In this document: positions 1 to 64,000 of the stretch, one piece after another
How the letters are laid out: each line of letters opens with the position of its first letter
How positions within the stretch are numbered: position 1 is the stretch's first letter
Assembly: GCF_041886205.1 (NCBI RefSeq)
Contig: NZ_CP169029.1
Length of the DNA: 64,000 nucleotides
Reading direction: 5' to 3' (one strand)
Origin: Escherichia coli
GTDB taxonomy: Bacteria; Pseudomonadota; Gammaproteobacteria; Enterobacterales; Enterobacteriaceae
Notes under the pieces: generated by a model
Told to the model about the DNA's origin: nothing
Database searches by the model: none
What the model saw: only the letters and a program-made list of their open reading frames with translations
Program-made: the position numbers and the translations under genes

Positions 1-1
1 C

Positions 2-739
2 GGCAAAATCAACTGGGGCATCGGCATAGGCCTTGCGGGAAGTACCTACAATAACAATTACCCGGAAGACCAGGCAGTGAAAAACTTTGTTGTGGCGAAT
101 ATCACAGGATCGGATTGTCGGCAGTTGATCCATGTTGAAAATGGTAAACATTTTGTTATTCGTAATATCAAAGCCAGCAATATCACGCCGGATTTCAGTA
201 AGAAAGCAGGTATTGATAACGCGACGGTCGCTATTTACGGTTGTGAGAATTTCGTGATTGATAATATTGAAATGATTAATAGCGCCGGGATGTTAATCGG
301 CTATGGGGTAATTAAAGGCAAATATCTCTCGATACCGCAAAATTTCCGAGTGAATAATATTCAGCTGGATAACACCCATCTTGCTTATAAATTGCGCGGT
401 ATCCAAATCTCCGCCGGGAATGCTGTCTCCTTTGTGGCGCTGACTAACATTGAGATGAAGCGTGCCTCGCTTGAGCTACACAACAAACCGCAACATCTTT
501 TTATGCGAAATATCAAGGTGATGCAGGAATCCTCAGTTGGACCCGCATTGAGCATGAACTTCGACATGCGCAAAGACGTTCGCGGCGTGTTTATGGCGAA
601 AAAAGAAACACTGCTGTCTCTTGCAAATGTTCATGCGGTGAATGAAAGAGGGCAAAGCTCCGTCGATATCGACAGGATTAATCACCATATTGTTAATGTG
701 GAAAAGATTAACTTTAGATTGCCGGAACGGAGAGAGTAG
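2..739 (+). CDS. wcaM: colanic acid biosynthesis protein WcaM, C-terminal part (gene starts upstream of the window)
   Basis: Frame is open from the window edge to the stop at 739; lies immediately upstream of gne/galF as at the colanic-acid/O-antigen junction; repetitive beta-helix-like sequence. Confidence 0.55.
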
Positions 740-896
740 ATTTGCGACCATTCATAAACTTACTGGATATAATGTTCTAAAAGATTATAATCCTCACACT
801 AACTGTTAAAGCTGGGGCTGGGCAGCATTGACTACTCAGGGAAGGTACTCATCTTTATCTTGTGTTTCTTACGTAACAACCAGACTAAAGTGATTT

Positions 897-1892
897 ATGA
901 ACGATAACGTTTTGCTCATAGGAGCTTCCGGATTCGTAGGAACCCGACTACTTGAAACGGCAATTGCTGACTTTAATATCAAGAACCTGGACAAACAGCA
1001 GAGCCACTTTTATCCAGAAATCACACAGATTGGTGATGTTCGTGATCAACAGGCACTCGACCAGGCGTTAGCCGGTTTTGACACTGTTGTGCTACTGGCA
1101 GCGGAACACCGCGATGACGTCAGCCCTACTTCTCTCTATTATGATGTCAACGTTCAGGGTACCCGCAATGTGCTGGCGGCCATGGAAAAAAATGGCGTTA
1201 AAAATATCATCTTTACCAGTTCCGTTGCTGTTTATGGTTTGAACAAACACAACCCTGACGAAAACCATCCACACGATCCCTTCAACCACTACGGCAAAAG
1301 TAAGTGGCAGGCAGAGGAAGTGCTGCGTGAATGGTATAACAAAGCACCAACAGAACGTTCATTAACCATCATCCGTCCTACCGTTATCTTCGGTGAACGG
1401 AACCGCGGTAACGTCTATAACTTGCTGAAACAGATCGCTGGCGGCAAGTTTATGATGGTGGGCGCAGGGACTAACTATAAGTCCATGGCTTATGTTGGAA
1501 ACATTGTTGAGTTTATCAAGTACAAACTGAAGAATGTTGCCGCAGGTTACGAGGTTTATAACTACGTTGATAAGCCAGACCTGAACATGAACCAGTTGGT
1601 TGCTGAAGTTGAACAAAGCCTGAACAAAAAGATCCCTTCTATGCACTTGCCTTACCCACTAGGAATGCTGGGTGGATATTGCTTTGATATCCTGAGCAAA
1701 ATTACGGGCAAAAAATACGCTGTCAGCTCTGTGCGCGTGAAAAAATTCTGCGCAACAACACAGTTTGACGCAACGAAAGTGCATTCTTCAGGTTTTGTGG
1801 CACCGTATACGCTGTCGCAAGGTCTGGATCGAACTCTGCAGTATGAATTCGTCCATGCCAAAAAAGACGACATAACGTTTGTTTCTGAGTAA
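897..1892 (+). CDS. gne: UDP-N-acetylglucosamine 4-epimerase (NAD-dependent epimerase/dehydratase family)
   Basis: 331 aa with N-terminal GxxGxxG Rossmann motif (LLIGASGFVGTRL); located between wcaM and galF as in O55/O157-type strains. Confidence 0.7.
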   Translation: MNDNVLLIGASGFVGTRLLETAIADFNIKNLDKQQSHFYPEITQIGDVRDQQALDQALAGFDTVVLLAAEHRDDVSPTSLYYDVNVQGTRNVLAAMEKNGVKNIIFTSSVAVYGLNKHNPDENHPHDPFNHYGKSKWQAEEVLREWYNKAPTERSLTIIRPTVIFGERNRGNVYNLLKQIAGGKFMMVGAGTNYKSMAYVGNIVEFIKYKLKNVAAGYEVYNYVDKPDLNMNQLVAEVEQSLNKKIPSMHLPYPLGMLGGYCFDILSKITGKKYAVSSVRVKKFCATTQFDATKVHSSGFVAPYTLSQGLDRTLQYEFVHAKKDDITFVSE

Positions 1893-2134
1893 TGCAGACG
1901 AGTCAGAGAAAAAAGGACCAGGTTGGACTACGATTATTCGGAAAGAGGTACTGATTAAATTATCAGTATGTGGATTTCCGAGTAATCCGAGTAACCCAGA
2001 TGCTGATGGTGTGTAGTGTTATCGTAAGGTTTAATCAAAGTTATGCGGAACTAAGCTTTGGTATATAGCCATAACGTTTGGCTAACCTATGGCAATAATT
2101 TACGCACTATCAGCCACTTAGAGGTAGGAAAAGA

Positions 2135-3028
2135 ATGACGAATTTAAAAGCAGTTATACCGGTAGCAGGTCTTGGGATGCATATGTTGCCTGCCACTAAG
2201 GCGATTCCCAAAGAGATGCTACCGATCGTCGACAAGCCAATGATTCAGTACATTGTTGACGAGATTGTGGCTGCAGGGATCAAAGAAATCCTCCTGGTAA
2301 CTCACGCGTCCAAGAACGCAGTCGAAAACCACTTCGACACCTCTTATGAATTAGAATCTCTCCTTGAACAGCGCGTGAAGCGTCAACTACTGGCGGAAGT
2401 ACAATCTATCTGTCCGCCGGGCGTGACCATTATGAACGTGCGTCAGGGTGAACCTTTAGGTTTAGGCCACTCCATTTTATGTGCGCGACCTGCCATTGGT
2501 GACAATCCATTTGTCGTGGTGCTGCCAGACGTTGTGATCGACGACGCCAGCGCCGACCCGTTGCGTTACAACCTTGCTGCCATGATTGCGCGCTTCAATG
2601 AAACGGGCCGTAGCCAGGTGCTGGCAAAACGTATGCCGGGTGACCTCTCTGAATACTCCGTCATCCAGACCAAAGAACCGCTGGATCGTGAAGGTAAAGT
2701 CAGCCGCATTGTTGAATTTATCGAAAAACCGGATCAGCCGCAGACGCTGGACTCAGACATAATGGCCGTTGGTCGCTATGTGCTTTCTGCCGATATTTGG
2801 CCGGAACTTGAACGCACTCAGCCTGGTGCATGGGGACGTATTCAGCTGACTGATGCCATTGCTGAACTGGCGAAAAAACAGTCCGTTGATGCCATGCTGA
2901 TGACAGGTGACAGCTACGACTGCGGTAAAAAAATGGGTTATATGCAGGCGTTTGTGAAGTATGGACTACGCAACTTGAAAGAAGGGGCGAAGTTCCGCAA
3001 AGGTATCGAGAAGCTGTTAAGCGAATAA
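2135..3028 (+). CDS. galF: UTP-glucose-1-phosphate uridylyltransferase paralog GalF
   Basis: 297 aa; conserved GalU/GalF N-terminus ([34 protein letters not shown]); conserved position upstream of the O-antigen cluster. Confidence 0.9.
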
Positions 3029-3257
3029 TGAAAATCTGACCGAATGTAACGGTTGATAAGGAAATAATAACGGCAGTGAAAAACTATAGATCAATAAATA
3101 TCACTGCTGTTGAGCGTTTATAATTAACTATGCTACCAATGAATAAATAGTGTGCAGATATGTATTTTTTGTTTGGTAGTCTTGTTTCTCCCTCTGAATA
3201 ATAAGATAATAAACGCTTGGAGATGATTTTTTTAACATGGATTATCATTTCGTACAC

Positions 3258-3296
3258 TGGTAGCGATTAAGCCAGGGGCGGTAGCGTGCATAAATT
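3258..3296 (+). promoter_or_regulatory. JUMPstart element with ops site (GGCGGTAGCGTG at about 3277-3288) for RfaH-dependent antitermination
   Basis: ops consensus read directly in the galF-wbdN intergenic region, preceded by the tggtagcg direct repeat typical of JUMPstart. Confidence 0.8.
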
Positions 3297-3346
3297 TTAA
3301 TGCTTATCAAAACTATTAGCATTAAAAATATATAAGAAATTCTCAA

Positions 3347-4129
3347 ATGAACAAAGAAACCGTTTCAATAATTATGCCCGTTTACAATGGGGCCAAAACT
3401 ATAATCTCATCAGTAGAATCAATTATACATCAATCTTATCAAGATTTTGTTTTGTATATCATTGACGATTGTAGCACCGATGATACATTTTCATTAATCA
3501 ACAGTCGATACAAAAACAATCAGAAAATAAGAATATTGCGTAACAAGACAAATTTAGGTGTTGCAGAAAGTCGAAATTATGGAATAGAAATGGCCACGGG
3601 GAAATATATTTCTTTTTGTGATGCGGATGATTTGTGGCACGAGAAAAAATTAGAGCGTCAAATCGAAGTGTTAAATAATGAATGTGTAGATGTGGTATGT
3701 TCTAATTATTATGTTATAGATAACAAAAGAAATATTGTTGGCGAAGTTAATGCTCCTCATGTGATAAATTATAGAAAAATGCTCATGAAAAACTACATAG
3801 GGAATTTGACAGGAATCTATAATGCCAACAAATTGGGTAAGTTTTATCAAAAAAAGATTGGTCACGAGGATTATTTGATGTGGCTGGAAATAATTAATAA
3901 AACAAATGGTGCTATTTGTATTCAAGATAATCTGGCGTATTACATGCGTTCAAATAATTCACTATCGGGTAATAAAATTAAAGCTGCAAAATGGACATGG
4001 AGTATATATAGAGAACATTTATATTTGTCCTTTCCAAAAACATTATATTATTTTTTATTATATGCTTCAAATGGAGTCATGAAAAAAATAACACATTCAC
4101 TATTAAGGAGAAAGGAGACTAAAAAGTGA
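3347..4129 (+). CDS. wbdN: family-2 glycosyltransferase (O157 O-unit assembly)
   Basis: 260 aa; GT2 N-terminal motif (VSIIMPVYNG ... IIDDCSTD ... DADD); first gene after JUMPstart; AT-rich. Confidence 0.75.
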   Translation: MNKETVSIIMPVYNGAKTIISSVESIIHQSYQDFVLYIIDDCSTDDTFSLINSRYKNNQKIRILRNKTNLGVAESRNYGIEMATGKYISFCDADDLWHEKKLERQIEVLNNECVDVVCSNYYVIDNKRNIVGEVNAPHVINYRKMLMKNYIGNLTGIYNANKLGKFYQKKIGHEDYLMWLEIINKTNGAICIQDNLAYYMRSNNSLSGNKIKAAKWTWSIYREHLYLSFPKTLYYFLLYASNGVMKKITHSLLRRKETKK

Positions 4130-5310
4130 AGTCAGCGGCTAAGTTGATTTTTTTATTCCTATTTACACTTTATAGTCTCCAGTTGTATGGGGTTATCATA
4201 GATGATCGTATAACAAATTTTGATACAAAGGTATTAACTAGTATTATAATTATATTTCAGATTTTTTTTGTTTTATTATTTTATCTAACGATTATAAATG
4301 AAAGAAAACAGCAGAAAAAATTTATCGTGAACTGGGAGCTAAAGTTAATACTCGTTTTCCTTTTTGTGACTATAGAAATTGCTGCTGTAGTTTTATTTCT
4401 TAAAGAAGGTATTCCTATATTTGATGATGATCCAGGGGGGGCTAAACTTAGAATAGCTGAAGGTAATGGACTTTACATTAGATATATTAAGTATTTTGGT
4501 AATATAGTTGTGTTTGCATTAATTATTCTTTATGATGAGCATAAATTCAAACAGAGGACCATCATATTTGTATATTTTACAACGATTGCTTTATTTGGTT
4601 ATCGTTCTGAATTGGTGTTGCTCATTCTTCAATATATATTGATTACCAATATCCTGTCAAAGGATAACCGTAATCCTAAAATAAAAAGAATAATAGGGTA
4701 TTTTTTATTGGTAGGGGTTGTATGCTCGTTGTTTTATCTAAGTTTAGGACAAGACGGAGAACAAAATGACTCATATAATAATATGTTAAGGATAATTAAT
4801 AGGTTAACAATAGAGCAAGTTGAAAGTGTTCCATATGTTGTTTCTGAATCTATTAAGAACGATTTCTTTCCGACACCAGAGTTAGAAAAGGAATTAAAAG
4901 CAATAATAAATAGAATACAGGGAATAAAGCATCAAGACTTATTTTATGGAGAACGGTTACATAAACAAGTATTTGGAGACATGGGAGCAAATTTTTTATC
5001 AGTTACTACGTATGGAGCAGAACTATTAGTTTTTTTTGGTTTTCTCTGTGTATTCATTATCCCTTTAGGGATATATATACCTTTTTATCTTTTAAAGAGA
5101 ATGAAAAAAACCCATAGCTCGATAAACTGCGCATTCTATTCATATATCATTATGATTTTATTGCAATACTTAGTGGCTGGGAATGCATCGGCCTTCTTTT
5201 TTGGTCCTTTTCTCTCCGTATTGATAATGTGTACTCCTCTGATCTTATTGCATGATACGTTAAAGAGATTATCACAAAATGAAAATATCAGTTATAACTG
5301 TGACTTATAA
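4126..5310 (+). CDS. wzy: O-antigen polymerase Wzy
   Basis: 394 aa, highly hydrophobic multi-spanning membrane protein, very AT-rich, position matches O157 cluster order. Confidence 0.75.
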   Translation: MKSAAKLIFLFLFTLYSLQLYGVIIDDRITNFDTKVLTSIIIIFQIFFVLLFYLTIINERKQQKKFIVNWELKLILVFLFVTIEIAAVVLFLKEGIPIFDDDPGGAKLRIAEGNGLYIRYIKYFGNIVVFALIILYDEHKFKQRTIIFVYFTTIALFGYRSELVLLILQYILITNILSKDNRNPKIKRIIGYFLLVGVVCSLFYLSLGQDGEQNDSYNNMLRIINRLTIEQVESVPYVVSESIKNDFFPTPELEKELKAIINRIQGIKHQDLFYGERLHKQVFGDMGANFLSVTTYGAELLVFFGFLCVFIIPLGIYIPFYLLKRMKKTHSSINCAFYSYIIMILLQYLVAGNASAFFFGPFLSVLIMCTPLILLHDTLKRLSQNENISYNCDL

Positions 5311-6025
5311 TAATGCTGAAGGGTTAGAAAAAACTTTAAGTAGTTTATCAATTTTAAAAATAAAACCTTTTGAGATTATTATAGTTGATGGCGGCTCTAC
5401 AGATGGAACGAATCGTGTCATTAGTAGATTTACTAGTATGAATATTACACATGTTTATGAAAAAGATGAAGGGATATATGATGCGATGAATAAGGGTCGA
5501 ATGTTGGCCAAAGGCGACTTAATACATTATTTAAACGCCGGCGATAGCGTAATTGGAGATATATATAAAAATATCAAAGAGCCATGTTTGATTAAAGTTG
5601 GCCTTTTCGAAAATGATAAACTTCTGGGATTTTCTTCTATAACCCATTCAAATACAGGGTATTGTCATCAAGGGGTGATTTTCCCAAAGAATCATTCAGA
5701 ATATGATCTAAGGTATAAAATATGTGCTGATTATAAGCTTATTCAAGAGGTGTTTCCTGAAGGGTTAAGATCTCTATCTTTGATTACTTCGGGTTATGTA
5801 AAATATGATATGGGGGGAGTATCTTCAAAAAAAAGAATTTTAAGAGATAAAGAGCTTGCCAAAATTATGTTTGAAAAAAACAAAAAAAACCTTATTAAGT
5901 TTATTCCAATTTCAATAATCAAAATTTTATTCCCTGAACGTTTAAGAAGAGTATTGCGGAAAATGCAATATATTTGTCTAACTTTATTCTTCATGAAGAA
6001 TAGTTCACCATATGATAATGAATAA
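5279..6025 (+). CDS. wbdO: family-2 glycosyltransferase
   Basis: 248 aa; GT2 motifs (ISVITVTYNN ... IIIVDGGSTDGT ... DAMNKG); position in O157 order. Confidence 0.75.
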   Translation: MKISVITVTYNNAEGLEKTLSSLSILKIKPFEIIIVDGGSTDGTNRVISRFTSMNITHVYEKDEGIYDAMNKGRMLAKGDLIHYLNAGDSVIGDIYKNIKEPCLIKVGLFENDKLLGFSSITHSNTGYCHQGVIFPKNHSEYDLRYKICADYKLIQEVFPEGLRSLSLITSGYVKYDMGGVSSKKRILRDKELAKIMFEKNKKNLIKFIPISIIKILFPERLRRVLRKMQYICLTLFFMKNSSPYDNE

Positions 6026-7403
6026 AATCAAAAAAATACTTAAATTTTGCACTTTAAAAAAATATGATACATCAAGTGCTTTAGGTAGAGAACAGGAAAG
6101 GTACAGGATTATATCCTTGTCTGTTATTTCAAGTTTGATTAGTAAAATACTCTCACTACTTTCTCTTATATTAACTGTAAGTTTAACTTTACCTTATTTA
6201 GGACAAGAGAGATTTGGTGTATGGATGACTATTACCAGTCTTGGTGCTGCTCTGACATTTTTGGACTTAGGTATAGGAAATGCATTAACAAACAGGATCG
6301 CACATTCATTTGCGTGTGGCAAAAATTTAAAGATGAGTCGGCAAATTAGTGGTGGGCTCACTTTGCTGGCTGGATTATCGTTTGTCATAACTGCAATATG
6401 CTATATTACTTCTGGCATGATTGATTGGCAACTAGTAATAAAAGGTATAAACGAGAATGTGTATGCAGAGTTACAACACTCAATTAAAGTCTTTGTAATC
6501 ATATTTGGACTTGGAATTTATTCAAATGGTGTGCAAAAAGTTTATATGGGAATACAAAAAGCCTATATAAGTAATATTGTTAATGCCATATTTATATTGT
6601 TATCTATTATTACTCTAGTAATATCGTCGAAACTACATGCGGGACTACCAGTTTTAATTGTCAGCACTCTTGGTATTCAATACATATCGGGAATCTATTT
6701 AACAATTAATCTTATTATAAAGCGATTAATAAAGTTTACAAAAGTTAACATACATGCTAAAAGAGAAGCTCCATATTTGATATTAAATGGTTTTTTCTTT
6801 TTTATTTTACAGTTAGGCACTCTGGCAACATGGAGTGGTGATAACTTTATAATATCTATAACATTGGGTGTTACTTATGTTGCTGTTTTTAGCATTACAC
6901 AGAGATTATTTCAAATATCTACGGTCCCTCTTACGATTTATAACATCCCGTTATGGGCTGCTTATGCAGATGCTCATGCACGCAATGATACTCAATTTAT
7001 AAAAAAGACGCTCAGAACATCATTGAAAATAGTGGGTATTTTATCATTCTTATTGGCCTTCATATTAGTAGTGTTCGGTAGTGAAGTCGTTAATATTTGG
7101 ACAGAAGGAAAGATTCAGGTACCTCGAACATTCATAATAGCTTATGCTTTATGGTCTGTTATTGATGCTTTTTCGAATACATTTGCAAGCTTTTTAAATG
7201 GTTTGAACATAGTTAAACAACAAATGCTTGCTGTTGTAACATTGATATTGATCGCAATTCCAGCAAAATACATCATAGTTAGCCATTTTGGGTTAACTGT
7301 TATGTTGTACTGCTTCATTTTTATATATATTGTAAATTACTTTATATGGTATAAATGTAGTTTTAAAAAACATATCGATAGACAGTTAAATATAAGAGGA
7401 TGA
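6012..7403 (+). CDS. wzx: O-antigen flippase Wzx
   Basis: 463 aa polytopic membrane protein with about 12 predicted TM segments; AT-rich; position in O157 order. Confidence 0.75.
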   Translation: MIMNKIKKILKFCTLKKYDTSSALGREQERYRIISLSVISSLISKILSLLSLILTVSLTLPYLGQERFGVWMTITSLGAALTFLDLGIGNALTNRIAHSFACGKNLKMSRQISGGLTLLAGLSFVITAICYITSGMIDWQLVIKGINENVYAELQHSIKVFVIIFGLGIYSNGVQKVYMGIQKAYISNIVNAIFILLSIITLVISSKLHAGLPVLIVSTLGIQYISGIYLTINLIIKRLIKFTKVNIHAKREAPYLILNGFFFFILQLGTLATWSGDNFIISITLGVTYVAVFSITQRLFQISTVPLTIYNIPLWAAYADAHARNDTQFIKKTLRTSLKIVGILSFLLAFILVVFGSEVVNIWTEGKIQVPRTFIIAYALWSVIDAFSNTFASFLNGLNIVKQQMLAVVTLILIAIPAKYIIVSHFGLTVMLYCFIFIYIVNYFIWYKCSFKKHIDRQLNIRG

Positions 7404-7405
7404 AA

Positions 7406-8500
7406 ATGAAATATATACCAGTTTACCAACCGTCATTGACAGGAAAAGAAAAAGAATATGTAAATGAATGTCTGGACTCAACGTGGATTTCATCAAAAGG
7501 AAACTATATTCAGAAGTTTGAAAATAAATTTGCGGAACAAAACCATGTGCAATATGCAACTACTGTAAGTAATGGAACGGTTGCTCTTCATTTAGCTTTG
7601 TTAGCGTTAGGTATATCGGAAGGAGATGAAGTTATTGTTCCAACACTGACATATATAGCATCAGTTAATGCTATAAAATACACAGGAGCCACCCCCATTT
7701 TCGTTGATTCAGATAATGAAACTTGGCAAATGTCTGTTAGTGACATAGAACAAAAAATCACTAATAAAACTAAAGCTATTATGTGTGTCCATTTATACGG
7801 ACATCCATGTGATATGGAACAAATTGTAGAACTGGCCAAAAGTAGAAATTTGTTTGTAATTGAAGATTGCGCTGAAGCCTTTGGTTCTAAATATAAAGGT
7901 AAATATGTGGGAACATTTGGAGATATTTCTACTTTTAGCTTTTTTGGAAATAAAACTATTACTACAGGTGAAGGTGGAATGGTTGTCACGAATGACAAAA
8001 CACTTTATGACCGTTGTTTACATTTTAAAGGCCAAGGATTAGCTGTACATAGGCAATATTGGCATGACGTTATAGGCTACAATTATAGGATGACAAATAT
8101 CTGCGCTGCTATAGGATTAGCCCAGTTAGAACAAGCTGATGATTTTATATCACGAAAACGTGAAATTGCTGATATTTATAAAAAAAATATCAACAGTCTT
8201 GTACAAGTCCACAAGGAAAGTAAAGATGTTTTTCACACTTATTGGATGGTCTCAATTCTAACTAGGACCGCAGAGGAAAGAGAGGAATTAAGGAATCACC
8301 TTGCAGATAAACTCATCGAAACAAGGCCAGTTTTTTACCCTGTCCACACGATGCCAATGTACTCGGAAAAATATCAAAAGCACCCTATAGCTGAGGATCT
8401 TGGTTGGCGTGGAATTAATCTACCTAGTTTCCCCAGCCTATCGAATGAGCAAGTTATTTATATTTGTGAATCTATTAACGAATTTTATAGTGATAAATAG
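7406..8500 (+). CDS. per: GDP-perosamine synthase (GDP-4-keto-6-deoxymannose 4-aminotransferase, DegT/AHBA family)
   Basis: Pyridoxal-phosphate aminotransferase of the DegT family (TTVSNGTVALHLAL ... FSFFGNKTITTGEGG); 364 aa from the MKYIPVYQP start; hallmark of the O157 perosamine pathway. Confidence 0.8.
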   Translation: MKYIPVYQPSLTGKEKEYVNECLDSTWISSKGNYIQKFENKFAEQNHVQYATTVSNGTVALHLALLALGISEGDEVIVPTLTYIASVNAIKYTGATPIFVDSDNETWQMSVSDIEQKITNKTKAIMCVHLYGHPCDMEQIVELAKSRNLFVIEDCAEAFGSKYKGKYVGTFGDISTFSFFGNKTITTGEGGMVVTNDKTLYDRCLHFKGQGLAVHRQYWHDVIGYNYRMTNICAAIGLAQLEQADDFISRKREIADIYKKNINSLVQVHKESKDVFHTYWMVSILTRTAEEREELRNHLADKLIETRPVFYPVHTMPMYSEKYQKHPIAEDLGWRGINLPSFPSLSNEQVIYICESINEFYSDK

Positions 8501-8524
8501 CCTAAAATATTGTAAAGGTCATTC

Positions 8525-9739
8525 ATGAAAATTGCGTTGAATTCAGATGGATTTTACGAGTGGGGCGGTGGAATTGATTTTATTAAATATATTCTGTCAA
8601 TATTAGAAACGAAACCAGAAATATGTATCGATATTCTTTTACCGAGAAATGATATACATTCTCTTATAAGAGAAAAAGCATTTCCTTTTAAAAGTATATT
8701 AAAAGCAATTTTAAAGAGGGAAAGGCCTCGATGGATTTCATTAAATAGATTTAATGAGCAATACTATAGAGATGCCTTTACACAAAATAATATAGAGACG
8801 AATCTTACCTTTATTAAAAGTAAGAGCTCTGCCTTTTATTCATATTTTGATAGTAGCGATTGTGATGTTATTCTTCCTTGCATGCGTGTTCCTTCGGGAA
8901 ATTTGAATAAAAAAGCATGGATTGGTTATATTTATGACTTTCAACACTGTTACTATCCTTCATTTTTTAGTAAGCGAGAAATAGATCAAAGGAATGTGTT
9001 TTTTAAATTGATGCTCAATTGCGCTAACAATATTATTGTTAATGCACATTCAGTTATTACCGATGCAAATAAATATGTTGGGAATTATTCTGCAAAACTA
9101 CATTCTCTTCCATTTAGTCCATGCCCTCAATTAAAATGGTTTGCTGATTACTCTGGTAATATTGCCAAATATAATATTGACAAGGATTATTTTATAATTT
9201 GCAATCAATTTTGGAAACATAAAGATCATGCAACTGCTTTTAGGGCATTTAAAATTTATACTGAATATAATCCTGATGTTTATTTAGTATGCACGGGAGC
9301 TACTCAAGATTATCGATTCCCTGGATATTTTAATGAATTGATGGTTTTGGCAAAAAAGCTCGGAATTGAATCGAAAATTAAGATATTAGGGCATATACCT
9401 AAACTTGAACAAATTGAATTAATCAAAAATTGCATTGCTGTAATACAACCAACCTTATTTGAAGGCGGGCCTGGAGGGGGGGTAACATTTGACGCTATTG
9501 CATTAGGGAAAAAAGTTATACTATCTGACATAGATGTCAATAAAGAAGTTAATTGCGGTGATGTATATTTCTTTCAGGCAAAAAACCATTATTCATTAAA
9601 TGACGCGATGGTAAAAGCTGATGAATCTAAAATTTTTTATGAACCTACAACTCTGATAGAATTGGGTCTCAAAAGACGCAATGCGTGTGCAGATTTTCTT
9701 TTAGATGTTGTGAAACAAGAAATTGAATCCCGATCTTAA
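8525..9739 (+). CDS. wbdP: family-1 (GT4-like) glycosyltransferase
   Basis: 404 aa; C-terminal EGGPGG-type motif of retaining glycosyltransferases; position in O157 order. Confidence 0.7.
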
Positions 9740-9758
9740 TATATTCAAGAGGTATATA

Positions 9759-10877
9759 ATGACTAAAGTCGCTCTTATTACAGGTGTAACTGGACAAGAT
9801 GGATCTTATCTAGCTGAGTTTTTGCTTGATAAAGGGTATGAAGTTCATGGTATCAAACGCCGAGCCTCATCTTTTAATACAGAACGCATAGACCATATTT
9901 ATCAAGATCCACATGGTTCTAACCCAAATTTTCACTTGCACTATGGAGATCTGACTGATTCATCTAACCTCACTAGAATTCTAAAGGAGGTACAGCCAGA
10001 TGAAGTATATAATTTAGCTGCTATGAGTCACGTAGCAGTTTCTTTTGAGTCTCCAGAATATACAGCCGATGTCGATGCAATTGGTACATTACGTTTACTG
10101 GAAGCAATTCGCTTTTTAGGATTGGAAAACAAAACGCGTTTCTATCAAGCTTCAACCTCAGAATTATATGGACTTGTTCAGGAAATCCCTCAAAAAGAAT
10201 CCACCCCTTTTTATCCTCGTTCCCCTTATGCAGTTGCAAAACTTTACGCATATTGGATCACGGTAAATTATCGAGAGTCATATGGTATTTATGCATGTAA
10301 TGGTATATTGTTCAATCATGAATCTCCACGCCGTGGAGAAACGTTTGTAACAAGGAAAATTACTCGAGGACTTGCAAATATTGCACAAGGCTTGGAATCA
10401 TGTTTGTATTTAGGGAATATGGATTCGTTACGAGATTGGGGACATGCAAAAGATTATGTTAGAATGCAATGGTTGATGTTACAACAGGAGCAACCCGAAG
10501 ATTTTGTGATTGCAACAGGAGTCCAATACTCAGTCCGTCAGTTTGTCGAAATGGCAGCAGCACAACTTGGTATTAAGATGAGCTTTGTTGGTAAAGGAAT
10601 CGAAGAAAAAGGCATTGTAGATTCGGTTGAAGGACAGGATGCTCCAGGTGTGAAACCAGGTGATGTCATTGTTGCTGTTGATCCTCGTTATTTCCGACCA
10701 GCTGAAGTTGATACTTTGCTTGGAGATCCGAGCAAAGCTAATCTCAAACTTGGTTGGAGACCAGAAATTACTCTTGCTGAAATGATTTCTGAAATGGTTG
10801 CCAAAGATCTTGAAGCCGCTAAAAAACATTCTCTTTTAAAATCGCATGGTTTTTCTGTAAGCTTAGCTCTGGAATGA
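9759..10877 (+). CDS. gmd: GDP-mannose 4,6-dehydratase
   Basis: 372 aa from [35 protein letters not shown], the canonical Gmd N-terminus. Confidence 0.95.
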
Positions 10878-10879
10878 TG

Positions 10880-11845
10880 ATGAATAAGCAACGTATTTTT
10901 ATTGCTGGTCACCAAGGAATGGTTGGATCAGCTATTACCCGACGCCTCAAACAACGTGATGATGTTGAGTTGGTTTTGCGTACTCGGGATGAATTGAACT
11001 TGTTGGATAGTAGCGCTGTTTTGGATTTTTTTTCTTCACAGAAAATCGACCAGGTTTATTTGGCAGCAGCAAAAGTCGGAGGTATTTTAGCTAACAGTTC
11101 TTATCCTGCCGATTTTATATATGAGAATATAATGATAGAGGCGAATGTCATTCATGCTGCCCACAAAAATAATGTAAATAAACTGCTTTTCCTCGGTTCG
11201 TCGTGTATTTATCCTAAGTTAGCACACCAACCGATTATGGAAGACGAATTATTACAAGGGAAACTTGAGCCAACAAATGAACCTTATGCTATCGCAAAAA
11301 TTGCAGGTATTAAATTATGTGAATCTTATAACCGTCAGTTTGGGCGTGATTACCGTTCAGTAATGCCAACCAATCTTTATGGTCCAAATGACAATTTTCA
11401 TCCAAGTAATTCTCATGTGATTCCGGCGCTTTTGCGCCGCTTTCATGATGCTGTGGAAAACAATTCTCCGAATGTTGTTGTTTGGGGAAGTGGTACTCCA
11501 AAGCGTGAATTCTTACATGTAGATGATATGGCTTCTGCAAGCATTTATGTCATGGAGATGCCATACGATATATGGCAAAAAAATACTAAAGTAATGTTGT
11601 CTCATATCAATATTGGAACAGGTATTGACTGCACGATTTGTGAGCTTGCGGAAACAATAGCAAAAGTTGTAGGTTATAAAGGGCATATTACGTTCGATAC
11701 AACAAAGCCCGATGGAGCCCCTCGAAAACTACTTGATGTAACGCTTCTTCATCAACTAGGTTGGAATCATAAAATTACCCTTCACAAGGGTCTTGAAAAT
11801 ACATACAACTGGTTTCTTGAAAACCAACTTCAATATCGGGGGTAA
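10880..11845 (+). CDS. fcl: GDP-L-fucose synthase family (GDP-4-keto-6-deoxymannose 3,5-epimerase/4-reductase); in the O157 pathway this step feeds perosamine/fucose branch
   Basis: 321 aa; conserved Fcl N-terminus ([16 protein letters not shown]) and short-chain dehydrogenase fold. Confidence 0.9.
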
Positions 11846-11847
11846 TA

Positions 11848-12357
11848 ATGTTTTTACATTCCCAAGACTTTGCCACAATTGTAAGGTCTACTCCTCTTAT
11901 TTCTATAGATTTGATTGTGGAAAACGAGTTTGGCGAAATTTTGCTAGGAAAACGAATCAACCGCCCGGCACAGGGCTATTGGTTCGTTCCTGGTGGTAGG
12001 GTGTTGAAAGATGAAAAATTGCAGACAGCCTTTGAACGATTGACAGAAATCGAACTAGGAATTCGTTTGCCTCTCTCTGTGGGTAAGTTTTATGGTATCT
12101 GGCAGCACTTCTACGAAGACAATAGTATGGGGGGAGACTTTTCAACGCATTATATAGTTATAGCATTCCTTCTTAAATTACAACCAAACATTTTGAAATT
12201 ACCGAAGTCACAACATAATGCTTATTGCTGGCTATCGCGAGCAAAGCTGATAAATGATGACGATGTGCATTATAATTGTCGCGCATATTTTAACAATAAA
12301 ACAAATGATGCGATTGGCTTAGATAATAAGGATATAATATGTCTGATGCGCCAATAA
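11848..12357 (+). CDS. gmm: GDP-mannose mannosyl hydrolase (Nudix)
   Basis: 169 aa; Nudix-like core ([29 protein letters not shown]); follows fcl as in GDP-sugar operons. Confidence 0.85.
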
Positions 12358-13787
12358 TTGCTGTAGTTATGGCCGGTGGTACAGGCAGTCGTCTTTGGCC
12401 ACTTTCTCGTGAACTATATCCAAAGCAGTTTTTACAACTCTCTGGTGATAACACCTTGTTACAAACGACTTTGCTACGACTTTCAGGCCTATCATGTCAA
12501 AAACCATTAGTGATAACAAATGAACAGCATCGCTTTGTTGTGGCTGAACAGTTAAGGGAAATAAATAAATTAAATGGTAATATTATTCTAGAACCATGCG
12601 GGCGAAATACTGCACCAGCAATAGCGATATCTGCGTTTCATGCGTTAAAACGTAATCCTCAGGAAGATCCATTGCTTCTAGTTCTTGCGGCAGACCACGT
12701 TATAGCTAAAGAAAGTGTTTTCTGTGATGCTATTAAAAATGCAACTCCCATCGCTAATCAAGGTAAAATTGTAACGTTTGGAATTATACCAGAATATGCT
12801 GAAACTGGTTATGGGTATATTGAGAGAGGTGAACTATCTGTACCGCTTCAAGGGCATGAAAATACTGGTTTTTATTATGTAAATAAGTTTGTTGAAAAGC
12901 CTAATCGTGAAACCGCAGAATTGTATGTGACTTCTGGTAATCACTATTGGAATAGTGGAATATTCATGTTTAAGGCATCTGTTTATCTTGAGGAATTGAG
13001 AAAATTTAGACCTGACATTTACAATGTTTGTGAACAGGTTGCCTCATCCTCATACATTGATCTAGATTTTATTCGATTATCAAAAGAACAATTTCAAGAT
13101 TGTCCTGCTGAATCTATTGATTTTGCTGTAATGGAAAAAACAGAAAAATGTGTTGTATGCCCTGTTGATATTGGTTGGAGTGACGTTGGATCTTGGCAAT
13201 CGTTATGGGACATTAGTCTAAAATCGAAAACAGGAGATGTATGTAAAGGTGATATATTAACCTATGATACTAAGAATAATTATATCTACTCTGAGTCAGC
13301 GTTGGTAGCCGCCATTGGAATTGAAGATATGGTTATCGTGCAAACTAAAGATGCCGTTCTTGTGTCTAAAAAGAGTGATGTACAGCATGTAAAAAAAATA
13401 GTCGAAATGCTTAAATTGCAGCAACGTACAGAGTATATTAGTCATCGTGAAGTTTTCCGACCATGGGGAAAATTTGATTCGATTGACCAAGGTGAGCGAT
13501 ACAAAGTCAAGAAAATTATTGTGAAACCTGGTGAGGGGCTTTCTTTAAGGATGCATCACCATCGTTCTGAACATTGGATCGTGCTTTCTGGTACAGCAAA
13601 AGTAACCCTTGGCGATAAAACTAAACTAGTCACCGCAAATGAATCGATATACATTCCCCTTGGCGCAGCGTATAGTCTTGAGAATCCGGGCATAATCCCT
13701 CTTAATCTTATTGAAGTCAGTTCAGGGGATTATTTGGGAGAGGATGATATTATAAGACAGAAAGAACGTTACAAACATGAAGATTAA
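12339..13787 (+). CDS. manC: mannose-1-phosphate guanylyltransferase / mannose-6-phosphate isomerase (bifunctional)
   Basis: 482 aa; N-terminal nucleotidyltransferase motif ([22 protein letters not shown]) and C-terminal cupin domain. Confidence 0.95.
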
Positions 13788-13790
13788 CAT

Positions 13791-15161
13791 ATGAAATCTT
13801 TAACCTGCTTTAAAGCCTATGATATTCGCGGGAAATTAGGCGAAGAACTGAATGAAGATATTGCCTGGCGCATTGGGCGTGCCTATGGCGAATTTCTCAA
13901 ACCGAAAACCATTGTTTTAGGCGGTGATGTCCGCCTCACCAGCGAAACCTTAAAACTGGCGCTGGCGAAAGGTTTACAGGATGCGGGCGTCGATGTGCTG
14001 GATATCGGTATGTCCGGCACCGAAGAGATCTATTTCGCCACGTTCCATCTCGGCGTGGATGGCGGCATTGAAGTTACCGCCAGCCATAATCCGATGGATT
14101 ATAACGGCATGAAACTGGTGCGCGAAGGGGCTCGCCCAATCAGCGGTGATACCGGACTGCGCGACGTCCAGCGTCTGGCAGAAGCCAACGACTTTCCTCC
14201 CGTCGATGAAACCAAACGCGGTCGCTATCAGCAAATCAACCTGCGTGACGCTTACGTTGATCACCTGTTCGGTTATATCAATGTCAAAAACCTCACGCCG
14301 CTCAAGCTGGTGATTAACTCCGGGAATGGCGCAGCGGGTCCGGTGGTGGACGCCATTGAAGCCCGCTTTAAAACCCTCGGCGCGCCCGTGGAATTGATCA
14401 AAGTGCACAACACGCCCGACGGCAATTTCCCCAACGGTATTCCTAATCCGCTGCTGCCTGAATGCCGCGACGACACCCGCAATGCGGTCATCAAACACGG
14501 CGCGGATATGGGCATTGCCTTTGATGGCGATTTTGACCGCTGTTTTCTGTTTGACGAAAAAGGGCAGTTTATCGAGGGCTACTACATTGTCGGCCTGCTG
14601 GCAGAAGCGTTCCTCGAAAAAAATCCCGGCGCGAAGATCATCCACGATCCGCGTCTCTCCTGGAACACCGTTGATGTGGTGACTGCCGCAGGCGGCACCC
14701 CGGTAATGTCGAAAACCGGACACGCCTTTATTAAAGAACGTATGCGCAAGGAAGACGCCATCTACGGTGGCGAAATGAGCGCCCACCATTACTTCCGTGA
14801 TTTCGCTTACTGCGACAGCGGCATGATCCCGTGGCTGCTGGTCGCCGAACTGGTGTGCCTGAAAGGAAAAACGCTGGGCGAACTGGTGCGCGACCGGATG
14901 GCTGCGTTTCCGGCAAGCGGTGAGATCAACAGCAAACTGGCGCAACCCGTTGAGGCGATTAATCGCGTCGAACAGCATTTTAGCCGTGAGGCGCTGGCGG
15001 TGGATCGTACCGATGGCATCAGCATGACCTTTGCCGACTGGCGCTTTAACCTGCGCTCTTCCAACACCGAACCGGTGGTGCGGTTGAATGTGGAATCACG
15101 CGGTGATGTAAAGCTAATGGAAAAGAAAACTAAAGCTCTTCTTAAATTGCTAAGTGAGTGA
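13791..15161 (+). CDS. manB: phosphomannomutase
   Basis: 456 aa; phosphohexomutase active-site motif ([13 protein letters not shown]); notably higher GC than neighbouring cluster genes. Confidence 0.95.
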
Positions 15162-15499
15162 TTATTTACATTAATCATTAAGCGTATTTAAGATTATATT
15201 AAAGTAATGTTATTGCGGTATATGATGAATATGTGGGCTTTTTTATGTATAACAACTATACCGCAACTTTATCTAGGAAAAGATTAATAGAAATAAAGTT
15301 TTGTACTGACCAATTTGCATTTCACGTCACGATTGAGACGTTCCTTTGCTTAAGACATTTTTTCATCGCTTATGTAATAACAAATGTGCCTTATATAAAA
15401 AGGAGAACAAAATGGAACTTAAAATAATTGAGACAATAGATTTTTATTATCCCTGTTTACGATATTATAGCCAAAGTTGTATCCTGCATCAGTCCTGCA

Positions 15500-16300
15500 A
15501 TATTTCACGAGTGCTTTGTTAACTGAATACATGTCTGCCATTTTCCAGATGATAACGACGTCATCACAATTGATGGTAAAACACTTCGGCACACTTATGA
15601 CAAGAGTCGTCGCAGAGGAGTGGTTCATGTCATTAGTGTGTTTCAGCAATGCACAGTCTGGTCCTCGGATAGATCAAGACGGATGAGAAACCTAATGCGT
15701 TCACAGTTATTCATGAACTTTCTAAAATGATGGGTATTAAAGGAAAAATAATCATAACTGATGCGATGGCTTGCCAGAAAGATATTGCAGAGAAGATATA
15801 AAAACAGAGATGTGATTATTTATTCGCTGTAAAAGGAAATAAGAGTCGGCTTAATAGAGTCTTTGAGGAGATATTTACGCTGAAAGAATTAAATAATCCA
15901 AAACATAACAGTTACGCAATTAGTGAAAAGAGGCACGGCAGAGACGATGTCCGTCTTCATATTGTTTGAGATGCTCCTGATGAGCTTATTGATTTCACGT
16001 TTGAATGGAAAGGGCTGCAGAATTTATGAATGGCAGTCCACTTTCTCTCAATAATAGCAGAGCAAAAGAAAGAATCCGAAATGACGATCAAATATTATAT
16101 TAGATCTGCTGCTTTAACCGCAGAGAAGTTCGCCACAGTAAATCGAAATCACTGGCGCATGGAGAATAAGTTGCACAGTAGCCTGATGTGGTAATGAATG
16201 AAATCGACTATAATATAAGAAGGCGAGTTGCATTCGAATGATTTTCTAGAATGCGGCACATCGCTACTAATATCTGACAATGATAATGTATTCAAGGCAG
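15500..16300 (+). pseudogene. decayed H-repeat/ISAs1-family transposase remnant (multiple stops and frameshifts)
   Basis: Translation shows ISAs1/H-repeat transposase blocks ([25 protein letters not shown] ... [12 protein letters not shown] ... YLFAVKGN ... [19 protein letters not shown] ... DELIDFTFEWKGL) broken over three frames; sits between manB and wbdR. Confidence 0.75.
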
Positions 16301-16423
16301 GATTATCATGTAAGATGCGAAAAGCAGTCATGGACAGAAACTTCCTAGCGTCAGGCATTGCAGCGTGCGGGCTTTCATAATCTTGCATTGGTTTTGATAA
16401 GATATTTCTTTGGAGATGGGAAA

Positions 16424-17089
16424 ATGAATTTGTATGGTATTTTTGGTGCTGGAAGTTATGGTAGAGAAACAATACCCATTCTAAATCAACAAATAAAGCA
16501 AGAATGTGGTTCTGACTATGCTCTGGTTTTTGTGGATGATGTTTTGGCAGGAAAGAAAGTTAATGGTTTTGAAGTGCTTTCAACCAACTGCTTTCTAAAA
16601 GCCCCTTATTTAAAAAAGTATTTTAATGTTGCTATTGCTAATGATAAGATACGACAGAGAGTGTCTGAGTCAATATTATTACACGGGGTTGAACCAATAA
16701 CTATAAAACATCCAAATAGCGTTGTTTATGATCATACTATGATAGGTAGTGGCGCTATTATTTCTCCCTTTGTTACAATATCTACTAATACTCATATAGG
16801 GAGGTTTTTTCATGCAAACATATACTCATACGTTGCACATGATTGTCAAATAGGAGACTATGTTACATTTGCTCCTGGGGCTAAATGTAATGGATATGTT
16901 GTTATTGAAGACAATGCATATATAGGCTCGGGTGCAGTAATTAAGCAGGGTGTTCCTAATCGCCCACTTATTATTGGCGCGGGAGCCATTATAGGTATGG
17001 GGGCTGTTGTCACTAAAAGTGTTCCTGCCGGTATAACTGTGTGCGGAAATCCAGCAAGAGAAATGAAAAGATCGCCAACATCTATTTAA
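16424..17089 (+). CDS. wbdR: perosamine N-acetyltransferase (left-handed beta-helix/hexapeptide acyltransferase)
   Basis: 221 aa from MNLYGIFGAGSYGRE; hexapeptide-repeat C-terminus (IGSGAVIKQGV ... IGAGAIIGMGAVV); last gene of the O157 cluster. Confidence 0.8.
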   Translation: MNLYGIFGAGSYGRETIPILNQQIKQECGSDYALVFVDDVLAGKKVNGFEVLSTNCFLKAPYLKKYFNVAIANDKIRQRVSESILLHGVEPITIKHPNSVVYDHTMIGSGAIISPFVTISTNTHIGRFFHANIYSYVAHDCQIGDYVTFAPGAKCNGYVVIEDNAYIGSGAVIKQGVPNRPLIIGAGAIIGMGAVVTKSVPAGITVCGNPAREMKRSPTSI

Positions 17090-17289
17090 AGGGAATGCGG
17101 AAACACGTTCCAAATGGGACTAATGTTTAAAATATATATAATTTCGCTAATTTACTAAATTATGGCTTCTTTTTAAGCTATCCTTTACTTAGTTATTACT
17201 GATACAGCATGAAATTTATAATACTCTGATACATTTTTATACGTTATTCAAGCCGCATATCTAGCGGTAACCCCTGACAGGAGTAAACA

Positions 17290-18696
17290 ATGTCAAAGCA
17301 ACAGATCGGCGTAGTCGGTATGGCAGTGATGGGGCGCAACCTAGCGCTCAACATCGAAAGCCGTGGTTATACCGTCTCTATTTTCAACCGCTCCCGTGAG
17401 AAGACGGAAGAAGTGATTGCCGAAAATCCAGGCAAGAAACTGGTTCCTTACTATACGGTGAAAGAGTTTGTTGAATCTCTGGAAACGCCTCGTCGCATCC
17501 TGTTAATGGTGAAAGCAGGTGCAGGCACGGATGCTGCTATTGATTCCCTCAAGCCGTACCTCGATAAAGGTGACATCATCATTGATGGTGGTAACACCTT
17601 CTTCCAGGACACCATTCGTCGTAACCGTGAGCTTTCTGCCGAAGGCTTTAACTTCATCGGTACCGGTGTTTCCGGCGGAGAAGAAGGCGCGCTGAAAGGT
17701 CCTTCCATTATGCCTGGTGGGCAGAAAGAAGCCTATGAACTGGTTGCGCCGATCCTGACCAAAATCGCCGCAGTGGCTGAAGACGGTGAGCCATGCGTTA
17801 CCTATATTGGTGCCGATGGCGCAGGTCACTATGTGAAGATGGTTCACAACGGTATTGAATACGGAGATATGCAACTGATTGCTGAAGCCTATTCTCTGCT
17901 TAAAGGTGGCCTGAACCTCACCAACGAAGAACTGGCGCAGACGTTTACCGAGTGGAATAACGGTGAACTGAGCAGCTACCTGATCGACATCACCAAAGAT
18001 ATCTTCACCAAAAAAGATGAAGACGGTAACTACCTGGTTGATGTGATCCTGGATGAAGCGGCTAACAAAGGTACCGGTAAATGGACCAGCCAGAGCGCAC
18101 TGGATCTCGGCGAACCGCTGTCGCTGATTACCGAGTCTGTGTTTGCACGTTATATCTCTTCTCTGAAAGATCAGCGTGTTGCCGCATCTAAAGTTCTCTC
18201 TGGCCCGCAAGCACAGCCAGCAGGCGACAAGGCTGAGTTCATCGAAAAAGTTCGCCGTGCGCTGTATCTGGGCAAAATCGTTTCTTACGCCCAGGGCTTC
18301 TCTCAGCTGCGTGCTGCGTCTGAAGAGTACAACTGGGATCTGAACTACGGCGAAATCGCGAAGATTTTCCGTGCTGGCTGCATCATTCGTGCGCAGTTCC
18401 TGCAGAAAATTACCGATGCTTATGCCGAAAATCCGCAGATCGCTAACCTGCTGCTGGCTCCGTACTTCAAGCAAATTGCCGATGATTACCAGCAGGCGCT
18501 GCGTGATGTCGTTGCTTATGCGGTACAGAACGGTATCCCGGTTCCGACCTTCGCCGCTGCGGTTGCCTATTACGATAGCTACCGTGCCGCTGTTCTGCCT
18601 GCGAACCTGATCCAGGCACAGCGTGACTATTTCGGTGCACATACTTATAAGCGCATTGATAAAGAAGGTGTGTTCCATACTGAATGGCTGGATTAA
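17290..18696 (+). CDS. gnd: 6-phosphogluconate dehydrogenase (decarboxylating)
   Basis: 468 aa; canonical N-terminus [30 protein letters not shown]. Confidence 0.98.
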
Positions 18697-18723
18697 TCTG
18701 ATTTAACCAACAGTAAAATTGAG

Positions 18724-18754
18724 GCCCGGCGTATATTGCACCGGGCTTTTTTTT
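18724..18754 (+). terminator. rho-independent terminator after gnd
   Basis: GC hairpin gcccgg...ccgggc followed by a run of 8 T. Confidence 0.6.
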
Positions 18755-18935
18755 GCCATTTATCTTATAGACTAAATTTCACTGCTTAATATTAACTTAA
18801 TAAATATCAGCTATTCTTATAAAGAAAATCTGAATTGTTTTTCGTAGCGTTGACCAGCTAATAACGTAGCGTTAAAACATTTAGCTCTTATCAGGATGCT
18901 AAAAACATCATGATTCACAGTTAAGTTAATTCTGA

Positions 18936-20111
<1,176 letters not shown>

Positions 20112-20257
20112 CATCTTGTTATCAGGGCGATTTTCGCCCTGATTGTCTGATGTTCCCTTTGTAATAATTCATTATTTTTATCATTTATCCTATAGCATTC
20201 ATGGCGATTATCGCTAAACTATGGCGACTTAAAATTATTTCGTCCGTTAGGGTAATG

Positions 20258-21235
20258 ATGAGAGTAGAAAATAATAATGTTTCTGGGCAAAACCATGACC
20301 CGGAACAGATTGATTTGATTGATTTACTGGTGCAGTTGTGGCGTGGCAAGATGACAATTATCATCTCTGTCATTGTGGCTATTGCCCTGGCTATAGGGTA
20401 TCTGGCCGTTGCCAAAGAAAAGTGGACTTCCACAGCTATCGTTACTCAACCTGATGTGGGGCAAATCGCTGGTTATAACAATGCCATAAATGTGATTTAT
20501 GGTTCGGCAGCGCCGAAAGTGTCTGAGATCCAGTCGATGTTAATTGGTCGTTTCAGCACGACATTTTCTGCATTAGCGGAAACGCTGGATAATCAGGAAG
20601 AACCTGAAAAACTGACCATTGAGCCTACCGTTAAAAATCAGTCCTTACCTTTAGCGGTTTCTTATGTTGGTGAAACAGCTGAAGGTGCGCAGAAACAGCT
20701 GGCGAAGTATATCCAGCAAGTTGACGACCAGGTAAATGAAGAACTGGAACAAGACCTGAAAGACAACATCGCGCTGCAAATGAAAAACTTGCAGGATTCT
20801 CTGAAGACGCAGGAAGTGGTTGCGCAGGAGCAGAAAGATCTGCGTATCCGTCAGATTCAGGAAGCGTTGCAGTATGCGAATCAGGCGCAGGTGACAAAGC
20901 CGCAGATTCAGCAGACACAGGACGTAACCCAGGATACTATGTTCCTTTTGGGGAGCGAAGCGCTGGAGTCGATGATTAAGCACGAGGCGACTCGTCCGTT
21001 GGTGTTCTCATCAAACTACTATCAGACTCGTCAAAACCTGCTGGATATCGACAATCTTGACGTTGATAAACTTGATATTCATGCTTACCGCTATGTAATG
21101 AAACCGACGTTACCTATTCGTCGCGATAGCCCGAAAAAGGCAATTACCTTGATTCTGGCGGTGCTGCTGGGCGGCATGGTTGGCGCGGGGATTGTGTTGG
21201 GGCGTAACGCTCTGCGTAATTACAACGCGAAGTAA
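20258..21235 (+). CDS. wzzB: O-antigen chain-length determinant (polysaccharide co-polymerase) Wzz
   Basis: About 325 aa from MRVENNNVSGQNHDPEQIDLIDLL; two TM segments flanking a coiled-coil periplasmic domain; C-terminal GGMVGAGIVLGRNALRNY. Confidence 0.95.
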   Translation: MRVENNNVSGQNHDPEQIDLIDLLVQLWRGKMTIIISVIVAIALAIGYLAVAKEKWTSTAIVTQPDVGQIAGYNNAINVIYGSAAPKVSEIQSMLIGRFSTTFSALAETLDNQEEPEKLTIEPTVKNQSLPLAVSYVGETAEGAQKQLAKYIQQVDDQVNEELEQDLKDNIALQMKNLQDSLKTQEVVAQEQKDLRIRQIQEALQYANQAQVTKPQIQQTQDVTQDTMFLLGSEALESMIKHEATRPLVFSSNYYQTRQNLLDIDNLDVDKLDIHAYRYVMKPTLPIRRDSPKKAITLILAVLLGGMVGAGIVLGRNALRNYNAK

Positions 21236-21253
21236 TCTTTGCAGCTTTAAAGA

Positions 21254-21290
21254 AAACGGGCAGGGTGGTGACACCTTGCCCGTTTTTTTT
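21254..21290 (+). terminator. rho-independent terminator after wzz
   Basis: Hairpin aacgggcagggtg...caccttgcccgtt followed by a run of 8 T; a second hairpin (ggatgcga...tcgcatcc) follows at about 21293-21318. Confidence 0.6.
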
Positions 21291-21331
21291 GCCGGATGCG
21301 ACAACAACATCGCATCCGCTTACCCCGCAAC

Positions 21332-21943
21332 TCACTGATGCCGTTTGCGCAGGTTCTCAATCACCGTCGTTAAGTCCAGATCCTGATCCTGCAACAATAC
21401 CAGCAGGTGATACATCAAATCAGATGCCTCGTTGGTCAGCTCAAAGCGGTCATGTACCGTTGCTGCCAGTGCGGTTTCCACGCCTTCTTCGCCCACTTTT
21501 TGCGCAATGCGTTTGGTGCCGCTGGCATACAGTTTGGCAGTGTAAGAGGTTTCCGGGTCGGCAGATTTGCGTTCGGCGAGCAATTGTTCCAGTTGATACA
21601 GGAACAGCCATTGGTGAGCGGTGTCGCCGAAGCAGCTGCTGGTGCCTTTGTGGCAGGTCGGACCGATGGGATTAGCCAGCACTAATAAAGTGTCGTTGTC
21701 GCAGTCCGGTGCAATACTCACCACATTGAGGAAATTGCCCGACGTTTCGCCTTTGGTCCACAGTCGCTGTTTAGTGCGCGAGAAGAAGGTGACTTTGCCG
21801 CTTTCGATGGTTTTGTCTAAGGCTTCCGGGTTCATATAGCCCAGCATTAACACTTCGCCGGATACCGCGTGTTGCACAATCACCGGCATCAGTCCGTCGG
21901 TTTTTTCCCAGTCCAGTTCGCGACGTTGTTGTTCTGTTAACAT
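21332..21943 (-). CDS. hisI: bifunctional phosphoribosyl-AMP cyclohydrolase / phosphoribosyl-ATP pyrophosphatase
   Basis: 203 aa; [38 protein letters not shown], canonical HisIE. Confidence 0.97.
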
Positions 21944-22278
21944 ATCCTGATCTCCACGCCCTGTGTTGCCAGGTACGCTTTTAATTCACCAATATTGATT
22001 ATTTGTTTGTGGAATACGGAAGCTGCCAGCGCGCCGTCAACGTCGGCATCACGGAAGGCTTCGAGGAAGTGTTCCATGGTGCCCGCGCCACCGGAGGCAA
22101 TTAGCGGGACGTGGCAAACTTCACGCACTTTTTTCAGTTGTTCGAGGTCGTAACCGTTACGCACGCCGTCCTGATTCATCATGTTGAGGACGATTTCTCC
22201 GGCACCGCGTTTTTGCACTTCCTGTACCCAGTCGAGCGTTTCCCACTGAGTGACGCGGGTGCGGCTTTCATCGCCCAC
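21937..22278 (-). pseudogene. hisF: hisF, 3' portion only (C-terminal about 113 codons); 5' part replaced by foreign DNA
   Basis: Translation matches the HisF C-terminus ([38 protein letters not shown] ... [17 protein letters not shown]); an in-frame stop lies just upstream of the homology and no HisF N-terminal sequence is present. Confidence 0.85.
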
Positions 22279-22279
22279 A

Positions 22280-27475
<5,196 letters not shown>

Positions 27476-27480
27476 GGCGA

Positions 27481-28380
27481 TCACTCCATCATCTTCTCAA
27501 TCGGCAGGACCAGGATTGAACTGGCACCCAGCGCTTTCAGTTTTTCCATGGTTTCCCAGAACAGGGTTTCGCTGCTGACCATGTGCATCGCTACGCGTTG
27601 TTGGTCACCCGCCAGCGGCAGAATAGTTGGGCGTTCGGCACCTGGCAGCAGGGCGATGACTTCATCCAGACGTTCGGTCGGTGCGTGCATCATGATGTAT
27701 TTTGATTCGCGCGCCTGGATCACACCCTGAATACGGGTCAGCAGTTTGTCGATCAGTTGCTGTTTGGATTCTTCCATTTCGCCATCGCGTTGTATCAGGC
27801 AGGCTTTCGAGCGATAGATAACTTCGACTTCGCGCAGGCCGTTAGCTTCCAGCGTGGCACCGGTGGAAACCAGATCGCAAATCGCATCCGCCAGTCCGGC
27901 ACGCGGGGCGACTTCAACAGAACCGTTCAGTAAGCAGGATTTAAAAGAGATACCTTTCTGGTCGAGATAACGCTTGAGCAGGTGAGGATAAGAGGTGGCG
28001 ATACGTTTACCGTTTAAGGAGAGCGGGCCATCCCAGGCTTCATCAACCGGCGTTGCCAGTGAAAGTCGGCAGCCGCCGAAATCCAGACGACGCAGGGTAA
28101 AGTAGCGTGGATCTTCACCCTGGGCGCGGCGGTTAAGCAGCTCTTCTTCCAGCACGTTTTCGCCGATAATCCCGAGGTCAACCACGCCGTCCATTACCAG
28201 ACCGGGAATGTCGTCGTCACGCACGCGCAGAATATCAATCGGCATGTTTTCTGCCATCGCGATCAGGCGCTGGGTGTGAAGATTGATTTTAATGCCACAG
28301 CGCGCCAGCAATTCGCGTGAGTCATCACTTAAACGGCCGGATTTCTGCATAGCTATGCGTAAACGAGTGTTGTCTGTCAT
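27481..28380 (-). CDS. hisG: ATP phosphoribosyltransferase
   Basis: 299 aa from [34 protein letters not shown]; canonical HisG. Confidence 0.97.
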
Positions 28381-28428
28381 TTTCTTATTCCTCTTTAAAC
28401 CTGTCTGAACCGTTATCAACCGCGCAAT

Positions 28429-28462
28429 AAAAAAGCCCCCGGAAGGTGATCTTCCGGGGGCT
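28429..28462 (-). terminator. his operon attenuator (rho-independent terminator between hisL and hisG)
   Basis: On the minus strand a GC-rich hairpin (agcccccggaag ... cttccgggggct) is followed by a U run, directly downstream of the His-rich leader ORF. Confidence 0.85.
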
Positions 28463-28525
28463 TTCTCATGCGTTCATGCACCACTGGAAGATCTGAATGT
28501 CTTCCAGCACACATCGCCTGAAAGA

Positions 28526-28576
28526 CTAGTCAGGATGATGGTGATGATGGTGGTGTTTAAATTGAACGCGTGTCAT
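28526..28576 (-). CDS. hisL: his operon leader peptide (MTRVQFKHHHHHHHPD)
   Basis: Minus-strand reading gives atgacacgcgttcaatttaaacaccaccatcatcaccatcatcctgactag, seven consecutive His codons. Confidence 0.95.
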   Translation of the reverse strand: MTRVQFKHHHHHHHPD

Positions 28577-28858
28577 AAAAGTCTCTGTGAATGTTTATTC
28601 AACTGATGTCTTTTAACCTAAACCACTTTCACGTTAGAAAGCAAGGGCTTTTTTATATATTTTATGGCGATGGATTTGTTTAATGAATGAGCGGGGAAAG
28701 GAGGGGGCTAAGAGGACTGTCCTCTAAGCTGACGGCACCAAAAATAGCGAAGCCTGGATTTTCGTCTCACTGACAATACCTTGATCTACAAACTAATTAA
28801 TAAATAGTTAATTAACGCCCATCATTGTACAATGAACTGTACAAAAGAGGAGATTGAC

Positions 28859-29110
28859 ATGCGTACAATTAGCTACAGCGAAGCGCGTCAGAATTTGTCG
28901 GCAACAATGATGAAAGCCGTTGAAGATCATGCCCCGATCCTTATTACTCGTCAGAATGGAGAGGCTTGTGTTCTGATGTCACTCGAAGAATACAACTCCC
29001 TGGAGGAGACGGCTTATCTACTGCGTTCCCCCGCTAACGCCCGGAGATTGATGGACTCAATCGATAGCCTGAAATCTGGCAAAGGAACGGAAAAGGACAT
29101 CATTGAGTGA
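28859..29110 (+). CDS. yefM: antitoxin YefM (type II toxin-antitoxin)
   Basis: 83 aa from [41 protein letters not shown]; overlaps the downstream toxin gene by 4 nt. Confidence 0.95.
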
Positions 29111-29361
29111 AACTAATCTGGTCTGAGGAATCATGGGACGATTATCTGTACTGGCAGGAAACAGATAAGCGAATTGTTAAAAAGATCAATGAACTTATCA
29201 AAGATACCCGCAGAACGCCATTTGAAGGTAAGGGGAAGCCAGAACCCCTGAAACATAATTTGTCAGGTTTCTGGTCCCGACGCATTACAGAGGAGCACCG
29301 TCTGGTATACGCGGTTACCGACGATTCACTGCTCATTGCAGCATGTCGTTATCATTATTGA
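29107..29361 (+). CDS. yoeB: toxin YoeB (ribosome-dependent mRNA interferase)
   Basis: 84 aa; [50 protein letters not shown]. Confidence 0.95.
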
Positions 29362-29443
29362 ACAGATTCATTCATAGAATGAATTGTCAGTTTTGATACG
29401 CTAGCGTAGCCTTATAGATCTAAGGTGTATCAGGAGATAACGG

Positions 29444-30268
29444 ATGAAAAAGGTCGCAATTGTCGGGTTAGGGTGGTTAGGCATGCCGCTGGCGATGTCA
29501 CTTTCAGCGCGAGGCTGGCAAGTCACCGGGAGTAAAACCACACAAGATGGTGTCGAAGCGGCCCGAATGAGTGGCATTGATAGCTATCTGCTTCGCATGG
29601 AGCCTGAGTTAGTTTGCGATTCTGACGATCTGGATGCCCTGATGGATGTCGATGCGCTGGTCATTACGCTTCCGGCACGTCGTAGCGGCCCCGGCGATGA
29701 GTTCTATTTACAAGCGGTACAAGAGTTAGTGGATAGCGCGCTGGCCCATCGTATTCCCCGCATTATTTTTACCAGCTCAACATCTGTCTATGGCGACGCG
29801 CAAGGCACGGTGAAAGAAACTACCCCGCGTAATCCGGTAACCAACAGTGGACGAGTATTAGAAGAACTCGAAGACTGGCTGCACAATTTACCCGGTACTT
29901 CGGTCGATATTCTGCGTCTTGCGGGCCTGGTCGGACCGGGGCGTCATCCCGGACGCTTCTTTGCCGGAAAAACCGCGCCTGATGGTGAACATGGTGTTAA
30001 TTTAGTCCATTTAGAAGATGTTATTGGCGCTATCACTCTGTTGTTACAGGCACCTAAAGGCGGACACATCTATAATATATGTGCGCCAGCTCACCCTGCG
30101 CGTAATGTTTTCTATCCGCAGATGGCCCGTTTACTGGGGCTGGAGCCTCCGCAGTTCAGAAATAGTCTGGACAGCGGCAAAGGTAAGATTATTGATGGCA
30201 GTCGGATTTGTAATGAACTGGGATTTGAATACCAGTATCCCGATCCGCTGGTAATGCCGCTGGAGTAA
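29444..30268 (+). CDS. yeeZ: NAD(P)-binding epimerase/dehydratase-family protein YeeZ
   Basis: 274 aa; Rossmann N-terminus (VAIVGLGWLGMPLA); conserved position. Confidence 0.85.
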   Translation: MKKVAIVGLGWLGMPLAMSLSARGWQVTGSKTTQDGVEAARMSGIDSYLLRMEPELVCDSDDLDALMDVDALVITLPARRSGPGDEFYLQAVQELVDSALAHRIPRIIFTSSTSVYGDAQGTVKETTPRNPVTNSGRVLEELEDWLHNLPGTSVDILRLAGLVGPGRHPGRFFAGKTAPDGEHGVNLVHLEDVIGAITLLLQAPKGGHIYNICAPAHPARNVFYPQMARLLGLEPPQFRNSLDSGKGKIIDGSRICNELGFEYQYPDPLVMPLE

Positions 30269-30313
30269 ACGACCACGCCAGCAGGACGCCGCATGCACTG
30301 CAAGGGGGCGTGT

Positions 30314-31243
30314 ATGAAACCACTGCTGGATGTGTTGATGATCCTCGATGCCTTAGAAAAAGAAGGCAGTTTTGCGGCGGCGTCGGCCAAACTCTATAAG
30401 ACGCCGTCCGCTCTGAGTTACACCGTTCACAAGCTGGAAAGCGACCTTAATATTCAATTGCTTGATCGTAGCGGACACCGCGCTAAATTCACCCGCACCG
30501 GAAAAATGTTATTAGAGAAAGGGCGGGAAGTTCTGCATACCGTGCGAGAACTGGAAAAGCAGGCGATCAAACTGCATGAAGGCTGGGAAAACGAACTGGT
30601 GATTGGCGTGGACGACACGTTTCCTTTTTCTCTGCTTGCGCCACTCATTGAAGCTTTTTATCAACATCATAGCGTGACGCGCCTGAAGTTTATCAATGGC
30701 GTACTCGGTGGTTCATGGGATGCCCTGACTCAGGGGCGAGCGGATATTATTGTTGGCGCGATGCATGAGCCACCATCTTCCAGTGAGTTTGGTTTCTCGC
30801 GGTTGGGCGATCTGGAACAAGTCTTTGCGGTAGCGCCTCATCATCCGTTAGCCCTGGAAGAAGAACCGTTAAACCGTCGTATCATTAAGCGATATCGGGC
30901 GATTGTGGTGGGGGACACTGCGCAGGCCGGCGCTTCTACGGCCTCACAACTTCTCGACGAACAAGAAGCCATTACCGTCTTCGATTTTAAAACCAAGCTA
31001 GAGCTGCAAATTAGCGGCCTCGGCTGCGGCTATTTACCCCGTTATCTGGCGCAACGTTTTCTCGATAGTGGCGCGTTAATCGAGAAGAAAGTGGTCGCCC
31101 AAACTCTCTTTGAACCCGTCTGGATTGGCTGGAACGAACAGACCGCAGGCCTTGCCAGCGGCTGGTGGCGAGATGAAATTTTAGCAAATAGTGCGATCGC
31201 CGGTGTTTATGCAAAATCTGATGACGGAAAATCAGCCATTTAA
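30314..31243 (+). CDS. yeeY: LysR-family transcriptional regulator YeeY
   Basis: About 309 aa from MKPLLDVLMILDALEKEGSFAAASAKLYKTPSALSYTVHKLE; LysR HTH plus substrate-binding domain. Confidence 0.85.
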   Translation: MKPLLDVLMILDALEKEGSFAAASAKLYKTPSALSYTVHKLESDLNIQLLDRSGHRAKFTRTGKMLLEKGREVLHTVRELEKQAIKLHEGWENELVIGVDDTFPFSLLAPLIEAFYQHHSVTRLKFINGVLGGSWDALTQGRADIIVGAMHEPPSSSEFGFSRLGDLEQVFAVAPHHPLALEEEPLNRRIIKRYRAIVVGDTAQAGASTASQLLDEQEAITVFDFKTKLELQISGLGCGYLPRYLAQRFLDSGALIEKKVVAQTLFEPVWIGWNEQTAGLASGWWRDEILANSAIAGVYAKSDDGKSAI

Positions 31244-31509
31244 AGAAAAATTATTATGACAAGCCTCTCATTCTCTTGTCATTTCCCCCCCATTTAGGCA
31301 CAATGCGCCGCTGTCAAAAAATGACTAAAAACCGACGTTTCATCAGCGTCGGTTATTTTTTGCTTCAAACCAATCATTCATACCAAGAGGCCGGGCTTCG
31401 TACCGGATAGATATTTACTAAAAATCGACAGTTGTTGTCGCTGAGGAATCCAAAAAAATGGGGCAATTTTTTGCTTACGCGACGGTTATCACCGTAAAGG
31501 AGAATGACC

Positions 31510-32868
31510 ATGTCGCATAACGTTACTCCAAACACCTCTCGCGTGGAATTGCGTAAAACGCTTACGTTAGTTCCGGTTGTAATGATGGGTCTTGCCTATA
31601 TGCAGCCGATGACGCTGTTTGATACTTTTGGTATCGTTTCAGGCCTCACGGATGGTCATGTGCCGACAGCCTATGCGTTCGCATTGATTGCGATCCTGTT
31701 TACGGCTCTGAGCTACGGGAAGCTGGTTCGCCGCTATCCTTCTGCTGGCTCTGCATACACTTACGCCCAGAAATCCATTAGCCCGACTGTCGGCTTTATG
31801 GTGGGTTGGTCTTCTCTGCTCGACTATCTGTTCGCGCCGATGATCAACATTCTGCTGGCGAAAATTTATTTTGAAGCTCTGGTGCCTTCCATCCCATCGT
31901 GGATGTTTGTGGTGGCGCTGGTGGCCTTTATGACCGCCTTTAACCTGCGTAGTCTGAAATCCGTAGCGAACTTCAACACTGTAATCGTCGTGTTGCAGGT
32001 AGTGCTGATCGCGGTGATTCTGGGCATGGTTGTTTATGGCGTATTTGAAGGTGAAGGCGCTGGTACGCTGGCGAGCACTCGTCCATTCTGGTCTGGCGAT
32101 GCGCATGTTATCCCGATGATTACCGGGGCGACAATCCTATGCTTCTCCTTTACCGGCTTTGACGGCATCAGCAACCTGTCGGAAGAAACCAAAGATGCAG
32201 AGCGCGTGATCCCGCGTGCGATTTTCCTGACCGCGCTGATTGGCGGCATGATCTTCATCTTTGCAACTTACTTCCTGCAGCTGTACTTCCCGGATATCTC
32301 TCGCTTTAAAGATCCGGATGCGTCACAGCCTGAAATCATGCTGTATGTTGCAGGTAAAGCATTCCAGGTTGGTGCGCTGATCTTCTCCACCATTACCGTA
32401 CTGGCGTCCGGTATGGCGGCGCATGCAGGCGTTGCGCGTCTGATGTACGTAATGGGGCGTGACGGCGTATTCCCGAAAAGCTTCTTCGGTTATGTACACC
32501 CGAAATGGCGTACTCCGGCGATGAACATCATCCTGGTTGGCGCGATTGCCTTGCTGGCAATCAACTTCGACCTGGTAATGGCTACAGCGCTGATCAACTT
32601 TGGTGCGTTGGTGGCGTTCACCTTCGTTAACCTGTCGGTCATCTCGCAGTTCTGGATCCGTGAGAAGCGTAACAAGACGCTGAAAGATCACTTCCAGTAT
32701 CTGTTCCTGCCGATGTGTGGTGCGCTGACCGTTGGTGCGCTGTGGGTTAACCTGGAAGAAAGCTCAATGGTTCTGGGTCTGATCTGGGCGGCTATCGGTC
32801 TGATTTACCTGGCTTGCGTCACCAAGAGTTTCCGTAATCCGGTTCCGCAGTACGAAGACGTAGCGTAA
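31510..32868 (+). CDS. plaP: putrescine importer PlaP (APC-family amino acid/polyamine permease)
   Basis: 452 aa from [33 protein letters not shown]; 12-TM APC transporter. Confidence 0.9.
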
Positions 32869-33046
32869 TCATCTTTTGTAATAATAAACCGGAGTCGAAT
32901 GAATATTGGGCTCCGGTTTTTTTATTCTTTTTTATCGACATCCTCATTAATAACCATTTGTTCTAATTTAGAGAATTTGGTTATTGGTCTGCATTCCACC
33001 AGTCATGAATAATTTCCCTATTAACATTCATCTGGTTAATTAATTT

Positions 33047-34105
33047 ATGTTTTCAATGATATTAAGCGGGCTAATTTGTGGTGCTCTGCTGGGATTTGTC
33101 ATGCAGCGTGGGCGTTTTTGCCTGACAGGTGGTTTTCGCGATATGTATATCGCGAAAAATAATCGCATGTTTTACGCCTTGCTGATTGCAATTTCGGTAC
33201 AAAGCGTGGGGGTTTTTGCGTTAATTCAGGCGGGCCTACTGACTTACGAAGCCGGGGCGTTCCCGTGGCTTGGTACTGTTATAGGTGGGTATATCTTCGG
33301 GCTGGGAATTGTTCTGGCGGGTGGATGTGCCACCGGGACCTGGTATCGCGCGGGTGAGGGATTGATCGGCAGTTGGATCGCGCTTTTCACTTATATGGTG
33401 ATGAGTGCGGTGATGCGTTCTCCACATGTCAGTGGTTTAAATCAAACCTTGCAGCACTACAGTACTGAACATAACTCCATTGCCGAGACGTTTAATCTGT
33501 CTGTGTGGCCGTTGATTGCCGTTTTGCTGGTGATAACTTTCTGGGTGGTGATGAAAGAGTTGAAGAAGCCAAAACTCAAAGTCGCGACCTTACCGCCGCG
33601 CCGAACCGGGATCGCTCATATTCTGTTTGAAAAACGCTGGCATCCCTTTGTCACTGCTGTACTCATCGGTTTGATTGCGCTTTTAGCCTGGCCCCTGAGT
33701 GAAGCAACCGGACGCATGTTTGGGTTAGGAATCACTTCCCCAACGGCCAATATTCTGCAATTTCTGGTCGCGGGTGACGTGAAATACATTAACTGGGGCG
33801 TTTTCCTGGTGTTAGGGATCTTCGTGGGGTCATTTATTGCAGCCAAAGCGAGCCGTGAGTTCCGCGTTCGCGCAGCTGATGCACAAACAACATTACGTAG
33901 CGGGTTAGGTGGTGTACTGATGGGCTTCGGTGCCAGTATTGCAGGTGGTTGCTCTATCGGTAATGGACTGGTTATGACTGCAATGATGACCTGGCAGGGC
34001 TGGATTGACCTTGTATTTATGATTCTCGGAGTCTGGACTGCGTCCTGGCTTGTGTATGTTCGACCGCAGCGTAAGGCGCGACTGGCAACTGCTGCGGCAA
34101 ATTAA
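33047..34105 (+). CDS. yeeE: thiosulfate transporter YeeE/TsuA (YeeE/YedE family)
   Basis: 352 aa polytopic membrane protein with conserved Cys-containing motifs (GRFCLTGG, AGGCATG, AGGCSIGNG). Confidence 0.9.
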   Translation: MFSMILSGLICGALLGFVMQRGRFCLTGGFRDMYIAKNNRMFYALLIAISVQSVGVFALIQAGLLTYEAGAFPWLGTVIGGYIFGLGIVLAGGCATGTWYRAGEGLIGSWIALFTYMVMSAVMRSPHVSGLNQTLQHYSTEHNSIAETFNLSVWPLIAVLLVITFWVVMKELKKPKLKVATLPPRRTGIAHILFEKRWHPFVTAVLIGLIALLAWPLSEATGRMFGLGITSPTANILQFLVAGDVKYINWGVFLVLGIFVGSFIAAKASREFRVRAADAQTTLRSGLGGVLMGFGASIAGGCSIGNGLVMTAMMTWQGWIDLVFMILGVWTASWLVYVRPQRKARLATAAAN

Positions 34106-34118
34106 GTAAGGTGTAAAG

Positions 34119-34346
34119 ATGGCGATTAAAAAGCTGGATGTGGTGACGCAGGTCTGTCCGTTTCCACTCATAGAAGCAAAAGCAGCACTGGCAGGAATGG
34201 CCAGCGGCGATGAGTTGGTAATTGAGTTTGATTGCACCCAGGCAACAGAAGCAATCCCACAATGGGCGGCAGAAGAAGGACATGCCATCACCGATTATCA
34301 GCAGATTGGCGATGCTGCGTGGAGCATCACCGTTCAAAAAGCCTGA
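34119..34346 (+). CDS. yeeD: TusA-like sulfurtransferase YeeD/TsuB
   Basis: 75 aa with the TusA CPxP motif (VCPFPLIEAKAALAGM). Confidence 0.9.
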   Translation: MAIKKLDVVTQVCPFPLIEAKAALAGMASGDELVIEFDCTQATEAIPQWAAEEGHAITDYQQIGDAAWSITVQKA

Positions 34347-34388
34347 CCCAACATTGTCCTCCGCCGTATCAGTGGCGGAGGCTTCAAA

Positions 34389-35816
34389 CTAGACGATCTC
34401 TTCCGCGTACTGCCAAAGCGCTTTTAACAGCGCCACTTTTTCTTTATCGTCGGCATACTGCTGCGCCAGCATCTGAATCTCTTCTGCATAGCCTTGTAAA
34501 AACTCGGGTGTGAATACCTGGCGGCGGTGCTCCAGCCAACGTTGCTGCTCGGCATAATCCAGCGTCCCCGGGAAGTTGCGCGCCCGATAATTGAACAACA
34601 GCTTTTCAATCCGTTTATCAACAAAAGTGATATCCAGTGCCGGTAAATTACGCGGCTCGGTTTCCAGCACAATTTTCATTGCTGCACGATCGGCGTCACT
34701 GAAAAAGCCGTTATAAAGCTGTGCATCCACGTTATCTGAAGGCGTAAACGGTTCGGCTTCCGCGAATATCGCCACCACTTTTTCGCGCACTTGCGGATTT
34801 TCACGCAGAATTTTCAGGTTATTGAGGCAATGCTGACGATTAATTCCCAGTCGGTCGGCATCTTCCGGGCGTAGCGTATTCGCCTGGGCCAGCACCGGAC
34901 ATTTATTGATATGCACCAGCTTAACCGGAACGGCGGCGTTATCGCCAAGATCGGTTTTTGCGGTATATAAACGCTCGCGCAATGTGTCGCTATCCAGTTC
35001 CAGTAATGGCGAAATGTCTCCTGCCAAATCCACCATAATTACGGCATTGCGATTTTCAGGATGCCACGCCAGCGGTGCCACCCAGCTGGTATTGCCGCGC
35101 CATGCCCCAAACATTCCGGAAACGTGCACCAGGGGTTTCATCTGCGGAACATCAATCAACGCCATCAGTTTGTGTTTATTACGATGGGTAAAGAGATATT
35201 CAAACAGGCGTGGCTGACGCGTTTTTACCAGTTTCGCCATCGCAATAGTGGCGTACACATCAGCCATCGCATCGTGGGCGTTGCTATGTTCAATTCCATT
35301 CGCTTTGGTTAAATGCTCAAGGCGAAAGCTCGGTAGACCGTCATCATTTTCAGGCCAGTTTATTCCTTCCGGGCGCAGGGCATAACAGGCACGCATAACA
35401 TCCAGTAAATCCCAGCGCGAGTTATCATGCTGCCAGCTCCAGGCGTAAGGATCGTAGAAATTACGATAAAAAACGTTGCGTGTGACTTCGTCGTCGAAAC
35501 GCACATTGTTGTAGCCCAGAATACAGGTCTTCGGTACGTTAAAAAGCGAGTGAATACGGGCGGCAAACGCGGCTTCGTTTTCTCCTTTCGCCCGTGCTTC
35601 CTGCGGGGTAATACCGGTAATTAATACTGCTCCAGGCTGGGGCAAATAGTCATCCGCGGGCTTGCAGTAAAAGACTTCGGGTTCGCCGATGACATTGAAT
35701 TCGTTATCAGTGCGAATGGCTGCGAACTGTGCAGGGCGATCTAACGCGGGGTGCGTTCCAAAGGTTTCGTAATCGTGAAACAAAAAGGTAGATTGTTGCT
35801 TACCGTCATTCATCAT
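34389..35816 (-). CDS. sbcB: exodeoxyribonuclease I
   Basis: 475 aa from MMNDGKQQSTFLFHDYETFGTHPALDRPAQFAAIRTD (DnaQ-like exonuclease motif). Confidence 0.95.
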   Translation of the reverse strand: MMNDGKQQSTFLFHDYETFGTHPALDRPAQFAAIRTDNEFNVIGEPEVFYCKPADDYLPQPGAVLITGITPQEARAKGENEAAFAARIHSLFNVPKTCILGYNNVRFDDEVTRNVFYRNFYDPYAWSWQHDNSRWDLLDVMRACYALRPEGINWPENDDGLPSFRLEHLTKANGIEHSNAHDAMADVYATIAMAKLVKTRQPRLFEYLFTHRNKHKLMALIDVPQMKPLVHVSGMFGAWRGNTSWVAPLAWHPENRNAVIMVDLAGDISPLLELDSDTLRERLYTAKTDLGDNAAVPVKLVHINKCPVLAQANTLRPEDADRLGINRQHCLNNLKILRENPQVREKVVAIFAEAEPFTPSDNVDAQLYNGFFSDADRAAMKIVLETEPRNLPALDITFVDKRIEKLLFNYRARNFPGTLDYAEQQRWLEHRRQVFTPEFLQGYAEEIQMLAQQYADDKEKVALLKALWQYAEEIV

Positions 35817-36018
35817 TAGGTTAAATCCGTTATTTCTGCTGTCTGCCAGAGTATCAAATATCACCGTGCTAATCAGCTTTAGCGCGACAATTTGGCAGCG
35901 AGTGACAACAGATCATGTCAGATAAAAATGAGATAGTAGTCACATTTTCTTGCACTTTATTCCAGCCAGTTCATAAGTATTTCCGTAAAAAGAACAGCTA
36001 TTTGAAACACCTGAGGGT

Positions 36019-37191
36019 TTGCTGTTGAAACGCCGTCTTATTATTGCTGCTTCTTTGTTCGTTTTTAATTTATCGTCTGGTTTTGCGGCGGAAAACATTC
36101 CTTTTTCACCTCAGCCTCCAGAGATTCATGCCGGGTCCTGGGTATTGATGGATTACACCACCGGTCAGATTCTCACCGCGGGTAATGAGCATCAACAGCG
36201 CAATCCCGCCAGCCTGACAAAGCTGATGACGGGCTATGTCGTGGATCGCGCTATCGATAGTCATCGCATTACGCCAGACGATATTGTCACCGTGGGGCGT
36301 GATGCGTGGGCGAAAGATAATCCGGTGTTTGTCGGTTCTTCACTGATGTTTTTGAAAGAGGGCGATCGCGTATCGGTACGTGATTTAAGCCGAGGTTTAA
36401 TTGTGGATTCCGGAAATGACGCGTGTGTTGCTCTGGCTGACTATATTGCCGGTGGGCAACGGCAGTTTGTTGAAATGATGAACAACTATGCCGAGAAGCT
36501 GCATCTCAAGGATACGCATTTTGAAACAGTGCATGGTCTGGATGCACCTGGCCAGCATAGCTCGGCTTATGATTTAGCTGTGCTTTCTCGCGCTATCATC
36601 CACGGCGAGCCCGAGTTTTATCATATGTACAGTGAGAAAAGTCTCACCTGGAACGGTATCACCCAGCAAAACCGTAACGGATTATTGTGGGATAAAACCA
36701 TGAATGTTGACGGCCTGAAAACGGGTCATACTTCTGGTGCCGGGTTTAATCTCATTGCTTCGGCTGTAGATGGGCAGCATCGTCTCATTGCAGTGATAAT
36801 GGGGGCTGACAGTGCAAAAGGTCGTGAGGAAGAGGCAAGAAAATTACTGCGTTGGGGGCAACAAAACTTTACTACGGTGCAAATTTTGCACCGTGGGAAA
36901 AAGGTCGGAACGGAACGCATCTGGTATGGCGATAAAGAAAATATCGACCTGGGAACGGAACAAGAGTTCTGGATGGTGCTACCGAAAGCCGAAATTCCAC
37001 ATATCAAAGCCAAATATACCCTTGATGGTAAAGAGCTCACCGCGCCAATTAGCGCCCATCAGCGGGTAGGGGAAATTGAACTTTACGACCGTGATAAACA
37101 GGTGGCGCACTGGCCGCTGGTTACCCTGGAATCTGTCGGGGAAGGCAGCATGTTTTCTCGCCTGAGTGATTATTTCCACCATAAGGCCTGA
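36019..37191 (+). CDS. dacD: D-alanyl-D-alanine carboxypeptidase DacD (PBP6b)
   Basis: About 390 aa; signal peptide, SxxK motif (ASLTKLMT), SGN and KTG motifs of class-C PBPs; exact start codon uncertain. Confidence 0.9.
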   Translation: MLLKRRLIIAASLFVFNLSSGFAAENIPFSPQPPEIHAGSWVLMDYTTGQILTAGNEHQQRNPASLTKLMTGYVVDRAIDSHRITPDDIVTVGRDAWAKDNPVFVGSSLMFLKEGDRVSVRDLSRGLIVDSGNDACVALADYIAGGQRQFVEMMNNYAEKLHLKDTHFETVHGLDAPGQHSSAYDLAVLSRAIIHGEPEFYHMYSEKSLTWNGITQQNRNGLLWDKTMNVDGLKTGHTSGAGFNLIASAVDGQHRLIAVIMGADSAKGREEEARKLLRWGQQNFTTVQILHRGKKVGTERIWYGDKENIDLGTEQEFWMVLPKAEIPHIKAKYTLDGKELTAPISAHQRVGEIELYDRDKQVAHWPLVTLESVGEGSMFSRLSDYFHHKA

Positions 37192-37308
37192 CCTTTCTTT
37201 GCAGCAGACTGGCAGGAGTGCGAGTCTGCTCGCATAATCAACACTCATTCCTTGTGGTTTTAATATTGCAACTATACTGTATATAAAAACAGTATTAATG
37301 GAGGCGTC

Positions 37309-37782
37309 ATGAACTACGAGATTAAGCAGGAAGATAAACGTACCGTTGCAGGTTTCCATCTCGTTGGCCCGTGGGAGCAGACGGTAAAGAAAGGTTTTGA
37401 GCAGTTGATGATGTGGGTAGATAACAAAAATATTGTGCCGAAGGAGTGGGTTGCTGTCTATTACGACAATCCAGATGAAACACCCGCCGAAAAATTACGC
37501 TGCGACACCGTCGTGACGGTACCGAATAACTTTACGCTCCCCGAAAACAGTGAGGGCGTCATTCTGACAGAAATTTCAGGTGGTCAGTATGCGGTTGCGG
37601 TGGCTCGTGTAGTCGGTGATGATTTTGCTAAACCCTGGTATCAGTTCTTTAATAGCCTCTTGCAGGACAGTGCTTATGAAATGTTACCAAAGCCCTGCTT
37701 CGAGGTTTATTTGAACAATGGCGCGGAAGATGGGTACTGGGATATCGAAATGTATGTTGCGGTGCAGCCAAAACATCACTAA
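37309..37782 (+). CDS. sbmC: DNA gyrase inhibitor SbmC (GyrI)
   Basis: 157 aa; [37 protein letters not shown]. Confidence 0.95.
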
Positions 37783-37980
37783 TTCATCTCAGGGCGGTGT
37801 GTTAACGCGATGACCACTCTTTTTTTTGAAAGCGAAAAGAGTAAGATGCGCCTTTCAATTTTTTCGCTCCTGCCGGGAAATTACACTGTTCCCGGTTTGT
37901 CCGTCGGATAATTCAGAGGCGCGCCTTCTGGCCGACAGATGAGTTATGAGCGCTTTTAATCTTCATTACGGAGTTTCTGC

Positions 37981-39039
37981 GTGCGTGCCGATAAGTCATT
38001 AAGCCCGTTTGAAATCCGGGTATACCGCCATTACCGCATTGTGCATGGTACTCGGGTCGCGCTGGCATTCCTGCTCACTTTTCTCATTATCCGCCTGTTT
38101 ACTATCCCGGAAAGTACCTGGCCGCTGGTCACCATGGTGGTGATTATGGGGCCAATCTCGTTCTGGGGGAACGTTGTCCCTCGCGCATTCGAACGTATTG
38201 GCGGTACGGTGTTGGGGTCGATTTTAGGTCTTATCGCTCTGCAACTGGAGTTAATCTCGTTACCGCTGATGTTAGTCTGGTGCGCGGCGGCTATGTTTCT
38301 TTGCGGTTGGCTGGCGCTGGGCAAGAAACCGTATCAAGGTTTATTGATTGGGGTGACGCTGGCAATTGTTGTTGGTTCCCCGACAGGTGAAATTAATACG
38401 GCGTTATGGCGAAGCGGCGATGTGATCCTCGGCTCTTTACTGGCAATGTTGTTTACCGGTATCTGGCCACAACGGGCGTTCATCCACTGGCGCATTCAAC
38501 TGGCAAAAAGTCTGACCGAGTATAATCGGGTCTATCAATCTGCATTCTCACCGAACTTACTCGAACGCCCGCGTCTGGAAAGCCATCTACAAAAACTCCT
38601 GACCGATGCCGTGAAAATGCGTGGGCTGATTGCGCCCGCCAGCAAAGAAACCCGTATTCCAAAATCGATATATGAAGGTATCCAGACCATTAATCGCAAT
38701 CTGGTTTGTATGCTGGAGTTGCAAATCAATGCATACTGGGCCACGCGCCCCAGCCATTTCGTGTTATTGAACGCGCAAAAACTTCGTGATACCCAGCATA
38801 TGATGCAGCAAATACTGCTGAGCCTTGTTCATGCGCTGTACGAAGGTAATCCGCAGCCGGTTTTTGCCAATACGGAAAAATTGAACGATGCTGTGGAAGA
38901 GCTGCGTCAGTTGCTGAATAACCACCATGACCTGAAGGTTGTGGAAACACCAATCTATGGTTATGTGTGGCTGAACATGGAAACGGCACATCAGCTTGAG
39001 TTGCTATCGAATCTGATTTGCCGGGCCTTGCGCAAATAA
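37981..39039 (+). CDS. yeeA: inner membrane protein YeeA (FUSC-like)
   Basis: 352 aa with N-terminal multi-TM region; conserved position between sbmC and yeeX. Confidence 0.85.
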   Translation: MRADKSLSPFEIRVYRHYRIVHGTRVALAFLLTFLIIRLFTIPESTWPLVTMVVIMGPISFWGNVVPRAFERIGGTVLGSILGLIALQLELISLPLMLVWCAAAMFLCGWLALGKKPYQGLLIGVTLAIVVGSPTGEINTALWRSGDVILGSLLAMLFTGIWPQRAFIHWRIQLAKSLTEYNRVYQSAFSPNLLERPRLESHLQKLLTDAVKMRGLIAPASKETRIPKSIYEGIQTINRNLVCMLELQINAYWATRPSHFVLLNAQKLRDTQHMMQQILLSLVHALYEGNPQPVFANTEKLNDAVEELRQLLNNHHDLKVVETPIYGYVWLNMETAHQLELLSNLICRALRK

Positions 39040-39210
39040 TTCCTGAACTTCAGAATCATCTTGCTGCTGCTTCGATTCAGCAAGGATAAAGGGTATGATA
39101 GTGAAAAGGGATAAAAGCATTGTCATCTGCGGCAGCTATGAGTAATGTTGGCCCTAACGAATAGCGGTTGCTTAAACGAATCCGACTCTCACATTATCAG
39201 GGGTATAAAA

Positions 39211-39540
39211 ATGGAAACTACCAAGCCTTCATTCCAGGACGTACTGGAATTTGTTCGTCTGTTCCGTCGTAAGAACAAACTGCAACGTGAAATTCAGGAC
39301 GTTGAGAAAAAGATCCGTGACAACCAGAAGCGCGTCCTGTTGCTGGACAACCTGAGCGATTACATCAAGCCAGGGATGAGCGTTGAAGCAATCCAGGGCA
39401 TCATCGCCAGCATGAAAGGTGACTATGAAGATCGCGTTGACGATTACATCATCAAAAATGCCGAGCTCTCCAAAGAACGCCGCGATATCTCCAAAAAGCT
39501 GAAAGCTATGGGCGAAATGAAAAACGGCGAAGCGAAGTAA
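39211..39540 (+). CDS. yeeX: UPF0265 family protein YeeX
   Basis: 109 aa from [41 protein letters not shown]; the ORF-track upstream extension is rejected. Confidence 0.9.
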
Positions 39541-39640
39541 TTCCCGTTTTATTCAATGAGGGTTGCCCGGCAACCCTCATTGCTCATTGATTCTTATCTG
39601 TGTATCACCGTCATCATTCTCATCTGAGAACCAATCGAAA

Positions 39641-39890
39641 TTAACAACAGCCTTCTTCTGTATGCAGCAAGGCAAAAAGTTCTGTAACTCCATTGTTATT
39701 AACTGCACTGGTTACTAACACGTTGTGCGCTCCAGCTTCCCGTAACCAACTTTTCACCAAAGATATTTGTTCCATGCTGGCTAAATCTGCTTTGGTTACT
39801 ACTCCAATGACCGGGTGATTCATGGCCCGGTAGGGCGTTTTTACCTCTAATTCCTGCTTCAGCGCTGAGATTCCTGCTTGTTGCCGGAAA
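39641..39890 (-). pseudogene. C-terminal gene fragment (possibly small GTPase-like); 5' end replaced by an IS66 remnant
   Basis: ORF 39641..39997 has a C-terminal part (VIGVVTKADLASMEQISLVKSWLREAGAHNVLVTSAVNNNGVTELFALL) that reads as a protein fragment, while its N-terminal part is encoded antisense to an IS66 transposase fragment. Confidence 0.4.
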
Positions 39891-39892
39891 AG

Positions 39893-40052
39893 CAGGCACC
39901 TGCCGTCTGAACGGTATCGATCCGGAAGCGTATCTGCGCCATATTCTGAGCATACTGCCGGAATGGCCCTCCAACCGTGTTGACGAACTCCTGCCATGGA
40001 ACGTAGTTCTCACCAATAAATAAGCGTCAATACGGTGCTCCGTTGACGCTTA
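39893..40052 (+). mobile_element. IS66-family right-end remnant (3' end of transposase gene plus terminal inverted repeat)
   Basis: Plus-strand translation GTCRLNGIDPEAYLRHILSILPEWPSNRVDELLPWNVVLTNK* matches the C-terminus of the intact IS66-family transposase at 57043..58614 ([33 protein letters not shown]); followed by caatacggtgctccgttgacgcttac, resembling that copy's terminal repeat. Confidence 0.75.
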
Positions 40053-40437
40053 CTTTAATCCGTTTTCTGAGCTTAGATTTTTCTGTTCCTACCCAGACCG
40101 TGGATTTGGAATTCATTTTTTGTCAGGTCAATGCTAATCGTTAAAACGGCCATAACGCACCTCCACTGGAAGGTTTATCAGTAATATCCTACCGTTGCTT
40201 CATGGTCGGGGCGTCCATTCCATTATTATCGGTTTTCCTTTCTGTTTATAAATGAAAACGCCAGCTGTATTCAGGCTGGCGTCAGGGGAAATGAAGCCTG
40301 TTGAGTGAGATTCACCGGTTCTGGTGCAGAAGCTGCAGATGGCGCAGGGTAAGGACATCTTCTCTTGCCTGCTTAATACAGGACAACAGTGCTGTTTCTG
40401 TGGTTAATGGTACTATACCCTGCATCACTGCATTGTC

Positions 40438-40632
40438 TTACAGCAACTGGTGAGGGCTGGCATAAGTTGCCGGTGTTTCGGTAGAGTCACGGTCATCCAC
40501 CACGCGGAGTGAATAACCTTTTTCAGCGGCCTTATTAATCAGTTCAGTGATATTAACACCATCAATGTCAACGACAATGTGCCCCATATCCAGCGCCTGT
40601 ACGTTAACGCTGTCGGCTTCCAGTGTCATCAT
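40438..40632 (-). CDS. hypothetical 64-aa protein
   Basis: ATG preceded by a strong Shine-Dalgarno (ggaggcgaaatgatg on the coding strand); compositionally typical coding sequence; function unknown to me. Confidence 0.45.
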   Translation of the reverse strand: MMTLEADSVNVQALDMGHIVVDIDGVNITELINKAAEKGYSLRVVDDRDSTETPATYASPHQLL

Positions 40633-40749
40633 TTCGCCTCCGGATACTTACCCAGGGTAATGTTATTTACCGTTCTGTAATTGTCGCGGGTCATCAGGCC
40701 GGTCGCCCTGCGAGCCCGGAGGATATCGATGCTGTTTATTAACTGAGAG

Positions 40750-41459
40750 CGGGTATGGGCGCTGCTTCGCAGACAGGCAGAACTTGATGGTATGCCTGCG
40801 ATCAATGCCAAACGTGTTTACCGGATCATGCGCCAGAATGCGCTGTTGCTTGAGCGAAAACCTGCTGTACCGCCATCGAAACGGGCACATACAGGCAGAG
40901 TGGCCGTGAAAGAAAGCAATCAGCGATGGTGCTCTGACGGGTTCGAGTTCTGCTGTGATAACGGAGAGAGACTGCGTGTCACGTTCGCGCTGGACTGCTG
41001 TGATCGTGAGGCACTGCACTGGGCGGTCACTACCGGCGGCTTCAACAGTGAAACAGTACAGGACGTCATGCTGGGAGCGGTGGAACGCCGCTTCGGCAAC
41101 GATCTTCCGTCGTCTCCAGTGGAGTGGCTGACGGATAATGGTTCATGCTACCGGGCTAATGAAACACGCCAGTTCGCCCGGATGTTGGGACTTGAACCGA
41201 AGAACACGGCGGTGCGGAGTCCGGAGAGTAACGGAATAGCAGAGAGCTTCGTGAAAACGATAAAGCGTGACTACATCAGTATCATGCCCAAACCAGACGG
41301 GTTAACGGCAGCAAAGAACCTTGCAGAGGCGTTCGAGCATTATAACGAATGGCATCCGCATAGTGCGCTGGGTTATCGCTCGCCACGGGAATATCTGCGG
41401 CAGCGGGCTTGTAATGGGTTAAGTGATAACAGATGTCTGGAAATATAGGGGCAAATCCA
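40750..41459 (+). mobile_element. insD: truncated IS2 (3' about 710 bp: C-terminal 218 codons of InsD/OrfB plus right terminal repeat)
   Basis: ORF 40792..41448 translates to the IS2 OrfB C-terminus ([53 protein letters not shown]...); upstream in-frame [14 protein letters not shown] is preceded by a stop; IS2 end ...ggggcaaatcca at about 41459. Confidence 0.9.
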
Positions 41460-41792
41460 GCCACGAATGCGGATTTGTTTACGGCCTGCCAAGGAGTTGT
41501 CTGTTATCTCTACTCCGGGGATGTCCTGCAAATTATCGGCTATGGAGGCATTGGTGGAGTTCTGCAATGTTTGTTGGTCAATAACCTGTATAGTCGCCGG
41601 GCTTTCCCAAAGGTTGCTTGCCGAACGATTCGTGGTCACGACGAGCGTCTCTTCGTTGCTGATTTTTGTTTCTGAAGAAGTTGCGGTTGCAGTAGAAACT
41701 ATCCCAGAAATGCATAATGACAGAGTGGAAAGGATATAAATTCGACAAGGTATATTATATAACATTTCATCCCTCATTAATACAAAGTACAA
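41460..41792 (-). pseudogene. yoeA: N-terminal fragment of a TonB-dependent outer-membrane receptor gene, truncated by IS2 (yoeA-like)
   Basis: ORF 41373..41792 minus begins with a signal peptide and plug-domain motifs (ETLVVTTNRSASNLWESPATIQVIDQQTLQ ... DNLQDIPGVEITDNSLAGRKQIRIRG) and then runs into the IS2 end. Confidence 0.75.
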
Positions 41793-41968
41793 ATGATTGC
41801 TGTAATGATAATTATTTTCATTTATGTTCTCATATATCTATAATTATTGTCATCTTCATAAATTGTAAATATCAAACATTTTTGACCTTAATCATGTTTT
41901 TTGATAGATATTTTACGACTGAACATATCCGTCGTTTCCTCTGACTCGTGTCAGTCGGTCTCTGGTTG

Positions 41969-42010
41969 TATCCACGGACCGCACTCTTGACATAAGAGTG
42001 CGGTCCGTGG
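41969..42010. repeat. 42-bp near-perfect palindrome (ccacggaccgcactctt gaca taagagtgcggtccgtgg)
   Basis: Read directly; 17-bp arms around a 4-nt loop, located just upstream of the yoeA-like fragment. Confidence 0.7.
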
Positions 42011-43436
42011 AAAACGGAGTTGAAAAAATGGTGTCTGAAAGAAGGTACCATCATTGTGATGACAAATACTTTGGCGTGGATAATGTAATTAATTGCTGAA
42101 ATTGACCGTATATGCGGTAAGACTCATATCAGTACCAGGTCCGGTTAATTGCTGATACTAATATAAACTTTTTACAAAAGGATGAATGCAGAAGGTTACT
42201 CTAATGGCCAGAGTGATGACAATGATGGTCAGACGTTGACCTGCAGAAACTGCATTTTAATTGGTCTATAAAGTCTGCAAGAGGAATCAGGGTCAGATCA
42301 GTGAGTCTTATCGCGGCCCGAAGCTATGACTGAAAGAAGGCTGGATACAGAATTGCAACAATTTGGCAATGTCAGAACACAGAAGCTTTGCAAGCAGGTG
42401 AAAGGTTATGTCTAGCAAAAGGAGTATATCAGAATATATCTACTGATGTACAAAACACAACAATAGCTTCATGATATATAAATACGTGATGACGAGTGGT
42501 ACTCCGCATGGTTATTTAACTTCTCAGCACCACTAATGATCCTGAGCAACTTCGTATTTGGGCCATTACCATGGAGTAGAAAGCTGTGTCTGAGAATGCA
42601 GAATTTGAGAAAAGAATTCGCTTTCTTGGAGAGCTTCTGAAAATGGCACGCTAACAACGTTTTGTTAAAAAATGTGAATCACTTGCCGGGGCTGCATTTT
42701 CTATTCGAGGAGAATGTTGACGTAGATATTACAGAAATCTCAGCGCATCAGGATAAACTGCTACCTTAGGTCAACCACCAAAAGAAAATACAATACGTCC
42801 AGTTTGTATGCCTTTAATAACACATCTTCTAAATGTTGAAGAATTATCCCGCCTGCTGAAGAACGTTGCTCTGAGTGTGATAAACCTTTTTATTCTTGAT
42901 GATGTCAGCGAGAAGATGGAATATATCCCCGACTGGGTCGTGGTTACCCGGTTAAACATCTGGTGGCGCTAATAAATCTGGCAAGTCACATTCTGTTGAA
43001 TGCTGTGACAGTGCCTTACCGAGAGAGCGAAATTGTGGTGTTCTAGTGCATAGTCGCCACCATTCCGGATAATTCTATTACGTTGTTTTACAAGTTCTTT
43101 TACAGCGCAGATCTGTCGCTGACGTTGAATCAATAGCCTGGATTTCAGAACACAATGCCCGTTTGCTGGTTGTTCCGGCAGTAGCATTAATTCATTATCT
43201 GAATGAAATGTGTCAATCCACAGAAACCGCTGTCAATGACGCATTTTGTCGGACGTTAACACGAGAAAGTCTGGCTATTCCGTAATGCCATCTTATTTCG
43301 TAATGGATTGAGAATGCTGGATTTTTAATTATATTACGCGCAGTATTAATCGCGTAAATGTTTTGCGGTCAGCAACGGTGGGGGATCCATTGTTCTGTTC
43401 AATGAATACCATCATACATTTGAATCAGGAGTCGGT

Positions 43437-43982
43437 ATGATGATTTTGGTGACGGGGGGCGCACGGAGCGGGAAGAGTCGCCACGCAGAGGCGCTTATTG
43501 GGGACTCTTCACAGGTTCTGTATATCGCTACCTCGCAAATCCTTGATGATGAGATGGCTGCACGGATAGAACATCATCGGCAAGGCCGCCCGGAGCACTG
43601 GCGCACAGTGGAGCGCTGGCAACATCTTGATGAATTAATTCATGCAGACATTAACCCGAATGAGGTTGTGTTGCTTGAATGCGTTACCACAATGGTGACT
43701 AATCTGTTGTTTGATTATGGCGGCGATAAAGACCCTGATGAATGGGATTATCAGGCGATGGAACAGGCGATTAATGCTGAGATTCAGTCGTTGATTGCTG
43801 CCTGCCAACGTTGCCCCGCAAAGGTTGTATTAGTGACTAACGAAGTGGGAATGGGGATTGTGCCGGAGAGTCGTCTGGCACGACATTTTCGTGATATTGC
43901 CGGGCGGGTAAATCAGCAGTTGGCCGCTGCGGCAAATGAAGTATGGCTGGTGGTTTCGGGTATTGGAGTAAAAATCAAATGA
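43437..43982 (+). CDS. cobU: adenosylcobinamide kinase / adenosylcobinamide-phosphate guanylyltransferase
   Basis: 181 aa; P-loop [18 protein letters not shown]. Confidence 0.95.
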
Positions 43983-44722
43983 GTAAATTATTTTGGGCGA
44001 TGCTCTCATTTATTACGCGTCTGCCTGTACCGCGTCGCTGGTCCCAGGGACTGGATTTCGAGCATTATTCTCGCGGTATTATTACTTTTCCTTTGATTGG
44101 ATTATTGCTTGGCGCGATTAGCGGGCTGGTCTTCATGGTGCTGCAGGCATGGTGTGGCGCACCACTGGCGGCACTGTTTAGCGTACTTGTGCTGGTGCTG
44201 ATGACCGGGGGATTCCATCTGGACGGCCTCGCTGATACCTGTGATGGCGTATTTTCTGCACGTAGCCGCGATCGCATGTTGGAAATCATGCGTGATAGCC
44301 GTTTAGGCACCCACGGCGGTCTGGCATTGATTTTTGTGGTACTGGCAAAGATTCTGGTGTTAAGCGAGTTGGCTCTGCGTGGCGAATCGATCCTTGCATC
44401 GCTGGCGGCAGCATGTGCGGTCAGCCGCGGGACTGCCGCATTATTGATGTATCGTCATCGTTATGCGCGGGAAGAAGGGCTTGGCAATGTGTTCATTGGC
44501 AAAATTGATGGGCGACAAACCTGCGTCACACTCGGCTTAGCCGCTATTTTTGCTGCCGTATTATTGCCGGGTATGCATGGTGTGGCTGCTATGGTGGTGA
44601 CGATGGTGGCGATTTTCATCCTCGGTCAGCTTCTCAAACGTACGCTGGGCGGGCAAACGGGCGATACGCTGGGAGCAGCCATAGAGCTTGGTGAACTGGT
44701 CTTCCTGCTGGCACTGCTATAA
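43979..44722 (+). CDS. cobS: adenosylcobinamide-GDP ribazoletransferase (cobalamin synthase)
   Basis: 247 aa from [18 protein letters not shown]; polytopic membrane protein; overlaps the cobU stop. Confidence 0.95.
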
Positions 44723-44733
44723 AGAGACGTGAG

Positions 44734-45813
44734 ATGCAAATACTTGCCGATTTACTGAATACGATCCCAGCCATCGATTCTACCGCTATGTCGCGTGCAC
44801 AACGGCATATTGACGGGTTACTCAAACCTGTTGGTAGCCTGGGAAAGCTGGAGGTGCTTGCCATACAACTGGCAGGAATGCCGGGGTTGAATGGCATACC
44901 GCATGTGGGCAAAAAAGCGGTACTGGTTATGTGTGCCGATCACGGCGTCTGGGAGGAAGGGGTCGCTATTTCTCCAAAAGAAGTGACAGCCATACAGGCT
45001 GAAAATATGACCCGTGGAACAACCGGCGTGTGTGTGCTGGCAGAACAAGCGGGCGCTAACGTCCACGTAATTGATGTTGGTATTGATACTGCTGAGCCTA
45101 TCCCCGGGCTTATCAACATGCATGTCGCACGAGGTAGCGGCAATATTGCTTCAGCTCCGGCAATGAGTCGCCGTCAGGCTGAAAAGTTGCTTTTGGACGT
45201 CATATGTTATACGCAGGAGCTGGCAAAAAACGGTGTCACGCTGTTTGGTGTAGGTGAACTGGGGATGGCAAACACGACACCGGCAGCAGCAATAGTCAGC
45301 ACAATCACTGGCCGGAATCCTGAAGAAGTGGTTGGGATTGGCGCAAACCTGCCGACAGATAAACTGGCTAATAAAATTGATGTTGTGCGTCGGGCGATTA
45401 CGTTGAATCAACCAAATCCTCAGGATGGTGTTGATGTCCTGGCAAAAGTGGGTGGATTTGATTTGGTCGGAATAGCTGGAGTGATGTTAGGTGCTGCTTC
45501 CTGCGGTTTACCCGTGTTGCTGGATGGATTTCTTTCTTATGCTGCTGCGCTCGCAGCCTGCCAGATGTCTCCTGCGATCAAACCGTATCTCATTCCTTCT
45601 CACCTGTCGGCAGAAAAAGGCGCGCGTATAGCGCTCTCGCATTTGGGGCTGGAGCCTTATCTCAATATGGAGATGCGTTTAGGTGAGGGGAGTGGCGCAG
45701 CTCTGGCGATGCCCATCATCGAAGCTGCCTGTGCGATATACAACAACATGGGCGAACTTGCTGCCAGTAATATTGTTCTACCGGGGAATACGACTTCTGA
45801 TTTGAACAGTTAA
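44734..45813 (+). CDS. cobT: nicotinate-nucleotide--dimethylbenzimidazole phosphoribosyltransferase
   Basis: 359 aa; [40 protein letters not shown]. Confidence 0.95.
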
Positions 45814-45877
45814 AAACGAAAAGTCTGATAAAAGCTATACTTAACGGATAGCTTTCGCGGCATAGGAAAGGGACATG

Positions 45878-46810
45878 ATGCGTCGTGTAAATATTCTTTG
45901 CTCATTTGCTCTGCTTTTTGCCAGCCATACTAGCCTGGCGGTAACTTATCCATTACCTCCAGAGGGTAGCCGTTTAGTGGGGCAGTCGTTTACTGTAACT
46001 GTTCCTGATCACAATACCCAGCCGCTGGAGACTTTTGCCGCACAATACGGGCAAGGGTTAAGTAACATGCTGGAAGCGAACCCGGGCGCTGATGTTTTTT
46101 TGCCGAAGTCTGGCTCGCAACTCACCATTCCGCAGCAACTGATTTTGCCCGACACTGTTCGTAAAGGGATTGTTGTTAACGTCGCTGAGATGCGTCTTTA
46201 TTACTACCCACCAGACAGTAATACTGTGGAAGTCTTTCCTATTGGTATCGGCCAGGCTGGGCGAGAAACCCCGCGTAACTGGGTGACTACCGTTGAACGT
46301 AAACAAGAAGCTCCAACCTGGACGCCAACGCCGAACACTCGGCGCGAATATGCGAAACGAGGGGAGAGTTTGCCCGCATTTGTTCCTGCGGGCCCCGATA
46401 ATCCCATGGGGCTGTACGCGATTTATATTGGCAGGTTGTATGCCATCCATGGTACCAATGCCAATTTTGGTATTGGGCTCCGGGTAAGTCAGGGCTGTAT
46501 TCGTCTGCGCAATGACGATATCAAATATCTGTTTGATAATGTTCCTGTTGGGACGCGTGTGCAAATTATCGACCAGCCAGTAAAATACACCACTGAACCA
46601 GATGGCTCGAACTGGCTGGAAGTTCATGAGCCGTTGTCGCGCAATCGTGCAGAATATGAGTCTGACCGAAAAGTGCCATTGCCGGTAACCCCATCTTTGC
46701 GGGCGTTTATCAACGGGCAAGAAGTTGATGTAAATCGCGCAAATGCTGCGTTGCAACGTCGATCGGGAATGCCTGTGCAAATTAGTTCTGGTTCAAGACA
46801 GATGTTTTAA
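45878..46810 (+). CDS. ldtA: L,D-transpeptidase (YkuD domain) ErfK/LdtA
   Basis: About 310 aa; signal peptide and catalytic motif ([24 protein letters not shown]). Confidence 0.9.
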
Positions 46811-46835
46811 GAGCGTTGGTAATTAGAAAGCAAAA

Positions 46836-46860
46836 AGCCTGCTAGAAAGCAGGCTTTTTT
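46836..46860 (+). terminator. rho-independent (likely bidirectional) terminator between erfK and tRNA-Asn
   Basis: Hairpin agcctgct agaa agcaggct flanked by an A run and a T run. Confidence 0.7.
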
Positions 46861-46865
46861 GAATT

Positions 46866-46941
46866 TGGCTCCTCTGACTGGACTCGAACCAGTGACATAC
46901 GGATTAACAGTCCGCCGTTCTACCGACTGAACTACAGAGGA
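46866..46941 (-). tRNA. asnV: tRNA-Asn (GUU anticodon)
   Basis: Reverse complement reads as the E. coli tRNA-Asn sequence (tcctctgtagttcagtcggtagaacggcggactgttaatccgtatgtcactggttcgagtccagtcagaggagcca); gene name assigned from position next to nac/erfK. Confidence 0.95.
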
Positions 46942-47267
46942 ATCGTGTGAACGGGGCGCATATTAATGGCAGTGCATGGTGATGTCAAAGGGTGAAATGC
47001 ATTTTTTTGTTTGTTTGCTGTCAATTTCAACAAAGTGGTGAGCTTTCAATCTTATTGGGTAATGAACCATCGTGGTGCATACCCTCCTTTTATAGGGCAG
47101 GGGAACGCGACAGCTGATTAAAGGAGCAAATGACGAATCTATCATAATCTCTTATTTGACAGTTGGTTAGCTTGTACATCAACACCAAAATAAAACTGGC
47201 AAGCATCTTGCAATCTGGTTGTAAGTAATGGCGGCACTTGGGCCGATTCTTAAAAACCGGAGGCAAC

Positions 47268-48185
47268 ATGAACTTCAGACGCCTGAAATACTTCGTAAAA
47301 ATTGTAGATATTGGTAGCCTGACCCAGGCTGCTGAAGTATTGCATATCGCACAACCAGCGCTCAGCCAGCAGGTTGCCACACTGGAAGGTGAGTTAAATC
47401 AACAACTTTTGATCCGTACAAAGCGGGGCGTTACACCAACAGACGCCGGAAAAATTCTCTATACCCATGCGCGGGCCATTTTACGTCAGTGTGAACAGGC
47501 CCAACTGGCGGTGCATAACGTTGGTCAGGCATTATCGGGGCAAGTCTCGATTGGCTTTGCACCAGGAACCGCTGCGTCATCCATCACCATGCCCTTATTA
47601 CAGGCGGTTCGCGCTGAATTTCCGGAGATCGTTATCTATCTTCATGAAAATAGTGGTGCAGTGCTTAACGAAAAATTGATAAATCACCAACTCGATATGG
47701 CGGTGATTTATGAGCATTCCCCTGTGGCTGGTGTATCCAGTCAGGCTTTGCTGAAAGAAGATCTTTTTCTGGTAGGAACTCAAGATTGCCCGGGGCAAAG
47801 CGTTGATGTGAATGCTATTGCGCAAATGAACCTCTTTCTCCCCAGTGATTACAGTGCTATTAGACTTCGTGTTGATGAGGCTTTTTCCCTACGGCGACTC
47901 ACGGCAAAAGTTATTGGTGAAATTGAGTCTATTGCCACGCTTACCGCAGCGATTGCCAGCGGCATGGGCGTTGCAGTATTACCCGAATCGGCCGCGCGTT
48001 CGTTATGTGGCGCAGTAAATGGGTGGATGTCACGCATTACCACTCCTTCCATGAGTCTCTCTTTGTCATTAAATTTACCCGCCAGAGCGAACTTATCGCC
48101 ACAGGCACAGGCAGTGAAAGAGTTGTTAATGTCAGTGATTAGTTCTCCAGTGATGGAAAAAAGGCAGTGGCAATTGGTGAGCTAA
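47268..48185 (+). CDS. nac: nitrogen assimilation control protein (LysR family)
   Basis: 305 aa from MNFRRLKYFVKIVDIGSLTQAAEVLHIAQPALSQQVATLE. Confidence 0.9.
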   Translation: MNFRRLKYFVKIVDIGSLTQAAEVLHIAQPALSQQVATLEGELNQQLLIRTKRGVTPTDAGKILYTHARAILRQCEQAQLAVHNVGQALSGQVSIGFAPGTAASSITMPLLQAVRAEFPEIVIYLHENSGAVLNEKLINHQLDMAVIYEHSPVAGVSSQALLKEDLFLVGTQDCPGQSVDVNAIAQMNLFLPSDYSAIRLRVDEAFSLRRLTAKVIGEIESIATLTAAIASGMGVAVLPESAARSLCGAVNGWMSRITTPSMSLSLSLNLPARANLSPQAQAVKELLMSVISSPVMEKRQWQLVS

Positions 48186-48286
48186 GTGTTATATCGGGAT
48201 GGAATAAGATGCGGGTTTTTATTATTTGTTATGCCGGGCATTAGACTTTAACAATAACGGGAAATCTGAACTGCCCGGAGTTTACC

Positions 48287-49237
48287 GTGAATTTCCAACA
48301 ACTAAAGATAATCCGCGAGGCTGCACGTCAGGATTACAACCTGACAGAGGTTGCGAATATGCTTTTTACCTCACAGTCAGGCGTCAGCCGTCATATTCGG
48401 GAACTGGAGGATGAACTTGGCATCGAAATATTTGTTCGACGAGGTAAGCGACTGCTGGGCATGACTGAACCGGGCAAAGCATTACTGGTCATTGCAGAAC
48501 GTATTCTGAATGAAGCCAGTAATGTTCGTCGGCTTGCAGACCTGTTTACCAACGATACGTCTGGCGTTCTCACTATTGCAACGACGCATACTCAGGCACG
48601 TTATAGCTTGCCAGAGGTCATTAAAGCTTTTCGCGAACTTTTCCCGGAGGTTCGGCTCGAGCTAATCCAGGGGACGCCACAGGAAATTGCGACATTGTTG
48701 CAAAATGGCGAAGCTGATATTGGTATCGCCAGCGAGCGTTTGAGTAATGACCCGCAGCTCGTCGCCTTCCCGTGGTTTCGTTGGCACCATAGTTTGCTTG
48801 TTCCACACGATCATCCCTTGACGCAAATTTCACCATTGACGCTGGAATCAATAGCGAAGTGGCCGTTAATCACTTACCGACAGGGGATTACGGGGCGCTC
48901 ACGTATTGATGACGCATTTGCCCGCAAAGGTTTGCTGGCAGATATTGTATTAAGTGCGCAGGATTCTGATGTCATTAAAACCTATGTTGCTCTTGGGCTT
49001 GGGATCGGATTAGTTGCCGAGCAATCCAGTGGCGAACAAGAGGAAGAGAATTTAATCCGCCTGGATACGCGGCATCTTTTTGATGCTAATACTGTCTGGT
49101 TGGGACTGAAGCGAGGACAACTTCAGCGTAACTATGTCTGGCGCTTTCTGGAACTTTGTAATGCAGGACTGTCAGTTGAGGATATCAAGCGGCAGGTGAT
49201 GGAAAGCAGTGAAGAGGGAATTGATTATCAGATATAG
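48287..49237 (+). CDS. cbl: CysB-like LysR-family regulator Cbl (sulfonate-sulfur utilisation)
   Basis: 316 aa; MNFQQLKIIREAARQDYNLTEVANMLFTSQSGVSRHIRELEDELGIEIF. Confidence 0.9.
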   Translation: MNFQQLKIIREAARQDYNLTEVANMLFTSQSGVSRHIRELEDELGIEIFVRRGKRLLGMTEPGKALLVIAERILNEASNVRRLADLFTNDTSGVLTIATTHTQARYSLPEVIKAFRELFPEVRLELIQGTPQEIATLLQNGEADIGIASERLSNDPQLVAFPWFRWHHSLLVPHDHPLTQISPLTLESIAKWPLITYRQGITGRSRIDDAFARKGLLADIVLSAQDSDVIKTYVALGLGIGLVAEQSSGEQEEENLIRLDTRHLFDANTVWLGLKRGQLQRNYVWRFLELCNAGLSVEDIKRQVMESSEEGIDYQI

Positions 49238-49242
49238 CAAAA

Positions 49243-49267
49243 ATCCCGCTATAAAAGCGGGCTTTTC
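49243..49267 (+). terminator. rho-independent terminator after cbl
   Basis: Hairpin cccgct ataaa agcggg followed by cttttc. Confidence 0.6.
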
Positions 49268-49274
49268 AGGAATT

Positions 49275-49350
49275 TGGCTCCTCTGACTGGACTCGAACCA
49301 GTGACATACGGATTAACAGTCCGCCGTTCTACCGACTGAACTACAGAGGA
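49275..49350 (-). tRNA. asnU: tRNA-Asn (GUU anticodon)
   Basis: Identical 76-nt tRNA-Asn sequence on the minus strand; name assigned from position between cbl and yeeO. Confidence 0.95.
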
Positions 49351-49510
49351 ATCGTTGTTGAGGCACATCTTAACGGCGAAAAATCTTTTGTCAAACCCGA
49401 TTTATAAATTCCCCTACTGTTTGCCGTTTCTATCAACAGTTTGTTGCATTTGCAGACAATTTGTTGGCGAAAATCTTTGCAGCTTTGCTGATTCTCCCTC
49501 ATTATTTGAA

Positions 49511-50998
49511 ATGTGGTTTCACTTTCTGCAATTAAGGTCGGCTTTGAATATCTCCTCTGCTTTACGCCAGGTTGTTCACGGCACTCGCTGGCACGCTAAA
49601 CGCAAGAGCTACAAAGTGTTGTTCTGGCGCGAGATAACCCCGCTTGCTGTTCCTATCTTCATGGAGAATGCCTGTGTCCTGTTGATGGGGGTTCTGAGCA
49701 CTTTTCTGGTCAGCTGGCTGGGAAAAGATGCGATGGCCGGCGTGGGATTGGCGGACAGCTTCAATATGGTCATTATGGCTTTTTTTGCTGCTATCGATCT
49801 TGGTACTACTGTCGTTGTGGCATTTAGTCTCGGTAAGCGGGATCGACGACGAGCGAGGGTGGCGACGCGGCAGTCATTGGTGATCATGACGTTGTTTGCC
49901 GTACTGTTGGCAACGCTTATTCATCATTTTGGCGAACAAATTATTGATTTCGTCGCGGGTGATGCCACGACAGAAGTTAAAGCACTGGCGTTGACTTATC
50001 TGGAGCTGACGGTACTCAGTTATCCAGCAGCTGCCATCACTCTTATTGGTAGCGGGGCACTTCGTGGTGCAGGGAATACGAAAATACCGCTATTGATTAA
50101 CGGTAGCCTGAATATTCTTAATATTATTATTAGCGGCATATTGATTTACGGCCTTTTCTCCTGGCCGGGACTGGAATTTGTCGGGGCAGGGCTGGGTTTA
50201 ACCATTTCTCGTTATATTGGCGCAGTTGCAATTTTGTGGGTGCTGGCGATTGGTTTTAATCCTGCGCTAAGGATTTCGTTAAAGAGCTATTTTAAACCGC
50301 TGAATTTTAGCATTATCTGGGAAGTCATGGGGATTGGTATTCCCGCGAGTGTCGAATCAGTGTTATTTACCAGTGGTCGGTTATTAACCCAAATGTTCGT
50401 TGCCGGGATGGGGACCAGTGTTATTGCCGGAAATTTTATCGCGTTTTCAATTGCGGCTCTTATCAACTTACCCGGAAGTGCGCTCGGCTCTGCTTCTACG
50501 ATCATTACAGGCCGAAGGTTGGGGGTAGGGCAGATAGCGCAAGCAGAGATTCAGTTGCGGCATGTGTTCTGGCTTTCCACTCTTGGATTAACGGCCATCG
50601 CCTGGCTAACGGCTCCCTTTGCCGGGGTTATGGCATCGTTTTACACCCAGGATCCACAGGTTAAACATGTCGTTGTGATTCTGATTTGGCTAAATGCTTT
50701 ATTTATGCCTATTTGGTCCGCCTCATGGGTGCTACCCGCTGGATTTAAAGGTGCTCGTGATGCCCGTTACGCCATGTGGGTTTCGATGTTGAGCATGTGG
50801 GGTTGTCGGGTTGTAGTCGGTTATGTGCTGGGAATCATGCTTGGCTGGGGTGTGGTTGGTGTCTGGATGGGAATGTTTGCCGACTGGGCTGTGCGGGCCG
50901 TGCTGTTTTACTGGCGAATGGTTACTGGACGTTGGCTATGGAAATACCCTCGACCCGAGCCGCAAAAGTGTGAAAAAAAGCCAGTTGTGTCGGAATAA
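49511..50998 (+). CDS. yeeO: MATE-family multidrug/flavin efflux transporter YeeO
   Basis: About 495 aa from MWFHFLQ; 12-TM MATE protein; the ORF-track start at 49355 abuts the tRNA and is rejected. Confidence 0.85.
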   Translation: MWFHFLQLRSALNISSALRQVVHGTRWHAKRKSYKVLFWREITPLAVPIFMENACVLLMGVLSTFLVSWLGKDAMAGVGLADSFNMVIMAFFAAIDLGTTVVVAFSLGKRDRRRARVATRQSLVIMTLFAVLLATLIHHFGEQIIDFVAGDATTEVKALALTYLELTVLSYPAAAITLIGSGALRGAGNTKIPLLINGSLNILNIIISGILIYGLFSWPGLEFVGAGLGLTISRYIGAVAILWVLAIGFNPALRISLKSYFKPLNFSIIWEVMGIGIPASVESVLFTSGRLLTQMFVAGMGTSVIAGNFIAFSIAALINLPGSALGSASTIITGRRLGVGQIAQAEIQLRHVFWLSTLGLTAIAWLTAPFAGVMASFYTQDPQVKHVVVILIWLNALFMPIWSASWVLPAGFKGARDARYAMWVSMLSMWGCRVVVGYVLGIMLGWGVVGVWMGMFADWAVRAVLFYWRMVTGRWLWKYPRPEPQKCEKKPVVSE

Positions 50999-51098
50999 AC
51001 GACAAAATGCAGATTATTTCAGCAAACGATTTCAAATTTAAAAAACAGGCTTTGACATTGTGGGTGGGCATCGCTAATATTCGCCTCGTTCTCACGAT

Positions 51099-51174
51099 TC
51101 CTCTGTAGTTCAGTCGGTAGAACGGCGGACTGTTAATCCGTATGTCACTGGTTCGAGTCCAGTCAGAGGAGCCA
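51099..51174 (+). tRNA. asnW: tRNA-Asn (GUU anticodon)
   Basis: Plus-strand tcctctgtagttcagtcggtagaacggcggactgttaatccgtatgtcactggttcgagtccagtcagaggagcca; followed by two hairpins (about 51181-51210 and 51237-51275). Confidence 0.95.
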
Positions 51175-51626
51175 AATTTTAGTTTTGAGACATCTCTATG
51201 AGTCTCAAAACAGTTAAAAAATAAAAATTATTTTTACCCGGTTACCTTGTAAAAAAGTGACCGGGTTTTTTGATTTCTGTGTTTCGTGCGCTTAATCGAG
51301 TCTCACGCTTCAGTGAGCAAATTGTCCCTCCCCAACAGACATCACGATTCGCAAGGTCAAAAACTCTGTTCCATGAAGTACCGTACAAAGATAAAGAGAA
51401 AAATGCCTTATGCGGGATGTCGCTATCGCGTCTTTATCGGGAAACTATGCGTAATTGCCACTTTGCCTTCTGTAATCAGAAAAAGAAGAACTGGAATTTT
51501 AATAAATATTATTTCTCTGGGAACGGGGGGGTATAATCAATATGACGAGTTGAATATTATATTTTTTATAAGAATTATATGAGATTAAAGAAATCTGCCG
51601 TAAAGACAGATTTCTTTAAAAGATAA

Positions 51627-52343
51627 TTAGAGATTTGCGACGTTATGATAAACTTTTTGTACATCGTCGTCATCTTCAAGGGCATCAACAAGCCCTTCAA
51701 AGATTTCTAAATCTTCTGGGGAAAGCTCAACTTCAGATTGAGCAATCATTTCTAATTCTGTTGTTGAGAACTCAGTGATTCCAGCTGCTTTTAGAGCCGC
51801 GATTCCTTTATGAAGGTCAGTAGGTTCAGTATAAATAACAATGTTACCTTCTTCTTCAGTCACATCACGAACATCAACTTCAGCTTCAAGTAAAATTTCA
51901 AAAATATGGTCAGGGTCTGTCCCTTTAAATACAATCACACCCGTATTGTCAAACATATAGCTGACAGAACCTGCCGCTCCGATATTGCCGCCTTTTTTAT
52001 TGAAAATTGTGCGAACGTTAGCAATCGTACGGTTAACATTTGAAGTCAATGTCTCGGCGATAATCATTGAGCCATTAGGACCAAAGCCTTCATAACGTCC
52101 CTGCACGAACGTTTCATCTCCGCCGCCTTTGGCTTTATCAATTGCTTTATCAATAACGTGCTTTGGAACTTGTGCCTGCTTTGCACGTTCAATAACGAAT
52201 TTTAAAGATGTGTTTAATTCTGGATCGGGTTCACCTTGTTTAGCAGCAGCATAGATTTCTACACCGAATTTTGCATAAATTTTAGACGTTGCACCGTCTT
52301 TAGCCGTTTTTTTAGCAACAATATTGGCCCATTTACGTCCCAC
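51627..52343 (-). CDS. yeeN: YebC/PmpR-family transcriptional regulator YeeN
   Basis: 238 aa; [42 protein letters not shown]. Confidence 0.9.
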
Positions 52344-52685
52344 TGGAATGATCTCCTCGAAAATTTATTTACATTACTGGTAAATCGTTAACATGTGTTA
52401 ATTCAGCATATTATATCATAACAGGAAAAATCTCGTCTATTAGAAATAAAAATATTCTAAAGCCATAATCTTATATTTAATTTTATAAAAACTTATATTG
52501 TTGGCGGGATTTTTTATAATTGTGTTTTGAAAGCATACTTGCTTTTAATATGTGGAAATCATTAAGACGATAATAAAACTCGTATCCGCCCAAGGAAGCA
52601 AACAGCCCACGATTATTGCAGGCTATTTGCCAGGTGTCTTACTTACTCCTTCACATCTATTTCTGATAAGAAGGTTCAGAACTTA

Positions 52686-54140
52686 TTATCGGAACGGCGG
52701 CTCATTAAAGGTTCGTAATTTACGCGAATGCAGTCGGTCGCCTTCTGCGCGCAGCAAATCGATCGCCCGAATGCCAATTTGCAGATGTTCGGAAATAGCG
52801 CCTTCATAAAAACGGTTAGCCTGGCCGGGAAGTTTAATCTCGCCATGCAACGGTTTATCTGAAACACACAGTAGTGTCCCGTATGGCACGCGGAAACGAT
52901 ATCCTTGCGCGGCAATGGTTGCACTTTCCATATCAATTGCTACGGCCCGGCTTAAGTTAAAACGAAGTGCAGAAGCTGAGTAACGTAATTCCCAGTTCCT
53001 GTCATCTGTGGTTACCACAGTACCAGTACGTAGCCGCTGTTTGACTTCCTCACCGGGCCTGCCGCTCACCAGCTTGGTGGCGTCATAAAGCGCACGTTGC
53101 ACTTCAGCAATGCTCGGAATAGGAATATCGGGCGGCAGAACCGCATCAAGAACGTGGTCATCGCGTAAATAAGCGTGTGCAAGTACATAATCGCCAATGG
53201 CCTGACTTTCACGTAATCCGCCACAGTGACCAATCATCAACCAGACATCCGGGCGTAGCACTGCCAGATGATCGCAGATGGTTTTAGCATTTGACGGTCC
53301 CACGCCAATATTCACCAGAGTAATACCCTGACCATCGGCGGTAATTAAATGCCATGCTGGCATCTGATGTTTTTTCCATGCAAGGTCGGAAATGGCTTCT
53401 TCTGGCGCTTCGGTTTCGGCGGTGATCCAGTTCCCGCCAGCACAAGAAAGGGCAATGTAGGGACTATCAGGATCGAGGATCTGGCTGCATCCCCAACGAA
53501 CGAATTCATCCACATAACGTGTGTAGTTGGTAAACAAGACGAACGGCTGAAAATGTTCAACTGGCGTACCGGTATAATGGCGCAACCGTGCGAGGGAAAA
53601 ATCGACGCGGCGCGCATCAAAATGCGATAGCGGGGAGAATTCAGTTGGATGATAAATGCCGTCTGCAGTTTCATCGCCAATTTGCGCCAGTTCTGTTGTC
53701 GGGAAGTAGCGAGTTAACCCAGCGCTCATTGAGCGATCAAGTGTCAATTCAGAGCCATCGATGACATAAGGATAAGGGATTTCATGCTGCGAGGGTTGCA
53801 CTGAGATATGCGCACCATAATCCTGATACAGCAACGTAAGTTGTTCATTAAGATACGAACGAAAGAGAGTAGGGCGAGTAATCGTGGTGGTGTAGCTGCC
53901 TGCGTGGGTAAAGCGACCAAATGCGCGCGTTTTGGGGGGATTGGTTGTGCTACCGTCCCAGGTTACGGTCAGTGATGGATAGACAAAAAGACCTTGTTTG
54001 CGGGCGTTTTCATCAGGTAATTCGCCACTTGTAATATAGTTGCCAATGGCGTTGCGTAATGCGACTACAGATTGCTCATACAGCGCGTCGAGTTTATCCA
54101 GTGCCTGAGCTGGGGTCAGGCCGGAGCCCTTATTATTCAT
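52686..54140 (-). CDS. amn: AMP nucleosidase
   Basis: 484 aa from MNNKGSGLTPAQALDKLDALYEQSVVALRNAIGNY; the longer ORF-track N-terminal extension is rejected. Confidence 0.95.
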   Translation of the reverse strand: MNNKGSGLTPAQALDKLDALYEQSVVALRNAIGNYITSGELPDENARKQGLFVYPSLTVTWDGSTTNPPKTRAFGRFTHAGSYTTTITRPTLFRSYLNEQLTLLYQDYGAHISVQPSQHEIPYPYVIDGSELTLDRSMSAGLTRYFPTTELAQIGDETADGIYHPTEFSPLSHFDARRVDFSLARLRHYTGTPVEHFQPFVLFTNYTRYVDEFVRWGCSQILDPDSPYIALSCAGGNWITAETEAPEEAISDLAWKKHQMPAWHLITADGQGITLVNIGVGPSNAKTICDHLAVLRPDVWLMIGHCGGLRESQAIGDYVLAHAYLRDDHVLDAVLPPDIPIPSIAEVQRALYDATKLVSGRPGEEVKQRLRTGTVVTTDDRNWELRYSASALRFNLSRAVAIDMESATIAAQGYRFRVPYGTLLCVSDKPLHGEIKLPGQANRFYEGAISEHLQIGIRAIDLLRAEGDRLHSRKLRTFNEPPFR

Positions 54141-54241
54141 GTGTGTCTCCTGTTCCATACAATTACCGCACATCCGATAGTATGTCACAGAAATGTGAAA
54201 CAAAAGTGTAAGGCGAAGATCGGATGATCTTCGCCAGGCTA

Positions 54242-55558
54242 TCAAGCGCGTTGACTGTCTTTCATCAACAAAGCGGTCATTGCGGAAATCAGGCATCCAG
54301 CCAGCAAATAAATGGCGACGCTATGCCAGTTCCCGGCAAAGTAAGTGATGAGTGCAGCGGCAATAAAAGGTGTAAATCCACCGCCAACCACACTGGCAAC
54401 CTGATAACCGACTCCAGCGCCACTATAGCGATAACTGGCACCAAACATTTCGGTAAACATCGGTTGTTGCACACACACCACCATGTCATGCGCAATGTTT
54501 GCCAGCATTATGGAGAAGAAAACTATCCAGAAAATAGATTGTGCTTCAAGCGCCATAAAGAAAGGAAATGCGCTCAACGTTCCGATTAACGTACCTGTGA
54601 TATAAACCCTACGGCGACCAAAACGATCGGCAAGCCAGGCAAAACAGGGAATTGTCAGGCAGCTTAATCCACCTACCAGCAAACCAATATTAAGGAAAAG
54701 TTCGCGCGGTAGCCCCATATTCTGGGTTGAATAATTAAGTGCAAAGGCAGTAACGATGTACATCGTCAGCAATTCGCACAGTCGTAGCGCAATAATCTTC
54801 AGGAAAGCACCGGGATGTCGTAACAGCGCTTCGATAACCGGGATGCGTTTTTTCGCGGCAGCTTGATAATGTTGCTGTTGTTCAAATTCCGCGGACTCCT
54901 CCATGCCATTGCGCACCCACAATGCTCCCAGTACCAGTACGATGCTAAACAGGAAAGGAATGCGCCAGCCCCAGCTTAAAAACTGTTCGTCAGTCGTCAT
55001 CATACTGATCAATGAAACCAGTCCGGTTGAAAGCAGTAAACCTACACCGTAGCCAACTTGTACACCGCTACTGTAAAAGGCTTTTTTATTTTTCGGTGCA
55101 CTTTCAACGGAAAGCAACGCCGCGCCTCCCCATTCGCCGCCGACTGCAAATCCCTGAATGGCACGCAGTGTCACCAGCAAAATAGGTGCCCACCACCCAA
55201 TGGTCGAGAATGAAGGAAGAATACCAATCAAGGCTGTCGCGATGCCCATCATCCAGACGGTCAGCATTAACATGCGCTTACGTCCCAGTCGGTCGCCAAA
55301 GTGACCGAAAATGACACCGCCGAGCGGACGGAAAAGAAATCCGACGCCAAAGGTAGCAAATGCGGCGAGCGTTCCCATCGCCGGGCTTACTTGCGGGAAA
55401 AACTCGCGATTAAACACCAGTGCGGCGGTGATGCCATAGAGTAAAAAATCATACCAGTCGACGACGGCACCAGCGAAGCTGCCTAACGCAGCTCGTCGGG
55501 CGCGACTTAACGAAAGCGTCCCTTCATCGGGACGAGTGGAGATGAGCGTGGAGTCCAT
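54242..55558 (-). CDS. shiA: shikimate:H+ symporter (MFS)
   Basis: 438 aa; MFS signature motifs (GHFGDRLGRKRML ... GWRIPFL); conserved position next to amn. Confidence 0.9.
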   Translation of the reverse strand: MDSTLISTRPDEGTLSLSRARRAALGSFAGAVVDWYDFLLYGITAALVFNREFFPQVSPAMGTLAAFATFGVGFLFRPLGGVIFGHFGDRLGRKRMLMLTVWMMGIATALIGILPSFSTIGWWAPILLVTLRAIQGFAVGGEWGGAALLSVESAPKNKKAFYSSGVQVGYGVGLLLSTGLVSLISMMTTDEQFLSWGWRIPFLFSIVLVLGALWVRNGMEESAEFEQQQHYQAAAKKRIPVIEALLRHPGAFLKIIALRLCELLTMYIVTAFALNYSTQNMGLPRELFLNIGLLVGGLSCLTIPCFAWLADRFGRRRVYITGTLIGTLSAFPFFMALEAQSIFWIVFFSIMLANIAHDMVVCVQQPMFTEMFGASYRYSGAGVGYQVASVVGGGFTPFIAAALITYFAGNWHSVAIYLLAGCLISAMTALLMKDSQRA

Positions 55559-55872
55559 AATGATCCTGTTTGTACTGTCTTTTTATAATTAGTATGGAAA
55601 AGGTAACTCACATTGCCGTCGATCTATAAACGAACCTTATGAGACTACCTCGACAGAGCGCATCTGCAAATGATTTTATGGCTGATTAGCGGCAACATGA
55701 AAAATTCGATGGAAGATGAAAGCGCAGGAGTTGCTGGTGTTGTTTAAGGATTAAGCAGAGGACCCACAGGTTAGAGATATGAAACATAAAAGTCCGCATA
55801 TGCACAAAATGGCACCCTGATGAGTCTGATAGACTGCATTGCATTATAACCAGTAGGGAGGCGAGGTTAGGT

Positions 55873-55945
55873 ATGTTTTTAGCATCATTGTTGAGACGTA
55901 TTGCATTTAGTTACTACGATTATAAAGCTTATAATTTCAATATTG
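55873..55945 (+). pseudogene. yeeL: 5' end of a family-9 (heptosyltransferase-like) glycosyltransferase gene, yeeL-like, interrupted by IS66 insertion
   Basis: ATG with SD gggagg; MFLASLLRRIAFSYYDYKAYNFNI is in frame, across the IS and its target duplication, with the ORF downstream of the IS. Confidence 0.65.
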
Positions 55946-55998
55946 GTAACCGGCTCATTTAAACCGTCTGGTCTGTTTCCTCCGGCTCTACAAAAATA

Positions 55999-56676
55999 AT
56001 GTCCATCATTTTTAATGGACACTATCGTATGAAACACCGGACCTGGATCACTGAAGCTTTACGTCTTCACTTTGAAGAACATTTACCCCGGGTTGTGGCC
56101 GGGCGTCGCCTGGGTGTACCAAAATCAACAGTTTGTAGTATGTTCGTGCGCTTTCGGAGAGCTGGCCTTTCGTGGCCTTTGCCCGCAGGCATGTCGGAGC
56201 AGGAACTTGATGCCTGCCTTTACGGACAATTTTCCACGGTACCAGTCGTACGTCCTGAAAGCACCGTTATATCCGAAGCCCCCGTGGTAAAAAAACGTCC
56301 CCGGCGGCCCAACTTCCCTTATGAGTTTAAAATCGCCTTAGTGGAGCAGTCACTGCAGCCCGGAGCCTGTGTGGCGCAGATCGCCCGGGAAAACGGAATC
56401 AACGATAACCTGCTCTTCAACTGGCGCCATCAATACCGGAAAGGTGGCCTGCTGCCTTCCGGAAAAAATATGCCGGCACTGCTTCCCGTGACGTTAACGC
56501 CGGAGCCGGATAATAAAATCCCGGCCCCCGCACAGGAACCAGAGCAGATAAATACACCGTCCGACAGTCTGTGTTGTGAGCTGGTTCTGCCGGCCGGAAC
56601 TCTCAGGCTTAAAGGTAAACTGACGCCGGCGTTATTACAGACACTTATCCGCGAAATAAAAGGGAGCAGCCACTGA
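55999..56676 (+). CDS. IS66-family accessory protein (orf1, HTH-containing); true start uncertain
   Basis: First ORF of the element; stop overlaps the start of orf2 (ATGA). Confidence 0.6.
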   Translation: MSIIFNGHYRMKHRTWITEALRLHFEEHLPRVVAGRRLGVPKSTVCSMFVRFRRAGLSWPLPAGMSEQELDACLYGQFSTVPVVRPESTVISEAPVVKKRPRRPNFPYEFKIALVEQSLQPGACVAQIARENGINDNLLFNWRHQYRKGGLLPSGKNMPALLPVTLTPEPDNKIPAPAQEPEQINTPSDSLCCELVLPAGTLRLKGKLTPALLQTLIREIKGSSH

Positions 56677-57023
56677 TGATATCTCTCCCTGCAGGTTCGC
56701 GTATCTGGCTGGTTGCAGGTATCACCGATATGCGAAATGGCTTTAACGGCCTGGCATCAAAAGTTCAGAACGTCCTGAAGGATGACCCGTTCTCCGGACA
56801 CCTGTTCATCTTCCGCGGACGCCGGGGTGACCAGATAAAAGTGTTGTGGGCTGACAGTGACGGACTGTGCCTCTTCACCAAACGCCTGGAGCGGGGCCGC
56901 TTCGTCTGGCCAGTCACCCGTGACGGCAAGGTGCACCTTACTCCGGCTCAGTTATCCATGCTTCTTGAAGGTATCAACTGGAAGCACCCGAAACGAACGG
57001 AACGCGCTGGAATCCGCATATAA
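56676..57023 (+). CDS. IS66-family Orf2 (TnpB-like)
   Basis: 115 aa; MISLPAGSRIWLVAGITDMRNGFNGLA, characteristic IS66 Orf2. Confidence 0.85.
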   Translation: MISLPAGSRIWLVAGITDMRNGFNGLASKVQNVLKDDPFSGHLFIFRGRRGDQIKVLWADSDGLCLFTKRLERGRFVWPVTRDGKVHLTPAQLSMLLEGINWKHPKRTERAGIRI

Positions 57024-57042
57024 CCCGTTGTAAAGTGAGGAT

Positions 57043-58614
57043 ATGGACACCTCACTTGCTCATGAGAACGCCCGCCTGCGGGCACTGTTGCAGACGCAAC
57101 AGGACACCATCCGCCAGATGGCTGAATACAACCGCCTGCTCTCACAGCGGGTGGCGGCTTATGCTTCCGAAATCAACCGGCTGAAGGCGCTGGTTGCGAA
57201 ACTGCAACGTATGCAGTTCGGTAAAAGCTCAGAAAAACTTCGTGCAAAAACCGAACGGCAGATACAGGAAGCACAGGAGCGAATCAGCGCACTTCAGGAA
57301 GAAATGGCGGAAACGCTGGGTGAGCAATATGACCCGGTACTGCCATCCGCCCTGCGCCAGTCTTCAGCCCGTAAACCGTTACCGGCCTCACTTCCCCGTG
57401 AAACCCGGGTTATCCGGCCGGAAGAGGAATGCTGTCCTGCCTGTGGTGGTGAACTCAGTTCTCTGGGATGTGATGTGTCAGAGCAACTGGAGCTTATCAG
57501 CAGCGCCTTTAAGGTTATCGAAACACAACGTCCGAAACAGGCCTGTTGCCGGTGCGACCATATCGTGCAGGCACCAGTACCTTCAAAACCCATTGCACGC
57601 AGTTATGCCGGAGCGGGGCTTCTGGCCCATGTTGTCACCGGGAAATATGCAGACCATCTGCCGTTATACCGCCAGTCAGAAATATACCGTCGTCAGGGAG
57701 TGGAGCTGAGCCGTGCCACACTGGGGCGCTGGACAGGTGCTGTTGCTGAACTGCTGGAGCCGCTGTATGACGTCCTGCGCCAGTATGTGCTGATGCCCGG
57801 TAAAGTCCATGCTGATGATATCCCCGTCCCGGTCCAGGAGCCGGGCAGCGGTAAAACCCGGACAGCCCGGCTGTGGGTCTACGTCCGTGATGACCGTAAC
57901 GCCGGTTCACAGATGCCCCCGGCGGTCTGGTTCGCGTACAGTCCGGACCGGAAAGGTATCCATCCACAAAATCACCTGGCCGGTTACAGCGGTGTGCTTC
58001 AGGCCGATGCTTACGGTGGTTACCGGGCGTTATACGAATCCGGCAGAATAACGGAAGCCGCGTGTATGGCTCATGCCCGGAGAAAAATCCACGATGTGCA
58101 TGCAAGAGCGTCCACCTACATCACCACGGAAGCCCTGCAGCGTATCGGTGAACTGTATGCCATCGAGGCAGAGGTCCGGGGCTGTTCAGCAGAACAGCGT
58201 CTGGCGGCAAGAAAAGCCAGAGCCGCGCCACTGATGCAGTCACTGTATGACTGGATACAGCAACAGATGAAAACACTGTCGCGTCACTCAGATACGGCAA
58301 AAGCGTTCGCATACCTGCTGAAACAGTGGGATGCACTGAACGTGTACTGCAGTAATGGCTGGGTGGAAATCGACAACAACATCGCAGAGAACGCCTTACG
58401 GGGAGTGGCCGTAGGCCGGAAAAACTGGATGTTCGCGGGTTCCGACAGCGGTGGTGAACATGCGGCGGTGTTGTACTCGCTGATCGGCACATGCCGTCTG
58501 AACAATGTGGAGCCAGAAAAGTGGCTGCGTTACGTCATTGAACATATCCAGGACTGGCCGGCAAACCGGGTACGCGATCTGTTGCCCTGGAAAGTTGATC
58601 TGAGCTCTCAGTAA
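57043..58614 (+). CDS. IS66-family transposase (TnpC)
   Basis: 523 aa; N-terminal leucine zipper, CxxC...CxxC zinc-binding motif (CCPACGG ... CCRCD), conserved DDE region. Confidence 0.9.
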
Positions 58615-58643
58615 ATATCAATACGGTTCTGACGAGTCGCTTA

Positions 58644-59284
58644 CCAATATTGAAAAAACAGACTTTGTTGTCATCCATATTCCCGATCAGATTGGCGATG
58701 CTATGGCCATCTTTCCTGTTATTCGGGCGCTTGAATTGCATAAAATTAAGCATCTTTTAATTGTAACGTCGACAATTAATTTAGAAGTCTTTAATGCGCT
58801 TAAACTTGAACAGACTAAATTAACATTAGTCACAATGACTATGCAGGATCACGCAACATTAAAAGAAATAAAAGATTTAGCAAAGAACATAACACAGCAA
58901 TACGGTACGCCGGATCTTTGCATTGAGGGGATGCGTAAAAAGAACCTGAAAACGATGTTATTTATCAGTCAGTTGAAAGCAAAAACGAATTTTCAGGTTG
59001 TTGGTATAACCATGAATTGCTTCTCCCCTTTGTGCAAGAACGCGTCCCGTATGGATCAGAAACTCCGGGCTCCCGTACCTATGACATGGGCATTTATGAT
59101 GCGTGAGGCGGGTTTTCCAGCAGTCAGGCCAATATATGAATTGCCACTAAGTGAGGATGTACTCGATGAGGTGCGCGAGGAAATGCGATCGTTAGGATCT
59201 TACATTGCGTTCAATTTAGAAGGTAGCTCGCAGGAACGTACATTTTCATTATCGATTGCAGAAAATCTAATAGCAAAAATTTAA
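58644..59284 (+). pseudogene. yeeL: yeeL-like glycosyltransferase-9 pseudogene, central part (resumes after the IS66 insertion)
   Basis: In-frame continuation ...NIEKTDFVVIHIPDQIGDAMAIFPVIRALEL..., reminiscent of heptosyltransferase N-terminal domain. Confidence 0.6.
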
Positions 59285-59305
59285 AGTGAAACAGATATAC
59301 CAATA

Positions 59306-59632
59306 GTGATCGTTCATGGACCCAAAGGTGAAGATAAAGCCAGGGCATTAGTGGATTGTTATAATAATGTCTACCGTTTATCCTTACCACCCTCGATTAA
59401 ACGTTCAGCAGCAATCATAAAAGATGCTTATATCGCAATAACTCCTGACACCTCAATATTACATATGGCAAGTGCCTATAATACCCCTGTTGTTGCAATT
59501 TATGCTGATTACAAAACGCGATGGCCCGCAATGGCCGATGTCTCGGAGTCAGTCGTCGTTGGGCAAAAAATTGACAATATAAGTCTGGATGAATTCGCAA
59601 AGGCATTAAAAAGTGTTTTGGCGAGAATATGA
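59306..59632 (+). pseudogene. yeeL: yeeL-like glycosyltransferase-9 pseudogene, C-terminal part (separated from the preceding part by stop/frameshift)
   Basis: C-terminal GT9 motif (ITPDTSILHMASAYNTPVVAIY); separate ORF 22 nt after the previous stop. Confidence 0.6.
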
Positions 59633-59893
59633 GACAGTACTTATGCATAGTAATGCCGATCTGTTATGAACGGTGGTGTCATCAATACTCTGAGGCTGGT
59701 CAATCATCACAGAAAACCAGCCTTTAGATCAAAGCAGTACTCACCGAAAATGATCATAGTCACATCGAACGCGATTCTGGCGGTGCCGCATTTTTATTTA
59801 TTCATTTTCTGTGAGAGAAGGGCTAGTTCTGTAGAGGGAATGTAAAAAAGAGTGCCCCGAATGGAACACTCTTTAAGAAATTATAACGGAAAA

Positions 59894-62800
59894 TCACAGG
59901 TTTTTATAACATGTCGCATAAGCAAACCCAAGCTTTTCAAATACGCTTTGATCACCTGTTGCCAGGGAAACTACGTATTGTTCGCTTGAGTTTGCGGGAC
60001 TAGATGACCAATACATATTTGATTGAAAACCAGCGTCAGTCGTGTAATGCCCCATATCTCCCCATTCACTGTACAGTGACCCGATGCCTCGGGAACTACA
60101 GTGGTTTAAATAGTTTGCTCTGGGGAGCGTGTAGCCATTGCTGCTGCAAAAATTTTCAGCAAGGCTGTATATCATGAAAGCCTCGCCGGCGTTCACCCAC
60201 CAACTCTTCACACGGATTTCGTATACATAGCTAGGGCCTCCTGATTTTGGCGTCGCCGTAATCCTTTCCGAATTGCTGCCGACATTTTTAAATGTCACTT
60301 TACCGGTAGCATCAACATCGACCCAGGAGGCAGAGCTTGAAAACTCATAATCAGCCGCCGTTTTTCCTGGGGCAAAGTTGTCATTATTCAACTGATAATA
60401 CGCCCCGGTGAACCCCTGCGAAGGGAATGTAGTTGTCGGTAGGTCAGTACCATTGACTGATACTGTACCGCTCATTATTTTGTCTTCTGCGCGAGTGAAT
60501 TGTATTGTGGTACTCAGACCAGCTTGATGAACACCATTCAATACAGGGATCAGCGTTGCGATACCCTCTCCGCCTCCTGTAATAGTGGCTTTGTAATCAC
60601 CGTTGATATTTAGACTGTAATCAATTGCGCTAATTTTTATATAGGGCACGTTAGTACCTGATTGCACAAATTCCATCCCTTCAGAAACTTTGATCGGATT
60701 GCCTGATATATCGTGCAGAACAAGACGTAATTCAGCACTATCGGTATAGTCCCCTTTCAGTGATGACCGATTGCTCTTAAGGACGGACTGCGAGGTGTCT
60801 GCCGGGCCAGCCACCAGCGTTATATCTACTGTTTGCATTCCACCAGCGGTCGTGACTGCGCTTACCGTGACGCTACCTGTCATCGCTCCTTTCACGCTTG
60901 TTGTCGCGATTCCGTTTTGATCGGTCACCGCTGTTAATGACGTTAATGTGGCAGAGCCGCTTTTTAAGGCGAAGTACACAGTGAGACCTTCGATCAGGTT
61001 ACCACTGCCATCCTCAACCGTTGCCTTTAAGGTACTTAAATCAGTGTTGGTGGCGGCGATAGTCGATGGATCAGCGATAAAGCTAGCAACATGGGCGGTG
61101 CTTGAGTTGCCAGTGACTTTCACGGTTGTCTGTGTCTGTATTGTTACGCCGTTATGGAAAGATGCAGTCACCGTATATGTACCGACTTTATTGCTGGTCA
61201 AAACGACTGGAGCCTGACCTGAAGAGTTAGTTCTCACTTTTCCGCCACTTAACGTCGCCCCTTCTGGCGTTACGCTAAAGTTGATGACCTGACCCTCCAC
61301 TGGAGTGCCATTTGCAGAGGTTAGCGTTGCCGTCAGAGTAGCGCCTGTAGGGGCATAGACACCGATAAGCGGACTGGACGCCGTGAGTGTCAGTTTTTCA
61401 TCAATAGCCTCCAGTTGTTTCTCAAGTGAGGCTCCATTCGGCAGGGATGCTTTCACCATATACGAACCGTTTCTTTCGGGCGTCATGGTGACCTCGGCTA
61501 CACCCTGCGTATTAGTAGAGACCGTATTCTGGCTGATGATCATTTGCGAGGATGGCTCTGCACTGAATGTCACGGGTTGATGCGCAACCGGGTTGCCAAA
61601 CTGGTCGTTAACGTGAGCTTTAACTGCTACGTCTTGTGCGACCATTACCTGACCTTCCGGTATCTCCAGACTGGTAATCGTCGCAGAATTAACATCTGCA
61701 CTGGCATTCAGTAATCGCGAGATGACTTCAGTAGGTTTATCTGCCAGAGAGGCTGAAACTGTTTTCAGTCCGACCTCGGTGCTTGTCACAAGAATTTCAG
61801 CGAAACCCCGATCATCCGTTTCAACGCTGGTGCTGCTTAGCGTGACGGAGGTTCCGCGGAAATTAACTTTTATGCCTTCTACCGGGTTGCCGTTAGCGTC
61901 AGTGACGCTTGCCGTCATGGTTGCGCCCTCGGTCGTGCTGACGACGAATGAGTATACAGAGGTTAAGGAGGCTAGTTTTGCGGTACCAGCATCGGCAATC
62001 AAAGTCACCTGTTTCGTATCACTGACACCATAATTGTTCACGCTAACTGTCACGGGGTAGGTGCCGGATTTTGTACCGCTCAGTGTAACTTCAGCCTTGC
62101 CGTTGATATCAGTAATGGCGGAACCGCCTTGTCCGAGAGTAAAGCTTGCGCTCACATCTGCCGGTAGCGTGAATGTCACCGCCTCATTGGCTAACGGGTT
62201 GCCGTTTCCATCAGTCACTGTTGCCTGCAGCCTGGTCATCCCGACGTTATTAGCGATAAAATTGTCCTCGGTAACGTTAAGATTAACCTGTGCAGTGAGC
62301 GTATCCGCAATAAAGTTCACCACCAACTGCTCACTCTTACCGCCAGTCATCGATGCTGTAACAGTATGAGCGCCTGCTTTTGTACCTTTCAGCGTGACTT
62401 TCGCTTTGCCTTCAGCATCAGTAATCACTTTACCGCCATCGCTCAGCGTGAAGTTCGCCTTCACATCTTCCGGCAGAGTAAATGTTACCTCAGTGTTGGC
62501 TATCGCATTGCCCTCTGTATCAGCGACTGTTGCTGTTAGTGTCGTGAGATCGTTATTGTCGGCAATCACCGGATCCTTCGAGGCTGCCAGCGTGATTTCA
62601 GCATTCGCGACGTTCGGCACATAGGTCACTGTTTGTTGCATCGAATCGCCATTTTCGAGGGTTGCCGTCAATTGATAAACCCCGGCTTTTGTAGCGGTAA
62701 AGCTTGCGTAAAAATTGCCGTCGTGGTTGGTAGTATATATAGCGTTATTACTGGGGGTCACGCCTTCACTTGGTGAAACGCTGAGGGTTACCTCCTGCTG

Positions 62801-64000
62801 GGGGACACCGTTGCCGTAATTATCCTTCACCTCAATATACAGACTGGTTGTCTCGCCTGCGGAGACTGTATCAAAAAGTGCCTGTAGCAAGGTGAGATGT
62901 GCCGTAGACGCATCAGCGTTGACATTAATTGATGTGCTAAGCGTGGAGCTACCATTTTCCAGACTGGCCTCAACGGTATCCGGTCTCGCTCCTGATTCTA
63001 TCGAGGAGCGGGTATTGGTATAAGTGACGGTAGCCTTACCCTGTTCGTTCGTCACGGCTTGACCGCCGTTCGTCATTTCGGCTGTCGCTGCGTTGCTGGT
63101 GAAGTTCACAGTCACACCTTTCACCGGAAAGCCATTATTATCAACGACTGTGGCGGTGATGACGCTGCCGGAGCTGTTCTGCGGGGTACCGGCGATTATG
63201 CTGTCTGGGACAGGCGTCAACTCGATAATTTTTGCCGCCGCTGTGTCGCCAATAAAATGCACAGTTTTGTTGTCGCTGGCACCATTATTAGCCAGTGATG
63301 CAGTAACCGTCTTCTCACCAAAGGCAACGCCTGCGAGAGTGGCCTGCGCGATGCCAGACTCGTTGGTATTACTTACTCCCGGGGTCAGGGTGAGTCCTGA
63401 AGAGGCTGAGCTGAATGTTACCGGAAGATTATTCACCTCATTGTCGAACTGATCTTTAACCGTTGCAGTTAGCGTTGCGCTATCGACGCCATTACCTGTG
63501 ATCTCATCTTTTGATATCTGCAGGACAACCTGAGCCGAGGCTTTGTCCGCCACAAATGTTACCGGCTGCGAATCACTGGTATTGTTATTACCCAGCGTTG
63601 CGGTAACCGTATGCGTGCCCGCTTTTTTACCTTTCAGCGTGACATGCGCTTCCCCATTGGCCTGAGTGATGGCAATACCGTTATTTTCAAGGGTAAAGTT
63701 TGCCGCAACGTCCTGTGGCATGGTGAAGTTTACCGTTATCCCCGCCACCGGATGATTCGACGGATCTTTCACTGTTGCTGTCAGAGTTGTCTCATCCACG
63801 CCATTCCCAATGATTTCCGCTTTCGATGTTTGCAAAACGACAACCGCTCTGTCTTTATCCGCCACAAACGTCATTGGCTGTGCATCGCTGACATTGCTGT
63901 TAGCCAGACGAGCCATGATCATATGCGTGCCCGCTAACGTGCCGGTCAGGGAGGCGATTGCAACCCCGTTACTATCCGTCATGCCTTTTCCTCCGTTGCT
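59894..64000 (-). CDS. yeeJ: inverse-autotransporter-type adhesin YeeJ, C-terminal about 1368 codons (gene continues beyond the window end)
   Basis: Long array of about 100-aa bacterial Ig-like (Big_1) repeats (recurring VTATLGNN..SD..PVTFVADK and TLKGTKAGTHTVTA blocks) and a C-terminal lectin-like domain; frame stays open to the window edge. Confidence 0.85.
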   Translation of the reverse strand, partial: SNGGKGMTDSNGVAIASLTGTLAGTHMIMARLANSNVSDAQPMTFVADKDRAVVVLQTSKAEIIGNGVDETTLTATVKDPSNHPVAGITVNFTMPQDVAANFTLENNGIAITQANGEAHVTLKGKKAGTHTVTATLGNNNTSDSQPVTFVADKASAQVVLQISKDEITGNGVDSATLTATVKDQFDNEVNNLPVTFSSASSGLTLTPGVSNTNESGIAQATLAGVAFGEKTVTASLANNGASDNKTVHFIGDTAAAKIIELTPVPDSIIAGTPQNSSGSVITATVVDNNGFPVKGVTVNFTSNAATAEMTNGGQAVTNEQGKATVTYTNTRSSIESGARPDTVEASLENGSSTLSTSINVNADASTAHLTLLQALFDTVSAGETTSLYIEVKDNYGNGVPQQEVTLSVSPSEGVTPSNNAIYTTNHDGNFYASFTATKAGVYQLTATLENGDSMQQTVTYVPNVANAEITLAASKDPVIADNNDLTTLTATVADTEGNAIANTEVTFTLPEDVKANFTLSDGGKVITDAEGKAKVTLKGTKAGAHTVTASMTGGKSEQLVVNFIADTLTAQVNLNVTEDNFIANNVGMTRLQATVTDGNGNPLANEAVTFTLPADVSASFTLGQGGSAITDINGKAEVTLSGTKSGTYPVTVSVNNYGVSDTKQVTLIADAGTAKLASLTSVYSFVVSTTEGATMTASVTDANGNPVEGIKVNFRGTSVTLSSTSVETDDRGFAEILVTSTEVGLKTVSASLADKPTEVISRLLNASADVNSATITSLEIPEGQVMVAQDVAVKAHVNDQFGNPVAHQPVTFSAEPSSQMIISQNTVSTNTQGVAEVTMTPERNGSYMVKASLPNGASLEKQLEAIDEKLTLTASSPLIGVYAPTGATLTATLTSANGTPVEGQVINFSVTPEGATLSGGKVRTNSSGQAPVVLTSNKVGTYTVTASFHNGVTIQTQTTVKVTGNSSTAHVASFIADPSTIAATNTDLSTLKATVEDGSGNLIEGLTVYFALKSGSATLTSLTAVTDQNGIATTSVKGAMTGSVTVSAVTTAGGMQTVDITLVAGPADTSQSVLKSNRSSLKGDYTDSAELRLVLHDISGNPIKVSEGMEFVQSGTNVPYIKISAIDYSLNINGDYKATITGGGEGIATLIPVLNGVHQAGLSTTIQFTRAEDKIMSGTVSVNGTDLPTTTFPSQGFTGAYYQLNNDNFAPGKTAADYEFSSSASWVDVDATGKVTFKNVGSNSERITATPKSGGPSYVYEIRVKSWWVNAGEAFMIYSLAENFCSSNGYTLPRANYLNHCSSRGIGSLYSEWGDMGHYTTDAGFQSNMYWSSSPANSSEQYVVSLATGDQSVFEKLGFAYATCYKNL

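Follow-up and report, generated by a model that had tools for sequence, protein, structure and literature searches.

Does the epimerase encoded between wcaM and galF in part of Escherichia coli act on a nucleotide sugar or on a lipid-linked sugar? The question is raised by an open reading frame (ORF) at positions 897..1892 of a 64,000-nucleotide stretch of E. coli DNA (NCBI RefSeq assembly GCF_041886205.1, contig NZ_CP169029.1), which was analysed as a whole and is called the window hereafter. A sequence-only reading of the window had named the gene gne and had seen in it both a supplier of UDP-GalNAc for O units that start with GalNAc and a lineage marker shared by O55/O157-type strains. Here, the ORF is very probably gnu, encoding undecaprenyl-diphospho-N-acetylglucosamine 4-epimerase, with the substrate specificity taken from the literature. 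If the gene is called gne, or its product a supplier of UDP-GalNAc, the wrong pathway is predicted, and the importance of the case therefore lies mainly in correct annotation. The locus around the ORF contains the following features.

1..739, + strand: 3' part of wcaM, the last gene of the colanic acid cluster (NCBIfam NF007517 and TIGR04004, profile positions 245-464, E = 5.5e-145)
897..1892, + strand: gnu (old names gne, Z3206), an ATG..TAA ORF of 331 amino acids encoding an extended SDR, N-acetyl-alpha-D-glucosaminyl-diphospho-undecaprenol 4-epimerase (very probable assignment)
2135..3028, + strand: galF (TIGR01105, 689 bits vs a 659-bit cut-off)
3251..3288, + strand: JUMPstart element with the ops sequence GGCGGTAGCGTG, start of the O-antigen operon (Rfam RF01707, 39.9 bits vs a gathering score of 35)
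3347..4129, + strand: first glycosyltransferase gene of the O157 cluster, GT2 (ORF with 99.9% identity to O157-family clusters, where it is annotated as a family 2 glycosyltransferase)

The ORF fragment ending at 739 corresponds to the C-terminal 220 residues of WcaM according to its profile match. With wcaM ending there and galF starting at 2135, the gene indeed lies between the two, as had been proposed. The further proposal that it stands outside the JUMPstart-driven O-antigen operon is borne out as well: the Rfam scan of positions 1..30000 found a single JUMPstart, located 3' of galF and 5' of the first gene of the O157 cluster (3347), and gnu sits just upstream of galF in the order wcaM-gnu-galF. 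The O-antigen cluster downstream of gnu and galF belongs to the O157 family, and neither an initiating transferase nor a GalE-type gene is found among its annotated genes; gnu thus accompanies a GalNAc-first cluster that lacks an initiating transferase of its own. We take the GT2 gene to be the one called wbdN in the O157 literature, whose product presumably extends the GalNAc-PP-Und made by Gnu. On the + strand, a search for intrinsic terminators gave none after wcaM or after gnu.

That the ORF encodes an NAD-dependent epimerase was already recognised from the sequence, and it does so in intact form: the 331-residue protein matches Pfam PF01370 (NAD-dependent epimerase/dehydratase family) with E = 8.5e-31. 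The NAD-binding motif GASGFVG occupies residues 9-15 and the catalytic YGKSK residues 132-136, while FTSS (residues 106-109) pairs in the alignment with the SSS stretch, the catalytic serine region, of clade A GalE-type enzymes. The protein is thus a short-chain dehydrogenase of the extended type (extended SDR) that has both an NAD-binding motif and a Ser/Tyr/Lys set, for which the alignment suggests Ser109/Tyr132/Lys136. Its calculated mass is 37141.8 Da. Besides the Rossmann strand, no hydrophobic 19-residue window and no transmembrane segment was found in Gnu, nor was there a strongly amphipathic helix that would explain access to a lipid substrate.

The fold is shared with GalE and Gne (clade A), as are the NAD-binding GxxGxxG, the Ser/Tyr/Lys set, and the chemistry of C4 epimerization. 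Beyond these common features, Gnu scores 71.4 bits with the GalE equivalog model TIGR01179 (cut-off 262.3) and 56 bits with NF007956 (cut-off 394), and solved GalE structures mostly align with it just over residues ~45-167. Two clade A GalE-type proteins encoded within O-antigen clusters (in an O86-like and an O130 strain) are 26-29% identical to Gnu over residues 5-196 at most, and clade A proteins contain an RYFNP stretch to which nothing in Gnu corresponds in the alignment. Neither the cut-off of the GalE model nor a full-length similarity that includes the nucleotide-sugar-binding domain is reached. A GalE/Gne-type UDP-sugar epimerase was rejected on the basis of these scores (71 vs 262 bits) and of an identity confined to the N-terminal half, and the comparison with Gne/GalE proteins that had been suggested along with the name gne places the protein outside their clade.

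The best-scoring relatives of Gnu are found elsewhere in the superfamily. HpnA (TIGR03466) is the top NCBIfam model with 95.5 bits vs a cut-off of 367.65, PF01073 (3-beta-hydroxysteroid dehydrogenase) gives an E-value of 3.1e-27, which is merely an overlapping superfamily match, and the structure of the human sterol 3-dehydrogenase NSDHL (6jkg, E = 2.3e-17) ranks above the GalE structures. These SDRs act on hydrophobic or membrane-bound substrates, but their reactions and substrates differ from those of Gnu. Because the scores also lie far below the cut-offs of the HpnA and 3-beta-HSD families, the likeness is a resemblance and not a membership. GnaB/WbpP (clade B UDP-GlcNAcA 4-epimerases) belong to the same superfamily and were once lumped together with Gnu as Gne, but branch as a clade of their own in the published tree; neither WbpP nor WbgU occurs by name among the 60 best solved-structure matches to Gnu. 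Since no NCBIfam model reaches its cut-off on Gnu, the RefSeq name of the protein has no HMM basis that could be tested here.

The substrate has been addressed in the literature. Initially, gne was the name given to the gene that precedes the O157 cluster (Cunneen et al. 2013, PMC3682973). As reported there, Rush et al. (2010) found the O157 enzyme to be inactive on UDP-GlcNAc and to convert Und-PP-GlcNAc to Und-PP-GalNAc, and gnu became the new name of clade D (Cunneen et al. 2013, PMC3682973). A 2019 review of E. coli O antigens gives the same account and places gnu directly upstream of galF. According to these sources, the substrate of Gnu is lipid-linked, in contrast to the nucleotide-linked substrate of Gne/GalE. 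The gene received its first name in a 2002 paper, the title of which speaks of a UDP-GlcNAc C4 epimerase and so conflicts with the later account. The earlier designation as the gne of O55/O157 was therefore right as a historical name, whereas the gene is now gnu and its product falls outside the GalE/Gne clade by sequence.

It is accordingly very improbable that the gene encodes a soluble UDP-GlcNAc 4-epimerase (Gne) supplying UDP-GalNAc, which WecA would then use to start the O unit. Membership in the superfamily of GalE and Gne, the title of the 2002 paper, and one member of the 90% sequence cluster that still bears the name 'UDP-N-acetylglucosamine 4-epimerase' would fit such an enzyme. It is contradicted by the published assays, which as cited by Cunneen et al. 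report no activity of the O157 enzyme on UDP-GlcNAc, by a score far under the GalE equivalog cut-off, and by a C-terminal, nucleotide-sugar-binding half without significant similarity to GalE/Gne. Gene content argues in the same direction. In O86, the upstream gene and an in-cluster GalE-type gene are both required (Cunneen et al. 2013, PMC3682973), and the O130 strain and the O86-like strain each carry gnu together with a genuine GalE-type gene within one locus. If both genes made UDP-GalNAc they would be redundant, which argues against a role of gnu in UDP-GalNAc supply. A published table predicts both genes for O units with two GalNAc residues; for the O157 unit it gives one main-chain GalNAc and a need for gnu. 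Hence, the association with a GalNAc-first O unit that had been claimed holds, whereas the claimed supply of UDP-GalNAc does not, given the cited inactivity on UDP-GlcNAc.

With Gnu as the epimerase of the lipid-linked sugar, the following route to the O157 unit is proposed. WecA (encoded elsewhere in the genome) would act on the cytoplasmic side of the inner membrane and transfer GlcNAc-1-phosphate onto undecaprenyl phosphate. Gnu would then invert C4 of the lipid-linked GlcNAc by NAD-dependent oxidation and re-reduction through a transient 4-keto intermediate, yielding Und-PP-GalNAc. The glycosyltransferases of the O157 cluster would build the remaining O unit on that GalNAc, and the completed unit would be flipped by Wzx and subsequently polymerized by Wzy. 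The epimerization of the lipid-linked first sugar decides which O units can begin with GalNAc, and gnu is thus relevant to O-antigen glyco-engineering and to genome-based prediction of the first sugar.

In the published survey, gnu was present in 33 + 6 = 39 of 115 serogroups, six of them carrying it beyond need, and its presence or absence obeyed the first-sugar rule in 104 of the 115 (Cunneen et al. 2013, PMC3682973). A wider or additional role, in which Gnu acts on other undecaprenyl-diphosphate-linked sugars or on both lipid- and nucleotide-linked GlcNAc, could account for gnu in serogroups that do not need it. Apart from these six serogroups, the UDP-GlcNAc activity named in the 2002 title is a point in its favor. 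Such a role is highly improbable, as it has no direct support, the first-sugar rule fits 104 of the 115 serogroups, and linkage to the recombining O-antigen region is the simpler explanation for surplus carriage.

The assignment as gnu is tied most closely to the characterized enzyme by protein identity. The protein is identical at 331/331 residues in O157:H7 G5295, O55:H7 RM12579, O55 2013C-4465, O104:H4, O157:H16, the O160 strain, and the O86-like strain. With the exception of the variant in the O130 strain, the copies share the RefSeq accession WP_000999466.1, named 'N-acetyl-alpha-D-glucosaminyl-diphospho-ditrans,octacis-undecaprenol 4-epimerase'. RefSeq, UniRef, and NCBI all label the exact 331-residue sequence as the Und-PP-GlcNAc 4-epimerase (Gnu), and the divergent name mentioned above is that of one member of the 90% cluster. 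In a proteome study of O157:H7, the mass listed for Z3206 ('gne') is 37141 Da, equal to the one calculated here; Z3206 was detected there and, like other O-antigen enzymes, showed enrichment in insoluble fractions. By full-length identity, mass, and name, the sequence thus groups with the biochemically characterized O157:H7 enzyme. Gnu of clade D (Cunneen et al. 2013; Z3206 of O157:H7) is the same protein in the same wcaM/galF position with the same GalNAc-first association, and nothing differs at the protein level. The gene is an already well-described one, and nothing changes in what specialists know of it.

At the DNA level, the allele in the window is nearer to that of O55:H7 (1 silent difference) than to the typical O157:H7 allele (7 silent differences). 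The surrounding locus (window 1-3400) is a mosaic with a crossover at about 2762-2820, in the 3' end of galF. Window positions 1-2820 show only 2 differences to O55:H7 RM12579 vs 56 to typical O157:H7, and from 2762 onward the window matches O157 clusters of the O157:H16 type. It follows that a crossover within galF linked the O157 cluster to a wcaM-gnu-galF flank resembling that of O55:H7.

The nine gnu alleles compared differ at 38 nucleotide sites, 37 of which are silent; the sole amino-acid change is A53V in the O130 strain. The gnu genes of Citrobacter and E. coli differ in ~21% of nucleotides (~79% DNA identity) and 7% of residues. As the identical protein is annotated in many genomes and nearly all variable sites are silent, gnu is clearly no chance ORF. 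It has also to be considered whether gnu is a passenger without current function that moves with the O-antigen region. It is less diverse than its flanks and travels with recombining O-antigen clusters, as a passenger might. Nevertheless, the ORF is intact in at least 1307 E. coli genomes, the predominance of silent sites (37/38) is a pattern of purifying selection that refutes a mere passenger, Citrobacter retains 93% amino-acid identity, and the protein is seen in the O157:H7 proteome. We regard a functionless passenger as next to impossible and retain a functional epimerase of the lipid-linked sugar.

The distribution of gnu bears on the claim that it marks the O55/O157 lineage. Of 5426 complete E. 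coli genomes, 1314 carry it and 1312 have wcaM-gnu-galF in one piece, vs about 305 genomes with the O157 cluster. Carriers include O104:H4, O130, O160, and the O86-like strain, and three Citrobacter species show the same gene order with a Gnu of ~93% amino-acid identity. Together with the 39 serogroups of the survey, these numbers show that it is no O55/O157 lineage marker: since many serogroups and Citrobacter carry gnu, it tracks the chemistry of the first sugar and not lineage. The presence of gnu is thus informative about O-unit chemistry, and not about O55/O157 descent. K-12 and most other E. coli genomes have no gnu, so the gene is far from universal at this position, and the suggested look at the same place in K-12 confirmed its absence. 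The wcaM-galF spacer measures 174 bp in K-12 vs 1395 bp here, and the agreement between the two ends 14 bp after the wcaM stop codon, to resume at the ribosome-binding site of galF.

The segment absent from K-12 is flanked by an imperfect direct repeat (GTAGATTTGCGA at 736-747 and GTGGATTTCCGA at 1970-1981, identical at 10 of 12 positions), and the first copy (GTAGATTTGCGA) stands directly after the wcaM stop in K-12. The repeat may be the relic of an insertion or deletion event, or may have arisen by chance. Among the places where gnu was found in the collection of complete E. coli genomes, 1 of 1323 is on a plasmid and not on the chromosome, and a few genomes have two gnu places or truncated copies (e.g., H40 with 51% coverage).

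The spacer between wcaM and gnu (740-896, 157 bp) holds two further features.

762..791, + strand: candidate sigma-70 promoter of gnu (-35-like ACTGGAT/TGGATA with ACTGGAT at 762-768, 16-bp spacer, -10 TATAAT at 786-791)
805..859, + strand: conserved leader blocks (805-827, 830-844, 848-859), invariant in a 4-species alignment

In a promoter consensus scan, the candidate matches at 10 of 12 positions, and both hexamer regions are unchanged between E. coli and the three Citrobacter species; the start region of gnu is likewise conserved in the 4-species alignment. The spacer shows zero differences among 8 E. coli genomes, although in 7 of the 8 the adjoining end of wcaM differs by 3-7% and the divergence of the gnu-galF spacer reaches 6%. 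At the neutral rate, the allele that diverges most should have ~10 differences in 740-896 (P about 6e-5). In the larger collection, 1273 of 1322 genomes have the spacer with an identity of 99% or more. Between Escherichia and Citrobacter it is 79-83% identical, a level that matches coding sequence, in contrast to 59-61% for the gnu-galF spacer. The valley of nucleotide diversity extends over 740-1033, comprising the wcaM-gnu spacer and the first 137 bp of gnu (0 differences in the eight genomes), and the 38 variable sites lie in the rest of gnu beyond 1033.

From this conservation, gnu appears to have its own candidate promoter and leader. The spacer 740-896 has no Rfam match, even at E <= 1, and the folding of the leader is not unusual (z = +0.48). 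A structured RNA leader was considered and rejected, as two Citrobacter substitutions break, instead of compensating, the outer stem of the predicted hairpin. When an exact 20-mer of the leader block was searched in 100,044 species representatives, the sole genuine match was Citrobacter sedlakii, a result with little bearing on more distant genera; the other 7 matches were set aside as chance because these genomes have no Gnu homolog. Tentatively, and with considerable doubt, the blocks at 805-859 might be read as a cis-regulatory leader with a putative binding site for a protein or small RNA. If so, the leader would set the expression of gnu apart from the RfaH/JUMPstart control of the O-antigen operon, and the supply of lipid-linked GalNAc could be kept in step with O-unit synthesis. 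The promoter-like element and the putative leader would be a small addition to the known account of gnu.

Farther along the window, an anomalous stretch of 2375 bp (22276-24650) lies in the his operon at the place expected for the 5' part of hisF, for hisA and hisH, and for most of hisB. It shows no similarity to the native genes, to the 5426 complete E. coli genomes, or to plasmid and phage collections, and the idea of a reversed, complemented, or otherwise recognizable his copy was dropped as no match was obtained anywhere. ORFs longer than 126 codons, Pfam matches, and codon periodicity are all absent from the stretch. In tetranucleotide profile, its correlation with the rest of the window is 0.23, compared with 0.44-0.88 for all other blocks, and the sequence on either side aligns normally (99.9% and 96.6%). 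The stretch is either a non-coding replacement of foreign origin, which if true would abolish histidine synthesis, or an artefact of assembly or artificial origin. The following region (24651-30500), with the remaining his genes, the his leader (Rfam RF00514 at 28427-28550), and the genes after it, is 96.6% identical to E. coli with 102 gap positions. Most genomes fall in a band of 90-95% identity to it, which is unusually divergent for this region.

Among the complete RefSeq E. coli genomes, there is no close match to the whole window 1-64000, and the window apparently derives from an O157 strain whose lineage is absent from that collection. The best match over 1-22275 is 98.8% identical (O157:H16), and the best match over 36001-61000, a region that holds IS66- and ISL3-type elements, is a crow isolate with 98.3% identity at 94% coverage.

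Follow-up and report, generated by a model that had tools for sequence, protein, structure and literature searches.

The window analysed here, a stretch of 64,000 nucleotides of Escherichia coli DNA, most probably carries at positions 3258-17089 an intact Wzx/Wzy-type O-antigen cluster of E. coli serogroup O157, located at the standard galF-gnd site in a non-H7 host (we put the probability of this sequence-based reading at about 96%). The cluster is already known, the E. coli O157:H7 rfb cluster reportedly having been first described by Wang and Reeves in 1998, and it is an ordinary serotype marker rather than a discovery, leaving the current understanding of O-antigen genetics unchanged. The O157 assignment of the strain predicts which surface polysaccharide should be made, and the O157 diagnostic targets rfbE/per, wzx, and wzy are expected to be positive in it.

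Gene content and boundaries of the cluster

An initial annotation had claimed a complete O157 O-antigen (rfb) cluster in this interval, which proved right, given an ungapped match to O157 genomes over 13.8 kb. The claimed gene order was reproduced from open reading frames and family assignments (Table 1), where the starts of per, gmd, fcl, and perB were corrected relative to the mechanical calls according to annotation. All 12 genes are intact, with full-length reading frames free of internal stops and frameshifts, but "complete" holds only for these, since the gene for the Und-PP-GlcNAc 4-epimerase, upstream of galF, sits outside the claimed interval. The JUMPstart/ops element ahead of the cluster and the flanking genes galF and gnd were found as claimed.

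TABLE 1 Features annotated in and around the O-antigen cluster (positions are those of the window)
Feature	Position	Strand	Evidence
gne/gnu (Z3206-type), Und-PP-GlcNAc 4-epimerase, 331 aa	897..1892	+	Identical to WP_000999466.1; Epimerase PF01370
galF, upstream boundary	2135..3028	+	Protein identical to WP_000183060.1 GalF
JUMPstart	3251-3288	+	Rfam RF01707, 39.9 bits (gathering score 35)
ops motif GGCGGTAGCGTG	3277-3288	+	Pattern once in window (0.08 expected)
wbdN, GT2 beta-1,3-glucosyltransferase, 260 aa	3347..4129	+	PF00535, 121.9 bits
wzy, O157 O-antigen polymerase, 394 aa	4126..5310	+	TIGR04370, 44.7 bits (cutoff 40)
wbdO, GT2 glycosyltransferase, 248 aa	5279..6025	+	PF00535, 55.4 bits; identical to both references
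wzx, O157 O-unit flippase, 463 aa	6012..7403	+	Pfam MatE, 33.3 bits
per (rfbE), GDP-perosamine synthase, 364 aa	7406..8500	+	DegT PF01041, 428 bits; identical to WP_000875215.1
wbdP, GT4-type glycosyltransferase, 404 aa	8525..9739	+	PF00534 (Glycos_transf_1), 49 bits; identical to references
gmd, GDP-mannose 4,6-dehydratase, 372 aa	9759..10877	+	TIGR01472, 587.7 bits (cutoff 415); identical to references
fcl, GDP-L-fucose synthase, 321 aa	10880..11845	+	NF047922, 539 bits (cutoff 500); identical to references
gmm (wbdQ), Nudix GDP-mannose mannosyl hydrolase, 169 aa	11848..12357	+	NF011963, 277 bits (cutoff 146)
manC, mannose-1-phosphate guanylyltransferase/mannose-6-phosphate isomerase, 482 aa	12339..13787	+	TIGR01479, 778.7 (cutoff 373)
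manB, phosphomannomutase, 456 aa	13791..15161	+	Four PGM_PMM domains
Degraded ISAs1-family (H-repeat, ISEc1/ISEc5-like) element	15275..16395	+	82-83% nucleotide identity to ISEc1/ISEc5, with deletions
perB (wbdR), GDP-perosamine N-acetyltransferase, 221 aa	16424..17089	+	Hexapep and PglD_N; identical to O157:H7 WP_001055391.1
gnd, downstream boundary, non-H7 allele	17290..18696	+	Nucleotide comparison; protein near-identical/identical to RefSeq GndA
wzzB, O-chain length regulator, 325 aa	20258..21235	+	Pfam Wzz PF02706

The set of a Wzx/Wzy-dependent pathway is present with flippase, polymerase, and chain-length regulator, and neither the ORF calls nor the profile searches gave an ABC transporter (wzm/wzt) ORF within 3258-17089. 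Many assemblies, the O157 assembly GCA_052936215.1 among them, encode exactly this WzzB protein; wecA and waaL are located outside the 64-kb window. Upstream, the wca operon ends at wcaM (window 1-739), followed by the epimerase gene, whose identical RefSeq protein is annotated as N-acetyl-alpha-D-glucosaminyl-diphospho-undecaprenol 4-epimerase. Two long antisense ORFs (13974-14978 in manB and 17503-18678 in gnd) were taken as by-products of GC-rich coding sequence and not as genes.

Since its Pfam signal for DDE_Tnp_1 is weak and sub-threshold and its ORFs are all short, the IS remnant was identified by its DNA-level similarity to ISEc1/ISEc5; RefSeq lists the equivalent of 15449-16380 as a pseudogene ("frameshifted; internal stop; incomplete"). 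The relatives of PerB in the PDB are left-handed beta-helix (LbH) N-acetyltransferases, among them Caulobacter PerB (4ea7), and experiments on the O157:H7 gene have established wbdR as a perosamine N-acetyltransferase gene (PMC5981137).

Serogroup assignment

Using a sensitive blastn search (word size 11) of 5,426 complete E. coli genomes, we found matches to the wzy-wbdO-wzx block (4126-7403) in 305, each at least 99% identical and each annotated with an "O157 family" polymerase and flippase. The block had no match in any other serogroup among these genomes, so that the wzx/wzy typing suggested as a check on the initial annotation points to O157 only. The second check, homology of per, also came out in its favor: the RefSeq protein identical to Per is named "GDP-perosamine synthase RfbE/PerA," and its top three PDB matches are the perosamine synthetases 3bn1 (E value of 2.5e-102), 3dr4, and 3dr7, the best NCBIfam match being LegC, below its cutoff (393 versus 420). 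Together with PerB, likewise identical to the O157 enzyme, this supports the earlier suggestion of an O unit that would contain perosamine or N-acetylperosamine. Because none of the NCBIfam HMMs is specific to O157 Wzx, Wzy, or Per, the identification was made through near-identity to annotated, characterized O157 genes.

Compared to the 305 complete O157 genomes, the 13.8-kb cluster shows 100% coverage, no gaps, and 99.6 to 99.7% identity. With O157:H7 493/89 and O157:H16 Res13 as nucleotide and protein reference strains, 8 of the 12 proteins show no residue change from either strain, and genes other than manB carry 0 to 3 single-nucleotide polymorphisms (SNPs) each. The standard O157 PCR target, per/rfbE, has no nucleotide differences from either strain, suggesting that the cluster is of the "Sakai type." The wzy gene ("O157 family O-antigen polymerase") has none from Res13 and 3 from 493/89; Wzx ("O157 family O-antigen flippase") shows one residue change, S344L; and WbdN shows a sole residue change, H226Y, relative to both references, with its DxDD motif, described earlier (PMC4202792), intact at D92-A-D-D95.

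Most of the differences fall into manB, which is a mosaic that becomes GC rich (0.56) and cpsG-like from about 13950. Its segment 13947-15059 holds 37 to 38 differences from the O157 references, and its 3' 1.2 kb matches cpsG at 95 to 99% identity in about 4,600 E. coli genomes. This 3' part is probably native cpsG-like sequence that recombines freely, and manB has been described as the variable gene of O157 clusters (PMC3158064, Iguchi 2011). A foreign species or corrupted sequence as the source of the ∼0.3 to 0.4% divergence was rejected, since the differences cluster in manB and mostly affect third codon positions. The public genome GCA_036254195.1 (contig JAYLPW010000014.1) equals window positions 3791-22275 except for one synonymous site, 14447, and this match of 18.5 kb with 1 mismatch shows that the allele of the cluster is natural. 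The same genome shares the manB allele, including the exact ManB protein, as well as WbdN H226Y and Wzx S344L.

Base composition and regulation signals

As claimed initially, the processing genes are AT rich compared to the flanks: GC content is 0.30 to 0.31 in wbdN, wzy, wbdO, wzx, and wbdP, against 0.50 in galF and 0.51 in gnd. It rises to 0.35 in per, 0.37 in perB, and 0.38 to 0.39 from gmd to manC, and manB is the exception inside the cluster (0.54). The AT-rich cassette was probably spread among E. coli lineages by horizontal transfer.

The ops element within JUMPstart recruits RfaH, which leads to antitermination. Transcription of the cluster would accordingly be expected to read through from upstream of JUMPstart/ops, with a predicted dependence on RfaH. 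Neither in the galF-wbdN spacer, including the part upstream of JUMPstart, nor between manB and gnd did promoter and terminator scans exceed the counts in shuffled controls.

Proposed pathway of O-unit synthesis

The precursor chemistry of ManB, ManC, Gmd, Fcl, Per, and PerB is established knowledge. In the proposed pathway, ManB and ManC would produce GDP-mannose, which Gmd would convert to GDP-4-keto-6-deoxymannose. From there, one branch would lead via Fcl to GDP-L-fucose and the other via Per and then PerB to GDP-perosamine and GDP-N-acetylperosamine, while Gmm, the Nudix enzyme, would hydrolyze GDP-mannose and thereby probably tune the pool. The O unit would be assembled on undecaprenyl pyrophosphate as carrier, where WecA, encoded outside the window, would supply GlcNAc-P and the epimerase encoded upstream of galF would generate Und-PP-GalNAc, the initiating sugar. 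WbdN would then add beta-1,3-Glc onto GalNAc-PP-Und. Based on the stereochemistry of the glycosyltransferase families, we infer that WbdO (GT2, inverting) is the fucosyltransferase that adds alpha-L-Fuc and that WbdP (annotated as glycosyltransferase family 4, retaining) is the PerNAc transferase that adds alpha-D-PerNAc. The resulting tetrasaccharide would be flipped by Wzx and polymerized by Wzy, with WzzB setting the chain length. The published O157 O unit contains PerNAc, Fuc, Glc, and GalNAc (PMC5981137).

Relationship to known systems

The closest known system is the rfb cluster of O157:H7 (Sakai, EDL933, and 493/89), which shares the 12 genes and the H-repeat remnant, their order, the galF-gnd site, and JUMPstart, with 99.6% ungapped nucleotide identity and identical Per, PerB, WbdO, WbdP, Gmd, Fcl, and Gmm proteins. 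Changes in the window are 38 manB SNPs and the substitutions WbdN H226Y, Wzx S344L, Wzy R384Q, and ManC M197V, and the flanks carry other alleles of wcaM, gne, galF, and gnd as well. "Sakai-type" clusters of O157:non-H7 strains have the same organization, with conservation confined to the cluster in lineages unrelated to O157:H7 (PMC3158064), and the window displays this pattern: conservation confined to the cluster, a variable manB, and an unrelated backbone.

Five enzyme families are also common to the colanic acid module gmd-fcl-gmm-cpsB-cpsG, in the same order; unlike in that module, however, the stretch from gmd to manC is AT rich in the window and part of the O-antigen cassette. With Caulobacter crescentus (3bn1/3dr4, 4ea7), Vibrio cholerae O1, and Brucella, only the perosamine precursor enzymes are shared. 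The likeness to Caulobacter lies in Per as a DegT-type synthase and PerB as a left-handed beta-helix N-acyltransferase, and the formyltransferase of Brucella can be replaced by wbdR (PMC5981137). In contrast to these precursor enzymes, the glycosyltransferases, wzx, wzy, and the structure of the O unit are O157 specific.

Alternative readings and host lineage

Given that perosamine pathways are known from several genera (PMC5981137) and that the closest solved structure to Per comes from Caulobacter, the cluster could in principle be a perosamine cluster that resembles O157 but belongs to a different serogroup or species, such as that of a Salmonella or Citrobacter O antigen that cross-reacts. 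We regard the chance of this as negligible, since wzx and wzy are 99.8 to 99.9% identical to those of E. coli O157, the flanking genes without exception match E. coli at 97 to 99.9%, and the locus, galF-gnd preceded by colanic acid wcaM and followed by the his operon, is arranged as in E. coli. It is also very unlikely that the cluster is present but silent (rough or O-nontypeable), be it through missense changes, of which WbdN H226Y and Wzx S344L are absent from both reference strains, or through a polar effect of the IS remnant, which lies between perB and the other genes of the operon. The remnant occupies the same position, at 99.6 to 99.9% identity, in all 305 of the O157 genomes, including serologically typed O157 strains, and a 300-bp fragment upstream of wbdR served as its own promoter in published work (PMC5981137); the primer of this fragment maps at 16125-16147. 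Moreover, the cluster genes lack frameshifts and stops, the catalytic DxDD motif of WbdN is intact, and both H226Y and S344L occur in GCA_036254195.1.

The identity of the O157-specific genes to O157:H7 strains including Sakai and EDL933 (99.8%), together with Per and PerB proteins equal to those of 493/89, could suggest that the cluster marks an enterohemorrhagic O157:H7 (EHEC) strain, a reading that we consider highly improbable in view of the surrounding DNA. The gnd gene differs from that of O157:H7 493/89 at 51 of 1,407 sites but at none from that of O157:H16 Res13, with a further 37 sites distinct from O157:H7 in wcaM, 7 in gne, and 20 in galF. Identity to O157:H7 spans only about 2939-17342, with the last galF difference, at 2938, marking where the shared cassette begins on the left, and farther downstream 40750-55945 and 58645-64000 match E. 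coli B REL606 at 99.9% identity. In addition, yefM-yoeB is present in loci near-identical to the window but missing from Sakai (PMC3158064), and the 64-kb window contains no stx, LEE/eae, or fliC. Because the window has neither the O157:H7-type gnd allele nor its flanking backbone, the cluster is not a marker of EHEC O157:H7; the initial description as a serotype marker thus stands for the O group but carries no H7 meaning, and O-group markers alone would overcall risk.

We consider it fairly probable that a commensal E. coli B/REL606-like backbone independently gained the "Sakai-type" O157 cassette by lateral transfer, a phenomenon documented before in other O157:non-H7 strains (PMC3158064). 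Relative to O157:H7, one exchange junction would then fall in the 3' end of galF (about 2939) and the other at the beginning of gnd (about 17343); exchange with the colanic acid cpsG would account for the private manB allele, and the lineage-specific WbdN H226Y and Wzx S344L would be later events. If this is true, O157 assays based on rfbE, wzx, or wzy would detect the strain even though it stands outside the O157:H7 lineage.

A separate observation concerns the his operon, where a noncoding block of un-bacterial-looking sequence (22276-25423) takes the place of hisF'-hisA-hisH-hisB-'hisC. The nearest public genomes lack the block, a search of E. coli genomes gave no match to it, and its truncated HisC product is not on record in public assemblies. 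In place of the block, from 22276 on, GCA_036254195.1 carries intact hisF, hisA, hisH, and hisB, and the block is probably an artifact.

Identity and organization of the O-antigen cluster

The region between galF and gnd, which the initial annotation had described as a complete O157-type O-antigen gene cluster (3258-17089), carries twelve genes, all intact, together with a degraded insertion sequence, on the plus strand and in exactly the order given there. Family searches agreed with the label assigned to each gene, and the predicted JUMPstart/ops element was found ahead of the cluster: the ops motif GGCGGTAGCGTG at 3277-3288 lies inside the JUMPstart match and is its sole copy in the window. 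Coordinate 3258 falls within the JUMPstart element, and 17089 is the perB stop codon. The reported AT richness of the processing genes was borne out by the GC calculation, with 30 to 31% in the glycosyltransferase genes, wzx, and wzy versus 50% in galF and 51% in gnd; values for the other genes were 35% (per), 38 to 39% (gmd to manC), and 37% (perB).

Features of the O-antigen cluster and of the surrounding window
Feature	Position	Strand	Evidence or context
galF	2135-3028	+	Upstream flank of cluster
JUMPstart element	3251-3288		Rfam match above gathering score
wbdN	3347-4129	+	GT2, PF00535
wzy	4126-5310	+	Repeat-unit polymerase model TIGR04370, 44.7 versus curated cutoff of 40
wbdO	5279-6025	+	GT2, PF00535
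wzx	6012-7403	+	MatE-type signature of Wzx flippases
per (rfbE)	7406-8500	+	DegT-family aminotransferase, 428 bits
wbdP	8525-9739	+	Glycos_transf_1 (GT4-type)
gmd, fcl, gmm, manC		+	Each above its NCBIfam curated cutoff
manB		+	Four phosphomannomutase domains
IS remnant	about 15275-16395		Between manB and perB; 82-83% identical to ISEc1/ISEc5, ISAs1 (H-repeat) family
perB (wbdR)	16424-17089	+	Hexapeptide repeats and PglD_N domain
gnd	17290-18696	+	Downstream flank of cluster
His operon leader	28427-28550	-	RF00514, 131.6 bits, above gathering score
STnc240 (enterobacterial sRNA)	31289-31363	+	RF02074, 68.2 bits, above gathering score
tRNA	46869-46941	-	Score identical to the other two tRNA matches
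tRNA	49278-49350	-	Score identical to the other two tRNA matches
tRNA	51099-51171	+	Score identical to the other two tRNA matches

A megablast search of 5,426 complete E. coli genomes retrieved 305 that cover 3258-17089 in one piece at 99.6 to 99.7% identity, and every serotype stated among them is O157 (O157:H7, O157:H16, or O157). Annotations in the matching genomes include “O157 family O-antigen polymerase,” “O157 family O-antigen flippase,” “GDP-perosamine synthase RfbE/PerA,” and “GDP-perosamine N-acetyltransferase.” When the wzy-wbdO-wzx block (4126-7403) was searched with sensitive blastn against the 5,426 genomes, it matched solely the same 305, all at 99% identity or higher, so that the in silico wzx/wzy typing that had been suggested as a check gave O157 without a competing serogroup. 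The most divergent O157 genome in this block (99.3%) was O157:H16 98-3133, which probably represents the other published O157 cluster type. One of the 305 matches falls on a record whose label is plasmid rather than chromosome, probably a mislabeled replicon.

Alignment to the references O157:H16 Res13 and O157:H7 493/89 required no gaps and showed 0 to 3 SNPs per gene outside manB; every gene has the reference length with zero internal stops, and for 8 of the 12 the encoded protein matches both references exactly. Judged by its sequence, the locus is the O157 rfb cluster, among the best-studied O-antigen loci, with every testable defining feature present. This confirms the initial observation and supports its interpretation, for a cluster that was already known.

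An O157 cassette in a non-O157:H7 host

The gnd allele differs from that of O157:H7 at 51 positions and from that of the O157:H16 strain at none, wcaM, gne, and galF are each unlike both references, and the backbone at 40750-55945 and 58645-64000 matches E. coli B REL606 at 99.9% identity. On these sequence grounds, the host strain lies outside the O157:H7 lineage; assignment to that lineage was the only one contradicted, by the gnd allele and the backbone, and for the same reason the cluster is a marker of the O group and not of the pathotype. High identity to O157:H7 sets in at the 3' end of galF and stops where gnd starts (about 2939-17342), which is the classical signature of a laterally exchanged O-antigen cassette. 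The same pattern has been described for Sakai-type clusters in O157:non-H7 strains by Iguchi et al. (PMC3158064), and the absence of differences in per from both references suggests that the present cluster is of the Sakai type. Earlier work (PMC3158064) already reported the cluster in non-H7 lineages, two sequence types of it, and its variable manB, and among public genomes there is one that is virtually identical.

As a separate observation, the backbone reference switches at 40001-41448, being O157:H16-like (about 97%) over 24651-40000 and REL606-like (99.9%) from 40750 onward. An IS3-type integrase-core fragment (rve, 218 amino acids) lies at 40792-41448, and this interval is possibly a recombination or IS-associated junction.

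Mosaic structure of manB and the IS remnant

Differences from the references number roughly 45 to 55 in all, 37 to 38 of which fall within manB 13947-15059, the zone where GC rises to 56%. Those separating manB from other O157 genomes are mostly at third codon positions. Since this GC-rich 3' portion (1.1 kb) is 95 to 99% identical to the colanic-acid phosphomannomutase gene cpsG of some 4,600 E. coli genomes, it is native E. coli sequence inside an AT-rich imported cassette. The pattern fits recurrent exchange between the paralogues O-antigen manB and cpsG, the cpsG copy of this genome being located upstream of the window, and manB was the sole variable gene among the Sakai-type O157 clusters of Iguchi et al. 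(PMC3158064). An exact-protein look-up of ManB led to the public assembly GCA_036254195.1, whose contig departs from window 3791-22275 at a single synonymous site. Given this near identity, WbdN H226Y, Wzx S344L, and the manB allele represent natural strain variation.

The IS remnant upstream of perB contains deletions and many stops, and in every O157 genome inspected RefSeq labels it a frameshifted, incomplete ISAs1 transposase. A 300-bp fragment amplified elsewhere as containing the wbdR promoter (PMC5981137) starts at window position 16125; our consensus promoter scan of the manB-gnd region gave counts no better than those of shuffled controls. The PerB protein is identical to the O157:H7 wbdR product, and transfer of that gene into Brucella led to the synthesis of N-acetylperosamine (PMC5981137).

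Model of O-unit biosynthesis

Gene content, integrity, and identity to characterized O157 genes were seen directly, and the pathway steps are drawn from established knowledge. Transcription would proceed through JUMPstart/ops, where RfaH would suppress termination. ManB and ManC would supply GDP-mannose, which Gmd would convert to GDP-4-keto-6-deoxymannose; Fcl would reduce this intermediate to GDP-L-fucose, and Per would transaminate it to GDP-perosamine for acetylation by PerB.

The published repeat is ->2)-alpha-D-Rha4NAc-(1->3)-alpha-L-Fuc-(1->4)-beta-D-Glc-(1->3)-alpha-D-GalNAc-(1-> (PMC5981137). Its assembly would begin on Und-PP-GlcNAc made by WecA, encoded outside the window, and the 331-amino-acid epimerase encoded at 897-1892, going by its RefSeq name, would convert this to Und-PP-GalNAc, a reaction attributed to Rush et al. 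2010 where PMC7685785 cites that work. The epimerase gene, which a complete cluster also needs, lies upstream of galF, outside 3258-17089. WbdN would then add beta-1,3-Glc, an activity for which PMC7685785 cites Gao et al. 2012; its DxDD motif, essential in WbdN (PMC4202792), is found at residues 92-95. From their families, we infer that alpha-L-Fuc is added by WbdO, an inverting GT2 enzyme using GDP-beta-L-Fuc, and alpha-D-PerNAc by WbdP, a retaining GT4 enzyme. Wzx would flip the O unit, Wzy would polymerize it, and WzzB (20258-21235) would set the chain length.

Other features of the window

Downstream of the cluster, the his operon (minus strand) is broken by a 3,148-bp block at 22276-25423 that stands in place of 3,133 bp comprising the 5' part of hisF, hisA, hisH, hisB, and the 3' part of hisC; despite these overwritten downstream genes, the operon retains an intact his leader, hisG, and hisD. 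The block has no open reading frame of at least 150 amino acids, 22276-24650 gave zero blastn matches in the 5,426 E. coli genomes, and 24651-25423 is a noisy hisB/hisC copy, about 75% identical and with some 100 gap columns. Similarity fades gradually in the sense of his transcription, then jumps back to 100% at 22275. Dinucleotide usage is un-bacterial and looks vertebrate-like (CpG observed/expected, 0.61; TpG/CpA, about 1.5), with CpG observed/expected at 1.13 to 1.2 in three unaffected flanking stretches; the block also holds runs of (CA)n and (CT)n but lacks 3-base periodicity. The operon is intact at the same place in the two nearest public genomes (GCA_052936215.1 and GCA_036254195.1), and a look-up in public assemblies found no record of the truncated HisC product. 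The block, which does not touch the O-antigen cluster, is probably an assembly or sequence artifact or a non-biological replacement.

In REL606, the three tRNA positions correspond to tRNA-Asn genes annotated by RefSeq, flanking nac-cbl and yeeO. This asn-tRNA region is known as a hotspot for island integration; comparison with REL606 revealed no island insertion there. Relative to REL606, the window carries a 2.7-kb insertion at about 55946-58644, within or beside a GT9 pseudogene region, which encodes an IS66-family transposase (523 amino acids; DDE_Tnp_IS66, 344 bits) and an HTH_Tnp_1 protein and is labeled ISCro1-like in related genomes.

Follow-up and report, generated by a model that had tools for sequence, protein, structure and literature searches.

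The O-antigen gene cluster of E. coli O157:H7 EDL933/Sakai was reportedly described by Wang & Reeves in 1998 (Infect Immun 66:3545), and Salmonella enterica O30 (group N) is said, after Samuel et al. in 2004, to encode the same O antigen. The EDL933/Sakai cluster carries the same genes as the locus analyzed here, from wbdN to wbdR, and also an ISAs1 pseudogene between manB and perB. Homologous recombination between manB and cpsG is already reported in a passage of Iguchi 2011 (PMC3158064), citing Samuel 2004, and a deletion in the O14 cluster arose by manB x cpsG recombination (PMC7685785). In Salmonella group D2, a proposed cause of the rearrangement is the H-repeat remnant at the junction of the D1 and E modules (PMC3715488). 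Literature searches for H-repeat or ISAs1 together with O157 or perosamine brought up no more specific description.

The window, that is, the whole stretch of 64,000 nucleotides of Escherichia coli DNA that was analyzed (contig NZ_CP169029.1 of RefSeq assembly GCF_041886205.1), begins within wcaM, and its positions 1-22275 are an E. coli O157-type O-antigen locus whose gene order is colinear with EDL933. The O157 gene set was present in the O157 order (wbdN-wzy-wbdO-wzx-per-wbdP-gmd-fcl-wbdQ-manC-manB-(H-repeat)-wbdR) between galF and gnd. Outside manB, the cluster is 99-100% identical to those of EDL933 and of an O157:H16 strain, the latter being the closer relative of the window (98.8% overall and 100% through gnd), while EDL933 differs from it by 38 sites in the converted part of manB and is 95-97% identical from gnd onwards. 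The near-identity with EDL933 stops in the wbdR-gnd spacer (17090-17289, 32% GC), so that the shared O157 stretch has its right-hand limit there. The gnd gene (17290-18696, plus strand, 51% GC; the housekeeping flank, encoding 6-phosphogluconate dehydrogenase, with Pfam domains 6PGD and NAD_binding_2) is 95-98% identical to EDL933 and 100% to O157:H16. Upstream of wbdN, on the plus strand, lies a JUMPstart element (3251-3288; RF01707, 39.9 bits with a gathering score of 35, the sole family found in an Rfam scan of 2900-19000) with the ops motif GGCGGTAGCGT at 3277-3287, which has one match in the whole window. The element marks the one start of the operon, and transcription of all the cluster genes, wbdR among them, presumably begins there. 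Taken as a whole, this region is already known, being the ordinary 3' end of an O157-type O-antigen operon. Its mosaic character has, with a probability that we put at about 85%, its origin in two unrelated processes, the conversion of manB by cpsG and the arrival of an ISEc1-like element that is now decayed.

The GC content of the cluster genes is 30-35% from wbdN to wbdP and 38-39% from gmd to manC, and it rises to about 55% in manB. The original prediction of a conspicuously GC-rich manB amid AT-rich upstream genes was thus borne out, and composition is not uniform along the cluster. manB (13791-15161, plus strand) encodes a phosphomannomutase with the four PGM_PMM Pfam domains (I-IV) that falls into the CpsG subfamily (NCBIfam NF011943, 'phosphomannomutase CpsG', 1050.6 bits with the cut-off at 801), and the gene is chimeric: positions 13791-15108 have 54.9% GC and a GC3 of 62.9%, and the cpsG-derived tract (13800-15109, plus strand, 54.9% GC) has both of its breakpoints inside the manB ORF, the 5' one in the interval 13799-13877 and the 3' one in 15059-15110. 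Nine native bases precede the tract, which starts after codon 3, and a native AT-rich tail of 52 nt follows it (15110-15161, plus strand, 30% GC); this tail departs from cpsG at 20 of its 52 positions and is invariant in three O157 clusters. Within the tract, every 100-nt window is 95-99% identical to the colanic-acid cpsG of EDL933. The adjacent manC (12339-13787, plus strand; GDP-mannose pyrophosphorylase / mannose-6-phosphate isomerase, with Pfam NTP_transferase and MannoseP_isomer) serves as an unconverted control, as it is native and AT-rich (37.6% GC) and its 100-nt windows are only 51-67% identical to the colanic-acid cpsB, against 98-100% to the O157 manC of EDL933. Because the cpsG-like segment is internal and flanked by native sequence, and manC is unaffected, we regard the tract as a product of homologous gene conversion by the colanic-acid paralogue cpsG and not of IS-mediated capture.

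According to this reading, cpsG, the colanic-acid phosphomannomutase paralogue, would have replaced the original AT-rich manB sequence from codon 4 up to a point 52 nt short of the stop, and the normal E. coli composition of this donor would explain both the jump in GC and an open antisense frame in manB. The window does not include the cpsG of its own genome; three other genomes, together with base composition and the native sequence left at either end of manB, are what we infer the donor allele and the direction of conversion from. EDL933 and O157:H16 both have cpsG some 20 kb upstream. At 95-97% identity, bases 1-1332 of the query match cpsG in almost every one of 5,426 E. coli genomes, cpsG-like matches being present in 5,424, and the sequences flanking the IS and wbdR are confined to 307 of the 5,426, all of them O157-type. 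Among the manB alleles of three O157 clusters, 37-39 sites differ in the tract and none in the tail. No other gene of the O157 cluster is as variable as manB, which is the sole divergent island (95-99%) in an otherwise 99-100% conserved cluster; at seven sites, the O157:H16 manB shares a base only with the cpsG of the same strain. Exchange from cpsG to manB probably recurs, which would explain why the manB alleles of O157 lineages are about 3% apart while the rest of the cluster is near-identical. The window is a further instance of the exchange already described (PMC3158064, PMC7685785), from which it shows no difference, with the same paralogue pair and an identity above 95%.

The 334-codon antisense ORF at 13974-14978 on the minus strand does exist, as had been noted earlier, and is an artefact of codon bias, not a gene. 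Between 13977 and 15095, manB has no sense TTA, CTA or TCA codons, which are the antisense stops in the codon-aligned frame, and for this reason the antisense frame stays open; the same effect is seen in cpsG and in gnd (a 391-aa antisense ORF at 17503-18678). Neither this ORF nor the antisense ORF at 16149-16472 matched any Pfam family, and both were rejected as genes, the first also on account of the codon-aligned frame.

Downstream of the manB stop, an AT-rich spacer of 111 bp (15162-15272, about 25% GC), found only in the 307 O157-type genomes, leads to the left end of a dead ISAs1-family (H-repeat, ISEc1-like) IS of 1,119 bp (15273-16391, plus strand). A decayed transposase of this kind had been predicted at about 15500-16300; it is real, and the element is longer than was thought. 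It aligns end-to-end and colinearly with the intact ISEc1 of 1,293 bp, with an identity of 83.3% over 1,117 aligned bases and of 71% at the amino acid level, and its frameshift-corrected translation scores 235.6 bits (cut-off 70) against NCBIfam NF033564, the ISAs1 family. Both inverted repeats are recognizable, the left one as CTAGGAAAAGAT at 15273-15284 and the right one at 16380-16391 (reverse complement CCAATGCAAGAT; the ISEc1 counterpart is CCAGGG(A/C)AAGAT), and each is mutated at 2 of 12 positions. The transposase reading frame, with its ATG at 15413, has a 165-bp deletion at 15451/15452 that removes codons 14-68 of the N-terminal domain, four frameshifts (+1 at 15425, -1 after 15642, -1 after 16184 and -2 after 16275) and seven stops in the reference frame. 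In EDL933, RefSeq annotates the equivalent of window positions 15449-16380 as 'ISAs1 family transposase; frameshifted; internal stop; incomplete', and in O157:H16 the remnant is annotated as a pseudogene too.

ISEc1 and ISEc5, the E. coli H-repeats that include yhhI and ydcC, share with the remnant the terminal core CCAGGG.AAGAT and a single transposase ORF; in contrast to them, the remnant is dead, with a deletion, frameshifts, stops, mutated repeats and no 8-bp duplication, and we consider it a relic without a functional transposase ORF and not an active ISAs1 member. The closest intact transposases are those of the E. coli/Shigella ISEc1 type (71-72% at the amino acid level), those of Salmonella reaching 62-63%, and no intact relative closer than E. 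coli ISEc1 (about 83% at the nucleotide level) was found among plasmids or in a set of 5.8 billion proteins. An intact ISEc1 copy in strain CUWW11 is flanked by the 8-bp target duplication TCAGTTGA. No such duplication was found at the nominal ends of the remnant, where 1 of 8 positions matches, and the best match in any register, 5 of 8, was reached by 1,683 of 2,000 shuffles and is at chance level. Matches to ISEc1-type elements (at least 80% query coverage) occur in 4,909 E. coli genomes; per genome, the median number of matching places is 5. The element is an ISEc1-like H-repeat that lies between manB and wbdR with both ends present and has since decayed beyond function, and it is fixed in all the O157-type clusters that were examined.

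At its right end, the IS adjoins the translation start region of wbdR. A plus-strand spacer of 32 bp (16392-16423), in which the ribosome-binding site GGAG could be read directly, separates it from the ATG at 16424, the true start of wbdR, the TTG at 16358 being the start of a mechanical ORF. The acetyltransferase gene expected after the H-repeat is wbdR, or perB (16424-17089, plus strand, 221 aa, 36.8% GC): its product is 100% identical to a protein named GDP-perosamine N-acetyltransferase [Escherichia coli], RefSeq places perB at the same position, and the protein has the Pfam domains Hexapep and PglD_N and scores 171.2 bits (cut-off 160.8) against TIGR03570 (NeuD/PglB/VioB). WbdR/PerB is thus predicted to carry out the acetyl-CoA-dependent N-acetylation of GDP-perosamine, an activity that Albermann & Beuttler in 2008 are said to have reported for the O157:H7 enzyme. 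Distant PerB-like proteins (from Kerstersia, Buttiauxella and a 2.3-kb Logan contig) belong to other sugar acetyltransferase contexts and were uninformative.

In Salmonella O30, the genes from wzx/per through manB are colinear with those of E. coli O157 at about 74% nucleotide identity, with a wbdR orthologue at 71-72%. As in E. coli, the O30 manB is GC-rich and has an AT-rich native tail at the same position and of recognizably similar sequence; in O30, gmd, fcl and wbdQ are converted as well (56-61% GC together with manB, against 39% for manC). The two species differ in the position of wbdR, which lies before gnd in E. coli O157 and beyond gnd in O30; to our knowledge, this contrast has already been described. 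Homology between their wbdR regions is limited to the ORF, the flanks being unrelated. Downstream of the O30 wbdR there is an IS5 fragment, conserved in Salmonella subspecies I and II, and some strains also have an IS3 or IS110 element; no ISAs1 remnant was found in the O30 loci by blastn or tblastn. wbdR itself (70.6% nucleotide identity between the species) is about as diverged as the cluster core (wbdP 70.6%, manC 76.2%), which makes it an old member of the cluster and not a recent addition. Since its positions differ, wbdR was relocated in one of the two lineages, most likely, as we infer this step, by a transposable element. The proposal that wbdR was acquired through the IS therefore loses its recent-addition form, and IS-mediated relocation is plausible, if unproven.

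There are two ways in which wbdR and the H-repeat may have come together. In the first, both entered the cluster, or changed place inside it, through a single IS-mediated event in the Escherichia lineage that placed wbdR between manB and gnd; a cointegrate resolved by homologous recombination and recombination between two H-repeat copies are candidate mechanisms. The lack of a target-site duplication, the short distance from the IS end to the wbdR ATG, the O30 wbdR lying beyond gnd beside a different IS fragment, the restriction of homology to the ORF and the similarity of the remnant to an E. coli element all favor this explanation, as does the precedent of group D2 (PMC3715488), where the remnant occupies a comparable position. 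In D2, however, both parental clusters are known and the junction can be demonstrated, whereas no parental arrangement is known for O157, and a search with both the IS and wbdR flanks found no empty site or donor arrangement among 5,426 complete E. coli genomes. The core-like divergence of wbdR also speaks against a newcomer, and the duplication may be missing because of decay or small terminal deletions. We hold a single event only tentatively, at somewhat less than even odds.

In the second, the H-repeat was a bystander that entered an existing manB-wbdR spacer by simple transposition and then decayed, and the difference from O30 arose in the Salmonella lineage, for instance through the IS5 element or through a replacement of gnd, a known recombination hot spot. 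This explanation is consistent with the presence of both IS ends in colinearity with ISEc1, with the abundance of ISEc1-type elements in E. coli and with the conserved IS5 fragment beside wbdR in both Salmonella subspecies. The target-site duplication is its weak point: decay could have erased it, yet an insertion followed by about 17% decay predicts some 5-6 matches out of 8, more than the single one seen. An independent insertion of this kind is possible, at the same odds as the single event.

Furthermore, we considered whether the dead IS was co-opted as a cis-acting element (an internal promoter, attenuator, RNA element or spacer) that sets wbdR expression apart from the RfaH-dependent operon, which, if true, would explain the persistence of the remnant in every O157-type cluster. 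The remnant is at least 99% identical in 305 of the 307 O157-type genomes, and one promoter-like site at 15700-15728 matches at 10 of 12 positions. However, its conservation is that of the whole cluster (99-100%), promoter-like sites between 15000 and 17400 are at chance level (11 against 10.0±3.1 expected), the Rfam scan matched no family within the remnant, and its substitutions over all three codon positions, together with the stops and frameshifts, point to neutral decay, which makes co-option very improbable. wbdR would be transcribed by read-through from the promoter region of the JUMPstart/ops element across the 1.26-kb spacer, against which stand terminator-like hairpins about 2 sd above chance between 15000 and 17400 (4 against 1.4±1.3 expected). 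Lastly, the acquisition of manB through the IS, which the original prediction proposed from the adjacent remnant and the sharp GC jump and which would have involved a GC-rich donor, is effectively refuted, because the GC-rich tract begins inside the ORF, is 95-98% identical to the resident paralogue cpsG and ends 163 bp short of the IS, with the AT-rich tail and spacer in between, and because the O30 manB is likewise converted without any H-repeat. The broader idea of a cluster assembled by recombination stands insofar as its 3' end is a recombinational mosaic, but not in the part that brings in manB through the IS.

The importance of these results beyond correct annotation is small. In an annotation of this locus, the H-repeat pseudogene should span 15273-16391, and neither the antisense ORF of 334 codons nor the TTG-started wbdR ORF of 243 codons should be included. 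Additionally, manB tracks the host cpsG, which makes it ill suited as a marker in O157 typing or phylogeny. The contrast in wbdR and gnd positions with Salmonella O30 is the only part of some evolutionary interest. Otherwise, the region is a textbook case of O-antigen cluster evolution, with low-GC serotype-specific genes and IS debris at module junctions, and it illustrates how a nucleotide-sugar pathway gene is repeatedly homogenized against its colanic-acid paralogue.

The mosaic at the 3' end of the O-antigen cluster (window 13791-17089) is, with high confidence, the product of two independent processes: manB underwent recurrent homologous conversion by its colanic-acid paralogue cpsG, and an ISEc1-like element, since decayed, either inserted between manB and wbdR or mediated a rearrangement there. 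Everything found agrees with published O157 cluster descriptions and with the RefSeq annotation, and is not novel; Wang and Reeves reportedly noted an H-repeat remnant between manB and wbdR in 1998.

Positions 1-24000 of the window were compared by megablast with all complete E. coli genomes, 305 of which covered at least 80% of the query. This identified positions 1-22275 as an O157-type O-antigen locus, with identities of 98.8% (an O157:H16 strain) and 98.1% (O157:H7 EDL933). Window positions equal EDL933 locus coordinates minus 3000 and the annotation transfers one-to-one, which gives the order wcaM, gne, galF, wbdN, wzy, wbdO, wzx, rfbE/per, wbdP, gmd, fcl, wbdQ, manC, manB, ISAs1 pseudogene, perB (wbdR), gnd, ugd, wzz and hisIE, with a JUMPstart/ops element (3251-3288) immediately upstream of wbdN. 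In the RefSeq annotation of EDL933, manB is labelled 'cpsG' and the 'ISAs1 family transposase' pseudogene between manB and perB is flagged as frameshifted, incomplete and carrying an internal stop.

Near-identity to EDL933 stops at the wbdR-gnd spacer, with 95-97% from gnd onwards (17250-21300), and the O157:H16 strain is ~100% identical to the window until roughly 19250; the lowest identity in 17250-21300 is found in the wzz region (20250-20750, 75-89%). These steps would fit separate recombination boundaries in different O157 lineages. The O157 H-repeat remnant (99.6%) and perB (98.9%) were also found at 136239-138239 of NZ_CP114132.1 (438,722 bp, E. coli NJS001, pig), filed in PLSDB as a plasmid and probably a misfiled chromosomal fragment. 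Beyond the locus, a stretch of the his operon (2,428 bp, minus strand) has given way to ~2,375 bp of foreign-looking DNA (22276-24650): hisA and hisH are missing entirely, hisF for the most part and hisB in part. Even sensitive blastn matched this segment to no complete E. coli genome, and it has no ORF above ~125 aa; it contains (CA)n and (TG)n runs (22646-22668, 22812-22878, 23838-23860), is strongly depleted in CpG (92 CG versus 219 in an equal length of his DNA) and enriched in TG, and looks non-bacterial or artificial.

The original prediction described manB as GC-rich beside AT-rich upstream genes, and the gene-by-gene values bear this out: GC is 54.9% in manB (13791-15108; GC3 62.9%) versus 30-35% across wbdN to wbdP and 38-39% across gmd to manC. 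GC is 30% in the last 53 bases of manB, 25% in the spacer, 37.4% in the IS remnant, 36.8% in wbdR and 51% in gnd. The predicted 334-codon antisense ORF (13974..14978) is also present; we rejected it as a gene, as it has no Pfam family and sits in the codon-aligned antisense frame, in which a stop can arise only opposite a sense TTA, CTA or TCA codon. These codons are absent from manB between 13977 and 15095 and number 26 in AT-rich manC; gnd likewise has 3, with a 397-codon open antisense run, and the same frame is also open in cpsG.

Window 12339-15400 was aligned in 100-nt windows to the EDL933 O157 cluster and to the EDL933 colanic-acid cpsB-cpsG region. manC was 98-100% identical to O157 manC and 51-67% to colanic-acid cpsB; identity switches just past the manB start, and 13800 to ~15109 is 95-99% identical to cpsG. 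Neither the first 9 bases of manB (ATGAAATCT vs ATGAAAAAA) nor its AT-rich last 52, 20 of which differ from cpsG, are cpsG-like, so the GC-rich tract lies strictly inside the ORF; it stops 163 bp short of the IS. Furthermore, 5,424 of 5,426 E. coli genomes have a cpsG that matches bases 1-1,332 of the region at 95-97%, the flanks being restricted to the 307 O157-type genomes. Among the window, EDL933 and O157:H16 clusters there are 37-39 differences in the manB tract, comparable to the 32-52 sites separating each from cpsG alleles, and none in the tail; at seven sites the O157:H16 manB has a base found otherwise only in the cpsG of its own strain. A sliding comparison along the cluster showed 99-100% identity except in manB, the sole island of 95-99%. 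These alignments indicate that manB is a gene-conversion chimera and not an IS-borne acquisition. The original prediction was thus half right: a mosaic made by recombination stands, and entry of manB through the IS is rejected by the internal, cpsG-like tract ending before the element. The pattern is the one published by Iguchi et al. 2011 (PMC3158064), who ascribe manB diversity to intragenomic gene conversion and, citing Samuel et al. 2004, state that the colanic-acid gene replaced the original O157 manB. It is also accepted that the two manB paralogues recombined to cause the O14 cluster deletion (PMC7685785).

Sensitive blastn of 15162-16423 gave ISEc1/ISEc5-type H-repeat matches in thousands of genomes (~82-83% identity), spanning 15275-16386 in two pieces versus ~1,286 bp in intact elements. 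Alignment to ISEc5 of K-12 and to the ISEc1 copy interrupting tssA in strain CUWW11 (1,293 bp, bordered by the 8-bp duplication TCAGTTGA) placed the element at 15273-16391 (1,119 bp) with both ends kept; its inverted repeats are CTAGGAAAAGAT (IRL) and CCAATGCAAGAT (IRR, reverse complement), where ISEc1 has CCAGGG(A/C)AAGAT. The decayed transposase expected downstream of manB is therefore real, with 83.3% nucleotide identity to ISEc1 and a corrected translation 71% identical to its transposase that scores 235.6 bits against the ISAs1 family model (cut-off 70). Relative to ISEc1, a 165-bp deletion at 15451/15452 takes out codons 14-68 (N-terminal domain), and the ORF has four frameshifting indels and is interrupted by seven reference-frame stops; substitutions amount to 13%, 12% and 20% at the three codon positions, and of the codon changes 89 are non-synonymous and 31 are synonymous. 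Since the closest intact transposases in a 5.8-billion-protein set are of the E. coli/Shigella ISEc1 type (71-72%; Salmonella ones 62-63%) and a plasmid search found no relative closer than that type, the element is taken to be an ancient, defunct H-repeat of Escherichia type. Its identity is at least 99% in all but two of the 307 O157-type genomes (305), a conservation not above that of the surrounding cluster.

The acetyltransferase gene predicted after the remnant is wbdR (16424-17089, plus strand), whose start is ATG 16424 and not TTG 16358; the 22-codon extension (16358-16423, plus strand) should not be annotated, as Salmonella homology begins at 16420-16422, nor should a TTG-started minus-strand ORF (16149-16472, 107 aa) that overlaps both the right end of the IS and the start of wbdR and has no Pfam match. 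WbdR is 100% identical to an E. coli protein named GDP-perosamine N-acetyltransferase. Its expression would likely come by read-through from the JUMPstart/ops region with RfaH antitermination, an established mechanism for such operons. The closest relatives outside E. coli are Salmonella enterica acetyltransferases (72%), from serovars including 'salamae serovar 30:g,m,s:e,n,x', Urbana, Ago and Nijmegen. The six Salmonella loci considered show the order per-wbdP-gmd-fcl-wbdQ-manC-manB-gnd-wbdR-(gap)-ugd-wzz-his, so that wbdR lies downstream of gnd in Salmonella O30, whereas it lies upstream in E. coli O157. Homology is limited to the wbdR ORF (16420-17055), its flanks being non-homologous. Between the two, wbdR shares 70.6% of its nucleotides and 71% of its amino acids, a divergence like that of the unconverted core genes (wbdP 70.6%/67%, manC 76%/81%, per 77%/84%), and therefore we infer that it is an original cluster member, not a recent addition, and that its position is what changed. 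Many Salmonella assemblies break at the wbdR 5' end, which yields 'partial' proteins.

Whether the H-repeat relocated wbdR or is a bystander insertion carries about equal weight. Relocation would accord with the different position of wbdR in Salmonella, where no ISAs1 remnant was found in the loci (blastn and tblastn) and a different relic, an IS5-family transposase fragment conserved in subspecies I and II, lies directly 3' of wbdR, accompanied in some strains by an IS3- or IS110-family element (6646-6975 and 7333-8249 in locus L006, 7128-8144 in L007, 10859-11170 in L014). In addition, the IS ends 32 bp from the wbdR start, no target-site duplication was detected (the nominal ends match at 1 of 8 positions, and no register does better than chance), and an H-repeat at the junction of the Salmonella D2 cluster offers a precedent (PMC3715488). 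However, both IS ends are kept, as expected of a simple insertion, E. coli carries H-repeats in abundance, and no empty site or donor arrangement was found among the 5,426 genomes. Co-option of the dead IS as a regulatory element is unsupported, given promoter-like sites at chance level, no Rfam hit and a neutral substitution pattern.

Lastly, Salmonella O30 manB likewise has a high GC content (61%) and keeps a native tail rich in AT, and gmd, fcl and wbdQ reach 56-61% GC with manC between them at 39% (GC-rich segments 1-1159 and 2604-3974 in L006, 2775-5364 and 6809-8179 in L014). This pattern implies several separate putative conversion tracts from the colanic-acid cluster; conversion by colanic-acid paralogues therefore arose independently in both species, and no H-repeat is needed for it.

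Follow-up and report, generated by a model that had tools for sequence, protein, structure and literature searches.

Within a window of 64,000 nt of Escherichia coli DNA, which is the whole stretch that was analysed, the toxin–antitoxin genes yefM and yoeB lie beside the leader of a his operon whose interior is altered. This locus raises the question whether the pair and the leader are intact copies of known E. coli elements, whether the two are functionally connected, and how far the alteration of the his operon reaches.

The yefM–yoeB operon and its promoter–operator region

The gene yefM (28859-29110, plus strand) codes for the antitoxin and autorepressor of 83 aa and yoeB (29107-29361, plus strand), which starts with GTG, for the toxin of 84 aa, a ribosome-dependent mRNA interferase. 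The two form a bicistronic unit in which the antitoxin gene precedes the toxin gene, and they share 4 nt (GTGA, 29107-29110). These sizes, the overlap and the extent of the intergenic region (28577-28858) agree with the original prediction, and the start codons could be located. In the list of open reading frames the yefM frame opens at the ATG at 28832, not at 28859. This alternative ATG, situated at −7, is not used, the yefM start codon being found at +21 from the published transcription start (PMC1802561).

Both proteins were assigned to their families by matches that lie far outside chance. YefM matches PF02604 of Pfam (E 6e-28, 96.8 bits, cutoff 29.8) and, at 83/83 positions, the NCBIfam equivalog NF008499 (186.6 bits, cutoff 121, E 5.6e-56). 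YoeB matches PF06769 of Pfam (E 2.8e-43, 146.3 bits) and the full length of the NCBIfam equivalog TIGR02116 (132.8 bits, cutoff 51.8, E 3.8e-39), and aligns over all 84 residues to chain E of PDB 2A6Q (E 1.2e-56). The YoeB translation contains E46, R65, H83, and Y84, which we take from the structural literature to be the catalytic residues.

Positions 28380-29450 were used as megablast query against 5426 complete E. coli genomes. Copies with 100% DNA identity are present in natural isolates including NT1N31, NT1N34, JNEC-KY203, and JMF1, where they are annotated as hisL, His leader region, yefM, yoeB, and yeeZ. Aligned to K-12 MG1655 along about 1150 bp, the sequence shows nine substitutions and is free of indels. 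One of them (28384) is situated in the gap between the his terminator and hisG, four (28669, 28726, 28733, and 28819) in the intergenic region of hisL and yefM, and four (28999, 29005, 29026, and 29077) in yefM, where all are synonymous; yoeB has none. HisL, YefM, and YoeB are all identical in protein sequence to their K-12 counterparts. The alignment with K-12 yefM–yoeB–hisL therefore bears out the original prediction, as without indels neither toxin–antitoxin gene is frameshifted or truncated.

The known promoter of the operon, pyy, consists of the −35 hexamer TAGTTA, a 17-bp linker, and the −10 hexamer TACAAT (PMC7730913). Exactly this pattern was found on the plus strand at 28805-28833, with the −35 hexamer at 28805-28810, the −10 hexamer at 28828-28833, and the transcription start (+1) at 28839. 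Read from the sequence, the operator (28822-28843, plus strand) comprises the L palindrome TCATTGTACAATGA (28822-28835) and the S repeat TGTACA (28838-28843). L covers the −10 box and S the transcription start, and the centres of L and S are 12 bp apart. TGTACA motifs in L and S with this 12-bp spacing have been footprinted (PMC1802561), and the paired operator has also been defined in a second study (PMC7730913). The combined promoter–operator pattern (28805-28843) is matched exactly and occurs only once in the window.

Promoter prediction in the region 28577-28858, which had been proposed as a check, gave a divided result, since a generic consensus scan found no promoter there whereas the published hexamer pattern was matched exactly. 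The scan covered 28350-29500 for promoters and terminators and did not call the terminator of the his attenuator either. It missed the promoters of both yefM–yoeB and his because the weak published hexamers fall outside its thresholds; the published −35 hexamer TAGTTA matches only 3/6 consensus positions. We set the consensus scan aside as uninformative and used literature-guided exact patterns for the promoters instead.

The K-12 operon (b2017/b4539) has the same GTG start, 4-nt overlap, promoter hexamers, L and S elements with their 12-bp spacing, and flanks. It differs from the operon in the window in the four synonymous and the four intergenic substitutions listed above, of which the one at 28726 weakens a palindrome at the left junction of the region (see below) and the one at 28819 lies in the pyy linker. 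The latter (C here, T in K-12) is found 3 bp upstream of L and is the only difference to K-12 nearby; the C is also present in the natural isolates with 100% identity. Since its proteins do not differ from those of K-12 and the promoter and operator known from the literature are in place, the pair is indeed the classical type II module that it had been called. The alternative, a pair that merely resembles yefM–yoeB and has decayed or lost its activity through a frameshift, a truncation or a damaged operator, has a negligible probability: both open reading frames are full length with amino acids identical to K-12, the substitutions in yefM are silent and yoeB has none, and promoter and operator are exact.

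Transcription of yefM–yoeB would accordingly be expected to start at about position 28839 from a weak sigma-70 promoter, TAGTTA-17-TACAAT. YefM dimers would occupy L and then S and, by covering the −10 box together with the start site, block RNA polymerase; YoeB bound to YefM would strengthen the repression. For the characterised operon it has been reported that YefM binds L and then S and excludes RNA polymerase, with YoeB as corepressor (PMC1802561, PMC7730913). Degradation of YefM by Lon would set YoeB free to enter the ribosomal A site and cleave mRNA, in line with the Lon-dependent loss of YefM that releases YoeB, a ribosome-dependent mRNA interferase (PMC7167474). Growth arrest and mRNA cleavage by YoeB as well as its neutralisation by YefM are probable for the pair in the window, as its proteins are identical to the experimentally characterised K-12 proteins.

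A related system is axe–txe of the Enterococcus plasmid pRUM, which has the same protein families, the same logic of a paired L/S operator, and an identical −10 hexamer TACAAT (PMC7730913). Its operator is, however, located within the promoter linker and its repression is weaker (PMC7730913). The window shows the pyy layout of E. coli and not this pat layout.

The his leader and the divergent arrangement

On the minus strand, the leader peptide gene hisL (28526-28576) codes for 16 aa with the translation MTRVQFKHHHHHHHPD and contains seven consecutive His codons. It is annotated as hisL in NT1N31, and the peptide is the same as K-12 HisL, amino acid for amino acid. The His leader RNA with the attenuator (28427-28550, minus strand) was identified as a match to RF00514 (His_leader, Rfam) at 131.6 bits and E 8.5e-23 (gathering score 49), comprising model positions 1-126/126. 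The attenuator consists of alternative hairpins (inverted repeats I1 and I2), with a G+C-rich terminator and a U-run just upstream of hisG, which starts at 28380. The terminator hairpin (E:F stem), which is followed by the U-run (28427-28469, minus strand), corresponds to inverted repeat I1 with 19-nt arms and a 5-nt loop and forms the terminal stem of the Rfam match. It is also present in the minimum-free-energy fold of the leader transcript (28420-28610, minus strand), where it is the final hairpin; this fold has −70.4 kcal/mol and z = −6.9 relative to shuffled sequences. The consensus terminator scan missed this hairpin at 28427-28469 although it is visible by Rfam, by the inverted-repeat search, and by folding, which is a caution against trusting that scan alone.

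Compared with the E. coli/Salmonella his leader (RF00514), the leader peptide with its seven His codons is identical, and the covariance model is matched at full length including the terminator hairpin. There is no difference inside the leader, the single substitution at 28384 being located between the terminator and the start codon of hisG. Upstream of the leader the hexamers TTGCTT-N18-TAGGTT (28615-28644, minus strand) occur once in the window; from the classical literature we take them to be the promoter of the his operon. Downstream, hisG (27481-28380, minus strand), the first structural gene of the operon, is intact, and in a tblastn search 299/299 aa were identical (100%) to HisG of NT1N31.

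The his leader is a classical attenuator: as the seven His codons are translated, charged tRNA-His is sensed, and this decides whether the terminator forms ahead of hisG. From the his promoter a leader transcript would be made that encodes the 16-aa HisL with its run of His codons. With an ample supply of charged tRNA-His, the ribosome would pass these codons and the terminator hairpin (28427-28469) would form before hisG is reached. With a scarce supply, the ribosome would stall and the antiterminator would form, resulting in transcriptional read-through. Such a response of read-through to charged tRNA-His is what the identity to the classical system leads us to expect for this leader.

The start codons of hisL and yefM are divergent and 282 bp apart (28577-28858), as in K-12. 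Downstream of yoeB, at a distance of 82 bp, follows yeeZ (29444-30268, plus strand), an open reading frame that carries this annotation in NT1N31 and K-12. The order in the window is the one given in Table 1 of PMC5120126: hisL, 282 bp, yefM, yoeB, 82 bp, yeeZ. The divergent arrangement of yefM–yoeB and hisL is also known from PMC1802561 and PMC3946193, so the statement that the pair occupies a known position beside hisL in E. coli stands, K-12 showing the same. The distance of about 280 bp that had been given between the pair and the hisL promoter region needs correction: 282 bp separate the two start codons, and this is not the distance from yefM to the his promoter.

We considered whether the position of yefM–yoeB could be functional, with starvation signalling or his expression coupled to toxin activation via shared or interfering divergent promoters. 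The two units are indeed divergent and have one 282-bp spacer in common, and this yefM–hisL spacer is among the divergent sites at which binding of the RpoD holoenzyme has been reported (PMC3946193). The −35 hexamers of the his and yefM promoters are, however, about 160 bp apart, so that there is no overlap between the two promoters. The region that carries yefM–yoeB as a cassette has its left edge at 28715 (see below), about 70 bp upstream of the his −35 hexamer, and many of the 5426 genomes, including O157:H7, lack the cassette while the side with the his promoter and leader is still identical. A review moreover argues that the sites at which toxin–antitoxin modules insert in chromosomes do not depend on what the genes beside them do (PMC7167474). 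Functional coupling is therefore very unlikely.

We are close to certain that the interval consists of two well-characterised and independent E. coli regulatory units placed back to back, the his control region on the minus strand and the yefM–yoeB operon on the plus strand. The analysis shows an intact sequence, proteins without any difference to those of K-12, the full set of published cis elements, and a pair that is present or absent as a cassette across E. coli. The biochemical activities of both units would be those described in the literature. Nothing that was examined in the toxin–antitoxin pair, in the leader, or in the way they are arranged is new.

The toxin–antitoxin pair as a presence/absence cassette

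Of the 5426 complete E. coli genomes, 4209 have the yefM–yoeB locus over at least 80% of the query. In the other matching genomes, of which a sample was taken down the ranking, about 39% of the query is covered, in two pieces; O157:H7 and several others belong to these. Most of those sampled carry a segment of about 210 bp with a REP element in this position. It has been reported that in O157:H7 Sakai the interval from yeeZ to hisL contains REP sequences and neither yoeB nor yefM (PMC3158064), and that toxin–antitoxin insertion sites alternatively hold REP sequences (PMC7167474).

The alignment with the empty site of O157:H7 places the cassette, consisting of the promoter, the operator, and both genes, at 28715-29366 (plus strand). 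The sequence is shared up to 28714-28719 and again from 29362-29367. In the O157:H7 allele about 210 bp with a REP element (L003 1335-1545) replace the cassette of about 650 bp; the flanks of this hisL–yeeZ spacer are shared with the window, with 138 bp beside hisL and about 77 bp beside yeeZ. It follows from the alignment that the cassette brings its own promoter and operator. A terminator of its own was not found for the yefM–yoeB cassette.

Both borders of the cassette are marked by palindromes. Across the left edge lies GCTAAGAGGAC-T-GTCCTCTAAGC (28707-28729, inverted repeat I3), a perfect palindrome in K-12 that contains a single mismatch in the window. Just after yoeB, in the flank common to both alleles, ATTCATTC-ATA-GAATGAAT is found at 29366-29384. 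Neither of the two is accompanied by a T-run. A search at the cassette junctions gave neither target-site duplications nor terminal inverted repeats. The left end of the cassette thus falls inside GCTAAGAGGAC-T-GTCCTCTAAGC and the right end 1-6 nt past the yoeB stop codon, beside the second palindrome. The junction palindromes might have been substrates for the insertion or exchange of the cassette, but we consider this unlikely. The presence/absence polymorphism itself is real and published, and only this mechanistic reading of the junctions would be new.

The O157:H7-type spacer has no cassette, whereas the window carries it despite an O-antigen cluster of the O157 family. This cluster lies within positions 1-22275, for which the best matches are O157:H16 strains with 98.7-98.8% identity. 

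Further observations concern the right half of the window. At about 39500-43400 and 55900-58700 the best-matching genomes annotate transposases of the IS2/IS3, ISL3, and IS66 (ISCro1) families, and some genomes match in several separate segments, which suggests insertion sequences in the right half. The pdu (propanediol) operon, which in NT1N31 is situated between tmaR (DUF496) and pocR/cobU, is apparently absent here, judging from the layout of the open reading frames.

The altered block inside the his operon

As the toxin–antitoxin operon and the his control region beside it are textbook versions, anything unusual in the his operon is limited to positions 22276-25423. This block on the minus strand is situated outside the toxin–antitoxin and leader unit and comprises the 3′ end of hisC, hisB, hisH, hisA, and the 5′ half of hisF. 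It has 3148 nt (about 3.1 kb) and is 15 nt longer than the native stretch. Compared with NT1N31, the identity is 99.9% over 19365-22275 (three mismatches) and 100% between about 25424 and 31000. On the left the block has an edge that is sharp to the base (22275/22276), and the last difference is found at 25423.

At the protein level, tblastn found 100% identity to NT1N31 for HisG, HisD, HisIE, and residues 147-258 of HisF. HisC decays past about residue 250, and of the N-terminal part of HisB only short, weak matches were found (aa 5-98, 46-48% identity). For HisA, HisH, and residues 1-146 of HisF, tblastn with the native His proteins gave no protein-level match in the window.

At the DNA level, the block retains about 78% identity to the native sequence in the stretch 24600-25423 and about 60% in the stretch 22276-24600, compared with a baseline of 52% for unrelated sequences. 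The block is collinear with the native operon, every 400-nt piece scoring 50-64 against its native counterpart and 10-17 against unrelated E. coli DNA. Unrelated filler could thus be discarded in favour of a degraded copy in place. In the better-aligned part, 84 substitutions were counted beside 68 insertions, mostly of 1 nt, and 15 deletions; the block as a whole has many insertions of 1-4 nt. Transitions are roughly as frequent as transversions, and AT is replaced by GC in 50 of the 84 substitutions, which is opposite to the mutational bias of E. coli.

Three megablast searches showed that positions 1-22275 and 25420-64000 are fully covered by known E. coli genomes and that the matches stop at the edges of the block. 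For the core of the block (22276-24700) a sensitive blastn search of the 5426 E. coli genomes and of the PLSDB plasmids gave no match. On this basis an IS element, a resistance cassette, or a plasmid fragment was rejected, the search comprising those genomes and PLSDB. A his allele imported from another species was dismissed since no protein similarity to HisA, HisH, or N-terminal HisF is left. Targeted hypermutation of the kind caused by a diversity-generating retroelement or a deaminase was rejected as well, as all four bases are changed and many indels are present.

The original prediction had described a strain with a disrupted his operon in which the pair and the leader are intact and the change is confined to the interior. 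The confinement was found as described, at 22276-25423; that the block reflects a strain is doubtful, since it does not look natural. If it were a natural property of a living histidine-auxotrophic strain, arisen by pseudogenisation or a mutational event, the toxin–antitoxin pair and the leader would have been spared by chance or selection. The block does respect the operon context: it is collinear, and the regulatory region, hisG, hisD, and hisIE are intact. Nevertheless, divergence of this degree together with dozens of insertions of 1-4 nt cannot accumulate locally between flanks that are unchanged (99.9-100% to NT1N31). The excess of AT-to-GC changes among the substitutions and the left edge that is sharp to the base argue against a natural auxotroph as well. 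So do the matches from the 5426 genomes, which end at 22275 and resume near 25420 while the core is unmatched in genomes and plasmids, and the loss of HisA, HisH, and N-terminal HisF similarity, which rules out an imported allele. We therefore regard a natural auxotroph as highly improbable.

Dense indels and saturating divergence directly beside unchanged flanks are not the outcome of a deletion, an IS insertion, interspecies recombination, or the natural decay of a pseudogene. Judged by its sequence, the block looks like a record artefact or like sequence degraded deliberately or synthetically, and not like strain biology. It may thus belong to the sequence record rather than to the living strain, and it should be treated as a probable artefact or synthetic degradation and not as evidence of a natural auxotroph. 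The practical value of the region with the toxin–antitoxin pair and the leader is that of a boundary marker: for anyone assessing the his anomaly, the promoter, the leader, the attenuator, hisG, and hisD are native.

Follow-up and report, generated by a model that had tools for sequence, protein, structure and literature searches.

The locus beside yeeX (tmaR) in the 64,000-nucleotide stretch of Escherichia coli DNA analysed here (contig NZ_CP169029.1, referred to as the window) is very probably an inert scar of several layers where the CP4-44 island ends on its right, produced by an ordered series of insertions and deletions. It is composed of the 3′ end of pduV, a fragment of a DUF4942 gene, the right end of an IS66-family element of the ISEc23 type, and the 5′ end of a decayed IS110-family element (Table 1). 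The locus is the already catalogued yoeD/yoeF pair of the reference genome, an ordinary scar with an inert IS remnant; what is added here is its dissection into these pieces and the order of events, which is a refinement and not a new kind of feature. The scar records the loss of pduV and of the pdu operon beside yeeX in E. coli, together with the gain of CP4-44. Its alternative states (intact pdu, O26-type, K-12-type, and fresh ISEc23 insertions) make it a lineage marker. A further state, with an IS3, is that of CREC_5.

Table 1. Features of the yoeD/yoeF locus in the window, and ISEc23 insertions at the same locus in other strains
Feature	Position	Strand	Basis or remark
yeeA	37981-39039	+	
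yeeX (tmaR), intact chromosomal neighbour	39211-39540	+	PGAP annotation of 99.9% identical matches and of MG1655
pduV stub: final 60 codons and stop codon of a PduV GTPase of 147 aa; forms the C-terminal part of K-12 yoeF	39641-39823	-	homology to strain A37
Chimeric ORF, 118 aa (K-12 yoeF, b4538)	39641-39997	-	34 codons antisense IS66, 24 DUF4942, 60 PduV
5-bp microhomology (extent approximate; ATGAA in the coding sense) where DUF4942 joins pduV in frame	39819-39823	-	three-way comparison of window, A37 pduV and DUF4942 gene L014
DUF4942 gene fragment, 71 bp, about codons 41-63	39824-39894	-	blastn to intact DUF4942 gene L014
ISEc23-type (IS66 family) right-end stub	39895-40053	+	tnpC codons 496-537 and stop (39895-40023, K-12 pseudogene yoeD, b4642), then 30-bp end with CGCTTAC
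TTTAATCC, presumed right copy of an 8-bp target duplication	40054-40061	.	intact ISEc23 copies elsewhere duplicate 8 bp
5′ stub of decayed IS110-family element	40054-40224	-	homology to O26-type element; includes first 21 codons (40116 down to 40054)
Resumption of CP4-44	40225-40632	-	DUF957 pseudogene (40312-40404), yeeW (40438-40632)
ISEc23 in C288	inside IS110-like gene		duplication GACATTAT
ISEc23 in NR1441	inside pduV stub		duplication TTATTAAC
ISEc23 in ETEC H10407	at IS110-like boundary		

Composition of the yoeD/yoeF locus

The IS66-family stub aligns without gaps to the terminal 159 bp of intact 2532-bp ISEc23 copies (the names ISEc23 and ISCro1 are taken from PGAP labels). It is collinear with the last 159 bp of the intact copy on plasmid pNORD58_1 (L010:1128-3659, 2532 bp, flanked by the 8-bp duplication CTGGCTGG), with 96.2% identity at the DNA level and 98% at the protein level. 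The closest variant, a plasmid copy in AR_0006, is 99.4% identical to the stub. The stub contains 42 tnpC codons and the stop codon, followed by the 30-bp terminal region, and its last bases, ending at 40053, are GTTGACGCTTAC (...CGCTTAC). This right terminus is identical in nine other ISEc23 copies, the left ends of which begin with GTAAGCGTAAAC; the IS66 terminal inverted repeat (GTAAGCG at the start, ...CGCTTAC at the right end) is thus present at the right end of the stub. Reading of the plus strand in the frame starting at 39886 yields GKAGTCRLNGIDPEAYLRHILSILPEWPSNRVDELLPWNVVLTNK followed by a stop codon, and the last 42 residues represent the IS66 C-terminal domain (Pfam DDE_Tnp_IS66_C, 58.8 bits, cut-off 30, E=5.8e-16, matching positions 4-39 of the 39-position profile). 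Of these residues, 41 (98%) are identical to the C-terminus of the 537-aa ISEc23 TnpC. The original prediction of a solo IS66-family right-end remnant, made from the letters alone, is borne out by this alignment and by the IS66 similarity of the translation. Its right terminus was recognized correctly as an IS66 end, and its coordinate of 40052 falls one base short.

NCBIfam transpos_IS66 scores 12.4 bits on the stub against a cut-off of 180, with 159 of 2532 bp left. In comparison to the intact element, the stub lacks tnpA, tnpB, 495 of the 537 tnpC codons, the DDE domain, the left end with its inverted repeat, and the left duplication, and hence is unable to transpose. Judged by its sequence, it is a remnant and not a mobile element. 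A perfect 9-bp inverted repeat with a 12-nt loop, AAGCGTCAA ... TTGACGCTT (window 40022-40051), follows the tnpC stop codon and precedes the IS terminus. All ISEc23 right ends examined retain this repeat, and transposase binding and a transcription stop are candidate roles.

The window also carries an intact IS66-family element of the ISCro1 type (55946-58644, 2699 bp, 8-bp duplication CAATATTG). The stub had been considered a different and older family member, about 60 percent identical in protein sequence to this copy. It is indeed a different member (ISEc23-type versus ISCro1-type), but only 21 of 42 residues (50%; positives 81%; DNA 67.8%) are identical to the ISCro1-type TnpC (57043-58614). 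The greater age of the stub is plausible, because 3163 of 5426 complete E. coli genomes carry it at the corresponding position, whereas the junction of the ISCro1-type element is shared in one piece by no complete E. coli genome. For this latter reason, the ISCro1-type copy looks like a recent, strain-specific insertion. It has the ends GTAACCG... and ...GCTTAC and sits in a glycosyltransferase family 9 gene; its first ORF (55999-56676) spans 225 aa, against 141 aa for the ISEc23 TnpA seen elsewhere.

The truncated gene next to yeeX, the identity of which the original prediction had left to be established, is pduV, according to alignment with strain A37 and to Pfam. E. coli A37 carries an intact pduV (147 aa, WP_001189429) beside tmaR, at the end of the pdu operon, in the order tmaR-pduV-pduU-pduT-pduS-pduQ-pduP. 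The stub shares its position and orientation beside tmaR, but the N-terminal 87 residues and the entire pdu operon are absent from the window. The window ORF aligns to A37 PduV over its final 60 residues only, with 57 of 60 identical (95%), and DNA homology to A37 pduV ends at 39823. Pfam PduV-EutP covers profile positions 86-142 of 143 (E=5.9e-13, 49.3 bits, cut-off 21), and NCBIfam EutP covers positions 87-141 of 142 with 43 bits against a cut-off of 138. Relative to the full length of about 143-147 aa, the stub is devoid of the P-loop and nucleotide-binding half of the GTPase.

DUF4942 is encoded by a gene at the end of CP4-type islands. The fragment of this gene in the window matches the intact DUF4942 gene L014 by blastn (76% over 80 bp, E=4.5e-10). 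A longer version is present in O26-type genomes, represented by O26:H11 strain 11368 (NC_013361, locus L007); at L007:2619-2802 it corresponds to the N-terminus of DUF4942, with 58% identity over 59 aa in tblastn against the intact 281-aa DUF4942 (E=2.5e-14). The shared ATGAA at the junction with pduV is of approximate extent, since the L014 parent is only 76% identical. The join points to in-frame illegitimate recombination of the microhomology type.

The locus thus contains two distinct breakpoints, namely pduV/DUF4942 (39819-39823) and DUF4942/IS66 (39894/39895). The latter lies inside the IS and not at an IS end, and a search for microhomology at this position found none. The adjacent minus-strand ORF is a chimera with an N-terminus of antisense IS sequence, as had been proposed, the antisense part being its first 34 codons. 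The annotation of such ORFs calls for caution: PGAP applies the name "EutP/PduV family microcompartment system protein" to local chimeric ORFs of 43, 60, 107, 118 or 121 aa, none of which can act as a functional GTPase. The 121-aa form is an in-frame fusion ORF in O26:H11 strain 11368 (L007:2436-2801) and 690 other genomes, which joins 57 N-terminal DUF4942 residues to 64 C-terminal ones, the PduV tail among them; its start codon is the native one of DUF4942, and PGAP gives it the same name.

The IS110-family element on the other side of the stub was overlooked in the original prediction. The window retains 171 bp of it, adjoining the IS66 end on its right. In O26-type genomes, the element is uninterrupted (1369 bp, L007:2803-4171) and located directly upstream of the DUF4942 start codon. 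PGAP lists it as a frameshifted IS110-family transposase, and the gene carries both frameshifts and stop codons. Pfam analysis of the uninterrupted copy yields Transposase_20 with 45.5 bits (cut-off 21.3) and DEDD_Tnp_IS110 with 23 bits (cut-off 29), and an Rfam scan of the O26-type locus L007, including the IS110-like element, returned no family. The window and the O26-type sequence are homologous up to 39894 (L007:2689) and again from 40054 (L007:4001), a point 21 codons inside the IS110-like gene.

Comparison with K-12, as suggested in the original prediction, places yoeD, yoeF and the end of CP4-44 of MG1655 at equivalent positions, with the same structure as in the window. Across 357 nt, MG1655 yoeF and the window ORF differ at a single base; yoeD corresponds to the tnpC remnant, and the CP4-44 end in the MG1655 record (2078748) maps to window 39824. 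There is essentially no difference between the two at this site; deeper in CP4-44, the window is far more deleted.

Proposed order of events

The history that we propose begins with yeeX followed by pduV as the last gene of the pdu operon, a state that is directly seen in A37. A CP4-type island would then have arrived, and recombination at the ATGAA microhomology would have fused DUF4942 at about codon 63 to pduV codon 88 in frame, with loss of the remainder of pduV and of the DNA beyond. The junction itself is observed, and the mechanism is deduced from it. An IS110-family element would have settled immediately in front of the DUF4942 start codon and degenerated there, resulting in the state seen in O26-type genomes; the DUF4942/pduV join and the IS110-family element may have come in either order. 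The O26:H11 allele has the pduV::DUF4942 junction and the island end as in the window, but it differs in its full 57-codon DUF4942 N-terminus, the uninterrupted IS110-like element and the absence of the IS66 stub. Since the IS110-like transposase gene must once have been contiguous, the uninterrupted O26-type state precedes the IS66 event.

An ISEc23-type element would subsequently have inserted 21 codons into the IS110-like gene (L007:4008/4009), presumably duplicating TTTAATCC. We infer this insertion from the intact right end of the stub. The octamer occurs once in the O26-type sequence (L007:4001-4008). As the left copy of the duplication has been deleted, a target duplication, and hence a simple insertion, is beyond proof at this stub. 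Finally, a blunt deletion would have taken away 2373 bp from the left side of the IS, the left duplication and 1311 bp of neighbouring DNA (L007:2690-4000), the latter comprising about the first 40 DUF4942 codons along with 1198 bp of IS110-like sequence. The endpoints of this deletion are observed, and its outcome would be the 159-bp IS stub abutting 71 bp of DUF4942. A search with a composite of 400 bp of ISEc23 and 200 bp of the right flank found no IS66 sequence longer than 159 bp at the 40054 junction among 5426 genomes, and retrieved independent ISEc23 insertions at other sites instead, each with an 8-bp duplication of its own (C288, NR1441 and H10407; Table 1). The intermediate of insertion followed by deletion is therefore inferred rather than observed.

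Alternatively, the K-12-type and O26-type states might not be ancestor and descendant, and the stub segment might have been recombined in from another CP4-type island already carrying a truncated ISEc23, thereby displacing the local IS110-like segment. CP4-type islands are multi-copy (median of 3 places per genome), ISEc23 has entered this neighbourhood repeatedly and independently, and the K-12-type and O26-type states are both scattered over unrelated lineages, all of which would fit such an import. However, neither the 100 bp immediately right of the stub nor the IS110-like segment occurs more than once per genome, and both were seen at this locus only. Moreover, both flanks of the stub (the DUF4942 fragment and the IS110-like 5′ end) match the O26-type sequence at 98-99% identity, as is predicted for a local deletion derivative. 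We consider the import improbable, and local insertion followed by deletion remains the preferred reading.

Deletions adjacent to an IS that are made by its transposase leave the element whole. The original prediction assumed a single deletion of this kind, mediated by IS66, that joined the IS directly to the truncated chromosomal gene at 39894/39895, in line with an ORF that reads from antisense IS sequence into a PduV-like C-terminus; this is highly improbable, given that pduV homology stops 71 bp short of the IS, that these 71 bp are derived from DUF4942, and that the junction shows neither microhomology nor an IS end. As the IS itself is truncated at this junction, the term "IS-mediated deletion" is unsupported. 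The IS66 element would rather be a casualty of the deletion, having itself been cut by it.

Conservation and possible function

The full 900 bp of the locus (39541-40440) are present, at a minimum of 98.8% identity and 80% coverage, in the aforementioned 3163 of 5426 complete E. coli genomes. Carriers include K-12 derivatives, B strains, O157:H7, O103, O104:H4 and ST131. The O26-type state, counted where at least 80% of the segment is present, is found in 691 genomes (O26:H11 strain 11368 and 690 others).

This strong conservation of the arrangement over thousands of genomes, together with the listing of yoeF as a CDS in MG1655, may suggest that yoeF is translated, or that the yoeD region is a regulatory RNA or DNA element, and that either is under selection. 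In MG1655, CRISPRi directed against yoeD changed ampicillin MIC heterogeneity and the rate of resazurin reduction (PMC5311112). These phenotypes hint at a physiological effect of the yoeF chimera or of an expressed transcript spanning yoeD, perhaps by read-through from cbeA-cbtA-yeeW, which we regard as hardly probable. The CRISPRi effects are an unconfirmed hint, and may be polar or off-target. The level of conservation equals the general low divergence of E. coli. The stub differs from intact pduV at 4 nonsynonymous and 3 synonymous codons, numbers too small for an informative selection test, and a published strain comparison lists 7 SNPs in yoeF leading to 5 amino-acid changes (PMC5359238). 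The ORF is devoid of the PduV P-loop half (see above), and its length as called by PGAP varies by genome (60, 107 or 118 aa). A promoter and terminator scan of 39400-40700 found nothing above shuffled expectation, and the Rfam scan of the related O26-type locus was negative. Taken with this evidence, a selected function of yoeF or yoeD is very unlikely, and we retain the reading of the locus as an inert scar.

Flanking regions and further ISEc23 insertions

CP4-44 is much more reduced in the window than in K-12 (window 40629-41792). The cbtA gene breaks off at about 40790, where it joins a partial IS2 (orfB part, 40792-41448) and the N-terminus of yoeA, a TonB-dependent receptor pseudogene (41373-41792, minus strand). 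The genes flu, yeeR, yeeS, yeeT and cbeA are consequently missing. This reduced arrangement is collinear in no complete genome; the closest is that of strain D2, which has a different IS2 breakpoint.

Upstream of cobU (43437-43982), a 47-codon fragment is located at 43142-43285 on the plus strand. Its counterpart in strains D2 and CREC_5 is annotated by PGAP as "cobalamin biosynthesis protein, missing N-terminus", and neither an HMM check against NCBIfam, which returned no match, nor other checks bore out this label. This putative cobalamin-gene fragment may be the other edge of an ancestral cbi-pdu block that was replaced by CP4-44. A literature search for a link between CP4-44 and pdu or cobU returned no paper that contained the term CP4-44.

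On the tmaR side, the 16-codon small ORF yoeJ (b4818 in MG1655) is present between yeeA and tmaR (window 39095-39145, plus strand). Just 3′ of the tmaR stop codon lies the inverted repeat gggttgcccggcaaccctc (window 39554-39582), which gives an opposite-strand self-match in all genomes compared. The repeat probably represents the tmaR terminator hairpin, even though it is uncalled by a simple terminator scan.

At least 4 independent ISEc23 insertions are found within about 1.7 kb of the locus in different strains, all in one orientation; loci with such insertions are L016:2369-4900, L018:1869-4400 and L017:1056-4900. Nested adjacent deletions starting from one ISEc23 insertion were considered as a source of the differing right junctions, and were rejected because C288 and NR1441 carry intact duplications on both sides. 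The apparent sharing of 17-36 bp of right flank with ISEc23 copies elsewhere is a matter of gapped alignment through loosely similar A/T-rich target sites, and not of a mobilised flank. The ISEc23 targets are A/T-rich octamers, namely TTTAATCC, GACATTAT, TTATTAAC and probably ATTATTAT. The clustering of ISEc23 insertions may point to a hot spot at this locus or to weakly preferred target sites.

Follow-up and report, generated by a model that had tools for sequence, protein, structure and literature searches.

The interval between tmaR (yeeX) and cobU was analyzed in a 64,000-nucleotide stretch of Escherichia coli DNA (contig NZ_CP169029.1), hereafter called the window. A stretch of junk DNA between these two genes is ordinary in E. 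coli. Here the gap is 3,896 bp (39541-43436) and not the approximately 3.4 kb given in an initial annotation of the sequence, whose starting point for the region, 40053, held only in part, as the left-hand series of relics (pduV', IS66', DUF957', yeeW, and cbtA') begins before it. The same annotation had described AT-rich debris with broken reading frames, and this was borne out by a GC content of 25-45% over 41700-43400 and by the identification of the relics listed below. The arrangement observed between these coordinates is far beyond chance. A scan of 39000-44000 against Rfam returned nothing real. Elsewhere in the window, the his operon contains an abnormal degraded stretch (22276-25560).

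Table 1. Features of the tmaR-cobU interval and its flanking genes, in window coordinates.
Feature	Position	Strand	Basis
tmaR (yeeX), intact left flank	39211..39540	+	PGAP annotation of the identical D2 sequence, mapped over
pduV/eutP-type relic (K-12 yoeF), C-terminal 60 codons only	39641..39823	-	Pfam, NCBIfam
IS66-family transposase, C-terminal 45 codons (K-12 yoeD)	39886..40023	+	Pfam
DUF957 gene fragment	40312..40404	-	PGAP of D2, TOK-001, and BL21, mapped over
yeeW (DUF5983), intact 64-codon ORF	40438..40632	-	Pfam DUF5983_N, E 8e-29; K-12 annotation
cbtA toxin gene, about the last 42 codons left	40629..40755	-	Pfam; alignment to K-12 and TOK-001 cbtA
Deletion junction CGGGTA	40750..40755		Window, TOK-001, and K-12 sequences side by side
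IS2 nt 626-1331	40754..41459	+	BLAST against K-12 IS2F; NCBIfam
yoeA fragment 1, TonB-dependent receptor gene up to codon 102	41460..41765	-	K-12 annotation; domain matches
Fur-box-like site, 36 bp 5' of the yoeA start	41801..41819		Consensus match
19-bp perfect-stem hairpin (K-12 annotates yoeH there)	41971..42011		Folding energy
IS66-family transposase, N-terminal relic of about 160 codons (K-12 yoeG and yeeH)	42508..43133	+	tblastn; K-12 mapping
cbiG N-terminal-third relic, decayed and internally deleted	43115..43285	+	Peptide alignment; NCBIfam
cobU, intact right flank	43437..43982	+	ORF list; PGAP in D2

The outermost relics proved to be pieces of cobalamin and propanediol genes. The pduV relic matched Pfam PduV-EutP at positions 88-142 of 143 (E 5e-13) and NCBIfam TIGR02528 at positions 87-141 of 142, and is therefore without a full-length P-loop GTPase domain. 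At the opposite edge, the peptide encoded on the plus strand at 43115-43285, which had been quoted initially as resembling a former coding region, is a decayed piece of cbiG. By itself the window peptide had no match in Pfam or NCBIfam; it aligned to 136-145-aa Escherichia forms with 60-97% identity, and these in turn matched NCBIfam NF004463 (CbiG) at positions 1-126 of 351 (E 1e-21 to 3e-23), far under the 546-bit cutoff of that model. PGAP labels 43142-43285 as 'cobalamin biosynthesis protein, incomplete'. Judged by these alignments, the peptide is a relic of cbiG (cobalt-precorrin-5A hydrolase) and not a functional member. A guess from gene order that it derived from cbiP was discarded, as the longer homologues matched CbiG and not CobQ/CbiP.

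Two further relics belong to IS66-family transposases. The C-terminal piece (yoeD) matched Pfam DDE_Tnp_IS66_C (E 5e-16) and is 50% identical to the C-terminus of an intact IS66-family transposase located at 57043-58614 of the window. The N-terminal piece contains stop codons and frameshifts; its stitched yoeG/yeeH translation, when searched by tblastn, aligned to plasmid IS66-family transposases with 44-46% identity over 90-93% of the length (E 1e-21 to 4e-24). Pfam returned nothing for the ORFs or the stitched translation of this piece, which also had no match to the window's own intact IS66 TnpC. The tblastn result does not support the PGAP label of 'IS4 family' for 42945-43133. The two relics were rejected as halves of one element, as both lie on one strand but in the wrong order, with the C-terminal piece upstream, and as their base composition differs (approximately 50-55% GC in composition windows that overlap the C-terminal piece versus approximately 40% for the N-terminal piece).

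Lawrence and Roth reportedly described, in 1995-96, a Salmonella-type region of the order cobUST-cbiP...cbiA-pocR-pduF-pduA...pduX adjoining yeeX/yeeA. In the window, the pduV relic lies by tmaR on the pdu strand and the cbiG relic lies by cobU on the cob strand, the orientation expected for remnants of such a region, of which only about 60 codons are left of each gene. Since the pduV, IS66-family, and cbiG relics frame the island described below, with pduV on the left and cbiG on the right, they document at the level of sequence an island apparently seated in the scar of an ancestrally lost cbi-pdu region. The debris of the interval can now be named as pduV, IS66-family (IS4 in PGAP), and cbiG relics.

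Inside this frame, the DUF957 fragment had no match in the Pfam scan, and the cbtA remnant corresponds to Pfam CbtA_toxin positions 81-112 of 112 (E 5e-9). The 5'-truncated IS2 of about 710 bp noted initially was confirmed by BLAST, in which 40750-41459 corresponded to IS2 nt 622-1331 (710 bp, 99.9-100% identity to IS2F nt 622-1331), the sequence being unambiguously IS2 from nt 626-628. An ORF at 40792-41448 (218 aa, the 3' part of insD) matched IS2 TnpB positions 84-301 of 301 (NCBIfam, E 1.8e-157) as well as Pfam rve and rve_3, and the 41-bp right inverted repeat is present at 41419-41459. IS2 nt 1-621/625 are missing from the window, and with them the left inverted repeat, the promoter, insC, and the frameshift site; the left neighbor is instead cbtA. 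Lacking a left end, a promoter, and insC, the remnant is immobile, a dead fragment and not a complete mobile copy.

To the right of IS2, yoeA fragment 1 still encodes a signal peptide and a TonB box (ETLVVT) together with the N-terminal half of the Plug domain (Pfam PF07715 positions 4-52 of 107, E 1e-7), with the N-termini of CirA, IreA, and BtuB as its best NCBIfam matches. The frame stops at the right end of IS2 after codon 102, leaving no 22-strand beta-barrel; the initial annotation had estimated about 110 codons and correctly placed the stop at the IS2 terminus. The boundary, 41459/41460, is the same as that of K-12 'gene fragment 1 of yoeA', whereas the yoeA homologue of O157:H7 runs uninterrupted for 702 codons.

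As stated initially, K-12 carries the cryptic prophage CP4-44, including flu (Ag43), at this site, and in MG1655 the annotated cobU-tmaR interval spans 12,729 bp (2066020-2078748). The tmaR and cobU flanks of the window are collinear with K-12, placing the interval at the location of CP4-44, and 40750-43046 aligned to MG1655 with 99.9% identity, from inside IS2F through yoeA fragment 1, yoeH, and yoeG. Both genomes have yoeA::IS2F at the identical base, the yoeH/yoeG/yeeH debris, yeeW, yoeD, yoeF, and the cbiG relic beside cobU. Relative to K-12, the window is without 8,172 bp comprising the left 621-625 nt of IS2, yoeA fragment 2, yeeP, isrC, flu, yeeR, yeeS, yeeT, cbeA, and the 5' part (most) of cbtA; K-12 IS5H is not there either, and its CTAG target is empty at 43043-43046. 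Neither the K-12 alignment nor Pfam found flu, yeeP, yeeR, yeeS, yeeT, or cbeA in the window interval, in which CP4-44 genes are represented only by yeeW and by parts of cbtA (42 codons) and yoeA (102 codons). Nonetheless, both the left end (yoeD/DUF957'/yeeW/cbtA') and the right end (IS2'/yoeA'/yoeH/yoeG/yeeH) of the island survive, approximately 3.4 kb of the 12.7 kb in K-12. The interval is thus a remnant of CP4-44 and not a complete island, and the initial view that CP4-44 is absent was mistaken.

Taken by itself the locus is of little weight, since the cryptic island is well known and this is one more stage of its decay. The window strain is without an Ag43 gene at the tmaR-cobU site and without the CbtA/CbeA toxin-antitoxin pair, and has kept an immobile stump of IS2.

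The junction, CGGGTA, is a 6-bp identity between cbtA and IS2 nt 622-627. The homology extends to a 13/15 match, CGGGTA[CA/TG]GGCGCTG, between cbtA and IS2, and at both mismatched bases the window has the IS2 version (TG). The exact junction was found in 0 of 5,426 complete E. coli genomes and was likewise not found in JGI metagenome contigs or GTDB representative genomes. The local haplotype is 99.8-99.9% identical to strains TOK-001 and D2, and the left side is 98.8% identical to K-12; the window differs from D2 by 2 SNPs only over 38116-45121. The tmaR-cobU alleles of TOK-001, D2, REL606, and BL21(DE3) all resemble that of the window in local identity (99.8-100%), in the IS2 in yoeA, and in the relics. 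TOK-001, the closest haplotype, differs in retaining the full IS2, yoeA fragment 2, yeeT, cbeA, and cbtA, such that 2,268 bp of it are missing in the window. D2 has the same cbtA breakpoint as the window but has lost a further 203 bp (IS2 nt 628-830). In BL21(DE3), IS2 is cut at the same base as in the window, but the partner of nt 626 is a zinc-ribbon gene, not cbtA, whereas in REL606 IS2 is cut near nt 200, beside an ISL3 fragment. From haplotype similarity, we infer a TOK-001-like rather than a K-12-like precursor.

The explanation that best covers the whole, to which we assign a probability of roughly 0.8, is a further-reduced CP4-44 allele in the cbi-pdu scar, produced by one cbtA-IS2 deletion with a presumptive break at IS2 nt 625/626. 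An old insertion of IS2 into yoeA, the TonB receptor gene of the island, would have come first, as it is common to K-12, the B strains, TOK-001, and D2. One later deletion would have removed everything between the cbtA 3' end and IS2 nt 625, amounting to 2,268 bp if the precursor resembled TOK-001, or to 8,172 bp versus K-12. Its product would be cbtA' fused to IS2 nt 626-1331, and it would also have taken the CbtA/CbeA toxin-antitoxin pair and, versus K-12, Ag43. The truncations reported initially are real, but yoeA::IS2 and the AT-rich debris did not come from the window deletion, as both occur in K-12 as well as in the B strains, TOK-001, and D2.

Other origins of the interval were considered. 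E. coli W and Crooks have been reported without CP4-44 at cobU-yeeX (PMC3032704), and the initial annotation had allowed for a site at which the island never integrated in this lineage; island-specific sequence on both sides of the junction (yeeW, cbtA', IS2::yoeA', yoeH, and yoeG, 98.8-99.9% identical to K-12), with yoeA::IS2 and debris common to K-12, effectively excludes this. It had also proposed an IS-mediated deletion, which in the classical form would be either a transposase-driven adjacent deletion from an IS2 terminus or homologous recombination of two IS2 copies. An IS2 does lie at the junction, and IS-mediated deletions are described as common in E. coli (PMC5009759). However, both routes leave a complete IS2, while the copy at this junction has lost its left 625 nt, left inverted repeat included, and is joined to cbtA, not to an IS. 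Since IS2 is not intact and the junction falls inside it at a 6-bp microhomology, a classical IS-mediated deletion is very improbable. We give equally little credence to an artefact of assembly or editing. Such an artefact would account for the failure to find the exact junction in the complete genomes, metagenome contigs, and GTDB representatives, and the abnormal his operon stretch elsewhere in the window could be taken in its favor. Yet up to the junction the flanks match natural genomes at 99.9% identity, the cbtA breakpoint is also present in D2 on a local haplotype that is nearly identical, and the junction lies with microhomology at a natural hot spot, IS2 626, which is not expected of an artefact.

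The IS2 endpoint at nt 625/626 recurs with at least 8 different left partners, including those in BL21(DE3) and K-12 Qin. The BL21(DE3) event, which was met outside any targeted search, joins the zinc-ribbon gene to IS2 T626, with the intervening 1.34 kb kept in its sister REL606; the junction has essentially no homology (GACGGA/TATGGG versus the native GACGGA/CAACC). In K-12 Qin, a partial IS2 has ydfE, a truncated exonuclease gene, on one side and intQ on the other (exo'/IS2 626-1331/'intQ). It is identical in extent to the window remnant, has no target duplication, a truncated left gene, and the right flank of the original insertion site, but differs in locus and left partner. Further contexts include a copy of nt 626-1331 whose right flank also adjoins a full-length IS2 in D2 and in many further genomes (L009), the left-repeat nt 1-25 of IS2 joined to nt 626 (L014/L025), a patatin-like gene joined to nt 624-626 in a copy whose right neighbor is yoeA' (L026), and two more occurrences (L010 and L029).

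Four of the 626 contexts came from a search aimed at that position and carry its ascertainment bias. A semi-unbiased sample was obtained through the 218-aa truncated InsD ORF, and 4 of its 7 distinct contexts ended at 624-626 (P ~1.4e-4 with uniform breakpoints over 250 nt). The 626-boundary pattern had 0 matches in GTDB representatives and in viral contigs, and a small sample of 5'-truncated IS2 on plasmids had other boundaries, at 376, 583, 588, 593, 988, and 1132. No 5-bp target duplication was present in L009, L011, or L029, and where precursors are known the right flank of the 626 copies is the resident one; these are therefore one-sided deletions, not new insertions. A mobile mini-IS2 (nt 626-1331) arriving at new sites was rejected as a simple explanation on the same two grounds, although a local hop followed by recombination may have occurred. 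These cases show IS2 nt 625/626 to be a recurrent deletion endpoint. Because the same internal base ends independent deletions elsewhere, IS2 was probably involved in the window deletion. Of the IS-mediated deletion proposed initially, the deletion thus stands and the part of IS2 is probable, while the classical form does not hold.

The recurrent endpoint looks like a site-specific break hot spot. We tentatively propose, at slightly less than even odds, that the internal IS2 site at nt 625/626 (...CGGG/TATGGGCGCTG...) is subject to a sequence-specific nick or break that repeatedly seeds one-sided deletions, in which the left half of IS2 and neighboring DNA are lost. After such a break the right-hand end would be protected, varying lengths of the left side would be lost, and rejoining would use any short homology, which in the window would be CGGGTA within the 13/15 match. 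The break might be made by IS2 transposase on a cryptic left-end-like site or by a host activity, e.g. topoisomerase. IS2 employs asymmetric single-strand cleavage and transfer, with the right end as sole donor and the left end (5'-TA) as recipient (PMC3299598); that paper holds no description of the 626 site. The retained end at the junction is 5'-TATGGGCGCTGCTTCGCAGACA, and its similarity to the IS2 inverted repeats was no higher than that of shuffled sequence. When each repeat was aligned locally to IS2 nt 616-675, the left one scored 12 and the right one 14, values equalled by 2,471 and 1,167 of 5,000 shuffles, respectively. A cryptic inverted repeat at 626 is accordingly no more than hypothetical, being neither significant nor the best internal match when the repeats were compared to the whole IS2 interior. 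As the retained end is no likelier an IS2 repeat than are shuffles, a cryptic transposase end is unsupported by sequence similarity.

Deletions associated with IS3-family copy-out/paste-in transposition (figure-of-eight; IEE-promoted excision/deletion) resemble the window event in involving an IS3-family element and in being one-sided with short or no junction homology. They differ in that IS3-family reactions act at the IS termini and keep or cleanly excise the IS, whereas the window event has its fixed point 625 nt into the element and destroys the IS; a role for transposase here would be hypothetical. A site-specific process at IS2 626 was not described in the literature searched, where queries for truncated IS2 mostly gave IS26 papers. 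The main competitor is a plain microhomology-mediated deletion between cbtA and IS2, by replication slippage or alternative end joining, with IS2 passive and the other genomes reflecting chance and ascertainment. The 6-bp exact and 13/15 extended homology could explain the window junction without a hot spot; the nonsignificant likeness of the 626 site to IS2 ends and the other truncation points on plasmids also agree with it. We nevertheless consider it unlikely, given that the BL21(DE3) cut falls on this IS2 base too, at a junction essentially devoid of homology, and was found with no targeted search, that 4 of 7 semi-unbiased contexts end at 624-626 (P ~1e-4), and that the left partners number at least 8.

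Independent deletions, among them one that separates the laboratory strains REL606 and BL21(DE3), share a single cut position in IS2, which points to a site-specific process within this classic insertion sequence. A break site at 625/626, if real, would constitute a built-in route for IS2 inactivation and adjacent gene loss, and would account for an identical 'partial IS2' occurring in K-12 Qin, BL21(DE3), the window genome, and several other contexts. Annotators could then recognize 626-type IS2 remnants together with the adjacent gene loss that accompanies them.

Two signals lie between yoeA fragment 1 and the IS66 N-terminal relic. The Fur-box-like site has 15/19 matches to GATAATGATAATCATTATC, a score reached at only 2 sites when both strands of the 64-kb window are counted and equalled or exceeded (score >=15) in 10 of 2,000 local shuffles; its role as a Fur box is putative. 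The hairpin has a predicted dG of -43.7 kcal/mol (z -8.7) and no Rfam family match, and its inverted self-match is also present in K-12, TOK-001, D2, and BL21.

The open reading frames of the region were listed, and its sequence was compared with annotated references and the complete genomes of 5,426 E. coli. Aligned with K-12 MG1655, the window falls into three collinear blocks (see table), and the gap between tmaR and cobU measures 3,896 bp, compared to 13,267 bp in K-12. The initial annotation considered CP4-44 to be absent, either by IS-mediated deletion or from a never-occupied site. Instead, the island, annotated as 12,729 bp in K-12, is reduced to approximately 3.36 kb (roughly 39824-43181), and the presence of island sequence, such as the IS2 insertion in yoeA and the debris seen in K-12, refutes a never-occupied site. 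The island differs from that of K-12 in two respects. One is an internal deletion of 8,172 bp, spanning IS2 nt 1-621/625, yoeA fragment 2, yeeP, isrC, flu, yeeR, yeeS, yeeT, cbeA, and most of cbtA. The other is the lack of IS5H, whose 4-bp target, CTAG, is empty at 43043-43046.

Features of the reduced CP4-44 locus and its flanks
Feature	Position	Strand	Basis or identity
Block 1: yeeA, tmaR(yeeX), yoeF, yoeD, yeeW, last ~136 bp of cbtA	37000-40764		98.8% identity to K-12
Block 2: inside IS2F through yoeA fragment 1, yoeH, yoeG	40750-43046		99.9% identity to K-12
Block 3: beyond the IS5H of K-12, then cobU, cobS, cobT	43043-46000		99.9% identity to K-12
PduV/EutP-type GTPase, C-terminal third	39641-39823	(-)	domain matches
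IS66-family transposase C-terminus	39886-40023		
IS66-family transposase relic (K-12 yoeG + yeeH)	42508-43133		

The truncations noted initially were borne out by the K-12 alignment, but that of yoeA by IS2 already exists in K-12. Both this insertion and all of the AT-rich debris are common to the window, K-12, REL606, BL21(DE3), TOK-001, and D2, and are therefore older than the deletion in the window. An O157:H7 genome represents the state before IS2, with a yoeA homologue of 702 codons and neither IS2 nor flu; there, ISEc8 adjoins the cbiG relic discussed below. A published comparison (PMC3032704) credits K-12 and B, but not W and Crooks, with CP4-44 at 'cobU-yeeX', and variation at this site was thus already known. 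The locus is an ordinary one: the island is known to be decaying, and the window carries a new allele of it. Its only signs of function are the intact yeeW open reading frame and a promoter of the dead receptor gene that may be Fur-regulated.

The deletion junction was examined by placing the sequences side by side: the parent cbtA reads ...GAGAGCGGGTACAGGCGCTGAAT..., the parent IS2 ...ATCGTCGGGTATGGGCGCTGCTT..., and the window ...GAGAGCGGGTATGGGCGCTGCTT... The crossover lies inside CGGGTA (40750-40755), a 6-bp identity within a 13/15 match of cbtA and IS2. Transposase-type adjacent deletion and IS-IS recombination were both ruled out, as either would leave an intact IS2. Of the deletion initially proposed, the event itself and the involvement of IS2 hold, but it did not arise by the classical IS-mediated route. 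The nearest local haplotypes are TOK-001 and D2, the latter differing from the window by 2 SNPs over 38116-45121. TOK-001 is an intermediate, retaining yeeW, a frameshifted cbtA, cbeA, yeeT, an IS3 fragment, yoeA fragment 2, and a full IS2, and starting from this state the deletion amounts to only 2,268 bp. No exact copy of the window's junction turned up in the 5,426 complete genomes, JGI metagenome contigs, or GTDB representative genomes. D2 has the same cbtA breakpoint, but there a further 203 bp of IS2 are missing, with a TA microhomology at the join (junction CGGG-TA-ACGGAG; L001 3221-3301 in D2); this extra loss is equivalent to window 40756-40958. This junction occurs in D2 alone among complete genomes, and the D2 state is most simply a second deletion from the same starting point.

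The IS2 endpoint proved to be recurrent, and this is the sole element of the locus that might surprise a specialist. The 710-bp IS2 piece described initially was reproduced by BLAST (IS2 nt 622-1331, window 40750-41459). BL21(DE3) also carries a 710-bp IS2 stump at the tmaR-cobU locus, joined to a zinc-ribbon gene; in its sister REL606 the intervening 1.34 kb is still present. The BL21 junction reads GACGGA joined to TATGGGCG, where the native left sequence is GACGGA followed by CAACC and IS2 has CGGG followed by TATGGG, placing the IS2 breakpoint between nt 625 and 626, essentially without homology. Searching by pattern for IS2 that follows a non-native base yielded four more contexts. One is the Qin prophage of K-12, in which IS2 626-1331 lies between a truncated exonuclease gene and a truncated intQ; in another, L009, the right flank is that of a full-length IS2 in D2 and many other genomes. 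A second sampling collected contexts through the 218-aa open reading frame called for left-truncated IS2, which sees 250 nt of breakpoints. Four of the seven distinct contexts had their boundary at 624-626, and the other three at 593, 609, and 656; with uniform breakpoints over 250 nt, such a cluster (four of seven in 3 nt) would have P ~1.4e-4. Of the four, one joins IS2 left-repeat nt 1-25 to nt 626 near cobU, one is K-12 Qin, one has a patatin-like gene fused to IS2, which is followed on the right by yoeA', and the last is a further locus. With the window and BL21 included, at least 8 different left partners meet at one IS2 base. Target duplications are absent from all of these truncated copies, and wherever the precursor is known the resident right flank is still in place; the events are therefore one-sided deletions that extend leftward from a fixed point. 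Other truncation points occurred in a small plasmid sample, so that 626 is a hot spot rather than the sole breakpoint.

At these junctions the IS2 endpoint is fixed, the partner varies, and homology is slight or absent. We suggest that a site-specific nick or break would arise between IS2 nt 625 and 626, with the right-hand end presumably protected; the DNA to the left would be lost, and the ends would rejoin at whatever microhomology is available, guided in the window by the 13/15 match with cbtA. During IS2 transposition, asymmetric single-strand cleavage occurs with only the right end as donor, and the left end, starting 5'-TA, as recipient (PMC3299598). The end retained at 626 likewise starts 5'-TA and contains CAGACA, like both repeats. 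Since the similarity of the retained end to the IS2 repeats is not above chance, involvement of the IS2 transposase in the break is put forward as a hypothesis, to which a host activity such as gyrase would be an alternative.

Two nested structures were also observed. In L016 (1139-2469), the Qin truncated copy has itself received a full IS2, 7 nt in from its left edge, with GCTGC (IS2 nt 633-637) as the target duplication, and in L021 (1115-3168) the left end of a full inverted IS2 abuts nt 609 of a truncated IS2. These suggest that IS2 nt 605-640 is generally rearrangement-prone.

The open reading frame of the IS2 stump matches positions 84-301 of 301 in IS2 TnpB. As initially described, a truncated TonB-dependent receptor gene stops exactly at the IS2 right end; its 102 codons (41460-41765, minus strand) encode a TonB box and half a plug domain, and the boundary is that of the annotated K-12 'gene fragment 1 of yoeA'. 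A Fur-box-like sequence at 41801-41819 (15/19 consensus matches), 36 bp upstream of the yoeA start codon, suggests that the ancestral receptor may have been iron-regulated. A hairpin at 41971-42011, with a perfect 19-bp stem (dG -43.7 kcal/mol, z -8.7), is kept in K-12, where pseudogene yoeH is annotated, and in TOK-001, D2, and BL21; it lacks a T-run and matches no Rfam family.

The AT-rich character reported for the debris is real, with GC down to 25-45% over 41700-43400. The stitched translation of the longer IS66-family relic is 44-46% identical to annotated IS66-family transposases over >90% of its own length. PGAP labels 42945-43133 an 'IS4 family transposase' in several genomes; a translated search of the whole relic matches the IS66 family instead. 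K-12 has the relic split into yoeG and yeeH because IS5H inserted in it. The C-terminal IS66-family relic lies upstream of this N-terminal one, on the same strand at opposite island ends, and the two differ in GC content; one element split by insertion was rejected, as the order is wrong.

A peptide at 43115-43285, initially thought to be a former coding region, has no direct family match and groups with relics from Escherichia and Shigella. The longer of these (136-145 aa) match positions 1-126 of 351 in the enterobacterial CbiG model NF004463 (E 1e-21 to 3e-23), identifying the window copy, which ends 150 bp upstream of cobU, as an internally deleted, decayed cbiG fragment, and so bearing out the earlier suspicion. 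Proteins P0018, P0020, P0022, and P0025 from other Escherichia are longer open relics (144-145 aa) with an intact start, and 1,277 sequences fall in one such cluster; different internal deletions occur in Shigella dysenteriae and further strains. This polymorphic relic could serve as a lineage marker. Given the Salmonella gene map, a pduV relic (pdu strand) by tmaR and a cbiG relic (cob strand) by cobU are what we take to be the expected remains of cbi-pdu loss. By this analogy, the CP4-44 island would sit in the scar of that ancestral loss.

Elsewhere in the window, the his operon is abnormal at 22276-25560. The segment 22276-24650 stands in place of the hisF 5' part, hisA, hisH, and the hisB 3' part; it has no match in the 5,426 E. 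coli genomes and no open reading frame >126 aa. Global alignment with the D2 his segment gave ~60% identity (score 246, versus -183 +/- 14 for shuffles). Over the following 900 bp (hisB), identity is 75-90% with ~100 indel columns, then returns abruptly to normal, and the hisF protein is 100% identical right up to the boundary. The stretch looks like artificial or pathological degradation rather than natural divergence, and it calls for caution over the source sequence. Several strains match the island at 99.9-100% identity, whereas for the gnd/his-yeeA flank (18000-39000) the best complete E. coli genome has 98.6% identity at 89% coverage. The window differs from D2 in the O-antigen region, and an intact IS66-family element at 55946-58646 (open reading frames of 225, 115, and 523 aa), a different family member from both island relics, is missing from otherwise collinear D2.
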